A stretch of 64,000 bases of DNA from Takakia lepidozioides. Its lineage: Eukaryota; Plantae; Bryophyta. The notes under the pieces were generated by a model that saw nothing but the letters and a program-made list of their open reading frames with translations, was not told where the DNA came from and made no database searches. The translations under genes and the position numbers were made by a program. Location: contig CM060733.1 in assembly GCA_030704615.1 (NCBI GenBank), positions 50,902,001 to 50,966,000 of the forward strand, in the 5' to 3' direction. Positions 1 through 64,000 of the stretch are shown piece after piece. Within the stretch, counting starts at the first letter, position 1. Each line of letters opens with the position of its first letter.

Positions 1-2677
1 AGGAGGATGTCACAGAGTCAGATGAGGCCACTGCTCGTGTGCACCATCAATCTGGGGTGGAGGAAACTGAGGAGCACCAGGGGAAGAACAGTGGATTTGG
101 TAATGACAGTGAGGAACTACAAAGCACTGAAACAGATTTGTCAAGGCATAGCGGGAGTATGGACCCCAATGATGCAAGTGTTCATACTTCGGGTGGCCAC
201 TCCTTGGTTACAGGTGTTGGCATAAATGTTCCAGTAGGTAATGGGAAGGGTATATCTGGAGTTCAGCTTGGTGGGGATGCTAGTGGTGCCCAAGGTAAGG
301 AGAGGAAGGGGGATGTTGATTTGCAGATGGAGAAGCATGAGACTCAGCAAGTGGTGGACCCAAAAACCAAGGGGAAAAAGAAATCAAAACATAGTTCTGG
401 TAGGCGCAAAGTTGTGCACCCCAGTCTCATCCTTGCTGTCTGCAGTTCTGCTTGAAATGGTTGCATAGACTGTCCTGATGCAAAGCTGCCAGCAACTTAA
501 TTTAGTGCTAGAGGTTACCTTAATCTGTTTGTTCCTACACATTCTCATGTTCATTCAATGTTCTTTCAGAGGTAGAAGCTCAACCAATTATGCATTTGTC
601 TGGTGCCTGATGGTGTCTTGCTGGTGGGTATCATGAAGCCGCTCCTTGCGATATAAACTTTCGGAGTACAACAGAAGGGCTTGAAGAACCTGAGGACACC
701 TCAAAGTTTGCAGCTTTCTCATTGAACTACATTCAGAGAGAGGAAAGACCTGAGGGAAATACAGAGTGGGAACCACGGTTTGCTGGCCACCAAACACTTG
801 AGGACAGAGAAGACTCATTTCATGCAAGAAACCAAACTCTACACTGTGGGTTTGTTCAGTCTCCACAAGGATATGCTGGGACTGGTTTTGAGTTGAATGA
901 TAGTGACTCCGAGTACCTCAGAACATGTCACATTGCAGTCTCTTCCTGCATCTTTGGAAACTGGGATCATATTCGATCTCCCCCCAGCAAAAAGGTAAAT
1001 AGCAAGTTGTGCCATGGATTGCAGCCAGCTCCCTCTTCTAAATTCTTGGACCATAAACAATGTTTTGAAACTGGTACTGAAGCTGTTTGTGCTGAACCTT
1101 GCAGATGTCAAGCTCCTCAAAGAAGAAGGTCTGTTTTGTGATGTTTGTGGATCAAGCAAGCCTGGATGTCATACTACAGGAAGGCCAGAAAGTTGATGCA
1201 AATGGGAACCTTGGATTATGGAGGATTGTACTTATTAAGAACTTGCCGTACCGTGATGGTCGGCGCAATGGGAAGGTGCCCAAATTTTTAACGCATCGAC
1301 TGTTCCCCAATGCCAGGCAAGTTGTCAGAAACTGAGTATTGTGGGCTGGTTGTAGATTACCACTTCTGACTTTGAAGTTGTGTCAGTTGCAGAGAAGGAG
1401 TGGTCATCGGTGTAATATCAATTGAAGCTGGGCCGAAGAAGCTGGTGTATTAGAGTAGGGTGGGCTTTGAGTAAGGCAAAAGTCAAATATAGGAGCATCT
1501 GCAGAAGAGTCATGTAATATTTATGCTGCAAGAGTGCATCTGTGGGGAACAGGTACTCAATATGGCTGGATAGTAAGCTGCGCTTACAGAGTGATCCACT
1601 TTTGATTTTGGAGTATTTCTTATGGCGGGGAAAGCATGAGTATGCCATATCCAACCATTATGATCGCCATTGTGTGTGGGAGGAAGTGGCACAAAACAAG
1701 CGGCTGAACAAGTTCAACCACTCTATCATTGACCAGCAGTTCCTCTTTTATCAGAAGGATGGCCTCCCACGTTTCAATGAGTCCGATCATTCTCGGCTTC
1801 TACCCAGTCGTGAGTGGCAATTCCTCCCTGTGGTGTTGTGTTATGCCTCAGCTTATGTATGGATACCTGCCTCTTATTAGGACGTGGAATGGAAGGAAGA
1901 AATTTTGATGAATATGTCTGGGACTCAAGAGGTGTACATTTTGTAATGGCAGATGTGCCGGAAGGATCATTCATAGTGAGGGCCCACACCCCCATGGCCA
2001 ACCTTTTTTCCTGTCTCTGGTTCAATGAAGTGGACCGCTTCACTCCTCGTGATCAGCTGAGCTTTGCTTACACCTACCTGAAGCTTGCCCGCACCAACCC
2101 TCCACGGCGTTTTCGTTTTCACATGTTCAAGGTATGTGAGGGCTCCATGAATGTAGAAACTCGTTACCATATCTTCGTTCTTGCTTTACTCCAGTGGTAT
2201 CTGTTTCCCATATGTAGATGAAGTTAAAGGTTGTTACTACTGTGTAGATTGTACTGCATTTAGGAGATTTTGCATGGAGTATGGGCATTGTGCATGTACT
2301 TCACTAGTCAATAACAGTCCATCAAACCAACCAGAAGAACCAATCTTTGATGGGACACTGTCCAGAAGGTCAGACCTGCAGGTCTGTAGTCCACTCTCCA
2401 ATATTCCTGTAAGGCTTTCTTGTGCTACTGACATACCGTGGCAAATGTATTCAAGACCACGACATTCTGTTTCTATTTCTATGCATCAGCTGACAATTTC
2501 AGGGGCTAAGTGGATAACATCATCCTTAATCATTGTTCTTCAAATTCCACATGAGTAGTTATGGCAAGACATCAATGATGGTTTTTGCAGGACTGTGAAC
2601 GTAAGGCTATGGCAAAGTTGTATCGTCACCGGCAAGATGTGGGACAAGATCGTACAGGCACCGGTCATGTATGGTGA
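1..2677 (+). CDS. DUF616 / TOD1-MUCI70-like glycosyltransferase-family protein, 5' end outside the window; exons approx <1-399, 639-994, 1105-1316, 1553-1809, 1953-2131, 2591-2677
   Basis: Spliced translation gives DUF616 motifs PRFAGHQTL, HCGFV, CHIAVSSCIFG, RRNGKVPKFLTHRLFPNARYSIWLDSKL, VPEGSFIVRAHTPMANLFSCLWFNEVDRFTPRDQLSFAY and FKDCER. Introns are GT-AG except one GC-AG donor at 1317. Confidence 0.9.
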
Positions 2678-5600
2678 TGGTTGAGATAGGTTTGAGTTTG
2701 CACTGTTGGGCCTTGTCTGTGGCATGTCCTCACACCCACACATTGGGGTTGCTCTTTTTCCATATTTTCAGCCTTCTTGGCCATTGTTTTTTGTGACCAA
2801 TGTTTTATCAAATGTGGTGATCTGAGTTGCCCCTCAAGATGTGTACAATGTCAACAGCCAGCCCATGCAATCAACGTCTCTTTGTGGCACTCTGCTATCT
2901 GCAATCCAAATTAGGTTCCTGCCGTTGATTGACATCTGTGATCCTTTTTCACTGTTTGTTTCTGGTAGTATGTCATCTAAAGGCAGAGCTGGCTTTGTAG
3001 CTAGAGCAGTCACTGTTTAAAGATTACCAGTCGGGCGGAGACACAGTTTCTGGTGGTATATATCGTCTTCCTCCTTGACATGACTGGTGACCACTGAAGT
3101 CACCCTGTATTGAAAGTGGGTTGGATCATCTGCTTTGTCAATATTGCAGCATTATTTGACCAAAGAGTCTTGCATTTCTATGAAGCAATCTGCATTGTGG
3201 CCCTCTTGTTGCATTAATAGTACCCTGGGTAGTACACATTTGAGATGTAAAATTGCAGTCTTCAGCAGATACCAAGGTTATTGCGGACAAAGATAGATGA
3301 TGGAAATTATGTTGCCGAGGTGATCCTGAACTACATCAAATGCAGGCCATTGCTATCAAAGCCAAGTGCAGCCTGCCTGCTAACAGTGTTTGACAGTATA
3401 AAGAGTATGCCTGCGGGGTCGTGCATTTATTCTTGAGAGTTTTTTATCACCCAAGGCACTCTGGAGTGTGGACTCCACCTTCCTCATGACACTGAACCTG
3501 ATTGTGAACACGAATTGCTGATGCCTTGGACCATTGAGCTAGGGGCTATTAGTGAAGAAGTCTCTCCAAGGAAGGTGGGCTCTTCTGCCTCACCCAACTG
3601 ACACTGAGAAGGTGGGATTCCGTTTTTATACTCCAACTGCATTTCGGTTGGTGTAACTTAGCAGCTCCAGCCTGCAACTTCCTCATCTTTAGCCATGGAC
3701 GCCTGCTATCTGTTTTGCAGAGTCAACTTTTGCTAAATATATGATCACAGTGTGGTCAACTCAAGCGACACTTGGCAGAAATTCTGTGGCATCCAATTGT
3801 GAATCATGATCATCAGGTGGACTAAATGGGATTATAATTTAGGATTGGGGAACAAAGTTTGGACTCAATTCAGATTTGGTGTTGTTGGAAATTGGAATCA
3901 GGATCTATTAGTTGTTTACATGGTCTGTGGGCAGTTGCCCAACCTGGCTTCATGGCATATGAAATATAGCAAAAGGAAGGATTTGTGTGGAGGTTCTAGG
4001 AAGGTTCGAGGCGGCAACCAAGCATCTCAAAGCCTAATTTGAGGGGTGCAAACTACAAGAATCATTAAACATATGCCCTTCATCGACACCAAAAAAGGGT
4101 TACATTGACTTCTAATTGAATAAAACTATCACATGAAAGGCGTTGAAAATTATGGCAGAGACAATTGCTCCTGGGAATTCCACCGTCCATGAAAGATGGT
4201 TCTGTAAGCAACTTATGTTTATCAAAATAAGCACCAGCCCCAGTCCATAGTCATAATCAATTTGCGAACTGTCCAAAACAGAGATTGGAAGGCCAGTATG
4301 CTAGTAATGGTTGTAGAAGCCCCAAGCCTGTCAAAGCAAACATGCTTTCTTCAATACTTGTCCACTCTAAGGTTTGATTCACACCGTTTTGTGGGCATTT
4401 CATAAGGGCATATGTTTGAATGCCTTGTAACTAAGAAAAGAAGGGCACATACTCTGCCCTTCACAAAAGATAGAGAGGTCAATTTGCATCCCAACTGATC
4501 GCCACTGCCATTATTAGCAGCAGCAGCAGCTGCATGGAAAGGATTCGTTAGGCGCTGAAGCGCGTAGGAAGAGAGGACCCACCATGATGATCAGAGGGCC
4601 ACTGTTGCCATGAATTTGCAGCGGCAGAGGGAGGCACAGTGATACCGACAAAGAGGAGAGTGTTGTGGAGGGAAAAGCGAGGGTGGGGGGTGGGGTTACG
4701 GGAGCAACATGTGATGCATGGCATGTTGTGGATGGATGAACTTGCTGTTACCACCGACAGCTGTGCAGGGTACCGGCCGGGCTAGACAAGGCGTCCAAGA
4801 GACAGTTCCTGTGCACACGGTGAGCTTGCCAGATTGCTCATGGGTTTAGCCTAACAGTACGAGCGGAGAGGGAGACGGAGAGATTGATTGAGATTGCAAG
4901 AGGGGGAGAGAGGAGGGTTAGAGCTTGAGGAACTGGGGGATTCTGGAGATGGGTCTGGCCTAAAAATACATCAGAGAAGTGAGAGAGGGAGAGACAGACT
5001 GTCAAGAGGTAGAGAACAAGGGACTGAGGTAGGGTGGAGATGGGTTTAGCCTGAGAGAGTGAGTGAGGAGAGGGAGAGTGAAGGACATTAAAGGGAGAGA
5101 GAGAAAGAGGGTGGAGTTGTAAGGGGCTCGGCTCCGATGCTGACTGTGGTAACAGGCAGGCTGGTGGGCAGTGGCAAACTCTAGCATCGGAGGACTCAAT
5201 TCTACAAGGTATGTTGGTGTAAGGAGGCCCGATTTAGAGGTAGGGGGGAGAGAGAAGAGAAGGACAGAGTTTTGAATTTTTGGTTTTAGATGTGGGTACT
5301 GGTTGATCGATTCACAGGTGGGTCGTTGGACAGTCCTAGCCGGATGCCCGTCCTGCCACATTGGTTTTATGTACTACGGACCTAGTGTTTGTCACAGCGG
5401 TAGGATTTAGTCAGGGAGGAAGTATGTGTGTAGATATGAAACTTAGTACGCAGTGAAGCTAATCCCCTGTTTTACCTTGTTGCCGAAAGTACCAAGGGTG
5501 TAGAAATGATCCGATCCTTTTTGCAATCTGGAGTTGCAGCCCCCTATGTGGAAGCGTATGGGTTCAGCTGCTAATTCATATATGCACCAAGGCTTACGAT

Positions 5601-6694
5601 GGGGAGTTGCTGTATAGTCTGTAGTGTGTGTCGTGGGAAGAACACAGAAGGTTGTCCTTGCATTAATGAAAGAGATGAGAGAGATTTAGGAGAGAAACAA
5701 ACACATTTGGCAAGTTATAGGTTATAGTTTGGGTGGCCACGGGCTCCATATATGGTGGAGTTGTGCTCTCCTAGAGCTGCTCTGGATGTCACATCGAGGA
5801 TTTTCTCTTCAACTTGTCCCCATTATTTTCAGCTGTTTACAATTAGCTGGAAAAATGGTATAGCAGCTTTGGACTTGATAGCACATACGCACACTCAATT
5901 TAGACTCAATTTAGACTCCAACTTAGTCTTACAAGTCAATGGCCAAGACTGGTATGTTATGTGCAATAAACTAACCTCATATGGGCAGTATCATCCTGTA
6001 GTACATCACATAACCTAGACCTAGGACAAGCACTGAAGTTCTGCAAGCAATGAATCTCCTCCCATCCTCAAGTCTTACTTATAGGGGATCCCCAGCCTCG
6101 GGATAGCACCTCGCTAATACGCTCAGCCCCAGACATTCAGTGGTCTAGATCCTATGATCTATTGTGGTCATGATCTGCTAGCTTCGCTAACCAGTGGTTG
6201 CTTACTTCCAACTTCAAATAGTATCTTCTGTTATCCTCTCCTTTGAGTCTGGTCCATCTTCTCCCCGATACTAAAGTTCTTGCTCGTGATCAAAGGAGCA
6301 ATATGACTTGGAGATGAAGCTCCATGAGTTTAGTTGTATAGTGAGTTCCCTCAGGAAGGGTCATACAGGTTCAAAGGTGTAGTGGATCCTGTTAAAAGCT
6401 GTAGTGATATGTGCAGACAAGGGGATATATGGTGATGCAGAAGCAGGAGCTTAGTTAAATTGCTGGGTGCAACCTTGAGTGGTCCTCCTTGGCTGATGTT
6501 ATGAGTAATGAAATTTTCTAAAGTGTATATTTATTGTAAACTGCAGAAAAGTAGAACTGCCCTTTGATGGCAAGGTGTATGATAGTCTTGTATTTGACCA
6601 GTGCATCCTTCCCCTTGCATGTCATCTTTCAGTTCAATTACAAAGAGGAGTTGTCTGCCAAGGCTGCAAACTTTGACGATTGGGTGAGGGCGAG

Positions 6695-9600
6695 ATGGGG
6701 AATGGGCAAACTAAAGAAGAGCAGCTGTACCAAGCTGTGCAAAATGGGAACCACAATGCTGTCAAGGCCCTGCGCCGCGATGGAGCGTCCTTGGAGGTTC
6801 GTGTTGCTACCTGCTCGCTTGGTTTTGGGTGGGGCGCAGTGTGGGGGGGGTTGCGGTTTGTGTTCACATGCATTGTTCTTCTGTTGAAAATAAACTTTAA
6901 GCTGAGCCTCCATTGCAGATGCATTCGGGTAAATTCCAGAGTGGCAGGTTTGTGGGTTGCTAAGCTTTCACGAAACTGGAGATAGACATATTAACTATAG
7001 GTGATCAAGTGGTGCTATGGAGCACTTTGCAGGAGCTAAAGCTGCTATTATGCACCTCCCTTTGTGCTCTTTGTAACATCTCAATCTGCCAAGCAGTTGG
7101 GTGCTCTGCAGCCTTAAATCACAGGGATAGCATCTGGCTCATGTGTGCAGTGTTGCCATACATTGCTGTAAGCATCTGGCTGCATACAAAGGCTTTGTCT
7201 CTGTAAGAAAGGGCAAAGAAAGGTCATGAAGCAGGCAGAAGGGATAACATGAATATCTTGTTGATGTTGTGCAGTGGGTGGACAAAGAAGGACGTACTCC
7301 ACTCATTCTGGCTTGCACTCGCGGTGACTTATTTGAAATGGTTTTAACCCTCCTCAAACTAGGAGCCAATATGAATGCCTATCGGCCTGGTATGCCTCTC
7401 CCTGGGGTACTGGGATATTGTTAAGCATATGCCAATAGGCAAGTCAAGTAAAATGAGGGAACGGAATAAAGTCTGTAGGGGAGTCCTAACAGCTTGTCAC
7501 TGCTATATAAGATATAGTTGATGGCCTCGTTCTCTTGGATTGACTCTCAGTGATGAAACTGCATTCTTTCTGGATTCCTCTCTTTTTGTTGTTGTTTCTT
7601 TTTGTTGTTGTTTTGTTCTGATGCCTTTGCTTCCATCTCCTCTGCTCTTCCTTACCTTGGATGTTTCTAATCCCAAATGTGAGTTTAGACTTTACTGGGC
7701 TCTCATATTGATATATTTAAAGTTTTTTTTCCAGGTAGCTCTTGATAAAGAATGATTTTTGGAGTTTGAAAGGATGGGTTGGGCCTGTGCACAGGGACTC
7801 ATGGAGGCTTCCCTCTACATCATGCTGCGAAGCGTGGCTTAGACAAGACTGTGCTGTTGCTTCTTTCCCATGGAGGTTAGCGATCTAATTGACCTCTCCT
7901 GCTTACAAATGTGAGTGATAGATTCTCTGGACCAAGGACAGTGGCAATGCTTACTTTTTGTAATAAGAGTGAATTTTGCTGATCCTTGAAGTACCTGGGT
8001 GTTGCTGTGCAGCTGACCCATTGCTTGTTAATGATGATGCACTGACTCCGCTGGATATGGCACGCAATCGGGGCCATGTGTCTGTGGTTCGCATGATTGA
8101 GGTATGCCTTGTGGCTATTATGTAATCTTTGCCCCTTTATGTAGAGAACAAGGCCATGTAATTCTAATTATTCTTTGTATGGTTAATGCATGGAGTTTGC
8201 CATTCTCTTGTGAGTCAAATGTTTGTGGTTGATTGCCAATCACATGAAGTTATAAACAGTGCTGGGAGCTTGATCTGCTTAAATGCAGGGAGTTGCTATT
8301 GAAGTTGATAGAAGTACCTGGAAAGGGTCTCTTGAATTTTTGGCCATGGCAAAACAATGTGAACCTATCTGGTGTTGAGCAGGCTTGGTCACTACTTAAG
8401 AAACTTGGAGTCATTGATTCTTGTGATATATCTACTAAATCATGTAGGAAAGTCGGTGGCACAATATATGTAATAGTCCAAGATGCTTTTGAGGGGACTA
8501 GTGTGTGCATAGGGTTCCAAGTGCTGGTCCTACCTTTTAGCCCTGGTACTTGCCTGTGCTATAAGTACAGTGTTGGCATCATTCAGTAGGAGCAAGACTA
8601 TCAGGCAAATTTGAAGTAGCAGGAGATGAGACAAAGCTTCACATTTAAGGTAGAATTTTTTTTTAAGTATGAGGTGTTTCAAAGAGAAATGTTGCTGGGC
8701 ATGCAGGACCGCATTTGTCTCTTTAGTGGAGTGGTCCGCGAATTGGCTGGACCCGGGTTTCTAGAAGCACTGGCACCCCAGTGGGTGACTAAAAAGATGT
8801 CAGTGAGCTGTTCTGGACCTCTTCTCATTTGTAATGTCTGCTCGTCTGGCATGCAGGTTTTGAGTTTAGTTGTGCTGAACTAGTTGAAGACCTTCAGTAG
8901 TGGATTTGAAAGTTAGATTCACCACTCATCATCTGTTGGATTGTAAGACTCAAATGGAGACCTTAGCAGAGAGCGCTATGGAGATGGATGAAGCTCCCTA
9001 GCAGAACCCAGTTACAAAATTATAATGGCTCGCTGGTAACTGCAGGGTTGCTCTCCAGTGCACACGATGTACCTCAAAAGTCCTCACTGATTGGCAGGCC
9101 CACAAACTTTGCAGCAAAGTTATAATCAAAGCAACCATTTTCCAAATTGCATCCTAAACTTCTTCAGGTGTCAGAAAGATATGTTTGTACATAAACGTGG
9201 TCCTGTTTGTGGGAAGGGAGGTTGCAGTTGGGTAGTGGTGTTACCAGCAGAGACAGATCGGAGAAGGCATCCCCGATTTGAGCTTGTTATCTACCAGTCT
9301 CCTAAGGTGATTCTTCTGCTACCTGTGTAGAACATAATATGTATGAGAAGCTGCTGCAAGACTGGACACTTGCTGAACCGGTTAACACTCAGTACTCAAA
9401 AGGATTTTGGTAGGGCTGGAAAGGAAGGCTTGGTGCAGCCTTTCTGCTGGCTGCCCTTGCACAGTTTGAACCCCTGGTATCAAGCCTCAGTATGAACCCA
9501 GAATGACAACCTGAGGTCGACTGCCTGGGCGTTGACCTGCTAAATGGGTTGCTATGACAGGTGAGCCTTTGGAGTGGAGGGGGGTCATCACCTGCGTCTC

Positions 9601-11315
9601 ATGCTGCTGGATTCTGCAATGTTCGTAAGCTGTTTAGTGGGGTCTCTATGGTGCTACGAGGAGGTGTTAGCAGATCCTTGAACAGTTTCGAGTTTCCGAG
9701 TCATCTTAACATAACACCTACTGGGGTCTGTGGACTTTAGAGTCAGTGCATTTGCAATTGGGGAGGAACATTATGTCATGGTATGGATGCATCATTGATC
9801 AAGTGTGTAGAAAGGATGCCCATTGGACATGACATTGACAGTGAAGGTGGGGTTTTGTGGCATGCCAGGTCCCCTTACCAAGAACAATAATACTGCTAGC
9901 AAAGGCTGAAGTGGAGGAGCCCAAGTTGAACTCACAAGATCCTGTTTTAGTTATCACTGATAAGAGCACAAGTAAGGCCCTGTCAATGTAACTCAAACAA
10001 CTGCACTGTGGTGAATGTTATGGGGAATGCAGTAGATGATTTGCCCAATCTGTGAAGGTTATGTTGTACTTTGTTGGCATGGCATTGAAGCTGTTTGTTT
10101 ATTTTATTCTTTCCGAAAGCTTGGTATGACGGAGTGGTCATTTCAATCATCAATCGGTGAAGCTAATTCGTGGATGGGTGTTGCAGAAACAAAGTACAAG
10201 TTCTTGTCAGAACAAGAGGGTGACAAGGTGCAGCTGGAGCGACTCTACAAGGCTTGCAAAGGGATTCCACAGGTGAGGTTCTTAATATTCTCTTAGTCTT
10301 AAGTCTATTCAAGATGAGTCTCTCACACACAGACTGGGATATGTGGTGACTTTTCTTTTCACTCCACTAATATTGATATGGTCTGTTGCTATCGAAGGTG
10401 CCAGCAGGGAGTGGGGGACCGGGAACCCCTTCACAAGTTGTTTTACAGGGGTTGTCTGCACTAATAAGGCCAACAACACAGCAGCAGCCTCCTAACTTCC
10501 CCACAGAGCCAACAGTTACCTCCTCAACCACCCCACACAGTCCCAGCCCAGGCAAGTTGGTGTCCCCAACTGAGGGACCATTTCCAGATGATGTAGCACT
10601 GGCCATGGCCATTGATGCGTCCATACGCTCTGCATCAGAAGAAGGCATTCCAGTGTCACCGGTTACTCGCCAATCCTCTGATGACCTCAAGGATCGGCAG
10701 AATACTAGTGAGGGCACTAATAGTGGCTGGGGAGGGTCTTCCGAATCGAAGACAAGGAAGTCATCAGATGGTAGCAAGTATGGGGGTTGGGTTGATGATG
10801 AAAAACAGTCCAATTATGGTGGGTGGAGCTCTTCCACTGAAGCAGGACCTAGCAGGGTCCATGACTCTCCTAAAAGTCAGCATAAAGTGTCTGACTCAGT
10901 ACCCCCGGTCATTCCAAAGCAGTCTGAGACCACTCCTACAACTACTCCACTAGAGCCTGCACCGGCGCCTGTTGCAGCCTCACCATCAGCACCTCCTCTT
11001 CCAGCACAGTACATAGCACCAGGGAATATTTATGATGGTCCCATCCACTACCCATCAATTGATACGTCACCAATACAGGTGGATTTCTCCTCTGTCACCC
11101 CACCAGATGTAGCGCCCGCTGCACCAAAAGTGGATGAGAAGACAGGTGGAAGCCAGTGTGTAGTATGCTGGGATGCGCCGGCACAGGGTGTATGTATACC
11201 ATGTGGTCACTTGGCAGGTTGCATGGATTGTTTGTCAGAGATCAAAGCCAAAGATTGGGGCTGTCCTGTTTGCCGAGCTTCTATTCAGCAAGTTGTCAAG
11301 GTCTATGCCGTCTGA
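6695..11315 (+). CDS. XBAT35: XBAT34/XBAT35-like ankyrin-repeat RING E3 ubiquitin ligase; exons approx 6695-6796, 7275-7389, 7795-7875, 8013-8101, 8707-8798, 9228-9306, 9869-9971, 10187-10272, ~10399/10449-11315
   Basis: The N-terminus MGNGQTKEEQLYQAV...LEWVDKEGRTPLILAC...GFPLHHAAKRGL...TPLDMAR contains ankyrin repeats, followed by ICLFSG and a C-terminal C3HC4 RING (CVVCWDAPAQGVCIPCGHLAGCMDC...CPVCR). Splice sites are canonical and keep the frame. Confidence 0.9.
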
Positions 11316-12716
11316 CGAGACTCTTACACCACAGAATTATGGAGTATCAGTGTTACAGAGGCTTGGTTTGAAACCACTATTTGTATATACGTGTGCTTTG
11401 AGACATTTGGTACTGTGATCATGAAGGGCATCTCAGTGTAAGCAGGGGAAGCTTTCAACTACTACCATCTCAAGGTCACTCAATAACTCTGCTGCTATGG
11501 GCTTATGTCAATTGGGATGGATGTTGAAAAGGGAGAAAATTATACTGAAACTTTTAAGCTTTGAGATACACCAAGGTGCAAGAGGTAGGACACGACAAAT
11601 GAAGTTGCACTTTGTACACAGATTGGCCATTTATGCTGATGAAGGGGTAGTTTTTTTGTCAGTGCTTGTAAGTGCTGCATGCCTGCATAACCTGGCTTGG
11701 AGACCGAGTTTGGCTTGTCTAGGCCTTGAGCTACACAAGGAGGATTTAGTATGGACTCCTCCCCATTTCAGTCCATTTGATGTGTCTGTTCCCTCTCCCT
11801 TTGTTTGAAGGAAGACTTCAGGAGTTCAATAAGCAGCAAAATAGTTGCAGCTAGCATTCTTGATTATGCCAAACTTTAGGTGGATGTAGATGAGCTGTTT
11901 GAAAGGTTAATGCATACTCTTCCTACTCAGTAAGGCTGCTGTCTATGGATCTCAATCTTAGATTCATTCCATTTCCCTATTATTCATGACATTGATGTGA
12001 GAATAAGCCTGGTGATGGTTCCAGAGTTCACTTTGTCACAGCTAAGAAAGAGTCTGGCAGATAATCCATCTTCTGTAGTGAAGGACCATTTCAGTCTGGA
12101 GGGTAATGGTTTTTGTTTCTGCAGGAAATGCTTCTGCTGTATTTGCTCAATCCCTCCTGTCCACAAGTTGGAGACTCTCACCAAATGAAATCATCACAAA
12201 TCAGATGTTTTTTCTTCCAGTATTCAGCAACCCTGACCATGTCAAAAGACTCTTGATGTCCTATGCAGTCCATGGAAAAGGTGTTTAGTTTAAACTCATG
12301 GAGAGCTCCACTCAGGCCCTCACAACCTTTTCTGTGGCAGACTGTCTTTTGGAAATTTACCCGCAGACATCGTCGTCGTCGACTAAAACGTTGGAAGCAC
12401 CTTTATTTATCAAATCTATCAAATATAACTTATCTACTTCTTGACACTGTGCTTGTTTCTAACGATTAGACAAACTGCCGGCTCAGAAGTCCAGCGATGA
12501 TTCAAACGCGCTTCCACGCAACTGCAGCGTGACTGATTTTGACTCGTTAGTGTCGAGTTGTCCAGACAGTAAACGTGGTTACCAAACTTTCCTTCATAGA
12601 CTCACCTTTGCACTGAGGAGGATTGCTTGCAAGCATCATTGTCAGCAGCTGATCTTCGAAGTTCAAACCAATTTGCGTTAATCATGATTTAGTAGTCCCA
12701 ACAAGAGTGGACAAGA

Positions 12717-12725
12717 CTATAAAAG
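12717..12725 (+). promoter_or_regulatory. Putative TATA box of the EG45-like gene
   Basis: CTATAAAAG lies about 45-50 bp upstream of the ATG at 12768. Confidence 0.4.
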
Positions 12726-12767
12726 TATCGGACGGGAGGACGGCAACCCGCATTGGTAGCTCCAGCC

Positions 12768-14291
12768 ATGACAGCTACTTGTCTAAGATGGTCTCTCTTG
12801 GCTCTCCTAGCACTCCATGTTTCAGTGGCTTATGCAAATGACGATATGGGGGATTTGGGTGAAGGGGTCGTGGCAGGTCGGGGCTCTCAGCTGTTGCCCA
12901 GCTCACGCCGCTTGTTAGGTGATCATAATCCTCAGGTGCTGCAGGTTGTTCTAGCGGACGCCTATAACAATTATACAGGTACTTTCCTGTATTCTCACTC
13001 TGTGTATTTGCATTTGAGTTAATGATCCGAGGCAACTACACATGTCACTCTCACATTTTATCTCATATACACGCTCGAGCGGGATCGTTTGCAACGAGCT
13101 GATGTTTCTTTCTCATTAAAACTATGCGGTCCAGTTTACAAAGATATAAGTGGTGATAAATATGAAAACTCGATCTCACTGTTGCATCCAAAAATTCTTA
13201 GATGAGCACGAACATGTACCTAACTTTAAGTATTTGTGGACTTTCCCCAGTGACCACTTGCGATGGCAGTAATCACAGTCGATTCCTCCCAGGACCGGAC
13301 ATTGCCTCAGTCGCAACTTCGCAATTCGACCCTTCACTATGTGGACAGTGCATGAAAGTGACATGTTTGAGTGGAACACGGGCTGACTCCCCTCACTGCA
13401 ATAGACAGACTCCTTCGGTGGTTGTCATTATTCTGGACGAGTGTGCTGACGACTGTGGTGGAAATCTTTTTGAGCTGTCGCTACCTGCTTTTGAGAAAAT
13501 TGCTGACCCAGATGCTGGTAGCTACAAAGTCATATATGAGAGGTAACTTCCACTACTCACTATACTAGTGTTCAATCCTTTCAATCTATGCAACGTATCA
13601 TCTTGCATATCCAAGCTTCCTATTCACGTACGTAATTGATTGAGACCTGATTGTGGACACATGAACATGGAGCTTGTGATCTATAATTTTTTAGTTGGCC
13701 ACGACGTTAGACCAGTGATCGCTGATATTTTAGCAACACAAGTAGTCATTAATGTGATAGTTGTCAAGCATCAGTACTGCTATTTTCTGCAAGTTACTCA
13801 AACTGTAGATGATCTATATTAGACATTTTTTGTAACCCTCTACGGCCCGGCCCACTGGGACCAACATACTGTGAGTGAAACTGATCGCTTCTATTCCAAG
13901 ACATGCCTGGGAATGAAACCTACCCTTTCAAGTTATGGGGTGCATAAGGAAGTTGGGAAGAGACGTCGAGGAGTTGGAGGACTGCAGTCTTCTCGGCTAT
14001 AGCCGAAGACAGTTTAAGATCACGGGTACCATCACATTTAAGTTCAGTGAACCTGAAGCAAGCTTCTTCTTTTTTTTGGTGGGGGGGAAGCATTTAACTT
14101 TAAGTTGGAACACCAAATTAGAGTCAATACTAACTAACTGTTTCAGACACTAACTGAAAGTGCAAGTGGGCAGGGCCCTAAGCACTACTCCTCTCTAAGT
14201 TGTTCAATTCAAGCTGCTGATCTAACTACTTTCGTGGTTCTCTCTATGTTCTGCTCACAGTGTCGCTTGCCCGAATGCCACTGGACAGTAA
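12768..14291 (+). CDS. Secreted EG45-like / plant natriuretic peptide-like single DPBB (expansin domain 1) protein; exons 12768-12978, 13251-13542, 14261-14291
   Basis: Hydrophobic signal peptide, then CGQCMKVTC...SVVVIILDEC...FELSLPAFEKIADPDAGSYKVIYE (RlpA-like double-psi beta barrel). The stop comes right after the barrel, so there is no expansin CBM63 domain. Confidence 0.8.
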
Positions 14292-15699
14292 GTCCCCTGC
14301 ACTAGAAGTCTTGAATCGGCCAGCAATATTACCAAGATCAGCTCTGCTGCATGTCTGTGAAGCTCCAAACCACAATCCGAGCCAAGCCGCAACATTCATC
14401 TATAAGCCGAGTAAATCTGGTGGGGACTGATCAGGCTTGAAGCTCAACTTTCAAATTATTCAACGATTGTTCCGAGTTCTGGATCGAAGTTGTGAGCCAT
14501 AAGCTACAGATTGACGTTTTTCTTAGCTCGGTTTACAGATTCATGTGCATGACATAATAATGATCCGGTTGATGAAATTCTATAATAAACCGCATCTTCA
14601 TTGCAGACATTTAAGACCTTCCATAAAAAGCAACAGACATTTTAGTCAGACATTTTATTTCTATTTTTATTTTTTATTTTTTTATTTTTTTGAAGAACAG
14701 GGACAAAGGCCCTGGAAATTTATTAAAGGATGGATGAAGGTACAATGAAGTGGAAAAATAAACCACCCTGGGGCCGTGAAGGCTTACTCGTAACCTAATT
14801 TTTCAATGCCATCCAGTTCCATGGTATTAGAATATTCAAAACAATTAATATCCGTTGGTTATCAAAGTGTGATCGGCCATTCGTATTCCAATTGTAAAAC
14901 CAGCCCCTTACCAATCCGGTTATAAATAATTTAATTCAATTTATTAAACAACAAATGGTGGAATTTAATTGGAAGTGGTAGCCAGAGCATTGGTCCTATT
15001 TATAAGCATACATGATTTCCCAAGGGAAATAAAGTTTCAGTTGCTAATAAAGCCCTTTGCATTGTACGTATGCATATATTGTAGATATATGTAAAATCAA
15101 GAGAAATCAATTAGGAAGATCGGTTTACAGTCTCATTGTCCAACATGGCCAAATCTGCAATGCGGAGATTCTTCTCATCCATCATGTTAGGTATATAAAA
15201 ATGTCTTGATCAAGGAAGGACAAGGTAGTGGGGCCTTGGGGCTGTATCAACATTGGTTGATACTATACCATGTGCATGGTCCTTGCTTTTACGGAGTATT
15301 GCGGTTGTCAAATATACCAGCCTAAATAGGGTATTGACCTAGGTATTGCAAGTGGGTTCTGGTTCTTAATCTTAGTATTACAAAAGTAGATACCAGCTTG
15401 GTTGGTAGATATGCGGCCAAGCTCTATATACCAGTCCAACACTGAACGGATCGCCCAAACTATTTTTTGCATTAAAGTAGTTGTGGACACACAAGCCTTA
15501 ACATTGTCACTATGATACTACCTACCCAAGAAAGAGAAGACTCCGGAGCCGGCCGTAACTAAGAGCCACTTCGCCTCACCACTAGTGCCTCTTTCGGGGG
15601 TGGGCCCTACCCCACCTGAATTATCTTCCACCCTATGAGCATCCAACACATGGCCAATTCGTTAGGACACATGGCCGCCTTACAAGTGGTTGAGGTTTG

Positions 15700-16870
15700 A
15701 AAGCCACATTATAGGTGTATGCTGGATGTCACCCATTATGGCCACTCAAGCTATAAAAAAATGGACTTCTATGTGCATGTTGTGCAACAAGAATCATTGA
15801 AAGCCTGGAACAGTGTCTTATACACTATCATGCTCCAGTCACTATATGGCCTCACTATATGGCCTCTTGTCAAAAACTTCTACTTTAACTGGAACCTAGA
15901 CGTCTCTTGACCCATGTCAAAGATGTCAACTATGATCCCAATACCAAATCCACAGCGATTACCTGCCCTTTCTTCAAAACAATTGAAACTGGAACCCAGA
16001 CGTCTCTTGACCCACATACTTTGTGGCATCTTTGGAAGGCACGATGCACCATAACCTTCTCCGGGGAAACAACATCTACATCTACTCTACTTAGAGCATC
16101 TCCAATAGTGTCCCGCCATCGGCCCCGCCAAGCTGCCCATGGCGGGGAGTTTGGCGGAAGGACGTCCACCGGGGTCACGCTTAATCCAGCGCCAAGGTAG
16201 GCTGGCCAATCTGCGGAAGCCACGTGGTGGCTCCAGGCTGCGCCACACCAGCTATTCCTATCCCCAAAAGCAAGAGCGCGTTCTTCATAACTCTGCGCGA
16301 TGTGCACGCACCCGACTTGCTCCCCAGTCCTTGGGCATGCACGTGCACACTTGGCGGAGGTTTGGAGAGGTACGCCAAAGATGTAAAATATGGCGTACCC
16401 CCTACCCTTGGCGTAGGTCCCTCCGCGCCAAATAGAGTGTTGGCAGGGTATGGTGGGTCACGATCCGGAAAACGCCATGCCAAAATGGCGTTGGAAATGG
16501 CATGGCGTACCTACGTTGGGGGTGCTCTTACTTGCTTTTTTTATGATCTTGGTACTAAATCCAGAAAGGCCTGGGCAAAACTTTGTGCAAATATCAAGCG
16601 GAACCCTCAAATCGCAGCAGCCAGCCATGATACATTCCGCTCCACCTGGGGGAATCAGGGCCTCATCTGCTATAGTGAATCACCAGACTCCTGCATCTGG
16701 ACCGACTTGCCACCACCCTCTTGGACAGGACTTCATGCAACACTCCGCCGCGTCCCCCGAGTTCGAACATGTCATTAATTGGAAACATTTCCACAAAAGC
16801 CTCGCGGCTTCACTATACATAGGGATCAGTCCTACCTTGAGTAGGCATTCTTTTTTTGGCAAAAAAAAAG
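15700..16870 (+). pseudogene. Degenerate L1-type LINE 3' fragment (zf-RVT/C-terminal region), interrupted by a GC-rich insert at ~16.1-16.7 kb
   Basis: TLWHLWKARCTITF and IWTDL resemble plant L1 ORF2 C-terminal motifs; an A-rich tail lies at ~16860. Confidence 0.4.
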
Positions 16871-17247
16871 TTGGCCTGCGACACCCCTATGCAAGGTAGA
16901 GACAAGTCGTATCTCCTAGCTTGGCACAAAGGGCTAGCAAAGCAACATATAGACCAAAACAAAAGGGAGGTAAATGGAGGTTTCATTCAAGTGTCACCTG
17001 CTAAACATGAACCCGTGAAAAGAATGGATAGTCACTTCTCATGAGACAGCAATGGATATCACGTCCACAATGGTAAAATCTAGCCAACGAGCTCAAGTCA
17101 CAGTTCTTATGTTCAAATGTTCGTGCATCGTCTCTCCAAGGTTGTGCATCATCTGAAGTATGCAGTAGCCCCAGCTGACCTCACATCAAAAAACTTGTCT
17201 CAAGTGTACTGCCATGTTTATAGACTTTGAACATTGAAGGCTTGGAA

Positions 17248-17750
17248 TGTCACGACCCTTTGCCTTGAGGGCAGGGGGTCGGGACACAAGAGGGGCTGCC
17301 CCTGTGGTGGGGGCAGTTGCAACAATAGGTACGGGGGCTGAAGCACCATTGAGTGCCTTGGGCACTCAAGGAGGCGGAGGCGCTCACTAGGCGGAGCCCC
17401 GCACACCGGGTTGCGGTGGGAGTGGTTCCACGAGGGGTGGTGGTAGCTTAGTGGGTCTTAGTGGGGGTGGCATAGGACTCACCATGGGGCAGAGACCTTG
17501 TGGTGGGAGTCATGGGGAGTCTTGGGACTCATCACAGTCCAATGGGGCCGTGGTGGGTGGGCGTGGACTCACCGCGACTCATCACCGAGAATCAAGGGTC
17601 TTGTGGAGGAGCAAATGGGGACCGTTATGTCCCGGTGAGCAGCCAAAGCTCCGAGTTGGCCCGGCAGCCAGTTTGGGAGTTAGGCGCGGGCATCAAAGCG
17701 TCAAGTAACTATGACATGAAGGGGAGCTTACCGAAGTGAGGTGCGCGATG
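17248..17750 (+). repeat. 5' LTR of the outer chromovirus
   Basis: Starts TGTCAC and is homologous to 37731-38448, but lacks a ~210-bp segment present in the 3' LTR (~38085-38310). Confidence 0.9.
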
Positions 17751-17752
17751 CT

Positions 17753-17764
17753 TGGTATCAGAGC
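17753..17764 (+). promoter_or_regulatory. Primer binding site complementary to initiator tRNA-Met
   Basis: TGGTATCAGAGC immediately after the 5' LTR. Confidence 0.9.
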
Positions 17765-17805
17765 TTAGAGTTCAGTACGCGATCGTACTTGAGATCGGCC
17801 TCATC

Positions 17806-20800
17806 ATGGGGTCGGGCAAGACAAAGCGAAAGCGGAACGGCCTGAAAGATGATGATCCTGGTGAGCCCGGTGGAGGCAACGTGTCACCGAAGCGGCAATT
17901 GGAAGAGGCGATTTATGCTTCTGAAAGCGAGGCCGCTCAAGAATAGGAGGAATCTGGGAAGTCGGAGACCGAGGACTTCCCGGAGGCTCCGGCAGATCAA
18001 CAGATGTCTCCCATGCCAGCAGCCTTTTGGGAAGGGTTGTTGGCGCAGTTTGGCGGGACGTTGAAAGACGTGATGAGAGCGGCTAATGCCACTTCCACTA
18101 AGGCAAAGTTTAAGGTGAAGCCTAAGGAACCCGGCACCTTCGAGGGCGTCCGAAATCGGAAGGCACTCAACACCTAGCTCTTGGAGCTGGAGCAGTACTT
18201 CCGGGCACTACAACAGATTCCAGCTTTACCGTCTGTGACATTTGCCCAGTCGTAGCATATATGTCTACAAAATGCAAGGGGGCAGTCCTAGTTGCCATTT
18301 GTGACCATCAGAAGTCGTATATGCCATCTCGTTCCTCCGCCACGTCAGGATCTGCGGTCAAACACGTTTGACCAGATAGGGGAAGATGGTAGATAAGACT
18401 AGGAGTCATGGCCAAAACTGCAACAGGATGACGTGGGCGTGGGAATGTATGACTGCCAGTATTCACAACTTGCACGTGGCGATTGCCGGTTGCCCAAGGA
18501 GTGTGTACGTGGACGATGCAAACATAAATGGATGAAACATATGTAGGATGTGATTGCAAATGACGACGTGTCAACATATCATTGCTCGCGGGCACTAAGC
18601 CACACCCTAAATGAATGGATGAATGAATGATTAGGATGAATTAGGACGAGTGAACTAGGATGAATTAGGATGAATGTGCTCGAATTTAAGGTTGCAGTGT
18701 TAAGTATGAGGATAATAAGTAGTAAAAATATTTAACTATTGTTTCACTGACCCAACAGATTAACAATAAAACTAATCGACTGCTGGTTAAGGTTAGTGAA
18801 ACAAAACAACTGTATTATCTCAACGAATGATACACAAATGCCTTGCTGGCAACTATCGGATTAATGTATCAAACATAACTTTTGTGCACTGGATGAACGT
18901 ATGAATGAATGATACAACAAACGCCTTGCTGGCAACTATTGGATGAACGTATGAACGAATGATAATGCAAACGCTGAGCTGACAGCAATCGGATGAACTG
19001 ACAGTGAAACTCATTTAAAGAATTATTTTGGATGAATGGATGAAATTAAAATGGCCAAAAGATGGAAAAACAAATGAATGGATGGATGTATTGATGGAAA
19101 ACCCAAAATCCATCCATCTATCGAGGATCTAATTTACATTAGAAAAATTCTATAGATTTTTGGCCAGGTCCAAAAAACTAAAACCCCTTTCCCCTTTCTG
19201 CAGCTATCCCCCCAAAAACTGCATCAAACGAAGCTCATTTGACAAAAATATGACCAACCAGGCTCTTTAAACATAACACCCTTTAAAAAAAATAAACAAA
19301 TACAAGGGAAAATGTATTTTCAATAACTTGTCTTGGCTCCCTGTTCCCTGGTTCCCTAAGAATTCCCTGGACTCATGCCTGGCTCATATCTGAAAAATAA
19401 CGATCTTAGATTCTTAACTCAATCGCTCCACAGTGGAATTACCATGATAAAGGTAATGTCTTATCATCCATCCAGTCATGAGTAGAGGGGACTTAGCGTT
19501 TTTTTGTCTCCCCTGCCATCTGTTTGTTTTCTTTGTGTCGAGTTTGATCGTGAGAGACGACAAACAGGACAGAGCTGTGTTTGCTTTCTTTTAGTGTCGA
19601 GTCTGATCATGAGAGATGTCGAACAAGACGGAGCTATGTTTGTTTTGTTTTAGGGTCGAGTCTGATCATGAGAGACGACGAGCGGAGCTGGTGGGATAGG
19701 GGGCAGACAGGGACTCAAACCCTAGAATCGGGGCATGAAGAAATCCGTCCTGTGCGAAATCATTTCCAACTCGGCATGATGCGAGGCCTCTCGTATGAGC
19801 CAAGCGAGAGGATAGGGCCTTGCGTATGGGGTGGGTGTGCAGGAGGGTATGTCTTGTGCAAATGTGTGAATTTTGCTTTGTTTGCCCTTGTTTTCTCTCA
19901 CTAAAGTCGGAAGCAGGTTTGCTCGTCTTGGTTTCAGTAAAGGAGTTGGGTTGTCATCCGTTCGAAGCGAGGCGTTGGGTTGTCAGCCGTCATTGGCAGC
20001 CGTTCGAAGCAAGGCGAGGATGTATGCGTGATGTGTGCAGAGGCTGGGATAGCTGAAGGAGCAGGGATAGAGTGTGGGTCCAGATTCATCCAATATGGCA
20101 GGATATCAAGCACGATATTATCTGTGATTCCCAGCGGATCAGAGCTACAAGAAACCTGGGCACCTTCTTCTTCGACCTATTTTAGCTTGTGTTGCCCTCT
20201 CTCCAGACTTGGCCCTAAGATGCATATTGAATGCTGTAAGTTAGCTCGATGCTTGTTGATAAGTAGGGTTGGGGGTGTCTCCAGATTACCTATGATTCAT
20301 TGTGGAAGGATAGCTAAAAGAAACCTGCATGGATAGATGGTCAACTGGAAGCCGCAGCAGCAGCGGCACAATTGATAAAATCAAACACTACTAATGAAGG
20401 TAGTGGATTGCTGAATTTCGAGAGATGTCAGTGTATGCATCTTCTGCTCAAGCCTTTGGAAGTCTACATAGACTTTGTAACTTTGTGCATTTTTGTAGCA
20501 GCACCGGATTAGATTATGGAACGGATCTTTGAACATTAAGTCACGTTGTATTTGAATCGATGTTCCAATTTCAAATGTGCTTTCATGTTTCAATGGTGTT
20601 TTCGTGTGCTTTCAATGGTGCTTTCATGTTTCAATGCTGCTAGAGTTAGGCCCATGACTACGGTCATGTACACGACTACCTCCCATCCACAGAGCCTCTG
20701 CCACGTGCCACTTTCACCCCTCGTATTCGCCCATACTCGTGCCACGTGCAGTATCTAGAGTGCGCCATGGAAGTCATATGCTCCAGTCATAACGACCACC

Positions 20801-21848
20801 CCCATCCTGCATAATTTGATTCCACGTGTTATGTCCAGTCTTCTCCACGTGTTGTCCTAGGGTTAATCTGCGGAAGTCATATGCCAGTCGTAAAGACCCT
20901 GTCGCCGTCCCTTTGACGTGACACGTGGCATATCCCTTCCGTTCCACGTGAAGCTGACATGGATTCGTAGTCATTTACTACGGTCTTATCAATGACTATG
21001 ATTAGGCGTCCCCGTTGTCACGTCATCAGTGAGCTCCACGACTGGCAGATACGACTCTATGGCGCTTACGACTCATTTGTCACAACTGACTGGGTTTATC
21101 TGACTAGGCAGTTATGCAGTCATAAAAGGCTGATACGAATGGAAAATAATAGACGTAAAAGCCGGATTTTGTTGTAGTGGGGCGGCCAAGTTGAGTGACG
21201 AGGATCGGGTGGAAGTGGCTCCCACCTATTTGAAGGGCTATGCTCAACAATGGTGGCAAAAACGCCTTCATGACCAAGGTCTAAACCCAGAAACCTTGAG
21301 CTAGAGTGGGTTCAAGGAACTTATGAAAAGACAGTTTGTGCCCCTCAATGCGTCCTGGCTCGCCCGGGACAAGATGAGCAATTTGAAGCAAATGGATGAC
21401 ATTCGGGGATATATTCAGGCTTTCAATGTGCTGTTGCTCGAAGTCGCGGATATGGCAGAACCAGAAATGGTCTTCAATTTTGTGGCAAGACTGGTCCCAT
21501 GGGCCAGGCGGAAGTTGGAGGAGAAGCCACCTAAGACTTTGAACGAGGCAATTGAAAGGGCTGAATGTTTTTCGGATGTCCCTAGGGGCAAAAGACAAGG
21601 CCGCATGGAGCTGAACCACAAGGCGGGAAGGTGACCCCTTCCGACCGGAAAAAAAGTGGGATATGCCACGCGGCGACAATGGCACATAGAAATTGAAGGG
21701 AGGGCCTTCACACGTCAAAGCGGCACTCGGTGCTCCGAAAAGAAAATCAGGTGCGGCGGCTTATGGCGGACAGAAAGCGACCTTCAATGGAGTGTGCTTT
21801 AATTGCGGGGAGCCTGGGCATATGGCCAAGAAGTGCGCGAAACCCTGA
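17806..21848 (+). pseudogene. gag: gag of the outer chromovirus, split by the CACTA insertion (17806-18205 + 21183-21848)
   Basis: KPKEPGTFEG...LEQYF, then after the insert YLKGYAQQWW, FVPLNA..ARDKM..LKQ and the zinc knuckle CFNCGEPGHMAKKC (21795-21836). Contains premature stops. Confidence 0.8.
18206..21179. mobile_element. Non-autonomous CACTA (En/Spm) DNA transposon, copy 1
   Basis: Starts CACTACAACAG and ends TTGTTGTAGTG (~29-bp imperfect TIR), 3-bp TSD GGG, GGATGAA-rich subterminal repeats, no transposase. Homologous to 49818-54055. Confidence 0.92.
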
Positions 21849-21865
21849 CAATTGAATATGACTCG

Positions 21866-21950
21866 TGTCGTGCGCATACATATCGCTACACAACTACATC
21901 GCTGTCCAAACCACACCACACATATATGCACAATAAAGTAGTCTGCCACA
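21866..21950 (-). repeat. Terminal repeat B2 (85 bp) of the inner element
   Basis: Identical to 22317-22401; TG...CA ends. Confidence 0.95.
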
Positions 21951-21960
21951 ATGGGAGGAT

Positions 21961-22314
21961 TGATAAACAAAGCTAAAAAGGACATACACTTCCAACACAA
22001 GAAATATAAAATCCATCGCTATCACTCATTGAAACTGAAGTCGAGCCAGGGGCACCCCAAGCTATGGGGACTCCACCCCACAACAACCTGTATCCCTACA
22101 TAAGCACACTAAAACCTAAACACATGCAGGAGCTCGGTCGCGCAGGCTCAACTCGAGAGAGATGAGCCACGCGACTGCCGCTCTCGTGAAGATAAGATTC
22201 AGGTGTCAAACTAAACTTGACACCTGATTTAACACTTGACCTAAATCCAAGTGTTAAATACAAATAACTAGTTTTATTCTAGTTGTTTTCACACTGTGCT
22301 TATTTAACTTGACA
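21961..22314 (-). repeat. Repeat A2 (354 bp, LTR-like) of the inner element
   Basis: Near-identical to 33001-33357; TG...CA ends. Confidence 0.95.
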
Positions 22315-22316
22315 GC

Positions 22317-22401
22317 TGTCGTGCGCATACATATCGCTACACAACTACATCGCTGTCCAAACCACACCACACATATATGCACAATAAAGTAGTCTGCCAC
22401 A
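22317..22401 (-). repeat. Repeat B1 (85 bp) of the inner element
   Basis: Identical to 21866-21950; joined to A2 through a GC dinucleotide. Confidence 0.95.
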
Positions 22402-22414
22402 ATCGCCCCCCTAG
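22402..22414 (-). promoter_or_regulatory. Polypurine-tract-like plus-strand primer of the inner element
   Basis: The minus strand reads CTAGGGGGGCGAT directly before the TG of B1. Confidence 0.7.
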
Positions 22415-22661
22415 CTGGTGGATAGGTCCCTCTAACTCCAGATAGCTACAAGATGTAATAGCCACAGCCGTACTAAGTCCTCTATCACTGTCCCTATTGT
22501 ACTCAAACTCTATAGACCAAGAGGCCGGGTACAAGAGTAGCCCCATCGTTAGTCGCCGTCTTGCAATCTGTGAACTTGAGCCAGGACCTCGTGTGTTCAA
22601 GGTCTCCTAGTAGCTGGGCCTTGCGTTTCTTGTTAGCCTTCCATGGTTGTATCCACTCCCA

Positions 22662-25600
22662 CTATCCAATGCAATGTGGACATAACCAATCCCCATCCGG
22701 AACCATCTCAAGAGGTGGAGTCAAGCATCCCATATGCCAACCTCTAGAGCATCGATCACACACCAGCATGGTGGCTGCCCCTTTAGCAGACCCACACAAC
22801 ATGCACCTCAAACCTGCAGATACCACTGCCAGGTTTGGGTCAATCCTGCCATCGACATTCGGAAGGTGACATGGCGCACAATTACGCACATGGTCCTTCC
22901 AAGTTATGCCATCCCGACCCTCCAAGACCAAGACGCCTGAGGGCAAGACCTCTCGAACCCTCAAAATAACACGTCCTGCAGTCACATCCAGGGTCGTAGG
23001 AGCAGTCTGCTGCAGATAGACATAGTCACCAGGGTTGAATCTCCGAACCCCAGGACGATAGCCCCCACCACGTATGGTAGCATACCTCAACGTATCACGG
23101 TGTTGTGCAATGGCAAGGTTCTCGAAAGCCATGGGCATGACTCTCTTGAACAACTCTGCACGCTGCTCACATGCACGTGCCCACACGTCCGGATCGTCAA
23201 GGTTAAGAACTGTAGCAGCTTCTCTGCGAATGGATGTAGGCAAATCCGGCTCTCGGCCAAAGAGAAGAAAGTATGGTGAGAAGGAGGCAAGTGATGCTTG
23301 CTTGCTGAACCTGTAGCCCATGGCTAACCAGGGTAACTGAAGGTCCCAATCTCCTAGGTGTCCCTTCTGCAAGCCATACTTGCGCAAACCCCTCTTTACT
23401 GTCTGAACAACTCTCTCTGCCAAGCCATCGGCTTCAGGATGATCCCGAGAAGTGGTGCGGTGGTCTATCAAGGCCTTGTCACACAAAGCCTGAAACTCCC
23501 CCAAGAACTCTCTCCCTTGGTCCGTGAGTACCTCAGCTGGAGCACCGAATCGGCTAAGCACACAATCCAGGAATGCATACGCAGCTCCCTCACTAGCCTT
23601 ATCAGGCAATGGAACCAATTCAATCCACTTGGAGAAGTGCTCCACCATCACCAACACGTACTTGTTGTGGCGCATGGTCAGTGGCAACGGCCCTGCGAAG
23701 TCAAGACTCCACCTGTAGCCCAATCCCATGATCGGAAGAGGGTGCAATTGTGGAGTAGGGGCGTTGAATGAAGCACGCACCCTGTCACACACCATGCACC
23801 TAGCCACAAATTGTTGCACCTCTGTGTGCATACCACGCCACCAATACTGCCCCTGCAGTAGACTATGAGTGCGTCGCACCCCAAAATGCCCCAACTCCTC
23901 ATGGGCATGCCGCACTAACCGTGCCCGCTGTGTTGGGTGAGGCACAATCCTCACTCGACCATCCTCCCACACTCGGAGCAGGTGTGTCCCCTCCCACTTG
24001 AACCTCTTGGCTCGTTGTAGGATCCGATCCCTCTCCTTGGCAGTCATAGTGGCTGCCGTGTCTCCACTGCGGAGGTAGTCCAACACAACTGAATCCTCAT
24101 GTATATCTTTGGCGCCACCCTGCTCATTGCTGGCCTCAGGGTCCTCAGACACTTGATCTACAGTCATCCCTGTTGTAGGTCCAACCTGGCCTTCCGCTGC
24201 CAAGATACACAGAAATGCAGATGCATGCCATCCGGGCACCATCTCCTCGTCCGTCTCACCATGCCACCGAGCTCCAGTGTCATCCTGCTGGCTCGTGCAT
24301 GGATTGCGACTCAACCCATCTGCATTTCGATTGACCAAACCCGGTCGATGCACCACCTGAAAGTCATACTCTTGAAGGATGAGTGCCCACCGTGCAAGCT
24401 TCCCCGTAAGCTTGTCTGACTCCATCAACCACTTGAGTGGTTGGTGATCCGTGACAAGGGTGAAGAGATTGCCGTATAGATAGCACCTGAAGTGTGCCAC
24501 GGCCCACACTGCAGCTAAGCATTCTCCCTCATATGAGCTATACTTAGACTCTGCAGCATTGTTCGAGCGGCTAGCATAAGCCACTACGAACTCTCTTCCC
24601 TCATCATCCACCTGTGTGAGCACCGCTCCAAGCCCCAGCATGCTCCAATCTGTATGCAGCTGAAAAGGACGCCCCCTGATAGGTCGTCTCAAGATGGGCG
24701 CCGAGGTCAACCTCGCCTTGAGCTCTTGAAAAGCTTGTTCTTGCTCATCTTCCCACTGCCACTCCTGGTCCACCTTGGTCAGCTTGGTTAGAGCCTTTGC
24801 AATGGCACTAAATCCCTTAACAAACCGTCTGTAATAGTTTGCTAACCCCATGAAAGCTCGAACTCGGCTCACATCCGTGGGGCGTGGAACCTGTGCAATG
24901 GACTCTACCTTAGTCTGCTGTACCCCCAATCCTCCAGGATATATCATGTGACCCAGATACTCAATCTGGTTGTGGAAAAACTTGCACTTGCCCGGATGTA
25001 ACTTCAATCCGTGCGTCCTCAAGCGCTCAAATACCCCCTGAAGGTGTCTCTCATGCTCCTCCACCGTAGCACTAAAGATGATGATGTCATCTATGTAGCA
25101 CCGAGCAAACTCCACCCCTGCTAGAATCCTGTCCATGACTCTTTGAAACTCAGCGGGAGCGTTTTTAAGCCCAAATGGTAAGAACCGCCACTGGTATAGG
25201 CAATCCTTCCCGTGCTCATTGATCCCCCAGAATGCCGTCTTTTGCTTATCCGCCTCCTTGATCGGCAACTGGTGATATCCGGATCGTAAATCCAACGTGC
25301 TAAAGACCTTGGAATGCCCAATGGCATCAAAGATCTCCTCTGGTGTTGGCATGGCATACCTATCGGACTTGGTCTGACGATTTACAGGCCGGTAATCACC
25401 GCACATACGTCTCTCCGTCCAATTGCCATAGACATCCTTCTTAGCTGGCATCACTGTGGCTGAAGCATACTCTCCACCAGAGAGCTCCACCAAACCTGCC
25501 TCCCAGAGATCTTGAGTCCTCATCTGAATCAAAGACCTCTCCATGTCACTGTATCTATAGGGTCTCCGAAAGATTGGCGTGTCAGTGGCCAACTCAATAC

Positions 25601-25796
25601 GGATCTCTTGACCCTTCAGTGCTCCCAAGTCCTTCAAACTGAAGGCAAAGCAATTCCTGTAAGCCCTCAGGAACCGCCGTATACGTCGTCTCTCTCCTCC
25701 GGTGACAATGGGTCCAATGTCAGGCTCCCAATTGTCCTCCGTAACTGCAACCTTAAGTCCAGTGGGCTTAGAGGTAGAGGACGCGTCCCGTGGTTG
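22662..25796 (-). CDS. pol: Pol: reverse transcriptase - RNase H - DDE integrase - C-terminal PHD finger (open frame starts right after the TAG at 25797-25799)
   Basis: RT motifs LDLRSGYHQ, LPFGLKNAP and YIDD; RNase H LHTDWS, ECLA, TDH; integrase H-H-C-C plus SLDFAG, TDQGREF, GLAER; PHD C4HC3 CMLC..CDRC..WHMGC..WLCPHC. Confidence 0.95.
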   Translation of the reverse strand, partial: QPRDASSTSKPTGLKVAVTEDNWEPDIGPIVTGGERRRIRRFLRAYRNCFAFSLKDLGALKGQEIRIELATDTPIFRRPYRYSDMERSLIQMRTQDLWEAGLVELSGGEYASATVMPAKKDVYGNWTERRMCGDYRPVNRQTKSDRYAMPTPEEIFDAIGHSKVFSTLDLRSGYHQLPIKEADKQKTAFWGINEHGKDCLYQWRFLPFGLKNAPAEFQRVMDRILAGVEFARCYIDDIIIFSATVEEHERHLQGVFERLRTHGLKLHPGKCKFFHNQIEYLGHMIYPGGLGVQQTKVESIAQVPRPTDVSRVRAFMGLANYYRRFVKGFSAIAKALTKLTKVDQEWQWEDEQEQAFQELKARLTSAPILRRPIRGRPFQLHTDWSMLGLGAVLTQVDDEGREFVVAYASRSNNAAESKYSSYEGECLAAVWAVAHFRCYLYGNLFTLVTDHQPLKWLMESDKLTGKLARWALILQEYDFQVVHRPGLVNRNADGLSRNPCTSQQDDTGARWHGETDEEMVPGWHASAFLCILAAEGQVGPTTGMTVDQVSEDPEASNEQGGAKDIHEDSVVLDYLRSGDTAATMTAKERDRILQRAKRFKWEGTHLLRVWEDGRVRIVPHPTQRARLVRHAHEELGHFGVRRTHSLLQGQYWWRGMHTEVQQFVARCMVCDRVRASFNAPTPQLHPLPIMGLGYRWSLDFAGPLPLTMRHNKYVLVMVEHFSKWIELVPLPDKASEGAAYAFLDCVLSRFGAPAEVLTDQGREFLGEFQALCDKALIDHRTTSRDHPEADGLAERVVQTVKRGLRKYGLQKGHLGDWDLQLPWLAMGYRFSKQASLASFSPYFLLFGREPDLPTSIRREAATVLNLDDPDVWARACEQRAELFKRVMPMAFENLAIAQHRDTLRYATIRGGGYRPGVRRFNPGDYVYLQQTAPTTLDVTAGRVILRVREVLPSGVLVLEGRDGITWKDHVRNCAPCHLPNVDGRIDPNLAVVSAGLRCMLCGSAKGAATMLVCDRCSRGWHMGCLTPPLEMVPDGDWLCPHCIG

Positions 25797-27446
25797 CTAT
25801 GCTGCAACCTCTTGAGCAGTACCCCCTTCCTGCTCAGTCAATGACAAGGCCTCATCCTGCCCCATCATCTCATCATTGAGAACCTCCTCATCCCGAGAAG
25901 AATCCCCAACCTCATCCATCACAGCTGCCTTCGCTGCCAACTCCCTCTGAACCTCGAGCACCTCCCACATGTGCCATGGATGTCTACACCTCGTGGTCCT
26001 CACCGGCTCGCCCCCACTCGCTGCCTGTACCGTCTCGGTAGGCAGAGAGACCATCAAGGGAAGTGCACTCCGCACTCTACGTTGCTCAGCCATAGCCAAG
26101 CTGACAATCCAGGTCAAGCAATTGAGATCCATTGCTTGCCCCAACACCTGACGACGTGATGCCTCAGAAAGAGAAGGCACCGCCGTGGTCCCAGTGGAAA
26201 ACCCCATAGCCCGCTCTCGCTCGTCGGCATTAGGCTCCACTAACTGCTGCAACTGAGCATCCCACAGGAGGCCAGGTCCACCATCCCGAAAAGCATGGGA
26301 TCCTGGGAAGCTGAGCAGTGTAGGTAATGCTGCTCGTGGTTGACCCACTCTGTTGACCACTGCCAAAGGCGAACGGTCATCGTGTCTCACACGTTGAGAC
26401 TGCCTTCCTGTGTCCAAAATGCCATCCACGGTGAGGTGTGCTGGCCGCTGCACCCCATCAAATGCACGCTTGAGCAGTGCGGGTGGCATCAAGTTAGTCC
26501 ACCATAGTCGTGGACGATGAGCCCGTGACCCCACTGCAGCTGCATCCAGCAATACTGCTGACCCAAGCCACGACCGGACTTGATGCACACTGGCCATCAC
26601 CCTGGCCCGAGAATCACCCATCAGTGGCACATTCTCCAAGATGTATGCCGGAGATACAGCCTGATGAAGCTGCAAGTGGCGCAAAATCCGCACCATCTCC
26701 CAAAACAGACCCGTCCTCGAGTCTCGCAATCCATTGCCATGCCCGGCTGATGAATGCCCTTGGCAGGGCCAACCTGCCACTACCAGATCAATGGAGCCAA
26801 CCCGCTCCAAATCCTGCGCCCCCAGCAACGAAATGTCTGCTGGCAAGGCCTGCTGATATCCACGAACTGCAGACACCTGCAACAACTCAGGGTGCTGCTG
26901 CACCATCTGAGCAACATGGCGCAGTGAGACGCGTCGTGCAGTCTCATCCCTCTCCACATACAGGTAACGTCGAACTCGTACACCTGCCTGCAGCACTGCA
27001 GCCAATCCAGTGCTGATCCCGCCAAACAAGTCCAGAAGGCATATGCCTTCATCCGGTCGCTGCCACACAAGAGGTGTGGTGTCCAATGGCGACAACTGAG
27101 GTGGCCCTGGTACAATCACCGCACTCTCCTCCTCTCCTGACGGTACAAAAGCTTCTACCCAAGCTTGTTGCACCCGTCCATCAGCAGCGTGCTGCAAATC
27201 CTTGCTCGTACCCCACAACGGAGTGTGAGCAACCATGGCAGGCAACTCCGCCGTACCATGCATGTCATCCTGCTCTGCTGGAGGTGGCACATCCTCTGCA
27301 TAGGCATTGCCTTCCAGCAACTCTCCAGGCCAACTGACTGCAGCTGTGAAGGCGGCTAGTGTTGGCATCTTGCCCCGCTGGCAGCTGCAATACCCCCAAT
27401 GAATGTCACAGGGAGCTGTGCACGGCGACCATCCCCTGACTGCCAT
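25797..27446 (-). CDS. C5 DNA cytosine methyltransferase domain (DNMT3-like, non-permuted) inside the retrotransposon polyprotein region
   Basis: Motif I LDLFGGIS, II YVE, III DI, IV VAGWPCQGHS (catalytic Cys), V GLFWE, VI ILENV, VIII AHRPRLWWTN, IX ERERAMGF and X RRQVLGQAM, in canonical I-X order. Confidence 0.93.
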   Translation of the reverse strand: MAVRGWSPCTAPCDIHWGYCSCQRGKMPTLAAFTAAVSWPGELLEGNAYAEDVPPPAEQDDMHGTAELPAMVAHTPLWGTSKDLQHAADGRVQQAWVEAFVPSGEEESAVIVPGPPQLSPLDTTPLVWQRPDEGICLLDLFGGISTGLAAVLQAGVRVRRYLYVERDETARRVSLRHVAQMVQQHPELLQVSAVRGYQQALPADISLLGAQDLERVGSIDLVVAGWPCQGHSSAGHGNGLRDSRTGLFWEMVRILRHLQLHQAVSPAYILENVPLMGDSRARVMASVHQVRSWLGSAVLLDAAAVGSRAHRPRLWWTNLMPPALLKRAFDGVQRPAHLTVDGILDTGRQSQRVRHDDRSPLAVVNRVGQPRAALPTLLSFPGSHAFRDGGPGLLWDAQLQQLVEPNADERERAMGFSTGTTAVPSLSEASRRQVLGQAMDLNCLTWIVSLAMAEQRRVRSALPLMVSLPTETVQAASGGEPVRTTRCRHPWHMWEVLEVQRELAAKAAVMDEVGDSSRDEEVLNDEMMGQDEALSLTEQEGGTAQEVAA

Positions 27447-28760
27447 CCAGGCCTGTAGGATGCTGACTCCTCCCAGAAATCCAGGGTGAAGCCCATGGGG
27501 TATAACACTGCCCCACCAACGAGGACATCGTAAGAGACCGCGTCTGTCACAATGGCCTTGGCTCGCATCACTGAGCCATCTACAGGATGATCCGGCTGCA
27601 GTCTAATAGCCAACTGATGCCGTGTCATGCCGCGAGCCTGCTCTGATCCTCCCAGAGATGTCTGTATCTGGAAAGGACAAGGCTCCATATCCGCCTCCAT
27701 GAGGCCCAAACCTGCAATAGCAGCTCTGCCCAACATCAGTGGCTGAGCTCCTGAGTCCAACAAGACCCGCAGTGGCCGGTACTTCTTGCTTGCCGGTCCA
27801 CTCAAAGTGAAAATGCCTCCCTGGTTGTCTAACAAGACAACTCCAGGTGTCACCATGGCGCGCTCAATGGCTGGCCTAGCTGGCAGCTCCGTCAATCTGG
27901 CAGCTGCAGCTTGCCAGGGCGCTGCCGTGGCAGTCTTGACCCTCAAATCCGAGGATCCCTCTGCCACTACACCTTCCACTAACTCCGCAGAAGATGAAGT
28001 GACCTCTTGACTCTCGCAGAGTGTTGCTGCTAGTCTGAACACTGCAGCTGGTCTCACTCCCGGCGTCGCAATCATGGTTGCCGAGAACAATGGGGCTTGA
28101 CACACAGAGGTGGCTGCCCCCAATAACACACCGGCCGTACTAGCCTTGGCAGCAGGAGTCAATGCTGCACGTGTAGCTCTCCCCAATGGCATAGTAACCT
28201 CCGCCTCGGTAACAGTCGGGCGAGAACTAGGTGCCATGGATGGCGTTGACACTGTCTCCGCCAAGGTGAATGACTGAGGCAGCCTTGCCTGGCGGCTTGC
28301 CTCCCCACGTTGTGGATCCAACTCCACCTCTGCACCTCGTGGCTCAGGAACTCGTGTTGCTCCTCGAGTCACGGCTGCAGCAGACTCCACCTGCTCTAAT
28401 GGTAGTGCTGCTCCGCACATAAATCCCATGCCTCCCATATCTCCTCCCTCAGGAGCAGGAGGTGGACCATCCCGCCTGGGAGCCGGTACCGCCTGAGCTA
28501 TAGTCATGGCAGCGAGCCTCTGCTCTAGCTGCTGAAGCCGGTTGGCCATGCCTTGATCAACGCCCTGACCTCCACGTCCTTGGCCATGTTGAGCTTGCCC
28601 TTGGCCTGCACCTCGTGCCCGACCACCTCGTCCTCTTTGGGCTGGTCCACCTCGCCCCCGGCCACCATTGTTCCCTTGGAACTGGCCTGGGCGCAACTCA
28701 GGATGCAAGTCATAACACTGGGCATCTCCATGCCCATATTGCCACAATGCCCACACTGCA
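27356..28760 (-). CDS. Gag C-terminal G/R/Q-rich region and aspartic protease of the inner element
   Basis: Second half of a zinc knuckle (YGHGDAQC), RGG-rich stretch, protease active site VLLDSGAQPL and downstream YDVLVG. Confidence 0.8.
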
Positions 28761-29996
28761 ACTGTGCAGGCTGTGCTTGTGCCGGCCTTCTGCCACTCTC
28801 TGGGCAATCTCTCTTGACATGGGGTCCTCCACATGTCCAACATATCACCCCTGGTTGCTGTTGGCCTGCAAAAGATGCCACGGGCCTTGCACCTGAGGCC
28901 CCCTGTAAGCTCCATGGAACTTGGGCTGGGCAACCTTGCCCCCCTGACCACGCTGTTGGGCAGTCCCTTGTGCTTGTGGGCTGACAACTGTGCCCCGTAC
29001 AGGCATGTCCTTGCCAAATCCAATTGTAACAACTCGTTCCTCCACCATGTTGAGCTCAATCCGCTCAGCCAGCAGAAACACATCTGCTAATGTGGGTTGG
29101 GCTGCTTGTAACAGGGTTGCATCTCGCACCCTTCTCTTGAGCTCCTTGTCCAGAATTCCATACCAAAACTGGATTGCCTGAGCTTCAGTAACCCCTTGGG
29201 TCACACTTATCAAGCGCCTCATACGAGTGTACGCCTCTCGCAGGCTCTCACTGGGTTTGCGCTGGAAGTCTTGCAAACTTCGCAGCTTCTCTGTCCGTAC
29301 ACCTTGGTAGTTCCTTCGCAACTCCTGGAAGAACTCCACCACCGGGTTGAATCTAGGCACATGGGTTGTAGCTGTGGCAGGAGGAGTAGTAGCACCTTCT
29401 GAACTGGTACCACCTGCAGAAGTACCAGCACTACCTGCTCCACTACTAGTGCTGGCAGTGGGAGCTATTGGTACTGATGCAGCTACTGGTCGCGTCATGC
29501 CTCGAGTAATGGAGATGTAGTCAGGTGACCAATACATCCTCCACTCCTCAATCTCTGCTTCATGTCCTCGCCTGAACTCGTGGTAATCGTCCATAGGCGG
29601 GCCTTCCAAATGCTGGAACAGTCCCTTCCACGCCATGAATGGGGTGAATAGATGTGGATTGCGCATCTGCTGCAAATCACACCAGCTGTCGAACTCCTGG
29701 ATAAAGTCATCCAACTCGATTGTGCCCACAGCTCCAGAGTACCTACGAGGCCCCTTGGTAGCTCCATACATCTCCTCCATGTCGTCCCACAACAATGGCG
29801 AATGAAAGTGCACACCTGTTGATGAAGCCTCCGAGCCTGTGTCTGACTCTACAGTAATTGAGGGTGGCGGTGAAGGTGGTCTGAACCGAATACCTCTTCT
29901 TGTGAACCCACTCTCACTGTTACTGCCTGTAGCCGTACTCCCCTCAAAACCCTTGGGTAACTCCGTAATGACACTCACAATGTGCACCTCCTCCAC
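28740..29996 (-). CDS. gag: Gag (capsid plus zinc knuckles) of the inner element, broken by 1-nt frameshifts; first in-frame ATG at 29780
   Basis: Retrotrans_gag-like LQDFQRKPSESLREAYTRM...AIQFWYGIL; the knuckles CWTCGGPHVKRDC and CGHCG/xYGHGDAQC continue in successive frames. Confidence 0.8.
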
Positions 29997-30515
29997 GTGA
30001 CACTATAAGGTTCTAGTACTAATCTAATAGTGACACGGGTGGGCACCTGTTGCAGTCTAAGGGTCATATCCCAATGGCTCAGGGCACCTGCACCTGCATC
30101 CACCGCAAGAACTCCTATGGTTGGCTGGTCATCAACCCAGCCTCACCATAGAAGAAACACTGGTGGTCTTGCTGGTCATCACTCCAGCCTCACCACCGAC
30201 AGCATACTCTAGGATTGACCGGTGATCAAATCCGGCCTAATCCCTATGAAAGCAAGCGCCCACACAAAACCAACATGGCGCACAGTCAAGCATGCAGGTG
30301 TTGGGGGGGATCCAAACACAAGAAATCAAAACATCAACACCCCCACACCAAAATCCAGCAGCAACGCTGATCCTGCAGAATATCCCAGCCCAAAACCCCG
30401 GACTGACTGGCCTCCACCAAGAGAGGCTTTGGCAACTACAAGTATAAGGTAATGAAAATAGTACAGAGATGGAGGGGAAGAATAGAAGCCCGACCAAGCA
30501 AGATCTAATCCTGAT

Positions 30516-31265
30516 CTATGCTATCAACTGCCAGACTTCTCTCAAAGTGCCTCGCTCTGCATGATGGTAAGGTGTAGGAGGTATATCTATGTCCAGAAAC
30601 CTGCCACTAACCTTGTCCCAAGCTACAGTAGCTCGCTCTAACCAACCCTCCTCCTCTTTCTGCCAGGTAGAGACAAAGCAATACTCCCCTATCTCCCGCT
30701 CACTGAACACTAAAGAAAACAAAGGTAGGGTCTGATAGTCTCTCAACTCGAAAGCTTTGAGACGGTTGCGGGTGTCCTCATTGCGAATGACTGCATCTCC
30801 TTCACGCACAACAAACATGTCATTGCTGATGAACCCCCGCTCATGGTTGCCCTGTGCAGAGCGTATCCGGCTGCAACCATGTCTGATTGCACAAACTTGT
30901 GTAGCTCCTGCTCCTCTGCTCCAGTACACCACGGCCTTGTGACTGAAAACCTTGGTCCCCGGGGCTGTCTTTGGCTGTGTTCCAAGCCTAGCTTTCACCC
31001 ACTTTGGTATTTCACCTACAGCTGCAGAACTGCTGGCTCCAACAGAGTTCTGACTGTCCAAGGCAATATTGAGGCCCTCAATGCCAACTACAGCAGTCTG
31101 TTGTCTACTGCTAATGCCTGACTCCCAGTATGCAATCAACTCGTCCAACTGTTCTCCACTCAAATCAGTCTGAGTTCCTTGGGAAACATAAATCCTGTCC
31201 CCTTGTGTGCACAGGCTAAGAGAAGAGACCTGCCCTTCAATTACGTCCTCATTTCCCCCAGCCAT
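30516..31265 (-). CDS. Extra 249-aa ORF upstream of gag in the inner element, function unknown
   Basis: Intact ATG-initiated ORF on the element's sense strand within the 3-kb leader; no recognisable motif. Confidence 0.55.
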   Translation of the reverse strand: MAGGNEDVIEGQVSSLSLCTQGDRIYVSQGTQTDLSGEQLDELIAYWESGISSRQQTAVVGIEGLNIALDSQNSVGASSSAAVGEIPKWVKARLGTQPKTAPGTKVFSHKAVVYWSRGAGATQVCAIRHGCSRIRSAQGNHERGFISNDMFVVREGDAVIRNEDTRNRLKAFELRDYQTLPLFSLVFSEREIGEYCFVSTWQKEEEGWLERATVAWDKVSGRFLDIDIPPTPYHHAERGTLREVWQLIA

Positions 31266-32983
31266 GCAAGGAGTACATCCACAGATTTGTCTCTCATATA
31301 GACCAGCACAGGTTCTAGAGACAGGATTGTGGATCTTTTATGGCCCACTCACACTCTAAAAATTCCATAGATTTTTAGCAGAGTCCCAAAAACAGAAACC
31401 AGGTCTAGGTAGGTAGATTTCCCCTTTCTGCAGCTATCCCCCCAAAAACTGAGTCAAACAGAGCCCATATGACAAAGATATGACCAATTAGGCTCTAAAT
31501 CATTCGAATTAGATCAAAAAGGCTTTTTTTTTTTTTTTTTAACACCAAAACGTTCTCGCCATTAAAAACTGTTCCCATGTTATCTACGGGTTGATCTGTC
31601 GGATAAGTGATATCCACACTTGTGCCCTCCGTTCCCTGCAGGTTCCCGATTTTCCATCTGAACAGCCCGTCTCGAGTTCTCCACACATGGGCGGGTCTTG
31701 GGGAATTACGATGAATACAATGGCACGCTGAAGCTCAGCAGCAGGTAGACAATGTGTCCATTAATGTAAAGAGCCTGGCAGATCGACAGTTTGAAACGAT
31801 CAATGCTTCATCTCCTGTTATGCCATTCGCATCAGCCTGCCGTAGATTGTCTGTCAACCAATATCCGAGTTCAATTGTCCAAGCAGAAATCTACTAGAAA
31901 TCTACCAACCGGCTACTGATTCCATAAATACTGGCAACTCCCATTCTGGATCTGTACTCAATGGATCAGTATAGAGTGGCTGCCCTTAGGGCGCGCTTCA
32001 TCCCAACCAGGGTAATCTGCACTGAAGCCGAGATGACACTTGAAGCGGCTGCTTCCACAATGCTCCCTCTTTGGTGCATTCATCGTGCTAATCTAGCACT
32101 GCCCAAACCACGCCACAAACTCTCGTTGGTGCAGGAAATATGGCTGCCGCATTGCAGGTCTCGGGTCAGGCTCTCCATATCCTAGGCGTGCATATTGCTG
32201 CTGATATTGGGGCTGCCTTCAAATTGACTGCCAATAGGCCCGAACCTTAATTGCGCACTTGCTAGAAAATCTAGCCTGACCCCGTCCATCCATTTGCTTG
32301 CTTCCTCGCGATGTGCAGCCAGACAACCTCACATCAACCAGCCCACAACCACTCCTTCATGGTGGCTGGACTATAGTCGCACACCGACTTCCCACCCATT
32401 GCTAGTAACCATTCCACATGAAAGCCAACGACGGCACAATCTGCCTTCATGCCAGCCTGTCCCTCCTCGCTGACCAAGAAAACCAACGATAGCCAGCCAA
32501 CTTCTCAACTCGGCCTTTACTGATTGCACACCCTGATATATGCCATGAACAACTTCACCAAATCGTTTGTCATCAGTACCGATATACCATTGGGACGACG
32601 ACTTGTAGACATGAGCCCATCAACCAGTCCAACACCTTGGCTGCTCACTATGTGCAGGTCTGAAACCATCAGTCTGCTCAGGAATTACCTATAGCATGGT
32701 ATTTTTATCTCTGCAGCTGAAGTCGAAGACCACGGTCCACCCACTCGCGTAACCAGCTGCACCTCCGCTTCTAACCACCAAGACAATGAAGGCTTGCATC
32801 CCAGCCTTGCGAGACAACAATAATGCTGATCGTTTCACCATGCTCGGCTCTCAATCTGCCGCTCAGCCAGTGACCGTTAAAAGGGAGAATACCCATGCAC
32901 TTTTGTGTTACCGCTTTCAACACACACAAAATCCACAAGTGCTAAAAACTAATTAAGCTCACATCTTGCACTCACAGATGCAA

Positions 32984-33001
32984 GCTCAATCTCTCTCGAG
33001 T
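32984..33001 (-). promoter_or_regulatory. Self-complementary primer binding site of the inner element
   Basis: No TGG/tRNA PBS. The sequence is a 13-nt perfect (17-nt with one bulge) reverse complement of 33191-33207 inside repeat A1. Confidence 0.7.
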
Positions 33002-33357
33002 GATAAACAAAGCTAAAAAGGACATACACTTCCAACACAAGAAATATAAAATCCATCGCTATCACTCATTGAAACTGAAGTCGAGCCAGGGGCACCCCAA
33101 GCTATGGGGACTCCACCCCACAACAACCTGTATCCCTACATAAGCACACTAAAACCTAAACACATGCAGGAGCTCGGTCGCGCAGGCTCAACTCGAGAGA
33201 GATGAGCCACGCGACCGCCGCTCTCGTGAAGATAAGGCCATTCAGGTGTCAAACTAAACTTGACACCTGATTTAACACTTGACCTAAATCCAAGTGTTAA
33301 ATACAAATAACTAGTTTTATTCTAGTTGTTTTCACACTGTGCTTATTTAACTTGACA
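33001..33357 (-). repeat. Repeat A1 (357 bp, 5' LTR-like) of the inner element
   Basis: Near-identical to 21961-22314; starts TGTCAAG on the minus strand and is flanked by the TSD. Confidence 0.95.
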
Positions 33358-33447
33358 CTCGGGTGACCACAGAGCTATCCGAAGATTCCATCAGCCGCTT
33401 GGTGGAAACGGTGGTCGCCAAGACTTGTAAGGTATGAAACTACTCTT

Positions 33448-36400
33448 ATGAGTCAACTGTACCAGGAGACTGGCCCCTTGCGTAAAGGGAGTCAGTTAAT
33501 GTTCGTGAGTGGGATAATTTCCGAGACTAACGTGTCGTTGTTGGTGGTTACAGGAGCATTGCACTCCTTCATGACACTGACAACGGCACGGAAGCTGGGG
33601 CTCCCGACAGGTGATGTGGGGGCCTCTATTGAAGTGCGTTCTGCCAAAAAAAAACCACAACTGGCGACGAGGTTGGCATTCGATGTTCCTCTTCAGCTCG
33701 GGGGTTGGGAGGGACGTGAGAACTTCACCATTTGCGAGATCGATGGAGTGGATCTCATTTTGGGGATTACCTTTTTGAGCAAATCCGGAGCGGTCATAGA
33801 TGGCCGCAAGATAATAGTCACGCTACCATGTCGAAATGGTGGTGAAGTTTTACGGATATAAAAAACGCCCAACCGAGTGGGAAGGTGAATGAACCTGCTG
33901 ACAGCAAATGAGTGGGCAGTAGAGGAGCCACACTGGCCCCAGTTTTTGCTTTACGTAAGACAAATGGAAGGAGAAGTTGATAGGGAGCCTAGCCCAGATT
34001 GGATCAAGGGGATCCTGGAGAAATACCAGGATGTGATGTCGGAGGATTTACCAAGCAGCTTGCCACCGCGAAGAGGAGTTGACCACAAGATAGAGGTGAT
34101 ACCGGGATCGGAGCCGCCTGCCAAGGCGCCCTACCGGTTGAGCCACAGAGAGTTGGTCGAACTGAAGGCCCAACTCAAGGATCTAATGTCAAAGGGGTAC
34201 ATCCGGCCGAGTAAGTTACCTTACGGAGCCCCGGTGCTATTCGCAGACAAGAAGGATAGGACGTTGCGGATGTGTGTCGATTACAGGGCTCTGAATAAGG
34301 TGACTATAAACAACCGGTACCCTTTGCCAAAGATCGACGACCTCTTCGATTAATTGGTTGGCAGGAGCAAAGTATGTCAGCCGGATCGATTTACGCTCAG
34401 GTTACCATCAAATCCGAGTGGCGGAAGGAGATTAGGAGAAGACCGCGTGCAGGACAAGATATGGTTCATATGAGTTTTTGGTGATGCCTTTTGGGCTCAC
34501 CAACGCACCCCACGACCTTTAGCACGCTAATGAACAGCCTTTTCCAGGAGTGGTTGGATGACTTTGTGATCGTGTACATCGACGACATCTTGGTGTACTC
34601 AAAAACAAAGGAATAGCACCTGGAGCACCTCAAAAGGGTGTTCCAAAAATTGCGGGAAGGGAAGCTGTATGCCAAAGCTTCAAAGTGCGAATTCGGGGTC
34701 ATAAAAGTGGAGTTCCTAAGTCATGTGATTACACAGGATGGGATCAAAATGGATGACAGGAAGGTGAGGGCGATCTTGGACTGGGAGCCTTCGACTTCGG
34801 TCCTGGGAGTGCGATCCTTCCTAGGACTCGCCTCCTATTACCGAAAGTATGTGAGAAATTTCGCCAAGATCGCGGGGCCGCTGTCAGACCTTCTGTGTAA
34901 GTCCAAGGTATGGGTATGAAACACATTTTGTGGCCAAACTTTTGCCGAGTTGAAGCAGCAGATGGCGGAAGCTCCAGTCCTAAAAATCCCAGAGTTCGAC
35001 CGTCCATTTGAGATTCATACAGATGCGTCGGACTTCGCAATTGGGGGTGTACTCATGCAGGATAGACGTCCAGTGACGTACGAAAGTAAGAAATTGAATG
35101 AAGTAGAGCGACGGTGGCCTACACACAAGAAAGAAATGAAGGTGGTGGTGCATTGCCTTGAGCTTTGGCGCCACCATGTTGGTTCCAACCCGGTGACGGT
35201 TTTCACGGACAATATCACGGTGAAGTATTTTGCCACACAGCCTAAGTTGTCCCCAAAATAACTGAGGTGACAAGATACTTTGGCAGTGTTTAACCTGGAT
35301 ATCCAGTACAAACCGGGACATGACAATGTGGTGGCCGATGCTTTAAGTAGAAAGCAGCAGCTCATGTTGGTGTACAGGGGCGAGACGGCGCTCCAAAGGA
35401 AGATCTGGAAGGCTTACCGGAAGGATGACATGGCGAAGTCCATGATGCAGGACTTGAGGTTGGGGGTTAAATCGCAGTTCCACTTGCACAGTGGACTGCT
35501 CCGGTACAAGCAAAAGCGTCTCCACGTGCCGAAGGGAGGGATTAGAGATAGTCTCTTGAGAGAATGTCATGATGGCCCGCTTGCGGGCCACGGCGGAGCC
35601 AAGCGTACCGCGACACTCTTGAAGAAAAGAGTATTTCTGGCCCAAACTGAGGGAGGAGGCCGAGGAGTATGTCAAGACATGCACCACATGCCAACAAAAC
35701 CGGAGCGAGTACAAAAAGCAAGCGGGGCTGTTACAACCCTTGCCGATTCCAGAGGGGTCTTGGGAAAGTGTCTCGATGGATTTCATGACTGCTATATCGT
35801 TGTCAAAAAAATTCAATGCAATCACGGTGGTGGTGGATAGGTTCAGTAAAATGGGCCATTTTATTCCTACCAAGAAGACGGCAACGGCGCAGGAGACGAG
35901 GCGACTTTACTTCGCCCACGTCTTCAAGCATCATGGACTCCCGAAGGATATTGTTTCGGACCGCAACCCAAAGTTTACAAGTAAATTTTAAAGGGCACTT
36001 TGGAAGAAAATGGGGACGAGACTCAAGATGAGAATCGCCTTCCGACCTACAATGGACGGCCAAACAGAAAGAGTGAATTCCGTGGTGAAGCAGATCTTGC
36101 GAAATTATATGTCGGCAGACCAGTCAAACTGGGTGGAGTACTTGGATGCGGCAAAGTTCTGTTATAATAACACAAAACACTCCGCAACGGGAGTTTCCCC
36201 TTTCGTATTGGTCTATGGAAAAGCACATCTGGTGTCGACAAGTTGGGCCGCCTAGGACGTTGATGAACCGGCAGTAGTAGCGGTACTGGAAAAACGCGAG
36301 CGTTTGTTGGAGCTCGCAAAATACAACATTGCCAAAGCTAGGAAACGGTATGAACGGCAGGCGAATCGGAAGCGGAGGAAAGTTAAGTTTGAGGCAGACA

Positions 36401-36845
36401 CGGAGGTCTGGTTGAACATCAAGAATTTTCGACTACCTCTGGAAGTGAGTCCGAAGTTCGTACCTCCGTATGCGGGGCCCCTTTTTGCATCCGGAAGATT
36501 ATGAATGAAGATGTGTATGAATTGGAGCTGCCGGCAAACAGCAAGGTACATCCGGTATTCCACGTTTCTTTTTTGAAGCCTTACTTCAAAGATGAAGCGC
36601 GTCCAAATCGGCATCAAGTGTTGCGTCCGCCACCTACGCTGTTGGATCATGAAAATGAACCTAAGTACGAAGTGGAGGCAGTGCTTAAGTCGAGGAGGTT
36701 CAAGAATCGATAAACGAAGTATCTCGTGAAATGGAAGGGCTATCATCAAGTGGAGGCAACTTGGGTGCATGCCTCAGAAATGGGAAATGCATCTGAGGTG
36801 GTTGTAGCTTTCGAAGGACGACCTCAAAAGCGGAAGAAGTGTTGA
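33448..36845 (+). pseudogene. pol: pol of the outer chromovirus: PR-RT-RH-INT-chromodomain, multiply disrupted
   Basis: [28 protein letters not shown] (~34575), HTDASDFAIGGVL, SMDF, SDRNPKFTS, DGQTER, GPF, HPVFHVSFLKP, and chromodomain YEVEAVL...YLVKWKGY...ATW (36660-36815). Confidence 0.9.
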
Positions 36846-37730
36846 TTGGGACATCAACCTTGGATCGTGGGGGAGAAAATAACTAGCTTAGGAATCCGAT
36901 TGCAAAAACTTGTGTTGCACAAATTTTGTTTATAAATGAAATGGTTCCCAAATGTTGTGCTTCCTATTTTGTTTGGAATGGTGATGCATGGTATGGTTGG
37001 CTAGTGTGTAGAATGCATGCTAGCTTACAAAAGTTGGAGAGGTAAATTGGATTAATCGTGTGTTTGCGCAGTGCCGAAATCGGCTGGTTTCCATCCAAGG
37101 GGCAAAGAAACTTGCGTCTGCTTTAGGAGTTCACGTGCTAGTACGTACCTGACGCGTGCGCGTACTATAACTGCACTACCGAGGGGGTTGTCTTGTAGTG
37201 CAGACTAACGCGGAAGCTACGTCTTCCATTCACGTACTATAATCGTGTAGCCTCGGGACGAAGTCGTAGTGCGGCTTCGGCATGTTCCCGTAACTCAGAC
37301 CAGTATTTCAAGGCGGACCCAATTGTAGTGATTGGGGCGCACGGTTGGTTCAAGGTTATCTTCCTAATCAAAAAAAGGTTCAAGGTGAACCCTTGCTCAA
37401 GGTGATGTCAAAAGCGGCATCATGAGCAGTCGCAAGCAATGTTGTTGTAGTAAGGCGATTCGATCCTCGGGGAGGATCGTTCCTTGGCCTTGAAGTGGGC
37501 CAAGAAGATATGACTAGGTGGAGCTCGAGAGGCTCCACCCTTAGCCGGGACTTGGAGGAAGTCGGCTGAACTAGCTAGTGGAGAGTAGAGTCAAGTGGGG
37601 GTTTGGTTCTTTGTCATGGGACACCATGGTACGGAAATAAACTTCTTGATGTAGGACGCCACAACTTGGATGTTAGTTTCTACAAAATGGACAAGTCGAT
37701 GAGGATATCGACTCCCTGTTGGTAGGTGTG

Positions 37731-38448
37731 TGTCGCGGCCCTTTGCCTTTAGGGCAAGGGGTCCGGACACAGAGGGGCTGCCCCTGTGGTGGGGGTAGAG
37801 GCAACAATAGGTACGGGGGCTGAAGCACCATTGAGTGCCCAAGGCACTCAAGGAGGCGGAGGCGTTCACTAGGTGGAGCCCCGCACACCGGGTTGCGGTG
37901 GGGGTGGTTCCACGAGGGGTGGTGATAGTTCAGTGGGTCTTAGTGGGGGTGGCATAGGACTCGCCATGGGGCAGAGACCTTGTGGTGGGAGTCGTGGGGA
38001 GTCTTGGGACTCATCACGGTCCAATGGGGCCGTGGTGGGTGGGCCAAGACTCACCGCGACTCATCACCGGGAATCAAGGGTCTTCGTGGTGGTTCGCCAT
38101 AAAATGACTGGGTTGTTTGTGAAACCCCCGCAGACAGTCACAGAAACATATATAGGGAGTAGTAACCCCGAGAACGGTGCAAGCTCGTTGGTGACCAAAA
38201 ATTAGTGAGTAAGTATGTGAGCCGGAAAGCGACCAAGGTGTGGGGAGCTGTTCTAGACTGCCAACAACCAAAGGGAATTTCCACTAGGCCCAAAGTGAGC
38301 GAGGGTCGTGTGAAGCAAATGGGGACTGTTATGTCATGAGCAACCGAAGCTCCATGTTGGCCCGGCGGCCAGTTTGGGAGTTAGGTGCGCGCATCAAAGC
38401 GAGTAATTATGACATGAAGAGGAGCTTACCGAAGTGAGGTGCGCGACT
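37731..38448 (+). repeat. 3' LTR of the outer chromovirus
   Basis: Homologous to 17248-17750 and followed by TSD TGGAA. Confidence 0.9.
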
Positions 38449-38954
38449 TGGAACCAATAGTTCTCCAGACCACTTGAAGCTATTATCTGTACCACCACTC
38501 AGAGGAAGCACAAGCCAGATAGTGAAAATCCACCTAGGTCTTCCCGAGTTGATGTTGCTTTGTAACTTGCAGTGTTGTGCTAAAGGTTGGGCCCTATATG
38601 AACATTTGCAAGAATTGTGCAAGGAAAACATAGTGCGGCTCAATCAGAACTGGACCTCAATGACCACAAGTTGAGATCAAGCTTCTTTGAGTATGTAAAC
38701 CTTACTAAAATAATTGATCATCTCAAAAAGTTGTTGAAGAGCCAACGACAAACTTCAACAAGCGTGGCAGTCTCCAATTGGGGTAGCAAAGCATCTGCCG
38801 GAGCCCGCTTAAATGGAAATAACAGATATCGTGACACTACATCAAATACCTTCTATGCCTGCATTCGGGTCCAAACACCTCTACTTAGGCTACATGTCAA
38901 GGTCACAACCACATCTAACAATTAACCTTCATGGTTGCAATGACAATTGTGAAA

Positions 38955-39515
38955 CTAACAGGCGAGTAAGAATATTCGCCCTCCTCGAAATACTTTTTGC
39001 ATGCTTATCGAAAAAGTAAAAAGTGGCAAGACAACGTCTCCGTCGGTCCCACGCGCAAGTCTCGTGACCTTATAGACCCTTGTGTTTGAGAGGACTGAAC
39101 ACTCAATCCATTGACTTTCAGCAGAGCCAAGCCAAAAGTGCTTGACATTTGCACTTGCACAAGTATTCATACAATGCACTCGATCCTTCTTCCCAGATCT
39201 GGGAGAAAGAAATTCCACCACTACTAGTGGAGGAGAATTGCTAGCATCAAAGTATATGGAGGTATTTGGGATCATCTTCGGATATGGAGGTACTCTCGAT
39301 GCCGCGATATCATAGCAAAAAGAGCTTCCCTCGTAGAACATTGAGGCGTCTACGGAAAAAGCGTATTCTAGCTCTAGTCCACTTTGGTCGGCCCCACCTA
39401 CTAACTCAGCTGAAAGATATGTCACCGCGAAGTTGAGTTTGCCGGCAGCGATACCAAACCAATGGAAAGCCCCTCTACACACAAATGGTGTCGGGCGGAC
39501 ACAATGGCCAACCAA
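38955..39515 (-). pseudogene. Uma2/DUF820-like PD-(D/E)XK nuclease-fold ORF, probably degenerate
   Basis: PPLVVVEFLSPRSGKKDRVHCMNTCASANVKHFWLGSAESQWIEC matches the Uma2 pattern PxLVVEVLSPSxxxxDRxxKxxxYAxAGVxEYW; no introns and no clean ATG start. Confidence 0.6.
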
Positions 39516-41379
39516 TCCAAAAAATGGACCCTTCCAATTGCAGCCTCTTTCACAATATCATTCTCAAATACTCCCGCGGACGTGTGACAATTCCGATACA
39601 AGAATGAATTCTTGTGATAGCACTGCATCGGCAACAGAAGACCTCATTTTCACCCAGACACGTTTAAACAAACAACATACATTGGAGAACACATGCTTCC
39701 CCAGCCTTGACTATCCCCTTGCACATCCTACGTAGCGAAGTGCCCTACCTCCTCCTAACACCGGTTTGAAGCCCAAAACAGAACACACTTTTTAATTGCA
39801 TGGTCTAGGGAGTGCCTTTGGTTGTACATATAGCGATGGACAATACAAGATCAAGATAGAACAGGCACAATACAGTAGACCACTCCCCCAGACAAAGAAA
39901 TATTCAGTTTCCAACAAATTCAGCTTGTACGCCTATAAGATTGAAATGAGCTGGACCAAAGTCCTGACCTCCGATTTGAAGGTATCTGAAAAGCTCTTCA
40001 TCTGTGGAGCCAACTCATCCCTCGTTTGTGCCCCCTGAAAACAGGCACTCAGTTGCATAATCAGACTGCCCTCATTCATCTCCTCCTTTGAGCAACTTGT
40101 TTGAGTAACTTGAAACCAACAAAGTTCCGAAATTATCGAGCCCCAACCCACCATCCCCGAGTTATAAAAGGAATAGATCAAGAGAGGACTTCTAACGGGG
40201 CTTTTATCAGGGCGATGTTAAACCGGACATGTAGAAGATTGAGGTGAGGCCCAGGGTTTCAACAAGGTGTTGACTCTTACAAAACTATCTCCCCCCCTAA
40301 AAATCCTAGATGACCTCGCAAGAGCATACAAGTGGGGCGACTCCGCTACAGTTGTCGATGAACGTCTCAATGATGACAGCGCTCTCGTACTGTAACATTA
40401 GCCGCAACAAACTGCCAAAGAGGTGAGCATGAGCACCATTACCTTTCTGGGCCATATCCTCGATAGCTTTCGAGGACCGCAGTGCAAACCTTTGAAATGA
40501 TGGCTGCAAGACCACAGACAAGAGCTTTCGCAGTTACAACTCTGCGTAATTCAGCACTACGATCTCTTATCCACCAGTTGGGACCTTTTCGCCATCCCCA
40601 CATCTCTAAGGTGTTTTAATTTAACTCTATGCCATGCCCAGGATTAGGTGACTTTACGTCACCGGTCGTGAGATCCTTTAGAATGTTTCACAATGTCCCA
40701 GAAACAGTATGAAATAATTTCAAACAGTGCATGCAGAAACGGAGACCATGGAAAGTGAGAGACAAAGAGGGGGGAGGAGCTGGTAACTGAAGGAAGAGAC
40801 AAGCAAGTACCTGTTAGCAAGGCGATCGACAACGGTCTGGTTGACATTGTACTGCATCACCCGTGCTGAGAATCCGCCTCCCCTTCCAGCCATCGCTTGG
40901 AATTGGTGGCAGCAAAAGCCCCAAAATCCCTGACAATGGTCTGGTTAACATTGTACTGCATCACCCGTGCTAAGAATCCGCCTCAAAATAAATTGACGAC
41001 GAAACGTGGCATACGATGACATGGCAACTCATTTTTCAGGTTTCCCTGCATGTCTTTATGTGTTTGTCGTCAGCAAGCTCCAAACCCCTAAGCACGATTT
41101 GCAGGGAAAGTCTAACCAGCATTGCCAGCAATTGAATTGGGTTGATGGGTTGTTGAGATGCTGTTTACTTCTTCTCATTCCTACATTCATGAATACTTCT
41201 AATAGCAGTATTGTGGCAGGGCGGCGTATGTCTCTGCCCGGTCCCTGTATGTAAGGTTGCTTTCATGAGGTCTGTTCATGTAGACCATCTCTTTGCCCGT
41301 GTCTGTTTGGAGCTGCAATTTGTGCTGGAAAAAATGGAAATTCATTCTGTTGACAGGGACACAATTGTGATTCAAGCCC

Positions 41380-41625
41380 ACAACAGAGGCAGTGAGCAGG
41401 TGGTAGCAAACATAGTGACCGACATCGGTAACACAGCCAAGTTTTGTAAGGCCTCCAAGTTGGCACTTCAGCTACTGCAGGCTGGCAATGTGACCCCTGC
41501 TACTGCTGACTGCTTCTTTGTGATACTGAAAGCAGCTATGGCCCTTCCCTCCCCATGCCACAGATTCAGCGCTGAGAGGAGAGTATCAGGCTCTGTTCAG
41601 CACAGTCTACGAGAGTCTTGAGGTA
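41380..41625 (+). pseudogene. Fragment resembling a conserved uncharacterised plant protein
   Basis: IGNTAKFCKASKLALQLLQAGNVTPATADCFFVILKAAM recalls a conserved plant motif (KFSKASKLAxxLIQAGSV). This is recognised from memory only, and the frame breaks afterwards. Confidence 0.35.
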
Positions 41626-43124
41626 TGTATCTGAAGCATTGGTTTAATTTTAAATCTCCTAACGTCCTCTGCAAAATTCAGGAGTCCGTGGTGGTTTCAT
41701 TGAAAATTTGGCCATTGCATGGACGAATGTTAGACAAGAGGCTTAAATGTCTTCAGAACACCTCAAGGGCCTCAACAATAAGATGTGCACTCGCAGTTGC
41801 TGCACCTGCCAGTATTTATGTGCCATTTGACATCTGTCTAGTCAAGATATTGTACAGTATACATGCCTGGCGAAGATGATCGCTCACATAAGCTAAGCTT
41901 GCCTTGCTGGTAGCTGCCAAGCAGATTCATGGGCTAGTAGACTGTGCCCAGACGTTTGCATTGGTGTTTCTGAATAATCAGCCTTGCAGTCTCCACTGCT
42001 GGTGGTTTTACTCAAGTGTATTTTGCTTTCTGGCTGGGTTCTCATAGCTATGCTGGACCTGCGGCTTGGTCGTATAATGAGGTGAGCATAGCTCTTTAGA
42101 TCGAGCGTAGAAGATATATGAGAAGTTTGGGGCGTGCAAGTGGGTCATGTTGGACGCCGGGTCATAGGGGTATGTGATAGCTGTTGTGTTGAAACTGAGA
42201 AGGTGCAAAGCAATTGAGACTCCCACGGGCATTTGTATGGAATGGGTGGCAGTGTTTCAGTGGAGTTACCGTTGTTACACTGGTTTGACAGGTTTGTTGG
42301 GGTGATGGAGTGTGCCAGCATGGACTGATGACAGACAGCTGTGCGTTTGTTTTGTGTGCATGGTTCTTGTAGTTCCAAGCTTAGAGGGCACTTTTTAAGC
42401 TGTAGGGTATGTGTAAGATCTGGTTACTGATACCACATTTTGGTTCCGCAATATGAATCATTAGTGAACTTTCCTCCTTGAATGTAAGGTGTTCTTCCCT
42501 TGTACAAGGGACATCTACTATAAGATTTCTCTTTTTCTCAAGTTTAGCAGGCTTTAGCCTTGTAGATGTAATTTCCTCATACAAGGGACATCTACTATAA
42601 GATTTTTCTTATTCTCAAGTTTAGCAGGCTTGAAAAAAGATCTGGTTTGTCTTTGTGTTGTTTAAAGTAGTGGCATTTCTTCTTGGATGATAGAACACCA
42701 GACTGAATGAATCTGGCTGAATTTCAAGGCATGTCAGATATTCTATGTTAGAGTGAAGAAGGGACGTAATCTGCATTATGGATTGCTCTGTGCACATCTT
42801 GGCTGACGTGCAGATCCTCCTTCATGATATTCATGTGAGTCACATCACCTCTCCACATTCTGTTCCATTGAATTGCACTCGTTACCAACTTCTCCAACCT
42901 GGTGTTTCGCTCTTTGAGATTCTAACTGGTTGGGACCCACCTGGCCAGAAGAAAGAATTTCTACCTACAAGCAAAGCAGAGTAATGATTGTCAAGTTTGT
43001 TGTGTTATCTCACATGTCAGGGCTTTGTTCTCTCTCACTTGTGTATTTTGTCGCAGGGCCTTGGCAGAGAAGAAGGGTTTTCAATTTATTAGCAGGGCCA
43101 TTTCCTGTCACTTATGTATTTACA

Positions 43125-46100
43125 GGCGGGATGGCAGAAAGAGCAATTGCGGAGCGGATCAAATGGAGGGCAGGCAGACCTCCTCTCAAAGCTATCCCAT
43201 GTATCAATTCCCCGACTTTGAGTGATTGGTTGCATTGTTTGAGGTCCTTATGCATGGTTTGTAGTGGTGGGAACAGCCAAAGAGAGTAGTGGTATTCTGA
43301 AAACCATTGCCAAATTCAGCAATGTGTGGTTGAGTGGCAACCACCGTACAGAGCTTACATAGGGCTTTCAGATAAGGATATTACTTACTCCAGCTGGTGG
43401 CACAGCACAATGGTGACATTGACTGGAGTGGAGGTCCTGAAGAATACTGCCCTGGTATTATACTCAAGATAACATTGCAATGGTGTTGTCATACTATGCA
43501 TAACCCACTGCCGGTCCCTTCAAAGCAGTTCCCACGCATCCATTTGAGTTGAATTGATGAATATTTTTCCTAGCAGGCGAGAGGAAGGAAAGTTCTCTGC
43601 TGTATTTAGTTAGGCCAAATAGGTGTGATTTGTTTGCAGGCACAAAAACTTCTGACTATGGCCACTGCATTGGAGCGGACACGGGTAGCTGGCAGGCAAA
43701 GTGTAAGTGGACCTTCCATGGCAAAAAGTCCATACTCAGGACTTTTATGATTTGCGAGGTGTGCTAGGCTTGCAACTATGGCCCTTGCGGGGACAATCTT
43801 AGCATGAAGTTTATAGCTTGTCAAATTTTGGGTTTGTTACTTTGTATTTGGCTTGCCACTGTACACATAGGCGAGCCTTCTTTTGAATCCAGCCTTCATC
43901 TTCCTCTGTCATTGATCCCGAGGGACTGCCTTTAGGTGTCTTTTCTCTGACCATGAGAATTTCGGCTTTGCAATTGAAAATCTAATGTCTTAAGATCAAG
44001 AGGTGTGCATCTCTTGGTCATGACTCACTTGGTGCGCTAGTCCCCAAAGCTCAAGATTGTGTAGCACATTATTAGCCTTTTCTTGTTGCTGCCCATGACA
44101 TCTTGCCTGCACCAGTATACAATCACACAATACCTTTGCATCTGACACTTCTATGTCCTTCATGTACATAATGAGAAGGATCGGAGCGACAGAACCAAAT
44201 TCATAAGCAGTGGATCAAGCATTGAACTGGAAAATGACCATTCGTATGTGGAATTCCTGGTGAGTAGATTGGCTTCTTCATGTCCATGCAAGGCATCTGA
44301 ATTGCTGGGGCAATAAGAGGAAAGTGCTTGATATCTGGCAGCATCCCCCTCATGGTTTGACTTGGTTCTCAAAGGAGCGTATTTTTTGGTGCTAGGTGAT
44401 AAATTGGTGGTTACATAGGTGTGCTGATGTTGGCCCATGGTTTGAATTGTCAAGTCACCTTATGGTGCATGTACGCATCTGGTGGGTTGCCTCAATGAGA
44501 CTCAGTCAGACCATCCAAAATCAGTCAATTTGGTGAACGATTCCGCCATGCAGTGAGATTGGATCTTACTTCACCACTTTAGTCTATCAGAGCTTGATTG
44601 GAACTCAGAAGTCACCAAAGTTAGTTGTGTCTGCTCGTTTGACTGGAGCTTTAAACTCAGCCTTGGTGGTGGTATGTGGCCAGGTGTCTCTGGTTGCATC
44701 TGATGATGAGTTTGTGCGTCACTCTGCTGGGAAGACCCTCTTGGCTCTTTCTAACTACTTGACTCTCAAAGAATGTGTATGGCCCTTCTCGCTTTCTCTG
44801 TATAACCTCATCCTCTATATGCATCAACGCCTAGAAAGAATTTCTGGTCAACTCTAGTTAACAATGGTTTCCAAATGTCACACAAGGCTGGCCTCCTGAA
44901 CCAAGTCACTATTTAGAGATGAAACAGAGAGAATGTACTCATATGACATTGTTTGCCGTAGCCTTGTGGCCTTAGAACCTGCGCCCAGTTTGGGGGAGGG
45001 AGAGAGAGAGAGAGAGAGTCCTCAAGAAAGTACCAGGTCACTACGGCTGCAATTGATATGCCATGAGATTGTGGCCTTTCTGCAGAGCTCTTCATGGAGT
45101 GCACTTCTTTCCCATTTGTGGGATGCTCTGAAGGTTGCATGTGTGAGTGCAAATTCAATCGATGCAAGTATTGAAGAAACTCCCAGAGCATCACAGGAAG
45201 CTCGTATTGTTGGAATGTCATCTTCTGAAGCAAGTGCAAAGGATTCCAGGTTTTTAGCTAATGATGTGGCACCCAGGTTGGCATGTGGGGCCTCTTCAGG
45301 CAGAGAAAGATATCCAGTGATGTGTATAATGGATGGTGCTAAAGCTCACCAGGCGAGAAACTGGGGAACAGTGGTGTGTGTTCTACAGATTCTACGCTGT
45401 ATACTTAAAAACTGCTCCTGTGAGCACAATGGTGGAAGAAACAGCACTCATATATTTTTCAGGTATTTTCACGAAAATGTAGCAATTGTGGTGAGGAGAA
45501 TGTTACCAGACGGATGGTACCCTGAAAAGTACGTCAATTATACCAAACCTCTCAATTTCCATGCAAATGGAGGATCAGCTCATCTCCCCTTGGACACGTC
45601 CTGCAGTGATTCATGTGCCTTAGGATTGCCGAGAAAGCTGGCATGGGGTGCATGTCTGCAGCTTCTATGCAGCAGTGTCCAATATTTGGATCCAGAGACC
45701 GGGGAGGGTGGTCGGCAACGACATGGGATTCAGTACTTGGTGGTGCGAGACCTCATACCTATGCTTGCCTGGATGGCGCAACCATCACATAGCCATTACC
45801 TCCACACCTGCTGCATTTCTTCCTTCTTGTGCCACAAGCAGCTGGTATGCTGGTAGTCTTTTCCCGACTTTCACGCTCTGGCTCTGTGTTGTTTCTCTGT
45901 GGGCCTCCCATGCACATGATAAAATCTGTTGCGTTTCTTGTGGGACAAGCTGCTTGTTTGCTTATATTCCTTTCACTGACTTTACAGACATTTTCTGCCT
46001 CTGTACATGCGTTCCTCCCTGTGGAGGTAATAATTGTTTTCCTTCTCTCTCCCCTGCACCTTCTTGCGTGGGTCTCACAGCTCTCCTGACTTCATAATAA

Positions 46101-48019
46101 CTTAAATTGATGCAATGCTATTTCATATGATATATGCCAATTTGTTCAAAGGTTCACTGAGTTGTTTCCTTCTATGCTTGTAAACATGCAGATGATAATG
46201 TTGGGGCTCTCACGATGGTTTGAAGCTGATCGATCTCTTGCTCTCATGTGCCTAAGAGCCCTGCGTCATCATTGGGCTGACTTCATAAATGGTTCCTTAC
46301 TTGAAAAGAGAAAGGAGGCACCATCAGAGGGAGAGAATCGGCTGGACTCCTCCTTTGCAATGTCTTTGACAAGAACTAGGGGTCCAGACTTAGAGGACAG
46401 AGCTGATTTGGTTTCCTTTCTCCACTTGCAGCGACGGGCCCTGTTACTTCTCTTCAGGATTGGGTCGTTGGTAACCAAAGACCTAATACCGAGTAAACTT
46501 ACTGGGTTAGAGTCCACCAGGTTTCCTGAGGCAAATGGGGTGACTGGGGTAGGACCCATTGGAGCCAGTGTGTCAGAACTCAATAATCCTATGCCAAATA
46601 AAATTAGTGGATCAGAACCTAGCTCACGTGGTTGTTTTAAACCAAGAGACCTGGGTGATCTACAGGTACCTTGGGCACATTCTAGAAACTCAGGTAGTAG
46701 TTGTGGTTTAGAGTCAGATACGTTGAGTGGTTCAGAGTCAAGTGCAACCGGGGAGGAAGGGAAAAGACCTCATGGACCAAGTCTAAAGAATGATATGTAC
46801 ATGCAAGAGGTTAAGAGGGCAGTGTGGGAATGGGTGGAGGTTCAGGGTCAATGTGTCGCCAGGGTCTCCATGATTGGAGGCCTTGACCTTGATGACAGTT
46901 CAAGTAATGCCATTAGTGAGCTCTCAATGTCTCTGGTGCAATTGTATCTCGATGAGGATGACATGATGCTGGAAATGCTCCTGCAGCTTATGGAACTGGC
47001 CCCTTTGCTACATTGTCCGGAGACTTTTGAATCAAGGGCTTCAAGTGTGGTTGCTGCAGCATTCAGCCCAATGCAGCTCTTCCATGTATTCCTGGCAGTG
47101 ATAAGGTATGATCAGACAGTGCTGGTCGACTTTCTTATCTCCGAAAATACAGGCACCTTGTGCTTACGTTACCTCATGGGATGTGCACACCTAATTCGCC
47201 GCACATGGCCTGACTTTCGGGGAGCTGCACCCTGTTATAATGGCGTGGCATCAGACGGGGCAAGCCATTCTTCCTTCCAGATGAAATTGCTGCAGACTAG
47301 CCCACAAGTCCAGTTCAGGAAGGCAATCACTTGTTTGATGGAGCTACGGCTGGCAATAGAGCGCTTGCACCGCCGGCAACTATTTCCATACAATCCCTCA
47401 GCCCTACTCCGGCGGTATACACTCTTTCTCCCTCCCCCAATAGCTGCTTGCGGTACTGGCCAGGTGGTGATTTCATCACTGTCCCTCCAATCTTTTCAGG
47501 TTTTGTACTTTATTCTTGGAATTGGTATACCAGAGACAAGTTGCAAATGGATGATATTGGCTGTGAGGACGCTATGTTGAGGTCTTTGACTTCGAGCTCC
47601 ACATCCACATGGGTACATATGTCATTTTGTGGAGCATCAATAACTGGTCTAAGACAATATTTAGTGATGCTATGCCAGCAATCAGGTGGGAGGATGTCGT
47701 CGGTTTTATGCACCCCAAGCTTGGGTAAGTAGGTAGAGACACAGAAAACATTGATGCTGCCTCAAGTGCGCGTCTTTTTGGTGTCAAGTGTGGTTAACGT
47801 ATGTGTGGCTGGTCCACAAATACACATCCTTAACTATGTGTGCAACCCCCGTAGATAATTTTTAGCAAACTTGCATAATCTGTAATGTAGGAACAATTCT
47901 TGTTCTAACATTGTAATTAGTGCGGTGGCAGCTTTGAAGTGCTTGAGGAACTGTTTCAACAGGAGCAGGAGCTTGAGCCAAAAAGTTTGAAGTTCAGCCA
48001 CGATCTTTTACCAGGATAG
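43125..48019 (+). CDS. Protein Lines homolog (LINS1-like; LINES_N/LINES_C); 5' exons uncertain, firm exons ~44918-45844, 46192-47414, 47932-48019
   Basis: LYLDEDDMMLEMLLQL, PMQLFHVFLAVIRYDQTVLVDFLISENT..CLRYL and CLMELRLAIERLHRRQLFPYNPSALLRR match Lines family motifs; GT-AG junctions keep the frame. Confidence 0.8.
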
Positions 48020-49067
48020 CCCTTATCAGGTTTTGATGTCTTGGCAGACAGGTAACGTTCCTGAGTTTAGCTCTGAAAAGCTTTTCATAATGGATGTCAG
48101 CGGCCTACAGAACGGTTCAATTTTCTGATCCTTCGATGAGTATGACCTCAGCTTCCATTGGTTTGAATGCCATTCAAAATTGTGAGTACGTGATGGACAA
48201 ATGCCACCATGGACTTGGAAGCCCTCGTAGGAATGATTGACAGCTGTTCAGTGTACATCCCAAAAGTGAACCCAAAACTGTCTCCAGAGTTCAGGTTCAT
48301 AATGAGTGTCTTTGGAGACTCATAGCACAATGTGCAGGTCAAATTGTCTTATTGGTGTTAATCTGCTACGCAAAACATATCTACGACTACAAAACTACAC
48401 GTCAAGATAAATGAGAAATACCAAAGGTGGTGAGACAGATAGATTTGTGAGAAATTGTCATAGGACCAAGCAGCGTACAAACGAAGGCATGGTACATGCA
48501 AGCCCCGCTCTTCATCATCTCAGAGTAAGGTTCATGTTCCAAATAATGGTGTCACAGATCATTCGTTTTGGTTTGAGTCTATACCAGTGTTGGGAGGTTC
48601 TTTGATTCAGTGGCCAACCCCCGGAGGTTATCAAGAAGGTTATATGGATATATAACCGCGAGTGTTTTTTTTTTCAAATTTGGAAAAGAACAGGAGTGGC
48701 TACTGAGTTTTGCAGGAGATAGCCAGAAATAAAAACACTGAAAACCGGGGTTCTCAAAAAAATAAAGAACCGGCAAAGGCTCATAACTGCCGGTGATGTA
48801 GTTTTGAAATAACCAGCCTGAAAACGGTCAAAGATCCGCCAAACACCCGCCGGTTATTTGATGAAAACCGCAGGTTCTTTGAGGTTCTTACTATCAACCA
48901 GAACCGGTGGTTCTTTCCATAAGGGGGTTGGTATCCTGTGAGCACAACCCACGGTCATGGGGGTTGTATGTTTTTAAACCGCGGTCATAGGAATTACATG
49001 TTTTGAGGCACGGTGCATTCATAGGGTGGAGTTGCACCAAAACGATAAACTATCTGATCTATCTTCC

Positions 49068-49470
49068 AATTTTGCATTGAGAAAATAAAATTAAGTAACA
49101 GTTTTGGGGGTGAAAGTTTTAATTTCGCACTGAGAAAATAAAATTAAGTAGGAGTTTCGGGAGTGTGAGTTTTAATTTCGCAGTGAGAAAATTAAAATTA
49201 AGTAGGAGTTCTGGGGGTGAGAGTATTAATTTTGCACTGAGAAAATTAAATTAAGTAGGAGTTTCGGGGGTGAGAGTTTTAATTTCGCACTGAGAAAATT
49301 AAATTAAGTAGGAGTTTCGGGGGTGAGAGTTTTAATTTCGCACAGAGAAAATTAAATTAAGTAGGAGTTTCGGGAGTGAGAGTCTTAATTTCGCACTAAG
49401 AAATAAAATTAAGTAGAAGTTTTGGGAGTGAGAGTTTTAATTTCGCATTGAGAAATTAAAATTAAATAGG
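49068..49470. repeat. Minisatellite, ~53-bp unit, ~7.5 copies
   Basis: Unit AATTTCGCACTGAGAAAATTAAATTAAGTAGGAGTTTCGGGGGTGAGAGTTTT repeats head-to-tail with no unique spacers. Confidence 0.9.
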
Positions 49471-50872
49471 TCTCTTGGAGTCTCAGTGCCCTTTCTCAAG
49501 TCTATCATGGAAAGGGCCGAGTATCGGGTGAGCATAGCGTGAGGAAATCCCATGCCTATAGGGTAACATGTTTATCGTGTATAGGGGTTACTTGTTTCTT
49601 AAGTGTTGTTGTGAGGGCCTACGGGCGTGAGCATGCTCACGAGAGCACAAGCCAATATTCATGATACTCCCTAGATGCCTTTTGAATATTCTTCAGCGAA
49701 ACTAAAATTGAGAAACTAAAAACTTTGCGAAACTTTTTTTAACTGCTCACATAGGCCCTCACAACATCACTTAAGAAACAAGTAACACCTATACACGATA
49801 AACATGTTACCCTATAGCACTACAACAGATCCCGGCTTTAACGTCTGCCACATTTGCCCAGTCGTAGCATATATATCTACAAAATGCAAGGGGGCAGTCC
49901 TGGTTGCCAATTGTGACCACCAGAAGTCGTATATGCCACCTCGTACCTCCGCCATGTCTGCGGTCAAACACGTTTGACCAGATATGGGAAGATGGTAGAT
50001 ACGACTAGGAGTCATGGCCAAAACTGCAACAGGATTACGTGGGCATGGGAATGTATGACTGCCAGTATTTACAACTGCACGTGGCGATTGCCAGTTGCCG
50101 AAAGAGTGTCTACGTGGATGATGCAAACATAAATGGATGAAACAGATGCAGGATGTGATTGCAAATGACGACGTGTCAACATATCATTGCTCGCGGGCAC
50201 TAAGCCACACCCTGTGAATGAATGAATGAATGATTAGGATGAATTAGGATGAGTGAACTAGGATGAATTAGGATGAATGTGCTCGAATTTAGGGTTGTTA
50301 GGTCGCAGTGTTAAGTATGAGGATAATAAGTAGTAAAAATATTTAACTACTGTTTCACTGACCCAGCAGATTAACAGTAAAACTAATCGACTGCTGGTTA
50401 AGGTTAGTGAAACAAAACAAGTGTATTATCTCTACGAATGATACACAAATGCCTTGCTGGCAACTATTGGATGAACGTATCAAACATAACTTTTGTGCAC
50501 TGGATGAACATATGGTGAGCTGGCAGCTATTGAATGAACTGACAGTGAAACTCATTTAAAGATTTATTTTGGACGAATGGATGAAATTAAAATGGCCAAA
50601 AAATGAAAAACAAATGAATGGATGGATGTATTGATGGAAAACCCAAAATCCATCCATTTATCGCTACATTCATCTATCCAGTCATGAGTAGAGGGGACTT
50701 AGCGAGTTTGATCGTGAGAGACGACAAACAGGACAGAGCTGTGTTTGCTTTCTTTTAGTGTCGAGTCTGATCATGAGAGACGTCGAATAGGGCGGAGCTA
50801 TATTTCTTTTATTTTAGGGTCGAGTCTGATCATGAGAGACGATGAGCGGAGCTGGTGGGATAGGGGGCAGAC

Positions 50873-50981
50873 ATGGACTCAAACCCTCGAATTGGGGCAT
50901 GAAGATGTGGTGCACGATGTGGCCATCGACTACTATGGGAAGCGGCTAGCCACCTTCACGATGGACAATCGCAGTCGCAAG
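50873..50981 (+). pseudogene. SEC13: Captured SEC13 5' exon fragment
   Basis: TQTLELGHEDVVHDVAIDYYGKRLAT is the SEC13 N-terminal WD40 signature; followed by a GT donor. Confidence 0.8.
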
Positions 50982-52301
50982 GTGTGGCTTTTTCTCAATG
51001 TACGATGTGGAGAAGTTTGTCAATCCTGCAAATGTGGGCTCTTGGCGACTGTTAGTACCATGATTTGGTATTTTTCTTGCTGTTTACAAGGTTCTTCGGA
51101 GAGTCAGCTTGGTCTTAGCAAGTCGTGTTTCAATCTCTGCTCGCTCAGCTACACTGTGGTCTTCTTGTTTGGCTGTAGGTGGGATGACTCAGTTTTTGGA
51201 TGCCTGTGTTGATGTTTTCGAGGATAAATTGGATATAAGCACTCACAAACAGGAATATCATATGGATGTGCAGATATGTCGATCAAGTGCTTTCTTTTCA
51301 CCTCCTGTCTTTGATTGTCTGGTTCGAAGTGACCATTCAAATATTGATGAACTTCAAGTAGGGAAATGAAATAAAATGAAACGAAATGGTACTTTCTAAC
51401 GTCCGCGGAAAGCTCAGTCGGAGAGAGTCGGTTTTGTCAGCGCTTGGGGTGGGAGATGAATGGGCTCCGGCAGCTCGAAGTCCAACTCCGGACCTTCTGA
51501 TGCTTTGATACCCAAGGTCAGTTGTTCAACGAGATTGTCTGTTCCACACTCTCTCTCTCTCTTTTCTCTTGAATACAACTGATTGATGGGCTTTTCCTGT
51601 TATTCTATTTTGTCCTGTAAGACCTATGGTCCCTGTGGACTCATCAGTTTGTTTTTTTTCTCTCCCTGCAGCGATTTTAGTCTGGTTTCTGCTTTACTGT
51701 TGGACTTTCATGGATGTTATAAAGCTTATCATGGTTTTGGTTTGCCAGCTTTCTACACTATTATTCTAATCTGTAGACCTCCCTGGCCAACATGATGATC
51801 AATTATTCTTATCAGATTAGCACTGAGTAGCTGCGACTGTTTGTTTCAAGCCGCGTGCGATAACTTATAGAAAGAGATTCTCAACTTGGATAGTGTTTGA
51901 AGTGCCTTACAAAGTTTTTGCTGGTGCTTTGTATCCAGTGGTACGTAAACTTGGACACCCAATGTTCCAAGTCCTTCAGCAAACAAATATGGGTAAGGAG
52001 TCTAGATCTTCACTTTGATCTATGTAATGTAATGTGTGCCTTCTTTTGGACATGCATAGGCAAACATGTAGTCCGTATGCTAGAACACTCTGGTATGGCA
52101 CAGTCCTGCGGTGTATGCTTTGAAATTATTCTGTGTTTTCTCTATCATCTGTGCTTTGGCAAGACATTGATGAATGTGGACAATCTTGATATTTGAAGAG
52201 ACAGAAAGAAAGTGTGAAGATGAAATGTAGTCGACATGATGTAATTAGGTGCCCTCCTTCGCTGATGATGGTGGTCTACATGTGGGTATGTGAATGTACA
52301 G

Positions 52302-52385
52302 GGGCGTGGAACAGTGTTCACAGGGTGTGTGGAACAGGGGATGATTAAGATTAGCAAGGAAGTTGAAGTGGTTGGGCTTCGCACT
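52302..52385 (+). pseudogene. Captured organellar EF-Tu exon fragment
   Basis: AG|GRGTVFTGCVEQGMIKISKEVEVVGLR|GT resembles EF-Tu domain II (GRGTVATGRVExGxIKVGEEVEIVGL). Confidence 0.75.
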
Positions 52386-53089
52386 GTAACAATCTTCCTT
52401 GCACAGAAACCTGGGCCCATATAACTTTCCTTCCTTTGGCAATGTCAGTACAGGGATTTGCTGTGTGATTCACTTCAGTTGGGGGTCATGACACAAGGTC
52501 AAGGACAATGTGGTGAGGGCACCTTCTTCTTCGACCTATTTCAGGCTGTTTTGTCCTCTCACCAGACTCGGCCCTGAGATGCATATTGAATTCTGTAAGT
52601 TGGCTCGTTGCTCGTTGATAAGTAGGGTTGGGGGTGTTTGCTGGAACAATTCTAGGCTGTCATTTGTCAGCTGCTAGCAGGAAGGCAAAGATGTATGCAT
52701 GATTTTGTGCAGAGGCATAGATAGCTGAAGGAACAGGGATAGAGTGGGAGTCCAGATTCATCCAAGAGGGCCGGATTTCAAGCTCCACATTACCTATGAT
52801 TCCCTGTGGAAGGATAGATACAATAAACCTGTATGGGTAGATGGTCAACTGGAAGCCGCAGCAGCAGCGGCACAATTGATAAAATCAGGCATTGCTAATG
52901 AAAGCACCTTCTTCAACACATTTCATCTTGATTTCCCCTCTTATCAGAATTGGCCCTCAATTTTCATGTTGAATTCTGCAATTTAGTTGTTGAGTGAATC
53001 TAATTGGGAGTGACTTTGACATGATACTGGCAACTGCCAATGTGACAAGGATATGCATTGAACTCATTGGTAGTGGGATATTGGGGATA

Positions 53090-53650
53090 ACTCTTGGCCA
53101 TGTGCCATCGTCAAAGCTGAAATTGTACTAGTTGTCATTCTGAACACTGCCCTGGTGGATATGTATGCCAAATGTGGGTGCAGCAAGCCTGATGCGAAGG
53201 GAGAGTTCGACAACATGGCTAAATGAGATGTGGTGTTGTGGAGTGCCATGATTGCAAGGTATGTGCAGCATGGGTGTGGGATTAAGGCTTTGAAAACCTA
53301 AGAGAAAATGATGTGGGAAATGATGAAGCCAGACCAGGTCATGTTCATTTGTGTTTGTAATATGCATATGCGAGCCTAGAAGCCCTGGGAAGGGGCCAAG
53401 ACGTTCATGGTGACATCGTCAAAGCTGGAATTGTACCTGATGTCATTCTGAACATTCCCTTGGTGTACATGTATGTCAAATGCGAGCCTGGTAGCCCTGG
53501 AAATGATGCAAAGGTCCATGGTGACATTGTCAAAGCTGGAATTGTACCACTAGATGTCTCTAAACACTGCCTTGGTGGATATGTATGTCAAATGCAAGCC
53601 TGGCAGCCCTGAAAAATGGTGCAGAGGTCCACGGTAATATCGTCAAAGCT
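53090..53650 (+). pseudogene. Captured PLS-class pentatricopeptide repeat fragments
   Basis: LNTALVDMYAKCG, DVVLWSAMIA.YVQHG and KPDQVMF, with repeated HGDIVKAG..ALVDMYVKC units; stops and frameshifts present. Confidence 0.85.
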
Positions 53651-54449
53651 GAGTATCTAGAGTGCGCTATGGAAGTCATATGTTCCAGTCATAATGACCA
53701 CCCCCATCCTGCATAATTTGACTCCACGTGTCATGTCCAGTCTTCTCCACATGTTGTCTTGGGGTTAATCTGCGGAAGTCGTATATGCCAGTCGTAAAGA
53801 CCCTGTCGCCTTCCCTTTGACGTTCCATGTGAAGCTAACATGGATTCGCAGTCATTTACTACGGTCTTATCAATGACTACAATTAGGCGTCCTCGTTGCC
53901 AACAGTGAGCTCCACAACTGGCAGATACGACTCTATGGCGCTTACGACTCATTTGTCACAACTGACTGGGTTTATCTGACTGGGCAGTCATGCAGTCATA
54001 AAAGGCTGATACGACTGAAAAATATCAGACGTAAAAGCCGAGATCTGTGGTAGTGTAGGTGTGGAATTTCCTCACGTTATGCGAACCGGATACCCCAGAA
54101 AACCCCAGAAAAACAAAAATCGTGGTTTTCAGTCCGGGTATCGGCAGTTTAAGCCCTAGAAAAGTTATTTTCGCAGTGAGAAAATAAATATGAAGGTACT
54201 CATATGCACCGTGCCTGTTAACATGTAATTCCTATGACCGCGGTTTGAAAACATTTAACCCCTATGACCGCGGGTTGTGCTCACGTCGTGCTCACGTGAG
54301 CATGCTCACGTTGTGCTCACAGGATATTAACCCCCCATAAAAAAAATCTTAAAAAACCGGAAATGGAGGTTTTTTATCGTGGGATTTTGTAAAAACCGGA
54401 ACCGAAGGTTATAAAAGAAATCAAATAACCGCCCAACACTGGTCTATAC

Positions 54450-54784
54450 CAATGTTGGGCGGATATTATCTTTCTAATATCCACGGTTCCGGGTATTAAG
54501 TACTTTTGGTTTTAGATATCTGCCGGTTCCGAGTATTACCAACATGACAAATAGCGGATCCGGGTATGCATCCGGGTATTAAGTTTAGGGCTGAGATCCG
54601 CCAAGTATTGACGGGCATTGGGTGGATATCCGCCGGGTATTGCACCGGGTACAGAACTTCTTTGTCTGTATTGTCATATCCACCGGTTATGCATCTAACC
54701 CGGATCCTAAAAAACGCCAGTTGTGGATCCGGATAATTGTTATCCGGGTTGATATCCTAATGACTCTATATCTGCCCAACACTA
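54450..54784. mobile_element. Older hAT-like MITE abutting the first one
   Basis: TIR CAATGTTGGGCGGATAT / ATATCTGCCCAACACTA; degenerate TSD (GTCTATAC vs GTCCAGAT). Confidence 0.65.
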
Positions 54785-56633
54785 GTCCAGATCCTTGAAT
54801 CACTCCCAATTAGTGTTCCATACTCTATTTTCCTGCAAAACACGCAAAGAATAGGCCCCCCAAGTTTGGGTGGGCCCTGTTCATTCTAGAGTGGTCCAGG
54901 AATTAGAGTCACGGGGCTTACATAATAAGGCATATGTAGAGGGATTTCAAGAAATGAAGAGGTCCAAAAAAAGAAGGCAAGAATGTGATACCTATTAAAT
55001 AGGGATGGTTCAGGCCAACTTGGGTAGTTAGGGTACAGGTGTCAAGTGCTGGGCCATGTTATGTATTCCATCCAGAAACAATCATCCAACAACATTGGTC
55101 CCATGAAAAGCTGGTCCTGTGACAAGCAAGAGAAACTATTGAGTAATCTCAACAAAGCCAGAGCAGACTGCTTAATCTTAACGTCCCTTTCTCTGCTTGA
55201 GGCTGTGACATGCAGCTCTATAAGAGCTGAAATGGAAACATTTGGATACATGTACAAAGTTTGGTGGCGCAGGGAGGCCCACTTGGACCACCCACTTTCT
55301 TCTTGTATACTTCGGAGTGGAAACCAGGGTTGGACCTCTTCTCCCTTGGGTCCTCTTCTCCCTTGGCTGCACATGGGCTTCTCACATAGGATCCATTAAC
55401 CAGTGCCACATAATCTACAAGTCAGTTTTAATGGCCCACAAAAAAGACATCCTCTAATTTACAACGGGTAGTTCATGAGGTCTGATTATGTGCTCACCGA
55501 GGACAAATTGCAGCTTTCATTGGCACTCACTTGGTTAGGATAGAGAGAGCTTCTGTAAATGGCTGCTACATTGTGAGGGAAGGGCAGAGTCAAGTCTATA
55601 GAATAATTTATTTTGGATATTGCAATGAAAAGCCTAACTTGGCTGTGTATTTTCTGGAAATGAAGCTCCCTGTACTGTTCTCATCCTCCTGCACAAACCT
55701 TTTATGCTTTGTTGAGCAGTGGATCCATCCTTGACTGCAAAATCTGGATTACGCACCCCTAGTCCCCTTTTTATTCATTACTAAGACTGTGCTAAAATCT
55801 ATATAACTTGACCATTCAATCGTGTTGCTAACTATATCGCTTACCTCCACATCTTTTTCAATAAGAATTGGAATCTTATAACCATTTTGTGAGCATGATA
55901 AAATTTTGCACCTTTGCAAAATAGTAAAACAAAAACACAAATTTTGTTGAAATTTTGATTTTTGGATGGGTAATCTCTTCTGTACTGATTCGGAGGGGAA
56001 TCATTAGCATTTCCAGAACTTTGCTATCTTTTTCAGTTTAAGACAAAAATGGTGTTGTTGTGTAAATAATGGAATGGTCCCAATGTTTTCAATCAAGTCA
56101 GGGAGGTCGTCACAAATTTTTGATTGATTCCATCCATGTATTCCCCCCTCAGATGGGTTTTGCAACGGCCCATTGTTTCTTAAGGCTTATACGATGGGCT
56201 ACCCATTCCATGCAAGAGACCCTAATCCACTTTGCATCTCATGCTCATCTCTCTCACCTGTCAAACAACCATTTGCATCGGAGTAGACACTCTGGTAGAG
56301 TAGATCTTCCTGCAGATGTTGCATTTTGTAGCATTGGATTCCAATGAGAATCCATTGAGAACTTTGTGATGGGATCGAAGACGACATTATGGTGGCGAGT
56401 GATTCTACCATTGTTGTTCTTCAACGCGGATATGCAAAAGTAATGGAAGACATCGCGAAGTATCACGACAACCCCTGTTTGTTTAACCAGAGAGAGGGTA
56501 ATGGATTTGCAACATGGGTGGAACAGAAGGCACAGTTGGGAGACTTGGCAACACCTACGCAATCCCAACTTCTCCAAGTTCTTGCCATTCATGCCTTTTG
56601 TTGCCAAACGACCTCTCATGGATTGCTCTAGAT

Positions 56634-57110
56634 GGGGGTTGGTATCATGTGAGCATGGCGTGAGCACAACCTGCGGTCATAGGGGTTAAATATTTTCAAA
56701 CCGTGGTCATGGGGGTTAAATGTTTTCAAACCGCGGTCATAGGAATTACATGTTAACAGGCACGGTGCATATGAGTACCTTTAGATTTATTTTCTCAGTG
56801 TGAAAATAACTTTTCTAGGGCTTAAACTGTCGATACCCGGACTGAAAACCACGATTTTTATTTTTCTGGGGTTTTTATGGGTATCCGGTTCGCATAACGT
56901 GAAGAAACCCCATACCTATAGGGTAACATGTTTATCGTGTATAGGTGTTACTTGTTTCTTAAGTGATGCTGTGAGGGCCTATGTGAGCAGTTAAAAAAAG
57001 TTTCGCAAAGTAAATTTTAGTTTCTCAATTTTAGTTTCACTGGAGAATATTTGAAAGGCATCTAGGGAATATCCTTACTATTCGCTTATGCTCACGTGAG
57101 CATGCTCACA
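56634..57110 (-). mobile_element. Partial copy of the GGGGG-TIR element lacking the CACTA insertion
   Basis: Reverse complement of ~49630-49817 joined to 54059-54335, i.e. the empty insertion site. Confidence 0.75.
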
Positions 57111-58347
57111 GCTACTGAACCTCCTCTCGAGGTATGGATGGTGATTTATGGGTTTTTGACAAGAAATGGGAGAGGTGGTTGCGCAATGATATCCTCGATC
57201 CACTGGTGGTTGCAATAGAATTGGTCTAGCCTATCGATACAACTGTGGTGCAATTGATTGGGCCATTGTTCACTCTGTTTCAAGCGCTTGAAAATGCCAA
57301 CAAGCCACTGCCTCTGAACTTCGGGATAATCTCTTTCGATATGGGTGACCCTATAGGACCTCCCGGAGCAATTTTTGACACCTTGATTGAATGTGCTACA
57401 CCTAATGATGCTCATATGTTTGCTGGCATCCTAATGACACATTTATGTAATGCTCAACTTTTAGGGGGTGCAGGGAGACCGATTAGAGTCGCGGTGCTCT
57501 GTACTGCCGCAAGAGGCTTTAGGATCTATTGAGATTGCAATATTTGCGGGCTTGTGAAGTGAAACCATGAGGCAATTAGATGGCCGCTTAGGCATTTATG
57601 GGTTTAATGATCTTCAAAGATTTATTTGTTTTAATGGTATTTAATGTTGGTATCTTCCCACCCCCCCCCCCTTTACCTAGAGCAAATAGTGTCTCATGAA
57701 GTACATAAATGGATGGATGCCACTTAGGTTAGGTTGCAAGTAGACAACAACACATATTGAAGATTGCATAGAAATGTCCACCATTTATCTAACTTTCCCT
57801 TCGTAGCTCTGAAGAAGTGAGCTTCCACTCTCGTATGGTATCGTGGATGTTGTTTGTTATGAGGATGTGAAATTGGGATTTGTAGCCACCTTAGCAATTC
57901 ATGCTATATAATATATGACAAATGCAAGGACACATGCCATATCTGAGTGGTGGGAGGAGAACAATATAGCGAATATGTTTTTTTACGACCCAAAAGGCCT
58001 AAGCGACCCAACACGATTCAATAGACGACATTCCCAAGTTGATTAACAATATGACGACCGTCCAACTTTCCAAACAATAGACTATTTTTTTTTTCCAAAC
58101 CCAACAAGATGACAACAACCTCAACAATCAATAGTGGTTTTATTTTTTATTTTATTTAAAAAAAAAGGGAAACACCTGGCTCACAAATTAGGCCCTGTGA
58201 GAGGAGAAATTGATTTTCAGCTATGATATATTTAGATTTCAAGAGGACCAGAAAATAATAGTAATAATAAAGAGATTTGAAGAGGAAGAGATTATGAAAT
58301 CAAGGAGCACGTTTGCCATTGCACAAAACATAGACCAGAAACCTTAA

Positions 58348-59000
58348 CCCTTAAACGCCCAGTGCCATAGTTTGACTTTTTCAGAAAACATGACCCCTTA
58401 AGTGAAAAAAAGGTGTAACTTTCAGAAAATTAACTTTTTAAAGAACTTGACCGCACATTAGGTGCGTACCTTCCTCCTGCATCCACCTGCCTAATTTGAG
58501 GCCAATCAGCCCCAGATTCACAAAATGCCACCGTTGAATGTGGGCCCCATTATTGGGGCCCTTTTGAGAAACATATCCATTTTTGGTAATGTTTTAAAGA
58601 TTTGAGTGACGGGATCAAATGGGATTGAGGCGAAATTAGCATGGTTCCATCCCCTTGAGATCCCTCATCCAACAAGCCAAAAAGTATCCAATTTGGCCAA
58701 TGCATGTGATGTTGCCACTTGGTCAAACCTGGAAAAATCCCATGTTTCTCTCCCTCTCACACAACACGTGTGTGAAGAATGAAACAACGAGAATTACCTT
58801 TATCAAATCGTGACCCCCTGCTTGCGTGATGAGACCTCTTTGCAACTTGGCAGATCCGAGGCTCGGGCAATGAATCTTGGTGTGCCAGGTGCCCAAGAAC
58901 ACTATATTTTTTTTTTCACACAATTCCATGGAGAATGCAAAAAGTTATTCAGATTTTTCTAAACCCAAAAGCCCGAAACGGGCTACTGGGCGTTTAAGGG
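58348..59000. mobile_element. piggyBac-like MITE 1
   Basis: TTAA|CCCTTAAACGCCCAGT...ACTGGGCGTTTAAGGG|TTAG, a 16-bp perfect TIR. Confidence 0.75.
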
Positions 59001-59741
59001 TTAGTGAAGGGATGAGAGAATTGATTGAAAAGATGTCAATGGCGGCGTGACATAGCAGACATGCATTCTTGCATGGCGGTGAAATCAAATCAGTTTAAAA
59101 CATTTCTCTTGGACCCTGCACCTGCATCATCTAGAACCGCCTCTACGCCATCCACACTTGCTCCGGATCTTGTTCCGGGTATAACACCCTTACGCCCGGT
59201 TTTCTAGTCGGTTAGCAAGCTTGAGGGCCTTTGCCGGTTCCCTGCGGGCTGCACTTTCCGGTTATGCACATATGCATAACCGGCAAATAACCGCCGGGTA
59301 TGTATGTGTAAATGCCATACCCGGCCAATACTAGTTTGGACCTTACAGTCGTGACTAAGGATTCACTTGGGTCTACAACTACACTAATGCTAGGATCTTA
59401 ACGTCCACTAATTTATTTATTTATTTTTAAGGAAAGGGGACGGAGGCCCTTTTAATCAAATTAATTACAAAGAGTTACAAAAAGGTGGAAAAAATAGCCA
59501 CCTTGGGGCCGTGAAGGCTTACTTTGGGGGAACATCCCCCAAACCTTAGCAACTAGCTAGAAGATCACAGGGAGGGGATTGAGATGCAGGGGTCGTCTAT
59601 AGGATGCATGGGGGGAAGTGCTCACTAACTGACTGAAAGGTGCAGCCCAGATGTTACTAACTCATGAAAGCCCTTGCAAGTGGTGTCTCATTGGCTCCAA
59701 GAACAATTAGGCCTCACATTGACACACCAGTACTCAGTTAA

Positions 59742-60368
59742 CCCTTTGAACACCCACCCAAAACGGGCTTAAGGGCCTATTTAAACATAAATTGCTTTGT
59801 CAACTGTGCTTCAATTTTTATGAAATCGGTGCCATAGAATGGGCCCTGTCGTGGACTGCCAGGATTGGGCAGCTGATTGCCCTAATTCCGAAGCTGTCTC
59901 ATCATGCCTGTAAGCAAGGGGGTCAGGTTTTGATGAAGGTAATTCTCTCTTTTTCATACTAAGATTTCTTCATAGGTGCGCGAGAGAGGGTCGTGGTGAG
60001 GGGATTTGCCCAGGTCCAAGTGGCAGCACCACATGCGTTGGCCAAATTGGGCTCAAGGGATCCGATGAAGCCTAATTACTCTCGCTGCCTCTATCCAAGT
60101 TGATCTTGTCACTCTGATCTTGAAAAAACTGCCAAATTTTTCTTAATGTTTCTTCAATGGACCCAATAATGGGCCCCACATTCAACGGTGGTGTCTCCTG
60201 GATTTGGGGCTGATTGCCCTGGAAATTGGCAGGTGGCTGCAGGAAGAAGGTGCCATAATGTGCGGTCAAGTTTGTAAAAAACTTGATTTCCTAAAAGCAC
60301 ACCACTTTTTCAGTGAAGGAGTCATATTTTCTGGAAAAGTTAAACCATGTCACTTTGCATCATAAGGG
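59742..60368. mobile_element. piggyBac-like MITE 2, inverted relative of MITE 1
   Basis: TTAA|CCCTT...AAGGG|TTAA; the internal segment ~60130-60350 is reverse-complementary to ~58370-58600. Confidence 0.7.
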
Positions 60369-60372
60369 TTAA

Positions 60373-61170
60373 CCCCTAATGGACGAGATGACACATTTCG
60401 TGTCGCGTCAGGTTCCGTCAGAAATCATCCACGATGGGAAATCGTTGGATGACCTGATGTCATGCACCTGCCTGTCTTTTTAGCACCCTGAAATAATAAA
60501 AGCCCTGCCGTCAGTAATTCTTTTTTATTATGCAGGGGTACCCAAAATTGGCCGTCGAGCAGCTTTGACTTAGCGACGTGGTAGGCTCGAGGGGTGACAA
60601 CAAGGCAAAAGTACAAATGGAAACAAATGCAAATCTCAGCCTGAATTTTTGTTAGAATTTTGAACTTCTTTTTGGAGGAAGTAGTTCATCATTCAAGGAA
60701 CACTTTCACCGCAGCAACTCTGATTCCAAGGAAATTTCGACCCCCTAAGCCTGAATTACATATCATTTGAGCTTCATGGTGTGTTTTGACCCCCCTGTTT
60801 TTCCATACAAAGCAACCTTATCAAGATTTTGGAATTCAGCTTTGAAATATTGGGGCAACATGCTTTAGGTGCCACATAATTGGAATCTGGATGGGGTCTT
60901 GTGAGGAATTTTTTTTTGTCAATCCAATTTCCTGGTCAAACCATTTTTCCACTCTAAATTTGGAGTGTACCCCAAATTTTGGGCTTGCAAATTTCTTATA
61001 ATCACGGTGAAATGAGCTGAAATTTTCACAAAAGCTGGATGAAGTAGGTAGCCTCCCATTCATATGGTTCATCCCCGTGGATGTTAGTTTCCCGAGAGAT
61101 ATACCCTCATCCCTGAGGGTATGTCCCGTTTTGGAGGGGGCCCACCAAAAACTGCCTAGTCCATTAGGGG
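60373..61170. mobile_element. piggyBac-like MITE 3, sharing a TTAA with MITE 2
   Basis: TTAA|CCCCTAATGGAC...GTCCATTAGGGG|TTAA, a 12-bp perfect TIR. Confidence 0.75.
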
Positions 61171-62227
61171 TTAAAGACTTTCCAATTACAATTTCCCATA
61201 CCTTGCCTTCTCAGAATTTTTTTAATACGCACATCCATATTCAAGCTCCTTCTGTTTATCATTTACCTTTATCAAATTGACAAACAGATTGCCACCTACA
61301 CCCTGTGTCTGGTCATTATCAACCTTGCATCCAGTTTATGAGGGGAATTTTATCGGTCGGCAAAATAGAATAATGTACAAAGGGTGGGTTGGAGCATCAC
61401 GGAGAATAATGTCTGTGATCTGTACTACATGCACTAACCACCACCCCTGATTCCCTTCTGAAGAGAATTCCACCATAAAATTGATCTTTTCTTACAGATC
61501 ACATCTGTCACCACCTTCCTGGAGTTCAGCAGTAATCAAGATCAGAATCTCTATAGAACTCCTAAGCTTTACTCCTGTACATGGTAAGATCGCTATTGGA
61601 TGCGGGAGTAACCCTACTAATAATACCGTAGTTCTGCACAAGATGTGCAGGAGTACTGTAGATTGGGTGCTTAAAAGAAGACAGAATGATGCTGAGTAGC
61701 TTGGAGAACTCCAAATGTAATGCTACAATGTGTAGTGTGACAAGGATCGCTAGGAGCCTCTTGAACTTGGGAGTAGAAACAAAATCCATCAACAGAGTCA
61801 CAGGTATTGCTTGTGTATCCGCCCACGATTATCATCCCACCAAATCTTTGCTTGTTTTTCAGTGAACTTTTCACGGCTGCCACCCAATACAACAGCTTTC
61901 CATCAGCCAGCCTTCAAGATCAGGACATAAACAATACAAAACAGCAGCTGAGTGTTCAAGCAGCTAGACATGTGAAGGTTTGGTCATGAGGTAAGAACTG
62001 TCTGAACAACCCAAAGCCCACCCACAAACGTGGCATAGCTGCAAGATTGGAAATGAGAACCTCATCAATTTGCCACAGTGCAGGCTTGTCCCATTAACTT
62101 AGTCAACAAGAAACCAATCCAATTACCTGAATCACAACGACACATGTCACATAAGTTTCTTTACAATCGATTTCGCCTGTCTCTGCTCCCTTTCCCAGAT
62201 AAAATTCAAGGATAAGATGGGATGTAC

Positions 62228-63762
62228 CTGAACCTCACGCGCTTCAATTCTCTTCCACCCTCCGGCAAACTGATTACTGTCAGATACACACCAGGGACAT
62301 CTTCCTCCACCCATGTGCTCTGTTCTCCCTCACCACATGCTTGCTCACTATCTCCCTCACACCCTTGAGCTTCTGCTTGAGGTAGCCTTTCATCATAGGC
62401 AGAATCTCCATGCAAGTTAGCTCCTGCACTGGTATCTCTCATTGAGGTCCCACATGACACACCAGGACTGTAGGCTGGAGTTGCGTATCCTGAAGCCTGT
62501 TGACCCCCAAAACAGCACTGTTGTGATACATGTCCTAAGGGACTGAAATGCATTTGAGTAGGTGACGTTGTCAATCTGTCCATCATGTCAAAATAGCCTC
62601 CTCTAGGCTACTTCAATACAGAACACAAAGAGACTTTGCATAATACAACCACCATAAAGCTCCATTTTATCTCATCTCATTATTGATCAAACCAGAGCTA
62701 AGGCTCCTCATTGTGCATTCCCTGGGAAACATTGGACATAACATACTACCCTGCAGGGTTTTCACTGTAAGACAGCTGAAAACTGTGTGCGACAAGGGAG
62801 GGAGAGAGAGAACAGGTCATGACCGGAGATACAAGTTAGTCAGTTATACCTCTTCTTCAGAACTTGATGTGGGAAGGTCTGTTGCTGCTGGTCTCTCAAA
62901 TGCAGGTACATTGTAGACAGCTCGAACTCGATTTCCATTCTCAGCCCACCAGGCCTCTGCTTCCTTTTTGGTGAAAATATCACGGCTGCAGATTAAGAGA
63001 GATGGCCCTTATGATCAAACCTTGTATCCAATAATGGACTGCCATATCCAACCAATGGTGCTATGGACTGAGGTAGTAACTTGAGATCCACATAAGATGG
63101 ATCCAATCAACATCTTACTGGCTCAAGATTAGCTGTGCTTCCCCTACCTGACTCTGGCTGTGTCCATCATCATCAATTTCACATAGAAGAAAATACCTTG
63201 TACTTAGTAGAGGTAAAAATTGTTGATGTCAATGACTGAACAGCAGACCCCTTTGGAACTTCTGAGAAATATCCTGATTGAACATGGAATTTTTCACATT
63301 ACATATGAAGAGGGTTACCAAAGAGCCTGCTTAGGCCCTACTACTGGTGCTGTCTGGAAATGCCATCAAGGATGGACACATACCACAAAGATCATGCAGA
63401 ACCCCAGCAACCACGCCTCCACCAAAAGTGCAATTACTGACTGGCTTTTGTTGATTTTCCACTCACAGTGAACCTACAACAAAAAGTCCGGGTTAGATGC
63501 ATTGGAAGGCAGGGCAATACCTGAATCGGATGCGCTTGAGGCCATTGCAACCATTGGGTAAGGCCACAAACGTGATGAAAACCCCGAGCTCAATTTGTGA
63601 GAACCACTCGGTGCCTGGATCGCATTCGCCAGCCGCTGTGATGCCACTTGAAACTTTGGATACATCTGAGCCCTTCACTGCCTCATCCAGCAACTCATTA
63701 TTGTAGATTTGGGGCTGCCCCACAGTGCTCTGTTGAGTCAAAAGTGTCCCAATCATCCACAA
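62228..63762 (-). CDS. BREVIS RADIX-like protein (two BRX domains), partial; exons ~63521-63762+, 62850-62985, 62228-62496; first and last exons unresolved
   Basis: EWFSQIELGVFITFVALPNGCNGLKRIRFS|RDIFTKKEAEAWWAEN and WVEEDVPGVYLTVISLPEGGRELKRVRF are BRX domain signatures; splice sites are canonical. Confidence 0.85.
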
Positions 63763-64000
63763 CCCGTTGCAAGGACGTCAGCCTATGAGCAAGGGTATCT
63801 GTGTCTGCTAGAAAAACCTTCCTCTCTGACTGAGGTCAGGTGACCCCACAAACAAGGAGTCACATAGCTATGCCAACCAGGGACAATATAAGACTTCTTG
63901 TCTCTTGGCCAGAACTTACAGAGCATTTGGTAAACTTTTGATCCAGACGAGCAATGTGGACTGAAGGTGTGAACCCTTGGCCATATTCCCGGTCGAAGTC

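Follow-up and report, generated by a model that had tools for sequence, protein, structure and literature searches.

A Ty3/Gypsy-type retrotransposon with a PHD-tipped integrase, a DNMT3-like methyltransferase domain and a putatively leaky stop codon between them

An 11.5-kb retrotransposon of the Ty3/Gypsy type, equipped with a PHD-tipped integrase and a DNMT3-like domain, occupies positions 21866-33357 on the minus strand of the window, the whole 64,000-nucleotide stretch of DNA that was analysed. Read 5' to 3', it comprises a repeat that we designate A1, a 5' region with an accessory open reading frame (ORF), gag, protease, the DNMT domain, an in-frame TAG, a frame for reverse transcriptase (RT), RNase H, integrase and PHD, a purine run, a second repeat, B1, two bases, A2 and B2. 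The published description of KnitGypsy-Dnmt3 matches this element, and the two are very probably relatives. We further propose, with confidence slightly better than even, that a lineage-wide PHD tethers integration, that the DNMT is made with Gag upstream of a leaky stop and that the integrase uses an attachment site inside the long terminal repeat (LTR).

The frame that encodes RT, RNase H, integrase, an SH3-like C-terminal domain and the PHD (22665..25796, minus strand) is open over 1,044 amino acids and was delineated by translation, Pfam and predicted structure. Within it, all on the minus strand, are the RT motif YIDD at 25097, RNase H at 24659 and the integrase HHCC motif at 23903, followed by two Asp residues in the regions of 23708 and 23528 and a Glu in the region of 23423. 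Pfam recognises RT, RNase H, integrase H2C2, rve and PHD, and the structure predicted for the integrase part matches those of the foamy virus and Ty3 integrases. Gag was assigned to 28848..30002 (minus strand) from a Retrotrans_gag match that lies below the cutoff (E=0.001) and that recurs at the same place in related loci; an overlapping frame (27359..29086, minus strand) holds the end of gag and the aspartic protease, the latter recognised by eye from LDSGA at 27760, with no Pfam match. The order protease-RT-RNase H-integrase, the HHCC and DDE motifs, the TG...CA ends, the polypurine tract and the short target duplication are all those of Ty3/Gypsy elements. Two identical terminal LTRs with a tRNA primer site are absent: the ends are A and B-A-B, and no TGG follows A1. 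Pfam detected no tyrosine recombinase family and no DAM or Chromo domain among the scanned ORFs of the element.

The accessory ORF of approximately 249 amino acids that lies 5' of gag (30519..31265, minus strand) belongs to an unnamed protein family, with 25 relatives at E<=0.001 (best 1e-37) that are mostly 200-240 amino acids long and of which none has a Pfam or PDB match. The ORF itself likewise has no Pfam or PDB match, and it was not found in 80 related loci. Between A1 and this ORF (approximately 31590-32990), contig depth, which is not a measure of copy number, falls far below that of the rest of the element, with loose ends at both borders; no long ORF is present there, and other copies seem to carry different sequence in this interval. 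The window copy is young and frameshifted. The insertion is taken to be young because A1 and A2 differ by one substitution and one 3-bp indel and B1 and B2 by nothing (87 of 87 bases identical); the stretch from gag to DNMT contains two frame changes, one near 28.7 kb and the other near 27.4 kb, and in the related locus L031 the domains from gag to DNMT share one frame.

The PHD finger (22671..22805, minus strand) stands at the C terminus of the integrase, two residues before the ORF stop at 22662-22664, and the full C4HC3 signature reported in the first-pass annotation, CMLC-x11-CDRC-x4-H-x2-C-LTPPLEMVPDGDWLCPHC, is present as written; Pfam places the domain at amino acids 998-1042 of the 1,044-residue frame (E=2.5e-10). 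The same annotation had located the finger where chromoviruses carry their chromodomain, and this is borne out, as the PHD ends the integrase ORF and is the only domain that Pfam reports after the integrase. Homologs of the integrase and PHD number 299 proteins, and a Pfam PHD is found in 119 of the 120 listed, a proportion that overstates the PHD fraction because the query itself contained the PHD. Named sources among the matches listed are Haematococcus, Volvox, Chromochloris, Coleochaete and Marchantia, and the earlier guess that PHD-integrase fusions are general in non-seed-plant lineages agrees with this spread from chlorophytes to Marchantia. Acquisition of the PHD by chance or by recent capture of a host gene was ruled out, the PHD being clade-wide. 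The DNMT has 74 homologs, for which the named sources are Calypogeia (75% identical), Marchantia, Riccia, Sphagnum, Closterium and Chromochloris; Klebsormidium is not among the named homologs. One annotated Marchantia gene, Mp7g09570 (P0014), combines a protease, a partial DNMT, a partial integrase and a PHD of the same element family and is likely to be a deleted element annotated as a gene.

Two layouts were encountered in this set, with the DNMT either before RT or between RNase H and integrase, and in a quick, unrooted integrase tree these fall mainly on two branches with SH-aLRT values of 94 and 84; the tree gives no root because the chromovirus outgroup forms a long, unreliable branch. 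Of the 119 tree rows, 37 have the RT-RNaseH-DNMT-integrase-PHD layout, and most of these sit on a single branch with Haematococcus, Volvox and Chromochloris; proteins of this layout (P0046, P0054, P0073, P0117 and others) usually carry 100-400 extra residues after the PHD. Pooled dN/dS values obtained against related loci, which are largely near-copies, were 0.06 for the integrase, 0.07 for RNase H, 0.13 for the DNMT and 0.25 for the PHD, with RT saturated; the PHD is thus the least constrained domain measured and is nonetheless under purifying selection.

All eight zinc ligands of the PHD are invariant in an 85-row alignment, and the nearest solved single domains in the PDB are the PHD1 fingers of KDM5B and KDM5A and those of ATXR5, DPF3 and CHD4. 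In a separate sub-branch (P0053, P0068, P0079, P0080, P0085 and P0091), His replaces the last Cys of the finger. Residue counts were made on the 112 strict C4HC3 matches among the 120 listed homologs: the cage position is never Trp or another aromatic residue (Gly in 106, Ala in 4 and Pro in 2), 106 retain the R2-binding Asp that follows the third Cys, and 101 retain the Trp of the Pro-x-Gly-x-Trp A1 pocket. In KDM5A, D312, which contacts R2 and is essential, and W335, which contacts A1, are key residues for H3 binding (bioRxiv 10.1101/715474, PMC5415848, available portions). When the finger is mapped onto KDM5A numbering, a mapping that is our own, the positions of D292, E305 and D306 are occupied by Ala in the window PHD and that of D315 by Ser, and the acidic wall formed by the equivalents of E305 and D306 is found in none of the 14 closest homologs, compared with 59 of 104 others. 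According to the same portions of those sources, loss of acids weakens H3 binding in BAZ2A/B and KDM5A, and removal of the acidic wall lowers BAZ2A binding 17-fold. The PHD is therefore likely, as judged from its residues, to bind the free H3 tip (A1-R2), and its preference for a K4 methylation state is uncertain: with the acids that touch H3K4 in KDM5A and BAZ2 missing from the finger, its sequence does not imply specificity for unmodified K4. The claim that this is an H3K4me0 reader accordingly holds for the missing cage Trp and the retained A1 and R2 residues and fails at the K4-contacting acids. We suggest that the PHD would tether integration to nucleosomes through the free N terminus of histone H3, by way of A1-R2. 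It is conceivable that the PHD of this clade has ceased to read histones and has taken on a different partner (nucleic acid, a protein of the element or some other host factor) or assists integrase folding; its mean net charge (+1.3 in the close clade versus -2.2 in the rest) and its constraint (dN/dS of 0.25 versus 0.06 for the integrase) would suit such a role, but the finger has kept both the Pro-x-Gly-x-Trp pocket and the surface Asp that follows the third Cys, which correspond to the H3 A1 and R2 contacts of KDM5A, and we consider this explanation quite unlikely.

The DNMT3-like C5 methyltransferase domain (26073..27065, minus strand) lies in a frame (25800-27602) immediately upstream of the RT-integrase-PHD ORF and matches PF00145 at 5e-13. 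Motifs I (LFGG), IV (GWPCQ), VI (ENV), VIII (RPRLWW) and X (LGQAM) follow one another unpermuted, the catalytic PC and the ENV are intact in the window copy and, across homologs, GWPCQ is found in 39 and ENV in 46 of 56 rows. DNMT3A is both the best PDB match by sequence (9e-10) and the best fold for the predicted structure (pLDDT 95; TM 0.72/0.84). The dN/dS of 0.13, a value pooled over 36 loci with dS near saturation, lies below the Ka/Ks of 0.2 that served as the criterion for KnitGypsy-Dnmt3. The Klebsormidium nitens DNMT was inactive in yeast, a result that its authors call inconclusive in the available text (de Mendoza et al. 2018, PMC5890265). CpG depletion was dropped as a sign of self-methylation, as it is no stronger in the element (CpG ratio 0.53) than in host ORFs (0.30-0.36) or, at the related locus L073, than in the adjoining chromovirus (0.52 versus 0.50).

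In the window copy, DNMT and RT share one frame and are parted by a TAG followed by CAA CCA (25791..25799, minus strand); this sequence fits UAG-CAR-YYA, the tobamovirus readthrough motif, and the same fit is found in L031, L037 and L003. Twenty-eight loci contain both the end of the DNMT and the start of RT, 21 with the linker in frame and 7 with it out of frame, counts that, like all our locus counts, are not independent because the related loci are mostly near-copies of one family. Every one of the 21 in-frame linkers contains a stop (20 TAG and 1 TAA), located 56-62 codons before the RT anchor and followed by CAA or CAG, against a background of 1.5% stops per codon elsewhere. A frame-free search located TAR-CAR upstream of 35 of 42 RT starts, in L031 this stop is the sole one in 2,341 codons, and a Calypogeia protein terminates at the equivalent place. 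A decay mutation at 25797 was ruled out by this conservation across families. The more distant proteins P0016, P0020 and P0179 are without the stop, and RNA structure 3' of it is weak (z=-2.05). In the largest related family the stop is followed by CAA-CCC-ATG, which is not a strict CAR-YYA and which allows for reinitiation; the first Met of the window RT frame is amino acid 86, with none between the stop and the RT domain, and readthrough is favoured for this reason. The stop is thus likely to be leaky and the methylase likely to go with Gag, apart from the PHD. Ribosomes would stop after Gag-protease-DNMT and, at a low rate, read through into RT-RNaseH-integrase-PHD; with the former as the presumed main product, the particle would contain much of the methylase, and the DNMT3-like domain, probably made with Gag, could methylate the cDNA of the element itself.

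The element is inserted in a decayed plus-strand chromovirus, the gag of which (21305-21865, zinc knuckle at 21795) lies on one side and the protease-RT-RNase H-integrase-chromodomain part (33358..36842) on the other, so that the insertion falls between the zinc knuckle and the protease at 33538; the host element has a Chromo match at E=2e-12 and many stops. The 4-bp target-site duplication CGAG occurs at 21862..21865 (minus strand) and again at 33358-33361. Insertion into a silenced retrotransposon had been claimed, and the nesting stands, with CGAG on both sides; the word "silenced" is read from decay. One nested insertion does not show targeting. A flank survey of 14 distinct B-A-B sites, confined to frames of at least 62 amino acids within 3 kb downstream (122 frames), placed 5 sites beside TE-coding sequence, 2 beside host-gene fragments and 7 beside no recognisable feature, raw counts that speak neither for nor against an insertion preference; some insertions lie approximately 1 kb from host gene fragments. 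Elsewhere in the window, long repeats of 75-95% identity surround the host chromovirus (18205-21179 with 49817-54055, and 17248-17755 with 37731-38451), a 53-bp tandem array lies at 49015-49514, and host-like ORFs resemble TOD1/MUCI70 (611-1141, plus strand), a RING finger protein (10377-11315, plus strand) and a Lines-like protein (46111-47580, plus strand), with a weak Uma2 endonuclease-like match at 38955-39557 (minus strand). The Lines-like protein has 9 matches, at 31-40% identity, of which 3 carry moss names, and the host is accordingly likely to be a seedless land plant.

These observations bear on the notion that the PHD reads H3K4me0 specifically, guides insertion towards silent chromatin and is tied functionally to the DNMT in the manner of the ADD domain in DNMT3A. 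The finger has no cage Trp, its nearest solved relatives read unmodified H3, the window copy is nested in a decayed chromovirus, and approximately 40 homologs of the other branch, many of which keep the K4-site acids, encode the DNMT directly before the integrase in one ORF. Set against this are the absence of the K4-contacting acids from the present clade, the insertions close to host gene fragments and the conserved stop, on account of which DNMT and PHD would belong to two products made in unequal amounts; we consider such a reader unlikely. The first-pass view that the element unites a chromatin reader with a methylation writer survives to the extent that both domains reside in one element and both are under purifying selection (0.25 for the PHD and 0.13 for the DNMT), and an ADD-like pairing is not the simplest reading, given that the conserved stop parts the DNMT from RT-integrase-PHD. 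Tethering through the H3 tip, with the DNMT made alongside Gag, remains our preferred reading.

The repeats, all on the minus strand, are arranged as A-ORFs-B-A-B. A1 (33001..33357) forms the 5' end and has TG...CA termini; near the other end, a polypurine-tract-like run (22406..22412) just precedes the 87-bp B1 (22317..22403), which meets A2 (21961..22314) at a CA-GC-TG junction (22313..22318), and B2 (21866..21952) forms the 3' end, separated from A2 by 8 extra bases. The same order is complete in L003, L009, L010, L025 and L064, and among the ends located with two reference repeat pairs, 15 distinct ones run B-A-B and 18 finish at B1. Eight related loci retain both ends; in 6 of these, two A...B copies among them, the element stands between exact 4-bp duplications, and of the remaining two, one has a duplication mismatch and one a damaged A. 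The B/A junction conforms to RACA-NN-TRTC in 28 of 58 loci, distant families included and always with a 2-nt spacer, compared with 2.4% of shuffles. No tRNA-type primer site follows A. In L045 (3246-3878), L046 and L078, B-A is followed by the sequence usual after 5' A and then by an inverted partial A, an arrangement that is either a tandem junction or an assembly artefact.

With the purine run placed just before B, the LTR would consist of B+A, and the ends are those expected if such an LTR were opened at a CA-NN-TG site in its interior; the junction at 22313..22318 would be the attachment site. Reverse transcription would produce a normal B+A LTR that starts after the polypurine tract, and the integrase would cut the CA-NN-TG site within it, a staggered cut after each CA leaving the usual processed ends; foamy virus integrase, in the account available, cuts palindromic LTR-LTR junctions. 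An internal cut of this kind would convert a two-LTR circle into A...B-A-B and a one-LTR circle or linear DNA into A...B. Random opening of two-LTR circles also predicts A-B-A...B copies, however, and none of the 11 distinct 5' ends is A-B-A, while A...B copies could arise from B1-B2 recombination as well. Replication might instead resemble that of PAT/Ngaro elements, with B2 inherited through RNA, the internal B1/A2 junction serving only to template the ends and no two-LTR circle formed. The repeat order is that of tyrosine-recombinase elements, and such a scheme would accommodate the missing A-B-A...B copies, the want of a tRNA-type primer site after A1 and an A2/B2 joint that in most copies is a single base; it accords poorly with the polypurine-like run, which precedes B1 even in distant families, and with the variability of the joint, as end-joined circles would give, at which the 8 bases of the window copy compare with 21 extra bases in L025 that end in bases otherwise found only before B1. 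We regard PAT/Ngaro-like replication as rather improbable and favour opening of the LTR at its internal site.

Taken at its widest, the analysis leads to a tentative proposal that we hold to be possible and no stronger: an unrecognised Gypsy lineage of chlorophytes, charophytes, liverworts and mosses may combine an integrase-borne histone-tail reader with a DNMT3, its streptophyte branch producing the methylase at Gag level by means of a leaky stop, packaging it and pre-methylating the cDNA, and integrating by a CA-NN-TG cut inside the LTR of circular cDNA and not at the LTR tips. Methylase-carrying Gypsy elements have so far been described from one alga, and since chromatin and methylation have been mapped in Marchantia and Sphagnum, the relatives found there render PHD-guided targeting and self-methylation testable. 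If the proposal is true, the opening of an internal LTR site by a DDE integrase would constitute a second integration route for LTR elements and would explain the DIRS-like repeats left unexplained in 2018. In bryophyte annotations, such elements additionally raise the apparent number of DNMT3 and PHD genes.

Each part of the element has precedents. The finger resembles those of KDM5A/KDM5B (PHD1), ATXR5 and BAZ2A/B in its A1 pocket, its R2 Asp and the absence of an aromatic cage; unlike them, in this clade it has neither the acidic wall nor the Asp that precedes the first Cys, and the second acid for R2 is missing too. PHD fingers are common accessory domains of retroelements such as CR1, Chlamys Penelope-like elements (PLEs) and REM1, notably in Chlamydomonas (PMC8557442, PMC6673714, bioRxiv 10.1101/2021.11.30.470311), and the portions of these accounts available describe no PHD on the integrase of a DNMT3-bearing Gypsy element. 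Chromoviruses likewise carry a reader at the integrase C terminus, as the host element does, but theirs is a chromodomain in place of the PHD, and the split repeats and the DNMT are further differences. PAT/Ngaro and SymbioDIRS-Dnmt3 share the A-ORFs-B-A-B repeats and, in SymbioDIRS, a DNMT3 (PMC7192593, PMC5890265, in part), whereas these are tyrosine-recombinase elements and the window element has a DDE integrase and 4-bp target duplications, with no recombinase found. Identity with Troyka was ruled out, this being an animal group with 3-bp duplications whose description contains neither "PHD" nor "plant". According to an opinion paper, land plants such as tracheophytes have no transposon methylases (PMC6338049).

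The combination of PHD and DNMT3 had been singled out in the first-pass annotation as the notable part, and this needs qualification: it is clade-wide and undescribed in the literature searched, but DNMT3-Gypsy elements have been published and a preprint reports LTR elements with a reader and a DNMT. These EpiLTRs pair a chromatin reader with a cytosine methyltransferase (bioRxiv 10.64898/2026.05.21.726589, in part); their reader is a chromodomain, they have a DAM domain as well and their DNMT is sister to DNMT4, whereas the window element has a PHD and a DNMT3-like domain, and the preprint treats streptophyte Gypsy-DNMT3 elements as separate. Our literature search, on which Repbase, theses and supplements may bear, located no account of the PHD-DNMT3-Gypsy combination, the stop, the junction or the spread in bryophytes; each part is known by itself, and what appears to be undescribed is their combination across the clade, together with the likely leaky stop and the internal attachment site. 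The closest known system is KnitGypsy-Dnmt3 of K. nitens, for which Gypsy domains, a DNMT3-like domain under purifying selection and a DIRS-like repeat order were reported (de Mendoza et al. 2018, PMC5890265, available text), the acquisition of the DNMT being placed there in the K. nitens lineage. "PHD" does not occur in that text or in three supplement files, the latter being a weak indication as "KnitGypsy" is missing from them too, and the text is likewise without the stop, the target duplications and the junction; the window element has all four. The likeness, which is one of description and not of sequence, lies in the Gypsy and DNMT3-like domains and the A-ORFs-B-A-B repeats; the present element departs from the published text in that a stop cuts the DNMT off from RT and in having relatives in Calypogeia, Marchantia, Riccia, Sphagnum, Closterium and chlorophytes.

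Follow-up and report, generated by a model that had tools for sequence, protein, structure and literature searches.

Two questions are raised by this locus: why a Ty3/gypsy retrotransposon in a land plant should carry a DNMT3-like cytosine methyltransferase (DNMT) between its protease and its reverse transcriptase (RT), and whether the stop codon separating the two enzymes is damage or a signal. The stretch of DNA analysed, here called the window, has a length of 64,000 nucleotides, and the element found in it lies inside another Gypsy element, having the gag of the latter to its left and the protease and RT to its right (Table 1). From 5' to 3', it contains a repeat segment X1, a 3-kb leader, gag, a CCHC region, protease, DNMT, a TAG stop, RT-RNase H-integrase-PHD, a repeat segment Y1, the dinucleotide GC, X2, 8 bp and Y2, and its termini are TGTCA...CACGACA.

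The GAG-PR-RT-RH-INT domain order of Ty3/gypsy elements is present, and the RT and RNase H have Ty3 Gag-Pol as their best PDB match (E=7e-95), which agrees with the class given in the preliminary description. The TG...CA ends also agree with this class, and the target-site duplication noted there, CTCG, falls within its 4-6 bp range. However, the ends do not consist of two full identical LTRs, the repeats being split as X1...Y1-X2-Y2, and the element is Gypsy by its proteins and a non-canonical LTR element by its ends. The near-identical terminal repeats noted earlier were found as far as identity goes (98.6% between X1 and X2, with one substitution and one 3-base indel, and 87/87 between Y1 and Y2), although not as an ordinary LTR pair; this identity marks the insertion as young. 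Alignment to a relative places three frame changes near 28900, 28735 and 27390, for which decay and assembly error are both possible, and because these break gag and protease, the copy as assembled cannot make the polyprotein. The frame in the leader had no match in 80 related loci.

Table 1. Positions of the element and its parts in the window (1-based, forward-strand numbering).
Feature	Position	Strand	Remarks
Whole element	21866..33357	-	11,492 bp; inside another Gypsy element
Target-site duplication CTCG, 5' side of element	33358..33361	.	4 bp
Target-site duplication CTCG, 3' side of element	21862..21865	.	4 bp
Repeat X1 (A1)	33001..33357	-	357 bp
Predicted RNA 5' end and self-primer, in X1, complementary to the site just past X1	33192..33203	-	
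Primer-binding-site position directly after X1	32989..33000	-	12-nt perfect complement to 33203-33192; no initial TGG as a tRNA site would have
Leader frame, 273 codons	30516..31337	-	No Pfam family; absent from related loci
gag with CCHC knuckle region, ATG at 29780	28732..29780	-	Frame changes near 28900 and 28735
Aspartic protease, LLDSGA	27400..27820	-	Asp_protease_2 found on homologs; frame change near 27390 cuts the link to the DNMT frame
DNMT3-like C5-cytosine methyltransferase domain, unpermuted	26082..27050 (about)	-	Catalytic Cys codon 26765-26763
Conserved stop TAG CAA CCA, CARYYA context, predicted readthrough site	25791..25799	-	Motif as defined in a passage of PMC2754532
pol frame, open, 1044 codons: RT, RNase H, integrase (H2C2 and rve), C-terminal PHD finger	22662..25796	-	
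Polypurine-like tract GCTAGGGGGGCG immediately before Y1	22404..22415	-	Kept in related loci
Repeat Y1 (B1)	22317..22403	-	87 bp
Palindromic Y1/X2 junction GACA-GC-TGTC, predicted integrase cut site	22311..22320	.	Halves equal the two element ends
Repeat X2 (A2)	21961..22314	-	354 bp
Filler between X2 and Y2	21953..21960	-	8 bp; junction differs among related copies, resembling an end-joining scar
Repeat Y2 (B2), element 3' end	21866..21952	-	87 bp

The DNMT is encoded on the minus strand in an ORF of 601 codons (27602-25797), which contains LFGG, VE, DLVVAGWPCQG, ENV, AHRPRLWWTN, ERERAMGF and LGQAM in canonical order and matches PF00145 with E=5e-13. The domain stands between protease and RT with its motifs ordered as first described. 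Ranked by sequence among solved structures, DNMT3A comes first (5e-11), followed by DRM (3e-6, N-terminal part only) and M.HhaI (2e-4), and the gap widened with a profile of eight sequences (DNMT3A 1e-17, DRM 3e-7, HaeIII 2e-6). DNMT3A was also the top structure match of the predicted fold, with a TM of about 0.6 in a model of moderate quality (pLDDT 64, pTM 0.71, and pLDDT <50 in the target-recognition region, residues 207-266). The identification as an unpermuted, DNMT3-like enzyme is supported by sequence, profile and fold; the assignment is made on these similarity ranks and on passages of PMC5890265, rather than on a tree with host DNMT3. A DRM identity was rejected, as motifs I to X are in order and not permuted and the DRM matches are limited to query residues 5-130. 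A viral or phage origin of the DNMT is also unsupported: two viral loci matched, both weakly (27-35% identity), phage C5-methyltransferases are about 26% identical to the domain (24-31% among the 20 of 378 matches listed), and the Atlas matches to phage clusters are family-level only.

The 211 proteins yielded 177 near-full domains: all 170 ungapped rows have the catalytic Cys, 173/177 the Glu of ENV and 171/177 each Arg of RxR. This near-invariance argues for catalysis, and the domain is likely to be an active methyltransferase. Between lineages, the dN/dS of the DNMT is 0.13 (four deep pairs, 20 further pairs being saturated), much like RT and integrase (integrase 0.11, three pairs), which supports purifying selection at this depth and speaks against the neutral drift raised as an alternative from the start; in close pairs the values are 0.41 (three pairs) and 0.88 (one pair). 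Open DNMT frames are found in only 8/81 stretches. The comparison of CpG and CHG composition gave ratios that are uninformative on methylation, the CpG observed/expected of the element (0.51) lying within the range of its flanks (0.29-0.83).

The DNMT is not limited to the window copy, as a one-off capture would be. The search for longer proteins found 65 homologs among 7,991 candidates, and at E<=1e-30 a further 394 clusters were matched by a profile. The named homologs are 18 from Marchantia, one from Calypogeia, two from Sphagnum, two from Closterium, one from Monoraphidium and one gene model labelled Chrzof1, which we take to be Chromochloris; no vascular-plant name occurs among the 65 homologs from 7,991 candidates, which is weak as evidence of absence. 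Twenty of the 394 clusters were looked up, and these include Klebsormidium nitens GAQ93235.1, three Closterium proteins and one of Scenedesmus. GAQ93235.1 is 39% identical to the window DNMT over 322 columns (E=1e-62), has the layout CCHC-protease-DNMT and ends 12 residues past the domain; some relatives without a species name continue past the DNMT as a single ORF. Additionally, 97,686 contigs on the element were found in sequencing runs that bear the label of a single organism and may include the source of the window. The summed depth, which is not a copy number and comes from runs chosen with this stretch, is similar for DNMT bins (0.74-1.22 million) and RT bins (1.02-1.19 million). Among RNA runs on record, none was found to contain the stretch.

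The 55-row tree, in which bootstrap values are not fully settled, groups the window with Calypogeia, Marchantia and moss-like loci (100/100), and this clade is nested in another of 17 rows (97/94), all of them ORFs ending after the DNMT. The Klebsormidium and window DNMTs fall on the same side against four phage enzymes, while the branch order among element groups is not settled by the tree. Two architectures were distinguished among 211 proteins, having the DNMT before RT in 61 and between RNase H and integrase in 95, with 55 undetermined; the second includes named chlorophytes. The two architectures separate in the DNMT and RT trees alike, the RT tree having only two distant outgroups and carrying a long-branch warning.

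The element type has been described since 2018. Passages of PMC5890265 present KnitGypsy-Dnmt3 of K. nitens as combining Gypsy domains with DIRS-like repeats at a Ka/Ks <0.2, place its DNMT in the Pol ORF and treat it as an acquisition in the K. nitens lineage. The window element shares with it the Gypsy domains, the intronless, unrearranged Dnmt3-like domain, the DIRS-type repeats, purifying selection and a DNMT homologous at the identity given above, and GAQ93235.1 is presumably a KnitGypsy-Dnmt3 product. The window element differs in having a land-plant host and in being high-copy; it is very probably a damaged member of a bryophyte Ty3/gypsy family that is of the KnitGypsy-Dnmt3 type. In the chlorophyte elements (Scenedesmus KAF8056149.1, Monoraphidium, Chrzof1), DNMT, RT, integrase and PHD finger are related to those of the window, whereas the DNMT, part of a single long ORF, follows RNase H and precedes integrase, and these elements form their own clade in the DNMT and RT trees; no published description of these elements was found in the literature searched. 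SymbioDIRS-Dnmt3 of dinoflagellates is another retrotransposon with a Dnmt3-like enzyme, which methylates CG de novo in yeast and is an independent acquisition according to passages of PMC5890265, and it has a tyrosine recombinase in contrast to the DDE integrase found here.

The preliminary description knew of no well-described land-plant case, and none was found in the searched literature open without subscription; the same holds for readthrough and for the end mechanism. However, novelty had been overrated, the element type being already known, and what is new is the conserved CARYYN stop and the ends derived from an LTR-internal palindrome. A readthrough stop, a self-priming site, a palindromic junction and a PHD finger all go unmentioned in the passages of PMC5890265. 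According to a review (PMC6338049), land plants such as tracheophytes lack methylases encoded by transposons; a passage of PMC12344493 refers only to 'streptophytes and dinoflagellates', and the passages of PMC11244446, PMC11982613 and PMC10952607 contain nothing on the point.

As described earlier, only one TAG (25799-25797) interrupts the frame shared by the DNMT ORF and the 1044-codon RT-RH-IN-PHD ORF; the stop itself is, judged by its place and context, a conserved and programmed feature of the family, not damage. The junctions compared were those of the window and the best 80 of 166 metagenome loci, of which 62 cover the DNMT together with the start of RT, the other 19 lacking one or both. 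As each junction was located by reading upstream from RT until a stop appeared, some stop is guaranteed and only its place and context are informative. A stop (TAG or TAA) followed by CARYYN is present at a matching offset in 54/62 junctions, these rows being related rather than independent and representing about four lineages, and eight lack this context. CAACCC, one base off the consensus, is found in 47/62 and belongs to one moss family, while the exact CARYYA occurs in five: the window and locus L006 (CAACCA), L029 and L031 (CAGTTA) and L044 (CAATCA). In these five cases the residues encoded after the stop are QP, QL or QS, the nucleotide pattern being constant while the amino acids vary. 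By comparison, CARYYN follows 11/831 in-frame damage stops and CARYYA 1/831. L029 has a single continuous Gag-PR-DNMT frame of 1369 codons with CCHC and PCQ motifs, followed by TAG CAG TTA and, in the same frame, by 1047 codons of pol. No change at 25797-25799 was seen among the rows of host copies listed (605 further rows exist), and no strong RNA structure was predicted downstream of the stop in five sequences (z -1.84 to 0.03). For Klebsormidium, Marchantia and Calypogeia, the stop is deduced from the protein ends and not from the codon context.

The signal defining type I readthrough, UAG or UAA followed by CARYYA with an open frame on both sides, is thus found in this family. Passages of PMC2754532 describe UAG-CARYYA as the essential readthrough context of TMV, giving 6-32% readthrough in plant reporters and working also with UAA; the context here is identical and lies within a retrotransposon after Gag-PR-DNMT. 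Programmed readthrough is considered probable on this basis. The resulting prediction, from a conserved stop passed in a minority of cases, is that the DNMT would be made at the level of Gag, several-fold above RT and integrase. Reportedly, SIRE1 carries such a readthrough signal before its envelope-like gene.

The split repeats can be related to an ordinary LTR. The TGG of a tRNA-type primer site is absent directly after X1; in its place, 12 nt pair perfectly with a site in the middle of X, a length reached by 0/300 random stretches; no tRNA gene was found in the window. The corresponding self-priming duplex has an energy of -28.7, better than all 200 controls. In L049 the complement at the same place is 16 nt long and differs in sequence, and the duplex beat all 60 controls in 6/19 moss 5' ends and failed to do so in the remaining 13. 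Self-priming without a tRNA site, with a primer site complementary to the 5' repeat, is described for Tf1/Sushi and Tcn1 in passages of PMC6317226; those elements differ in having ordinary LTRs and chromodomains, whereas offset ends, a PHD finger and a DNMT distinguish the window element. Most related loci, like the window, have a purine tract ahead of Y1. Primer site and polypurine tract bracket what would be an ordinary LTR of the form Y-GC-X, and the ends of the element are the halves of the palindrome GACA-GC-TGTC inside it.

Comparison of related loci gives this junction a constant form. The spacer between Y1 and X2 is GC in 4/8 moss loci and another dinucleotide in 4/8, and the motif is also found in the divergent L044 and L029, with the CA-NN-TG spacing kept. 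The X2/Y2 joint varies, having an 8 bp filler in the window, about 20 bp in L068 and a one-base overlap in four loci. A 4-bp duplication is present in 7/7 loci having both ends, two of which are one insertion. The 23 loci with a downstream Y include seven with Y-X-Y, 12 ending in a single Y, two cut by the contig end and two rearranged, and the mirror form X-Y-X...Y was found in 0/19 5' ends.

Here it is proposed, with a probability of roughly 0.55, that Gag-protease-DNMT would be made in bulk, that the DNMT would methylate the new DNA of the element itself, and that RT and integrase would be supplied by readthrough. Ribosomes would pass UAG-CARYYA a minority of the time, leaving many DNMT molecules per RT or integrase in the particle, and the RNA would prime itself as in Tf1 to give an ordinary linear cDNA with the LTR Y-GC-X. 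The ends of this cDNA would then be joined into circles, which the integrase would open at GACA/GC/TGTC, two-LTR circles giving X...Y-X-Y copies and one-LTR circles X...Y copies. End-joining of two-LTR circles fits the variable X2/Y2 joint and the copies with a single Y; the latter could also arise by Y1-Y2 recombination. Circular DNA is usually a dead end for LTR elements. Additionally, a symmetric circle model predicts X-Y-X...Y copies as well, which counts against it, and insertion by the integrase of circles cut inside the LTR is given about even odds. The DNMT would add 5mC to the cDNA no later than insertion; that it acts on the cDNA of its own element is likewise an evenly balanced proposition.

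The PHD finger, which has KDM5B and KDM5A PHD1, PHF12, PHF21A and ATXR5 among its best solved structures, might, as a guess, steer integration by the state of the histone H3 tail. Several of these fingers read unmethylated H3K4, like the ADD domain of animal DNMT3. A wider and more tentative reading, held at clearly less than even odds, is that of a Gypsy lineage spread across green plants, in which the cut site of the DDE integrase would have moved to an LTR-internal palindrome so that circular cDNA is integrated, and whose bryophyte members would, by readthrough of the TMV type, pack a de novo cytosine methyltransferase into particles at capsid stoichiometry, each new copy being pre-methylated.

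The main rival to readthrough accepts the stop as real and has pol expressed by re-initiation or by splicing, as in Ogre elements, for which passages of PMC6317226 place an intron between GAG-PROT and RT. The TAG could serve as a 3' splice AG, and in the moss family a T-rich run precedes the stop, with an ATG six bases past it. However, in the window, L006, L029, L031 and L044 no ATG follows the stop and there is little pyrimidine tract, the conserved part 3' of the stop is CARYYA while the amino acids change, and the linker varies from 79 to 113 codons and yet is in frame in undamaged copies. Splicing or re-initiation appears improbable beside readthrough of a programmed stop. A chance CAG-to-TAG change in a decaying copy that had captured a host DNMT3 gene would suit the frameshifted window copy and the C-to-T changes common in the family, but it is scarcely credible, as the DNMT is intronless and occupies the same position in liverwort, moss and algal elements, the DNMT and RT trees split alike and the stop is common to lineages; with relatives in Marchantia, Calypogeia, Sphagnum, Closterium and chlorophytes, the DNMT is not a one-off capture.

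For the function of the domain, the alternative is a role other than methylation of the element's own DNA, namely binding or coating of nucleic acid in the particle, methylation of RNA:DNA hybrids or methylation of host DNA in trans. Passages of PMC5890265 list several such roles and report that the algal KnitGypsy Dnmt3 failed to methylate DNA in yeast, a result that the authors regard as inconclusive; abundance at the Gag level would also fit a stoichiometric role. Against this, the conservation of Cys, Glu and Arg over 177 domains favours catalysis and the tethering of the domain in a particle-forming polyprotein would favour a target in cis, so that another role is regarded as rather unlikely. 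Similarly doubtful is a PAT/Ngaro-like origin of the ends, in which the RNA would run from X1 to Y2, the internal Y1-X2 junction would template both ends and the integrase would receive ready TGTCA/CACGACA ends. The A1-B1-A2-B2 layout is that of PAT, Ngaro and TOC, as defined for split repeats in passages of PMC4157794, and the constant X...Y-X-Y order, with the mirror form absent as noted, agrees with it. However, those elements use a tyrosine recombinase, whereas a DDE integrase, TG...CA ends and 4-bp duplications are found here; the purine tract before Y1 and the primer site after X1 are where an ordinary Y-GC-X LTR needs them; and the X2/Y2 joint differs between copies, unlike a templated one. 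Membership in the DIRS/PAT/Ngaro tyrosine-recombinase class was rejected, the frames of the element having no Pfam match to a tyrosine recombinase and having rve, and so was Troyka, for which passages of PMC12440569 give CG...CG ends, 3-bp duplications and animal hosts. Bulk synthesis of Gag-protease-DNMT with readthrough into pol, together with insertion from circles, is retained as the preferred reading.

Contrary to a view restricted to K. nitens, the family occurs in abundance among liverworts and mosses, and in its chlorophyte relatives the DNMT takes another place in the domain order. Numerous copies are present in Marchantia polymorpha, a genetic model for which methylation mutants exist, which makes the role of a retrotransposon DNMT testable. 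The conserved stop would fix the predicted dosage of the enzyme, and the end structure would explain DIRS-like repeats in an element with an integrase and leads one to expect that circles are integrated. Such ends would escape ordinary LTR finders, and ORFs of this kind could inflate the counts of DNMT3 genes in bryophyte annotations.

The host genes in the window have liverwort and moss proteins as their best named matches, in agreement with the land-plant host assumed at first. Most probably, the host is a bryophyte that is only distantly related to the genera matched. The exon of a DUF616 gene has 66% identity to Calypogeia, Sphagnum and Marchantia, 65% to Ceratodon and <=63% to seed plants, with no algal name among the 120 of 151 matches listed. 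The named matches of a Lines-like gene are from Sphagnum and Ceratodon, at 35-40% (nine matches).

The DNMT-bearing element lies within another Gypsy element, here called the host Gypsy, whose coding content comprises gag with a CCHC knuckle, protease, RT, RNase H and integrase pieces, disrupted by stops and frame changes. A pair of 300-bp repeats (17289-17588 and 37771-38070, 94% identity) may correspond to its LTRs.

In the leader of the DNMT-bearing element, which runs from its first X repeat to gag, the segment 31550-32730 has a summed contig depth several hundred-fold below that of the rest (contigs from runs labelled as one organism, possibly the source of the window, and chosen with this stretch). 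This segment, bordered by a T-run at 31523-31539, is possibly a copy-specific insertion. The leader also contains an open frame whose contig depth in the same runs is high and which has no match among the 80 related metagenome loci (best 80 of 166). Rearranged copies were found in two of these loci, L028 and L032, and may be the trace of an aberrant circle or strand transfer; in L028, the 4-bp duplication still matches.

Coordinates of the features in the window and in related loci
Feature	Position	Strand	Remarks
Leader open frame	30516-31337	-	273 codons; without Pfam family
Rearranged copy	L028 12554-13450; L032 4923-5819		end of partial X, primer-site sequence and Y (X, Y: split repeats of the element)
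Host Gypsy, recipient of the insertion	21281-21865, 33358-36000	+	coding pieces
Lines-like gene	44900-47580	+	PF14694, PF14695
Host gene	611-2221		DUF616 glycosyltransferase-like
Host gene	10377-11315		RING C3HC4 ligase
Host gene	13202-13546		expansin-like
Host gene	62206-62607		BRX-domain exon
200-codon frame	38955-39557	-	weak Uma2 (putative restriction endonuclease) match, under Pfam cut-off

Among the proteins with a related DNMT, a large chlorophyte-type clade carries RT-RH-DNMT-IN-PHD within one ORF (P0257, P0268, P0218, P0061 and others). Counted over the whole alignment, the Pro preceding the catalytic Cys is replaced by Glu in 71 of the 177 near-full domains.

Elsewhere in the window, several blocks of 100-215 bp recur between 18205-21179 and 49817-54055, about 31.6-32.9 kb apart and with 84-96% identity, representing a dispersed repeat or a small duplication. 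PPR-like fragments were also observed at 53139-53615. At 48938-49817 and 54056-57109 lie tandem units of 53 bp and nested inverted repeats with 222-nt arms (93%), features that resemble non-autonomous DNA transposons.

Regarding the plant genes, the expansin-like and BRX-domain labels are presumptive, assigned by eye. The Lines-like gene belongs to a family better known in animals and has moss homologs with 35-40% identity.

Follow-up and report, generated by a model that had tools for sequence, protein, structure and literature searches.

KnitGypsy-Dnmt3 is a Gypsy retrotransposon of Klebsormidium nitens whose repeats are called DIRS-like in the legend of Fig. 4 of de Mendoza et al. 2018 (PMC5890265). 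Its account of these repeats mentions neither a primer-binding site (PBS) nor a polypurine tract (PPT), names no target duplication or palindrome and proposes no mechanism; the term PHD is absent from the main text. Self-priming has been described for other elements. The primer of Tf1 is the first 11 bases of its own RNA, which are cut off by RNase H (PMC7175516). A plant survey reported that self-priming is dominant only in Tcn1 (Gypsy) and TAR (PMC6317226), and the summary of that survey includes no group with a DNMT or a PHD finger (PMC6317226, Additional file 5). The integrase of foamy virus cuts a CA-AT-TG junction on both strands in vitro and leaves 2-nt overhangs (PMC1180852). Further related literature is available (PMC2864245, PMC9940879, bioRxiv 10.64898/2026.05.21.726589). 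The literature searched contains no account of self-priming or of integration at an internal LTR site in the KnitGypsy-Dnmt3 lineage; REXdb may contain such elements.

The window, which is the whole 64,000-nucleotide stretch of Takakia lepidozioides DNA analysed here, contains an element that is a land-plant member of the streptophyte Gypsy-DNMT3 (KnitGypsy-Dnmt3) lineage. The original prediction for this locus proposed Tf1-type self-priming and missed a more unusual feature, namely integration ends that lie inside the LTR. The repeats, ends and priming signals of the element are as follows.

21866..33357, minus strand: whole element, 11,492 bp, in the order A1-PBS-coding-PPT-B1-A2-B2, with ends TGTC…GACA
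33358..33361, minus strand: upstream copy of the 4-bp target-site duplication, CGAG on the minus strand
21862..21865, minus strand: downstream copy of the 4-bp target-site duplication, CGAG on the minus strand
33001..33357, minus strand: repeat A1, 357 nt, probably the 3' part of U3 followed by R and U5; its start is the left integration end
33191..33203, minus strand: self-primer sequence, with the A at 33203 as predicted +1 (placed from relatives) and a predicted primer of about 12 nt
32984..33001, minus strand: PBS, with a 13-nt core (33001-32989) and an extension to 32984 with one bulge
22404..22412, minus strand: PPT, directly before B1 and not A2; same position in five related families
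22317..22403, minus strand: repeat B1, 87 nt, probably the 5' part of U3 of the true LTR
22311..22320, minus strand: palindrome GACA-GC-TGTC at the B1/A2 joint, with the integration ends face to face across 2 nt; putative integrase site
21961..22314, minus strand: repeat A2, 354 nt, with a second primer copy (22151-22163) inside the full hairpin
21953..21960, minus strand: 8-nt filler at the A2/B2 joint, putative scar of cDNA end joining
21866..21952, minus strand: repeat B2, 87 nt, with the same sequence as B1; the right integration end is at its terminus

A1 and A2 are 98.9% identical in the window and had been taken as the whole LTR. This assignment does not hold, as the 87-nt repeat B is found on both sides of A2 and the element ends with B2 (21866) and not with A2. 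The PPT adjoins B1 on its upstream side, which makes B+A the true LTR. A contig of X10 crosses from 33357 to 21860 without the insert and represents the empty site. Loose ends were found in run X8 exactly at 33357, continuing into other DNA, and in run X6 at the B1/A2 palindrome. Relatives were detected in at least 502 of the 600 metagenome stretches examined, and the best 80 loci were used for comparison. They are short-read metagenome contigs, of which L074 and L108 are collapsed assemblies (B, A and PBS of L074 occur in one run). The 4-bp duplication at the start of A1 and the end of the last B is perfect in 9 of the 11 copies with both ends (ten loci and the window), and the two imperfect duplications match at 3/4 and 2/4 positions. 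The B1/A2 joint features a 2-nt spacer (GACA-nn-TGTC) in 18 of 19 distinct joints, and the same spacer is found in L108. We consider it highly probable that the integrase site is located inside the LTR, at the B/A palindrome. The distinct 3' ends consist of 15 with B-A-B and 11 with a single B, and three single-B copies with both ends visible have the duplication. Possible sources of the single-B copies are one-LTR circles, integration through both palindromes, and annealing between the two B repeats. One relative, L120 (4965-5230), has a left end in which the PBS and the final bases of A adjoin an inverted PPT-B1 block; this looks like an inversion or autointegration product, still ending at the B-end GACA.

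The arrangement is probably explained by a chain of events consisting of self-primed cDNA synthesis, integrase action at the internal LTR site, and joining of the free cDNA ends, and we hold this chain as a whole with moderate confidence. All of its steps are read from inserted copies, in which the sequences, duplications, joints and covariation are directly visible. The RNA would begin at about 33203 in A1, as suggested by the TATA spacing in relatives. Its 5' end is complementary to the PBS and is predicted to pair with it, and RNase H would then, on the model of Tf1, sever the primer after roughly 12 bases. Reverse transcription of the ordinary LTR type, with the PPT as the start of the plus strand, would lead to a linear B-A…B-A cDNA, a product that is suggested by the observed positions of the PBS and the PPT. 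By analogy with foamy virus, the integrase would open the left B/A palindrome after each CA to give two processed ends with 2-nt overhangs, and these ends would be inserted with the 4-bp duplication that is observed together with them in the copies. Shortly before or shortly after insertion, the natural cDNA ends would be joined head to tail, either by host repair or by a template jump of RT, giving the A2/B2 joint whose sequence is present in the copies. As a result, the short LTR piece on the left would become attached to the right-hand end of the element. In the window family, the hairpin would stop the 3' primer copy from mispriming. The bias for the left side could possibly arise if the PBS-side joint becomes double-stranded first during reverse transcription.

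The nature of the integrase substrate can be read in a second way. The self-priming would be the same, and the substrate would be a free, closed two-LTR circle that is opened by the integrase at either B/A palindrome. Two-LTR circles are described as arising by end joining in the nucleus (PMC7197481), the A2/B2 joint is composed like the junction of such a circle, with retained PPT bases and filler in L078, and one-LTR circles would account for the single-B copies. However, opening at the other palindrome would yield A-B-A…B, and none of the 19 distinct 5' ends (18 loci and the window) carries a B upstream of A1; this speaks against the random opening of a free circle. The count of A-B-A…B versus A…B-A-B is 0 of 9, with p = 0.004 under an even choice. 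The circle would need an additional bias toward the PBS side, at which point it merges with the explanation given above, and as a separate reading it is unlikely.

In the favored route through linear cDNA and an internal cut, the A2/B2 joint fuses the base that precedes the PBS with the one that follows the PPT, and the joint partners would be the natural ends of a linear B-A…B-A cDNA made with a primer of ~12 nt. The end of A2 is the cDNA end expected from a 12-nt primer in the window and in family 3, and from one of 11-12 nt in family 2. Nine of the 15 distinct A2/B2 joints are exact and identical within a family. The other six are altered: the window has an 8-nt filler, L078 has a 17-nt filler with two PPT bases, L114, L131 and L149 have lost 1-2 nt, and L109 is without most of B2. 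Alteration was found in 1/19 B1/A2 joints versus 6/15 A2/B2 joints (Fisher p = 0.028). In 10/10 rows the similarity of B2 to its own B1 exceeds the mean for the other B1s, and its own B1 ranks first in 6/10. Other B2s do not resemble it more than other B1s do, as the two means differ by at most 0.01 in every one of the 10 rows. Because B2 is closer to its own B1 and the joint varies between insertions, the joint is likely made afresh for each insertion, and a fairly strong case exists that it would be remade in each cycle.

Inheritance of the joint is assumed in a DIRS/Ngaro-like reading, according to which the RNA spans A1-B2, both B repeats and the A2/B2 joint are inherited, the B1/A2 joint templates a circle junction for the integrase, and the PBS match is secondary. 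This reading is consistent with the 9/15 joints that are identical within a family and with the order A1…B1-A2-B2, which is that of Ngaro, PAT and VIPER (PMC6681497), and the repeats of KnitGypsy-Dnmt3 were themselves called DIRS-like (PMC5890265, Fig. 4 legend). The B2 distances and the variation of the joint by insertion speak against it, and the PBS right after A1, the PPT right before B1 and the TATA in the middle of A form an ordinary LTR layout. We regard it as quite improbable. A separate observation was made at the 3' end of L116 (3361-3878), where A2 is followed directly by the primer copy and then by an inverted U3 that runs back to the A start (GACA). The two U3 pieces differ at 12/180 bases. 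A U3-containing RNA used as primer, for example the 3' copy, would be expected to leave this arrangement, and L116 may preserve a trace of such mispriming. It is a single contig, possibly chimeric.

The favored route begins with priming by the element's own RNA. The minus strand directly 3' of repeat A1 (33357-33001) reads CTCGAGAGAGATTGAGC, and the PBS core (minus strand, 33001-32989) is ACTCGAGAGAGAT, in which the first A is the final base of A1. The 13-nt complementarity between 33001-32989 and 33191-33203 within A1 was found to be perfect as originally described, with the right coordinates and sequences, and the 17-nt match with one bulge was confirmed, reaching 32984 on the PBS side and 33207 on the target side. 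The PBS is also, as had been claimed, without a TGG start. A match of at least 13 nt was reached in only 1 of 20,000 dinucleotide shuffles of A1. The bulged PBS base is absent from run X2 contigs totaling 3241 of 7062 depth units (11 contigs) and likewise from the sole X5 contig that spans the site. Several contigs from other copies track the window as far as 32989 and then end or diverge, so that the 13-nt core is the part of the PBS that has been kept. The PBS is followed by a long 5' untranslated region (window 31620-32990, minus strand) that few copies share. The X2 depth is about 700-3,000 over this region versus at least 400,000 across most of the coding region, which indicates rapid turnover; the untranslated region turns over quickly while the PBS core stays.

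Comparison of five families, using one best-preserved copy per family, revealed five different PBSs that are complementary to the family's own A repeat over 13, 12, 14, 16 and 16 nt, and the PBS/target complement between families is 0-8 nt in all 20 pairs. The observed match length was reached in 1, 14, 1 and 0 of 20,000 shuffles for four of the families and in 0 of 5,000 for the fifth. Compensatory change between the PBS and its LTR target is thus found across relatives, each of the five PBSs fitting its own LTR, and the complementarity is kept through differing sequences, which supports the original prediction of Tf1-type self-priming. Based on the family-specific PBS/target pairs, the rarity of such matches in shuffles and the TATA spacing in relatives, self-priming of the Tf1 type by the element's own RNA is very likely. 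A strict scan for matches of at least 10 nt detected the site at the right place in 4/11 A1 copies of family 2 and in 2/7 distinct copies of family 3, though the site is visible in the alignments of most copies. The decayed copies in these families are old, and the LTR pairs of family 3 are 86-92% alike. Among the 11 family-2 A1 copies, five have deletions in the primer hairpin and one is without the PBS. The five A1 repeats (L077, L078, L083, L112 and L127) carry differing deletions across the hairpin, and deletions were found in 0/4 aligned A2 repeats. Internal coding-like sequence abuts A1 at position 2013 of L084, where the PBS and the region following it are deleted.

Priming by a host RNA, either a tRNA or a tRNA half, would make the LTR match a product of chance or a DNA-level by-product, for example an aid to plus-strand transfer. 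In its favor, the PBS starts with A-(C/T)-T in all five families; an ARAGORN screen of the window and the 80 relative loci detected no tRNA genes. The five differing PBSs nevertheless each fit their own LTR and no other. A TGG start is found in none of them but is present at 17753 in the host element of the window. This alternative is very improbable. The last alternative, that A…B-A-B is an artefact of misassembly or of a nested A-LTR element inside a B repeat, takes up the fact that A1 and A2 of the window are both TG…CA and resemble a complete LTR pair, and it is refuted by the duplication that surrounds A1/B2 and is missing around A1/A2, by the A1/B2 borders of the empty site in the X10 contig, and by the recurrence of the A…B-A-B layout in two further families from other hosts.

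The start of the self-priming RNA was placed by comparison. A TATA box is located at -31 (L087), -32 (L134) and -29 (L074) from the first A of the target in three of four related families. Because the TATA box lies 29-32 nt before this A in relatives, the RNA start in the window would be at about 33203. The window family has TTATCT at that offset and no canonical TATA, and the nearest TATA-like word in L108 is ~58 nt upstream. In the window, L074 and L108 the complementarity reaches 3-4 nt beyond the proposed +1 on its upstream side, and the RNA start may therefore lie a few bases earlier.

The target sequence was originally described as the 12-nt loop of a stem that masks the 3' copy of the primer. 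RNA folding gave the two arms below.

33203..33217, minus strand: 5' (U3-side) arm of the hairpin, from folding; variants in other copies at 33208, 33209 and 33216
33175..33190, minus strand: 3' arm of the hairpin, from folding

The stem formed by 33175-33190 and 33203-33217 is recovered, with pair probabilities of 0.96-1.0 in full-length A1, and its 14 pairs are interrupted by a 2x1 internal loop. The target does not coincide with an open 12-nt loop, as its first base and the 17-nt extension sit in the 5' arm and the predicted loop contains a 3-bp inner pair. Predicted pairing with the PBS is near zero when the full hairpin is present. For RNAs that start at 33210-33200, folding predicts target/PBS pairs with at most nine target bases, the majority at p of 0.96-0.99, and folds begun at 33217 or farther upstream have no target/PBS pairing; in the window fold only 9 target bases are paired with the PBS. 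The real U3 arm of the window weakens the predicted PBS binding from -18.4 to -2.4 kcal/mol, and equally weak binding was obtained with 1/200 shuffled U3 sequences. The corresponding numbers are 4/200 for L074, 28/200 for L108, 55/200 for L087 and 169/200 for L134. The masking part of the original description is consequently retained for the window and L074, the two of five families that beat shuffled U3, and is not borne out for L108, L087 and L134. A simple opening-energy test on the window gave no masking signal (7.0 against 6.2 kcal/mol), whereas the binding test showed masking. Masking of the primer by the hairpin is partly supported by these models and appears to be family-specific.

The coding region of the element features the following frames.

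30516..31337, minus strand: 273-aa open frame upstream of gag; no Pfam hit, tblastn 0/80 loci, Atlas hits at most 0.85
28845..30002, minus strand: 5' part of gag; weak Retrotrans_gag hit, E 1e-3, below the cut-off
27356..29086, minus strand: 3' part of gag and protease-like region; no Pfam hit; frame broken at both ends in this copy
26073..27092, minus strand: DNMT3-like C5 cytosine methyltransferase; Pfam PF00145, E 2e-13; motifs FGGISTG, PC, ENV and RPR
25797..25799, minus strand: in-frame TAG that separates the DNMT frame from the RT frame; the next bases are CAACCA
22662..25796, minus strand: RT, RNase H, DDE integrase (D699, D759, E794) and C-terminal PHD finger; 1044 aa, open

The domains follow the Gypsy order RT-RNase H-integrase. 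The protease-like region (27356..29086) contains a DSG motif that we take to be its mark, and in the window copy the frame is broken twice between gag and the methyltransferase. The catalytic motifs of the methyltransferase are kept, its nearest solved relative is DNMT3A (E 6e-11), and a DNMT hit was obtained in 60/80 relative loci, many of the remainder being short. CARYYA is a readthrough context. A stop followed by CAA or CAG before RT is found in 26/29 rows of the nearer families and in 0/11 distant rows, and 7/11 distant rows are without a stop within 60 codons. Since the stop with its CAA/CAG context is common to the nearer families, the TAG at 25797..25799 is likely a readthrough stop. 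Readthrough of this stop, if it occurs, would yield more methyltransferase than RT and integrase. No chromodomain hit was obtained in the window element with Pfam, and a PHD finger is present instead. No tyrosine recombinase was detected in five frames of the window and 10 of the 19 listed frames of four relatives, and an rve integrase is present. The possibility that the 273-aa frame is a hidden recombinase was dismissed on account of its lack of a Pfam hit, its absence from the 80 loci and its Atlas hits of at most 0.85.

The relatives with a named source belong to Calypogeia, Marchantia, Riccia, Sphagnum, Klebsormidium, Closterium and chlorophytes. An RT-RNase H tree was built by a quick method from 48 rows, with five left out as split or short matches. 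It places the window in a 26-row RT clade with three Klebsormidium proteins (SH-aLRT 96), which are database proteins that may correspond to the published KnitGypsy copies. The 26-row clade is nested in a 37-row clade (SH-aLRT 100) that leaves out two chromodomain-type rows; the base of this tree, which is without named Tf1/Tcn1 rows, is unresolved. The viral collection contained no member of the lineage and three distant Gypsy-like contigs (39-41% identity). The remaining viral matches are records of 7-9 kb with about 27-34% identity, taken as caulimoviruses by their size and RT position. The lineage has a high copy number in this host, with more than 100,000 contigs of run X2 over a 12.2-kb stretch that is mostly element. 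A more distant PHD-bearing Gypsy protein, P0116, has Pfam PF05869, presumably a Dam-type adenine methyltransferase, in place of the C5 enzyme.

The element sits within an older, broken chromodomain Gypsy (window 17289-38070, plus strand), between the gag zinc knuckle and the protease of this host element. The LTR segments of the host element are 94% identical and its TGG-type PBS at 17753 presumably fits tRNA-Met. Two long open frames elsewhere in the window, one for a LINES-family protein (46111-47580, plus strand; 31-40% to nine hits, which are from mosses where named) and one for a RING-finger protein (10377-11315, plus strand), are probably host genes or retrocopies. The region 48938-57109 contains a 53-nt tandem array, nested inverted repeats of up to 222 nt and long dispersed repeats shared with 18205-21179, with PPR-like fragments near 53100-53600. 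A 200-aa frame at 38955-39557 (minus strand) gave a weak Uma2-type endonuclease hit (E 2e-4, below the cut-off).

Self-priming alone is already known in plants from Tcn1 and TAR, and what is unusual here is its combination with ends inside the LTR. We lean, with some reserve, towards viewing these elements as an old and widespread Gypsy lineage of green plants in which an LTR-internal palindrome has replaced the cDNA ends as the integrase site, each productive insertion carries the end-to-end joint of its own cDNA, and self-priming was gained separately from Tf1/Tcn1. Standard LTR finders would overlook the group, as its long repeat pair has no flanking duplication. A retrotransposon with a DDE integrase and ends inside the LTR breaks the rule that integrase acts on cDNA termini. 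If the proposal is true, the two-LTR junction, a dead end for most retroelements, would be an obligatory step here, and the lineage would offer a natural test case for the old question of whether end-joined LTR junctions can be productive intermediates. An internal site would also free integration from the exact ends that a self-primer leaves. The layout would explain the DIRS-like repeats that were noted without explanation for KnitGypsy-Dnmt3 (PMC5890265, Fig. 4 legend). Given its high copy number, DNMT3-like enzyme and PHD finger, the lineage may matter for genome annotation and methylomes of non-seed plants.

Comparison with KnitGypsy-Dnmt3 reveals a shared Gypsy domain set with a DNMT3-like methyltransferase in pol and a shared DIRS-like repeat layout (PMC5890265). 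The two differ in that the window element belongs to land plants, with named relatives in Calypogeia, Marchantia, Riccia and Sphagnum, and in that KnitGypsy-Dnmt3 is drawn with DNMT and RT in one open frame, whereas the window subgroup has them in the same frame with a stop between. Tf1/Tf2/Tj1, plant Tcn1 and the copia element TAR also feature a PBS right after U5 that is complementary to the middle of the LTR (PMC7175516, PMC4600332, PMC5341516, PMC6317226). The window PBS is likewise complementary to its own LTR and, lacking TGG, probably not to a tRNA 3' end, and an RNase H domain is present, for which primer release is a predicted role. Tcn1 and Tf1 are chromoviruses, whereas the window element has a PHD finger and no chromodomain, and the duplication of Tcn1 is 5 bp in 100% of cases (PMC6317226), whereas that of the window lineage is 4 bp with ends inside the LTR. 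The element is therefore Tf1-like at the priming step but falls outside the Tf1/Tcn1 chromoviruses by its lack of a chromodomain, its 4-bp duplication and its split ends. The non-chromoviruses Phygy and Selgy share the 4-bp duplication, although the NCGN preference described for Phygy was not seen in the window lineage, and their PBSs are for tRNA-Trp or tRNA-Ala, whereas the window PBS is without TGG and fits its own LTR. Ngaro, PAT and VIPER share the split direct repeats A1…B1-A2-B2 (PMC6681497), but the window element has a DDE integrase, a protease, a PBS, a PPT and a 4-bp duplication, and no tyrosine recombinase was found in the frames searched, so the common layout is likely convergent. 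Foamy virus integrase resembles that of the window element in being a DDE enzyme with a palindromic CA-NN-TG joint, which the latter would cut in the same manner (PMC1180852). The foamy virus palindrome is described as arising only by ligation of the natural ends, whereas the window lineage encodes the palindrome in every LTR, and its natural ends form a separate, non-palindromic joint that is kept inside the inserted copy.
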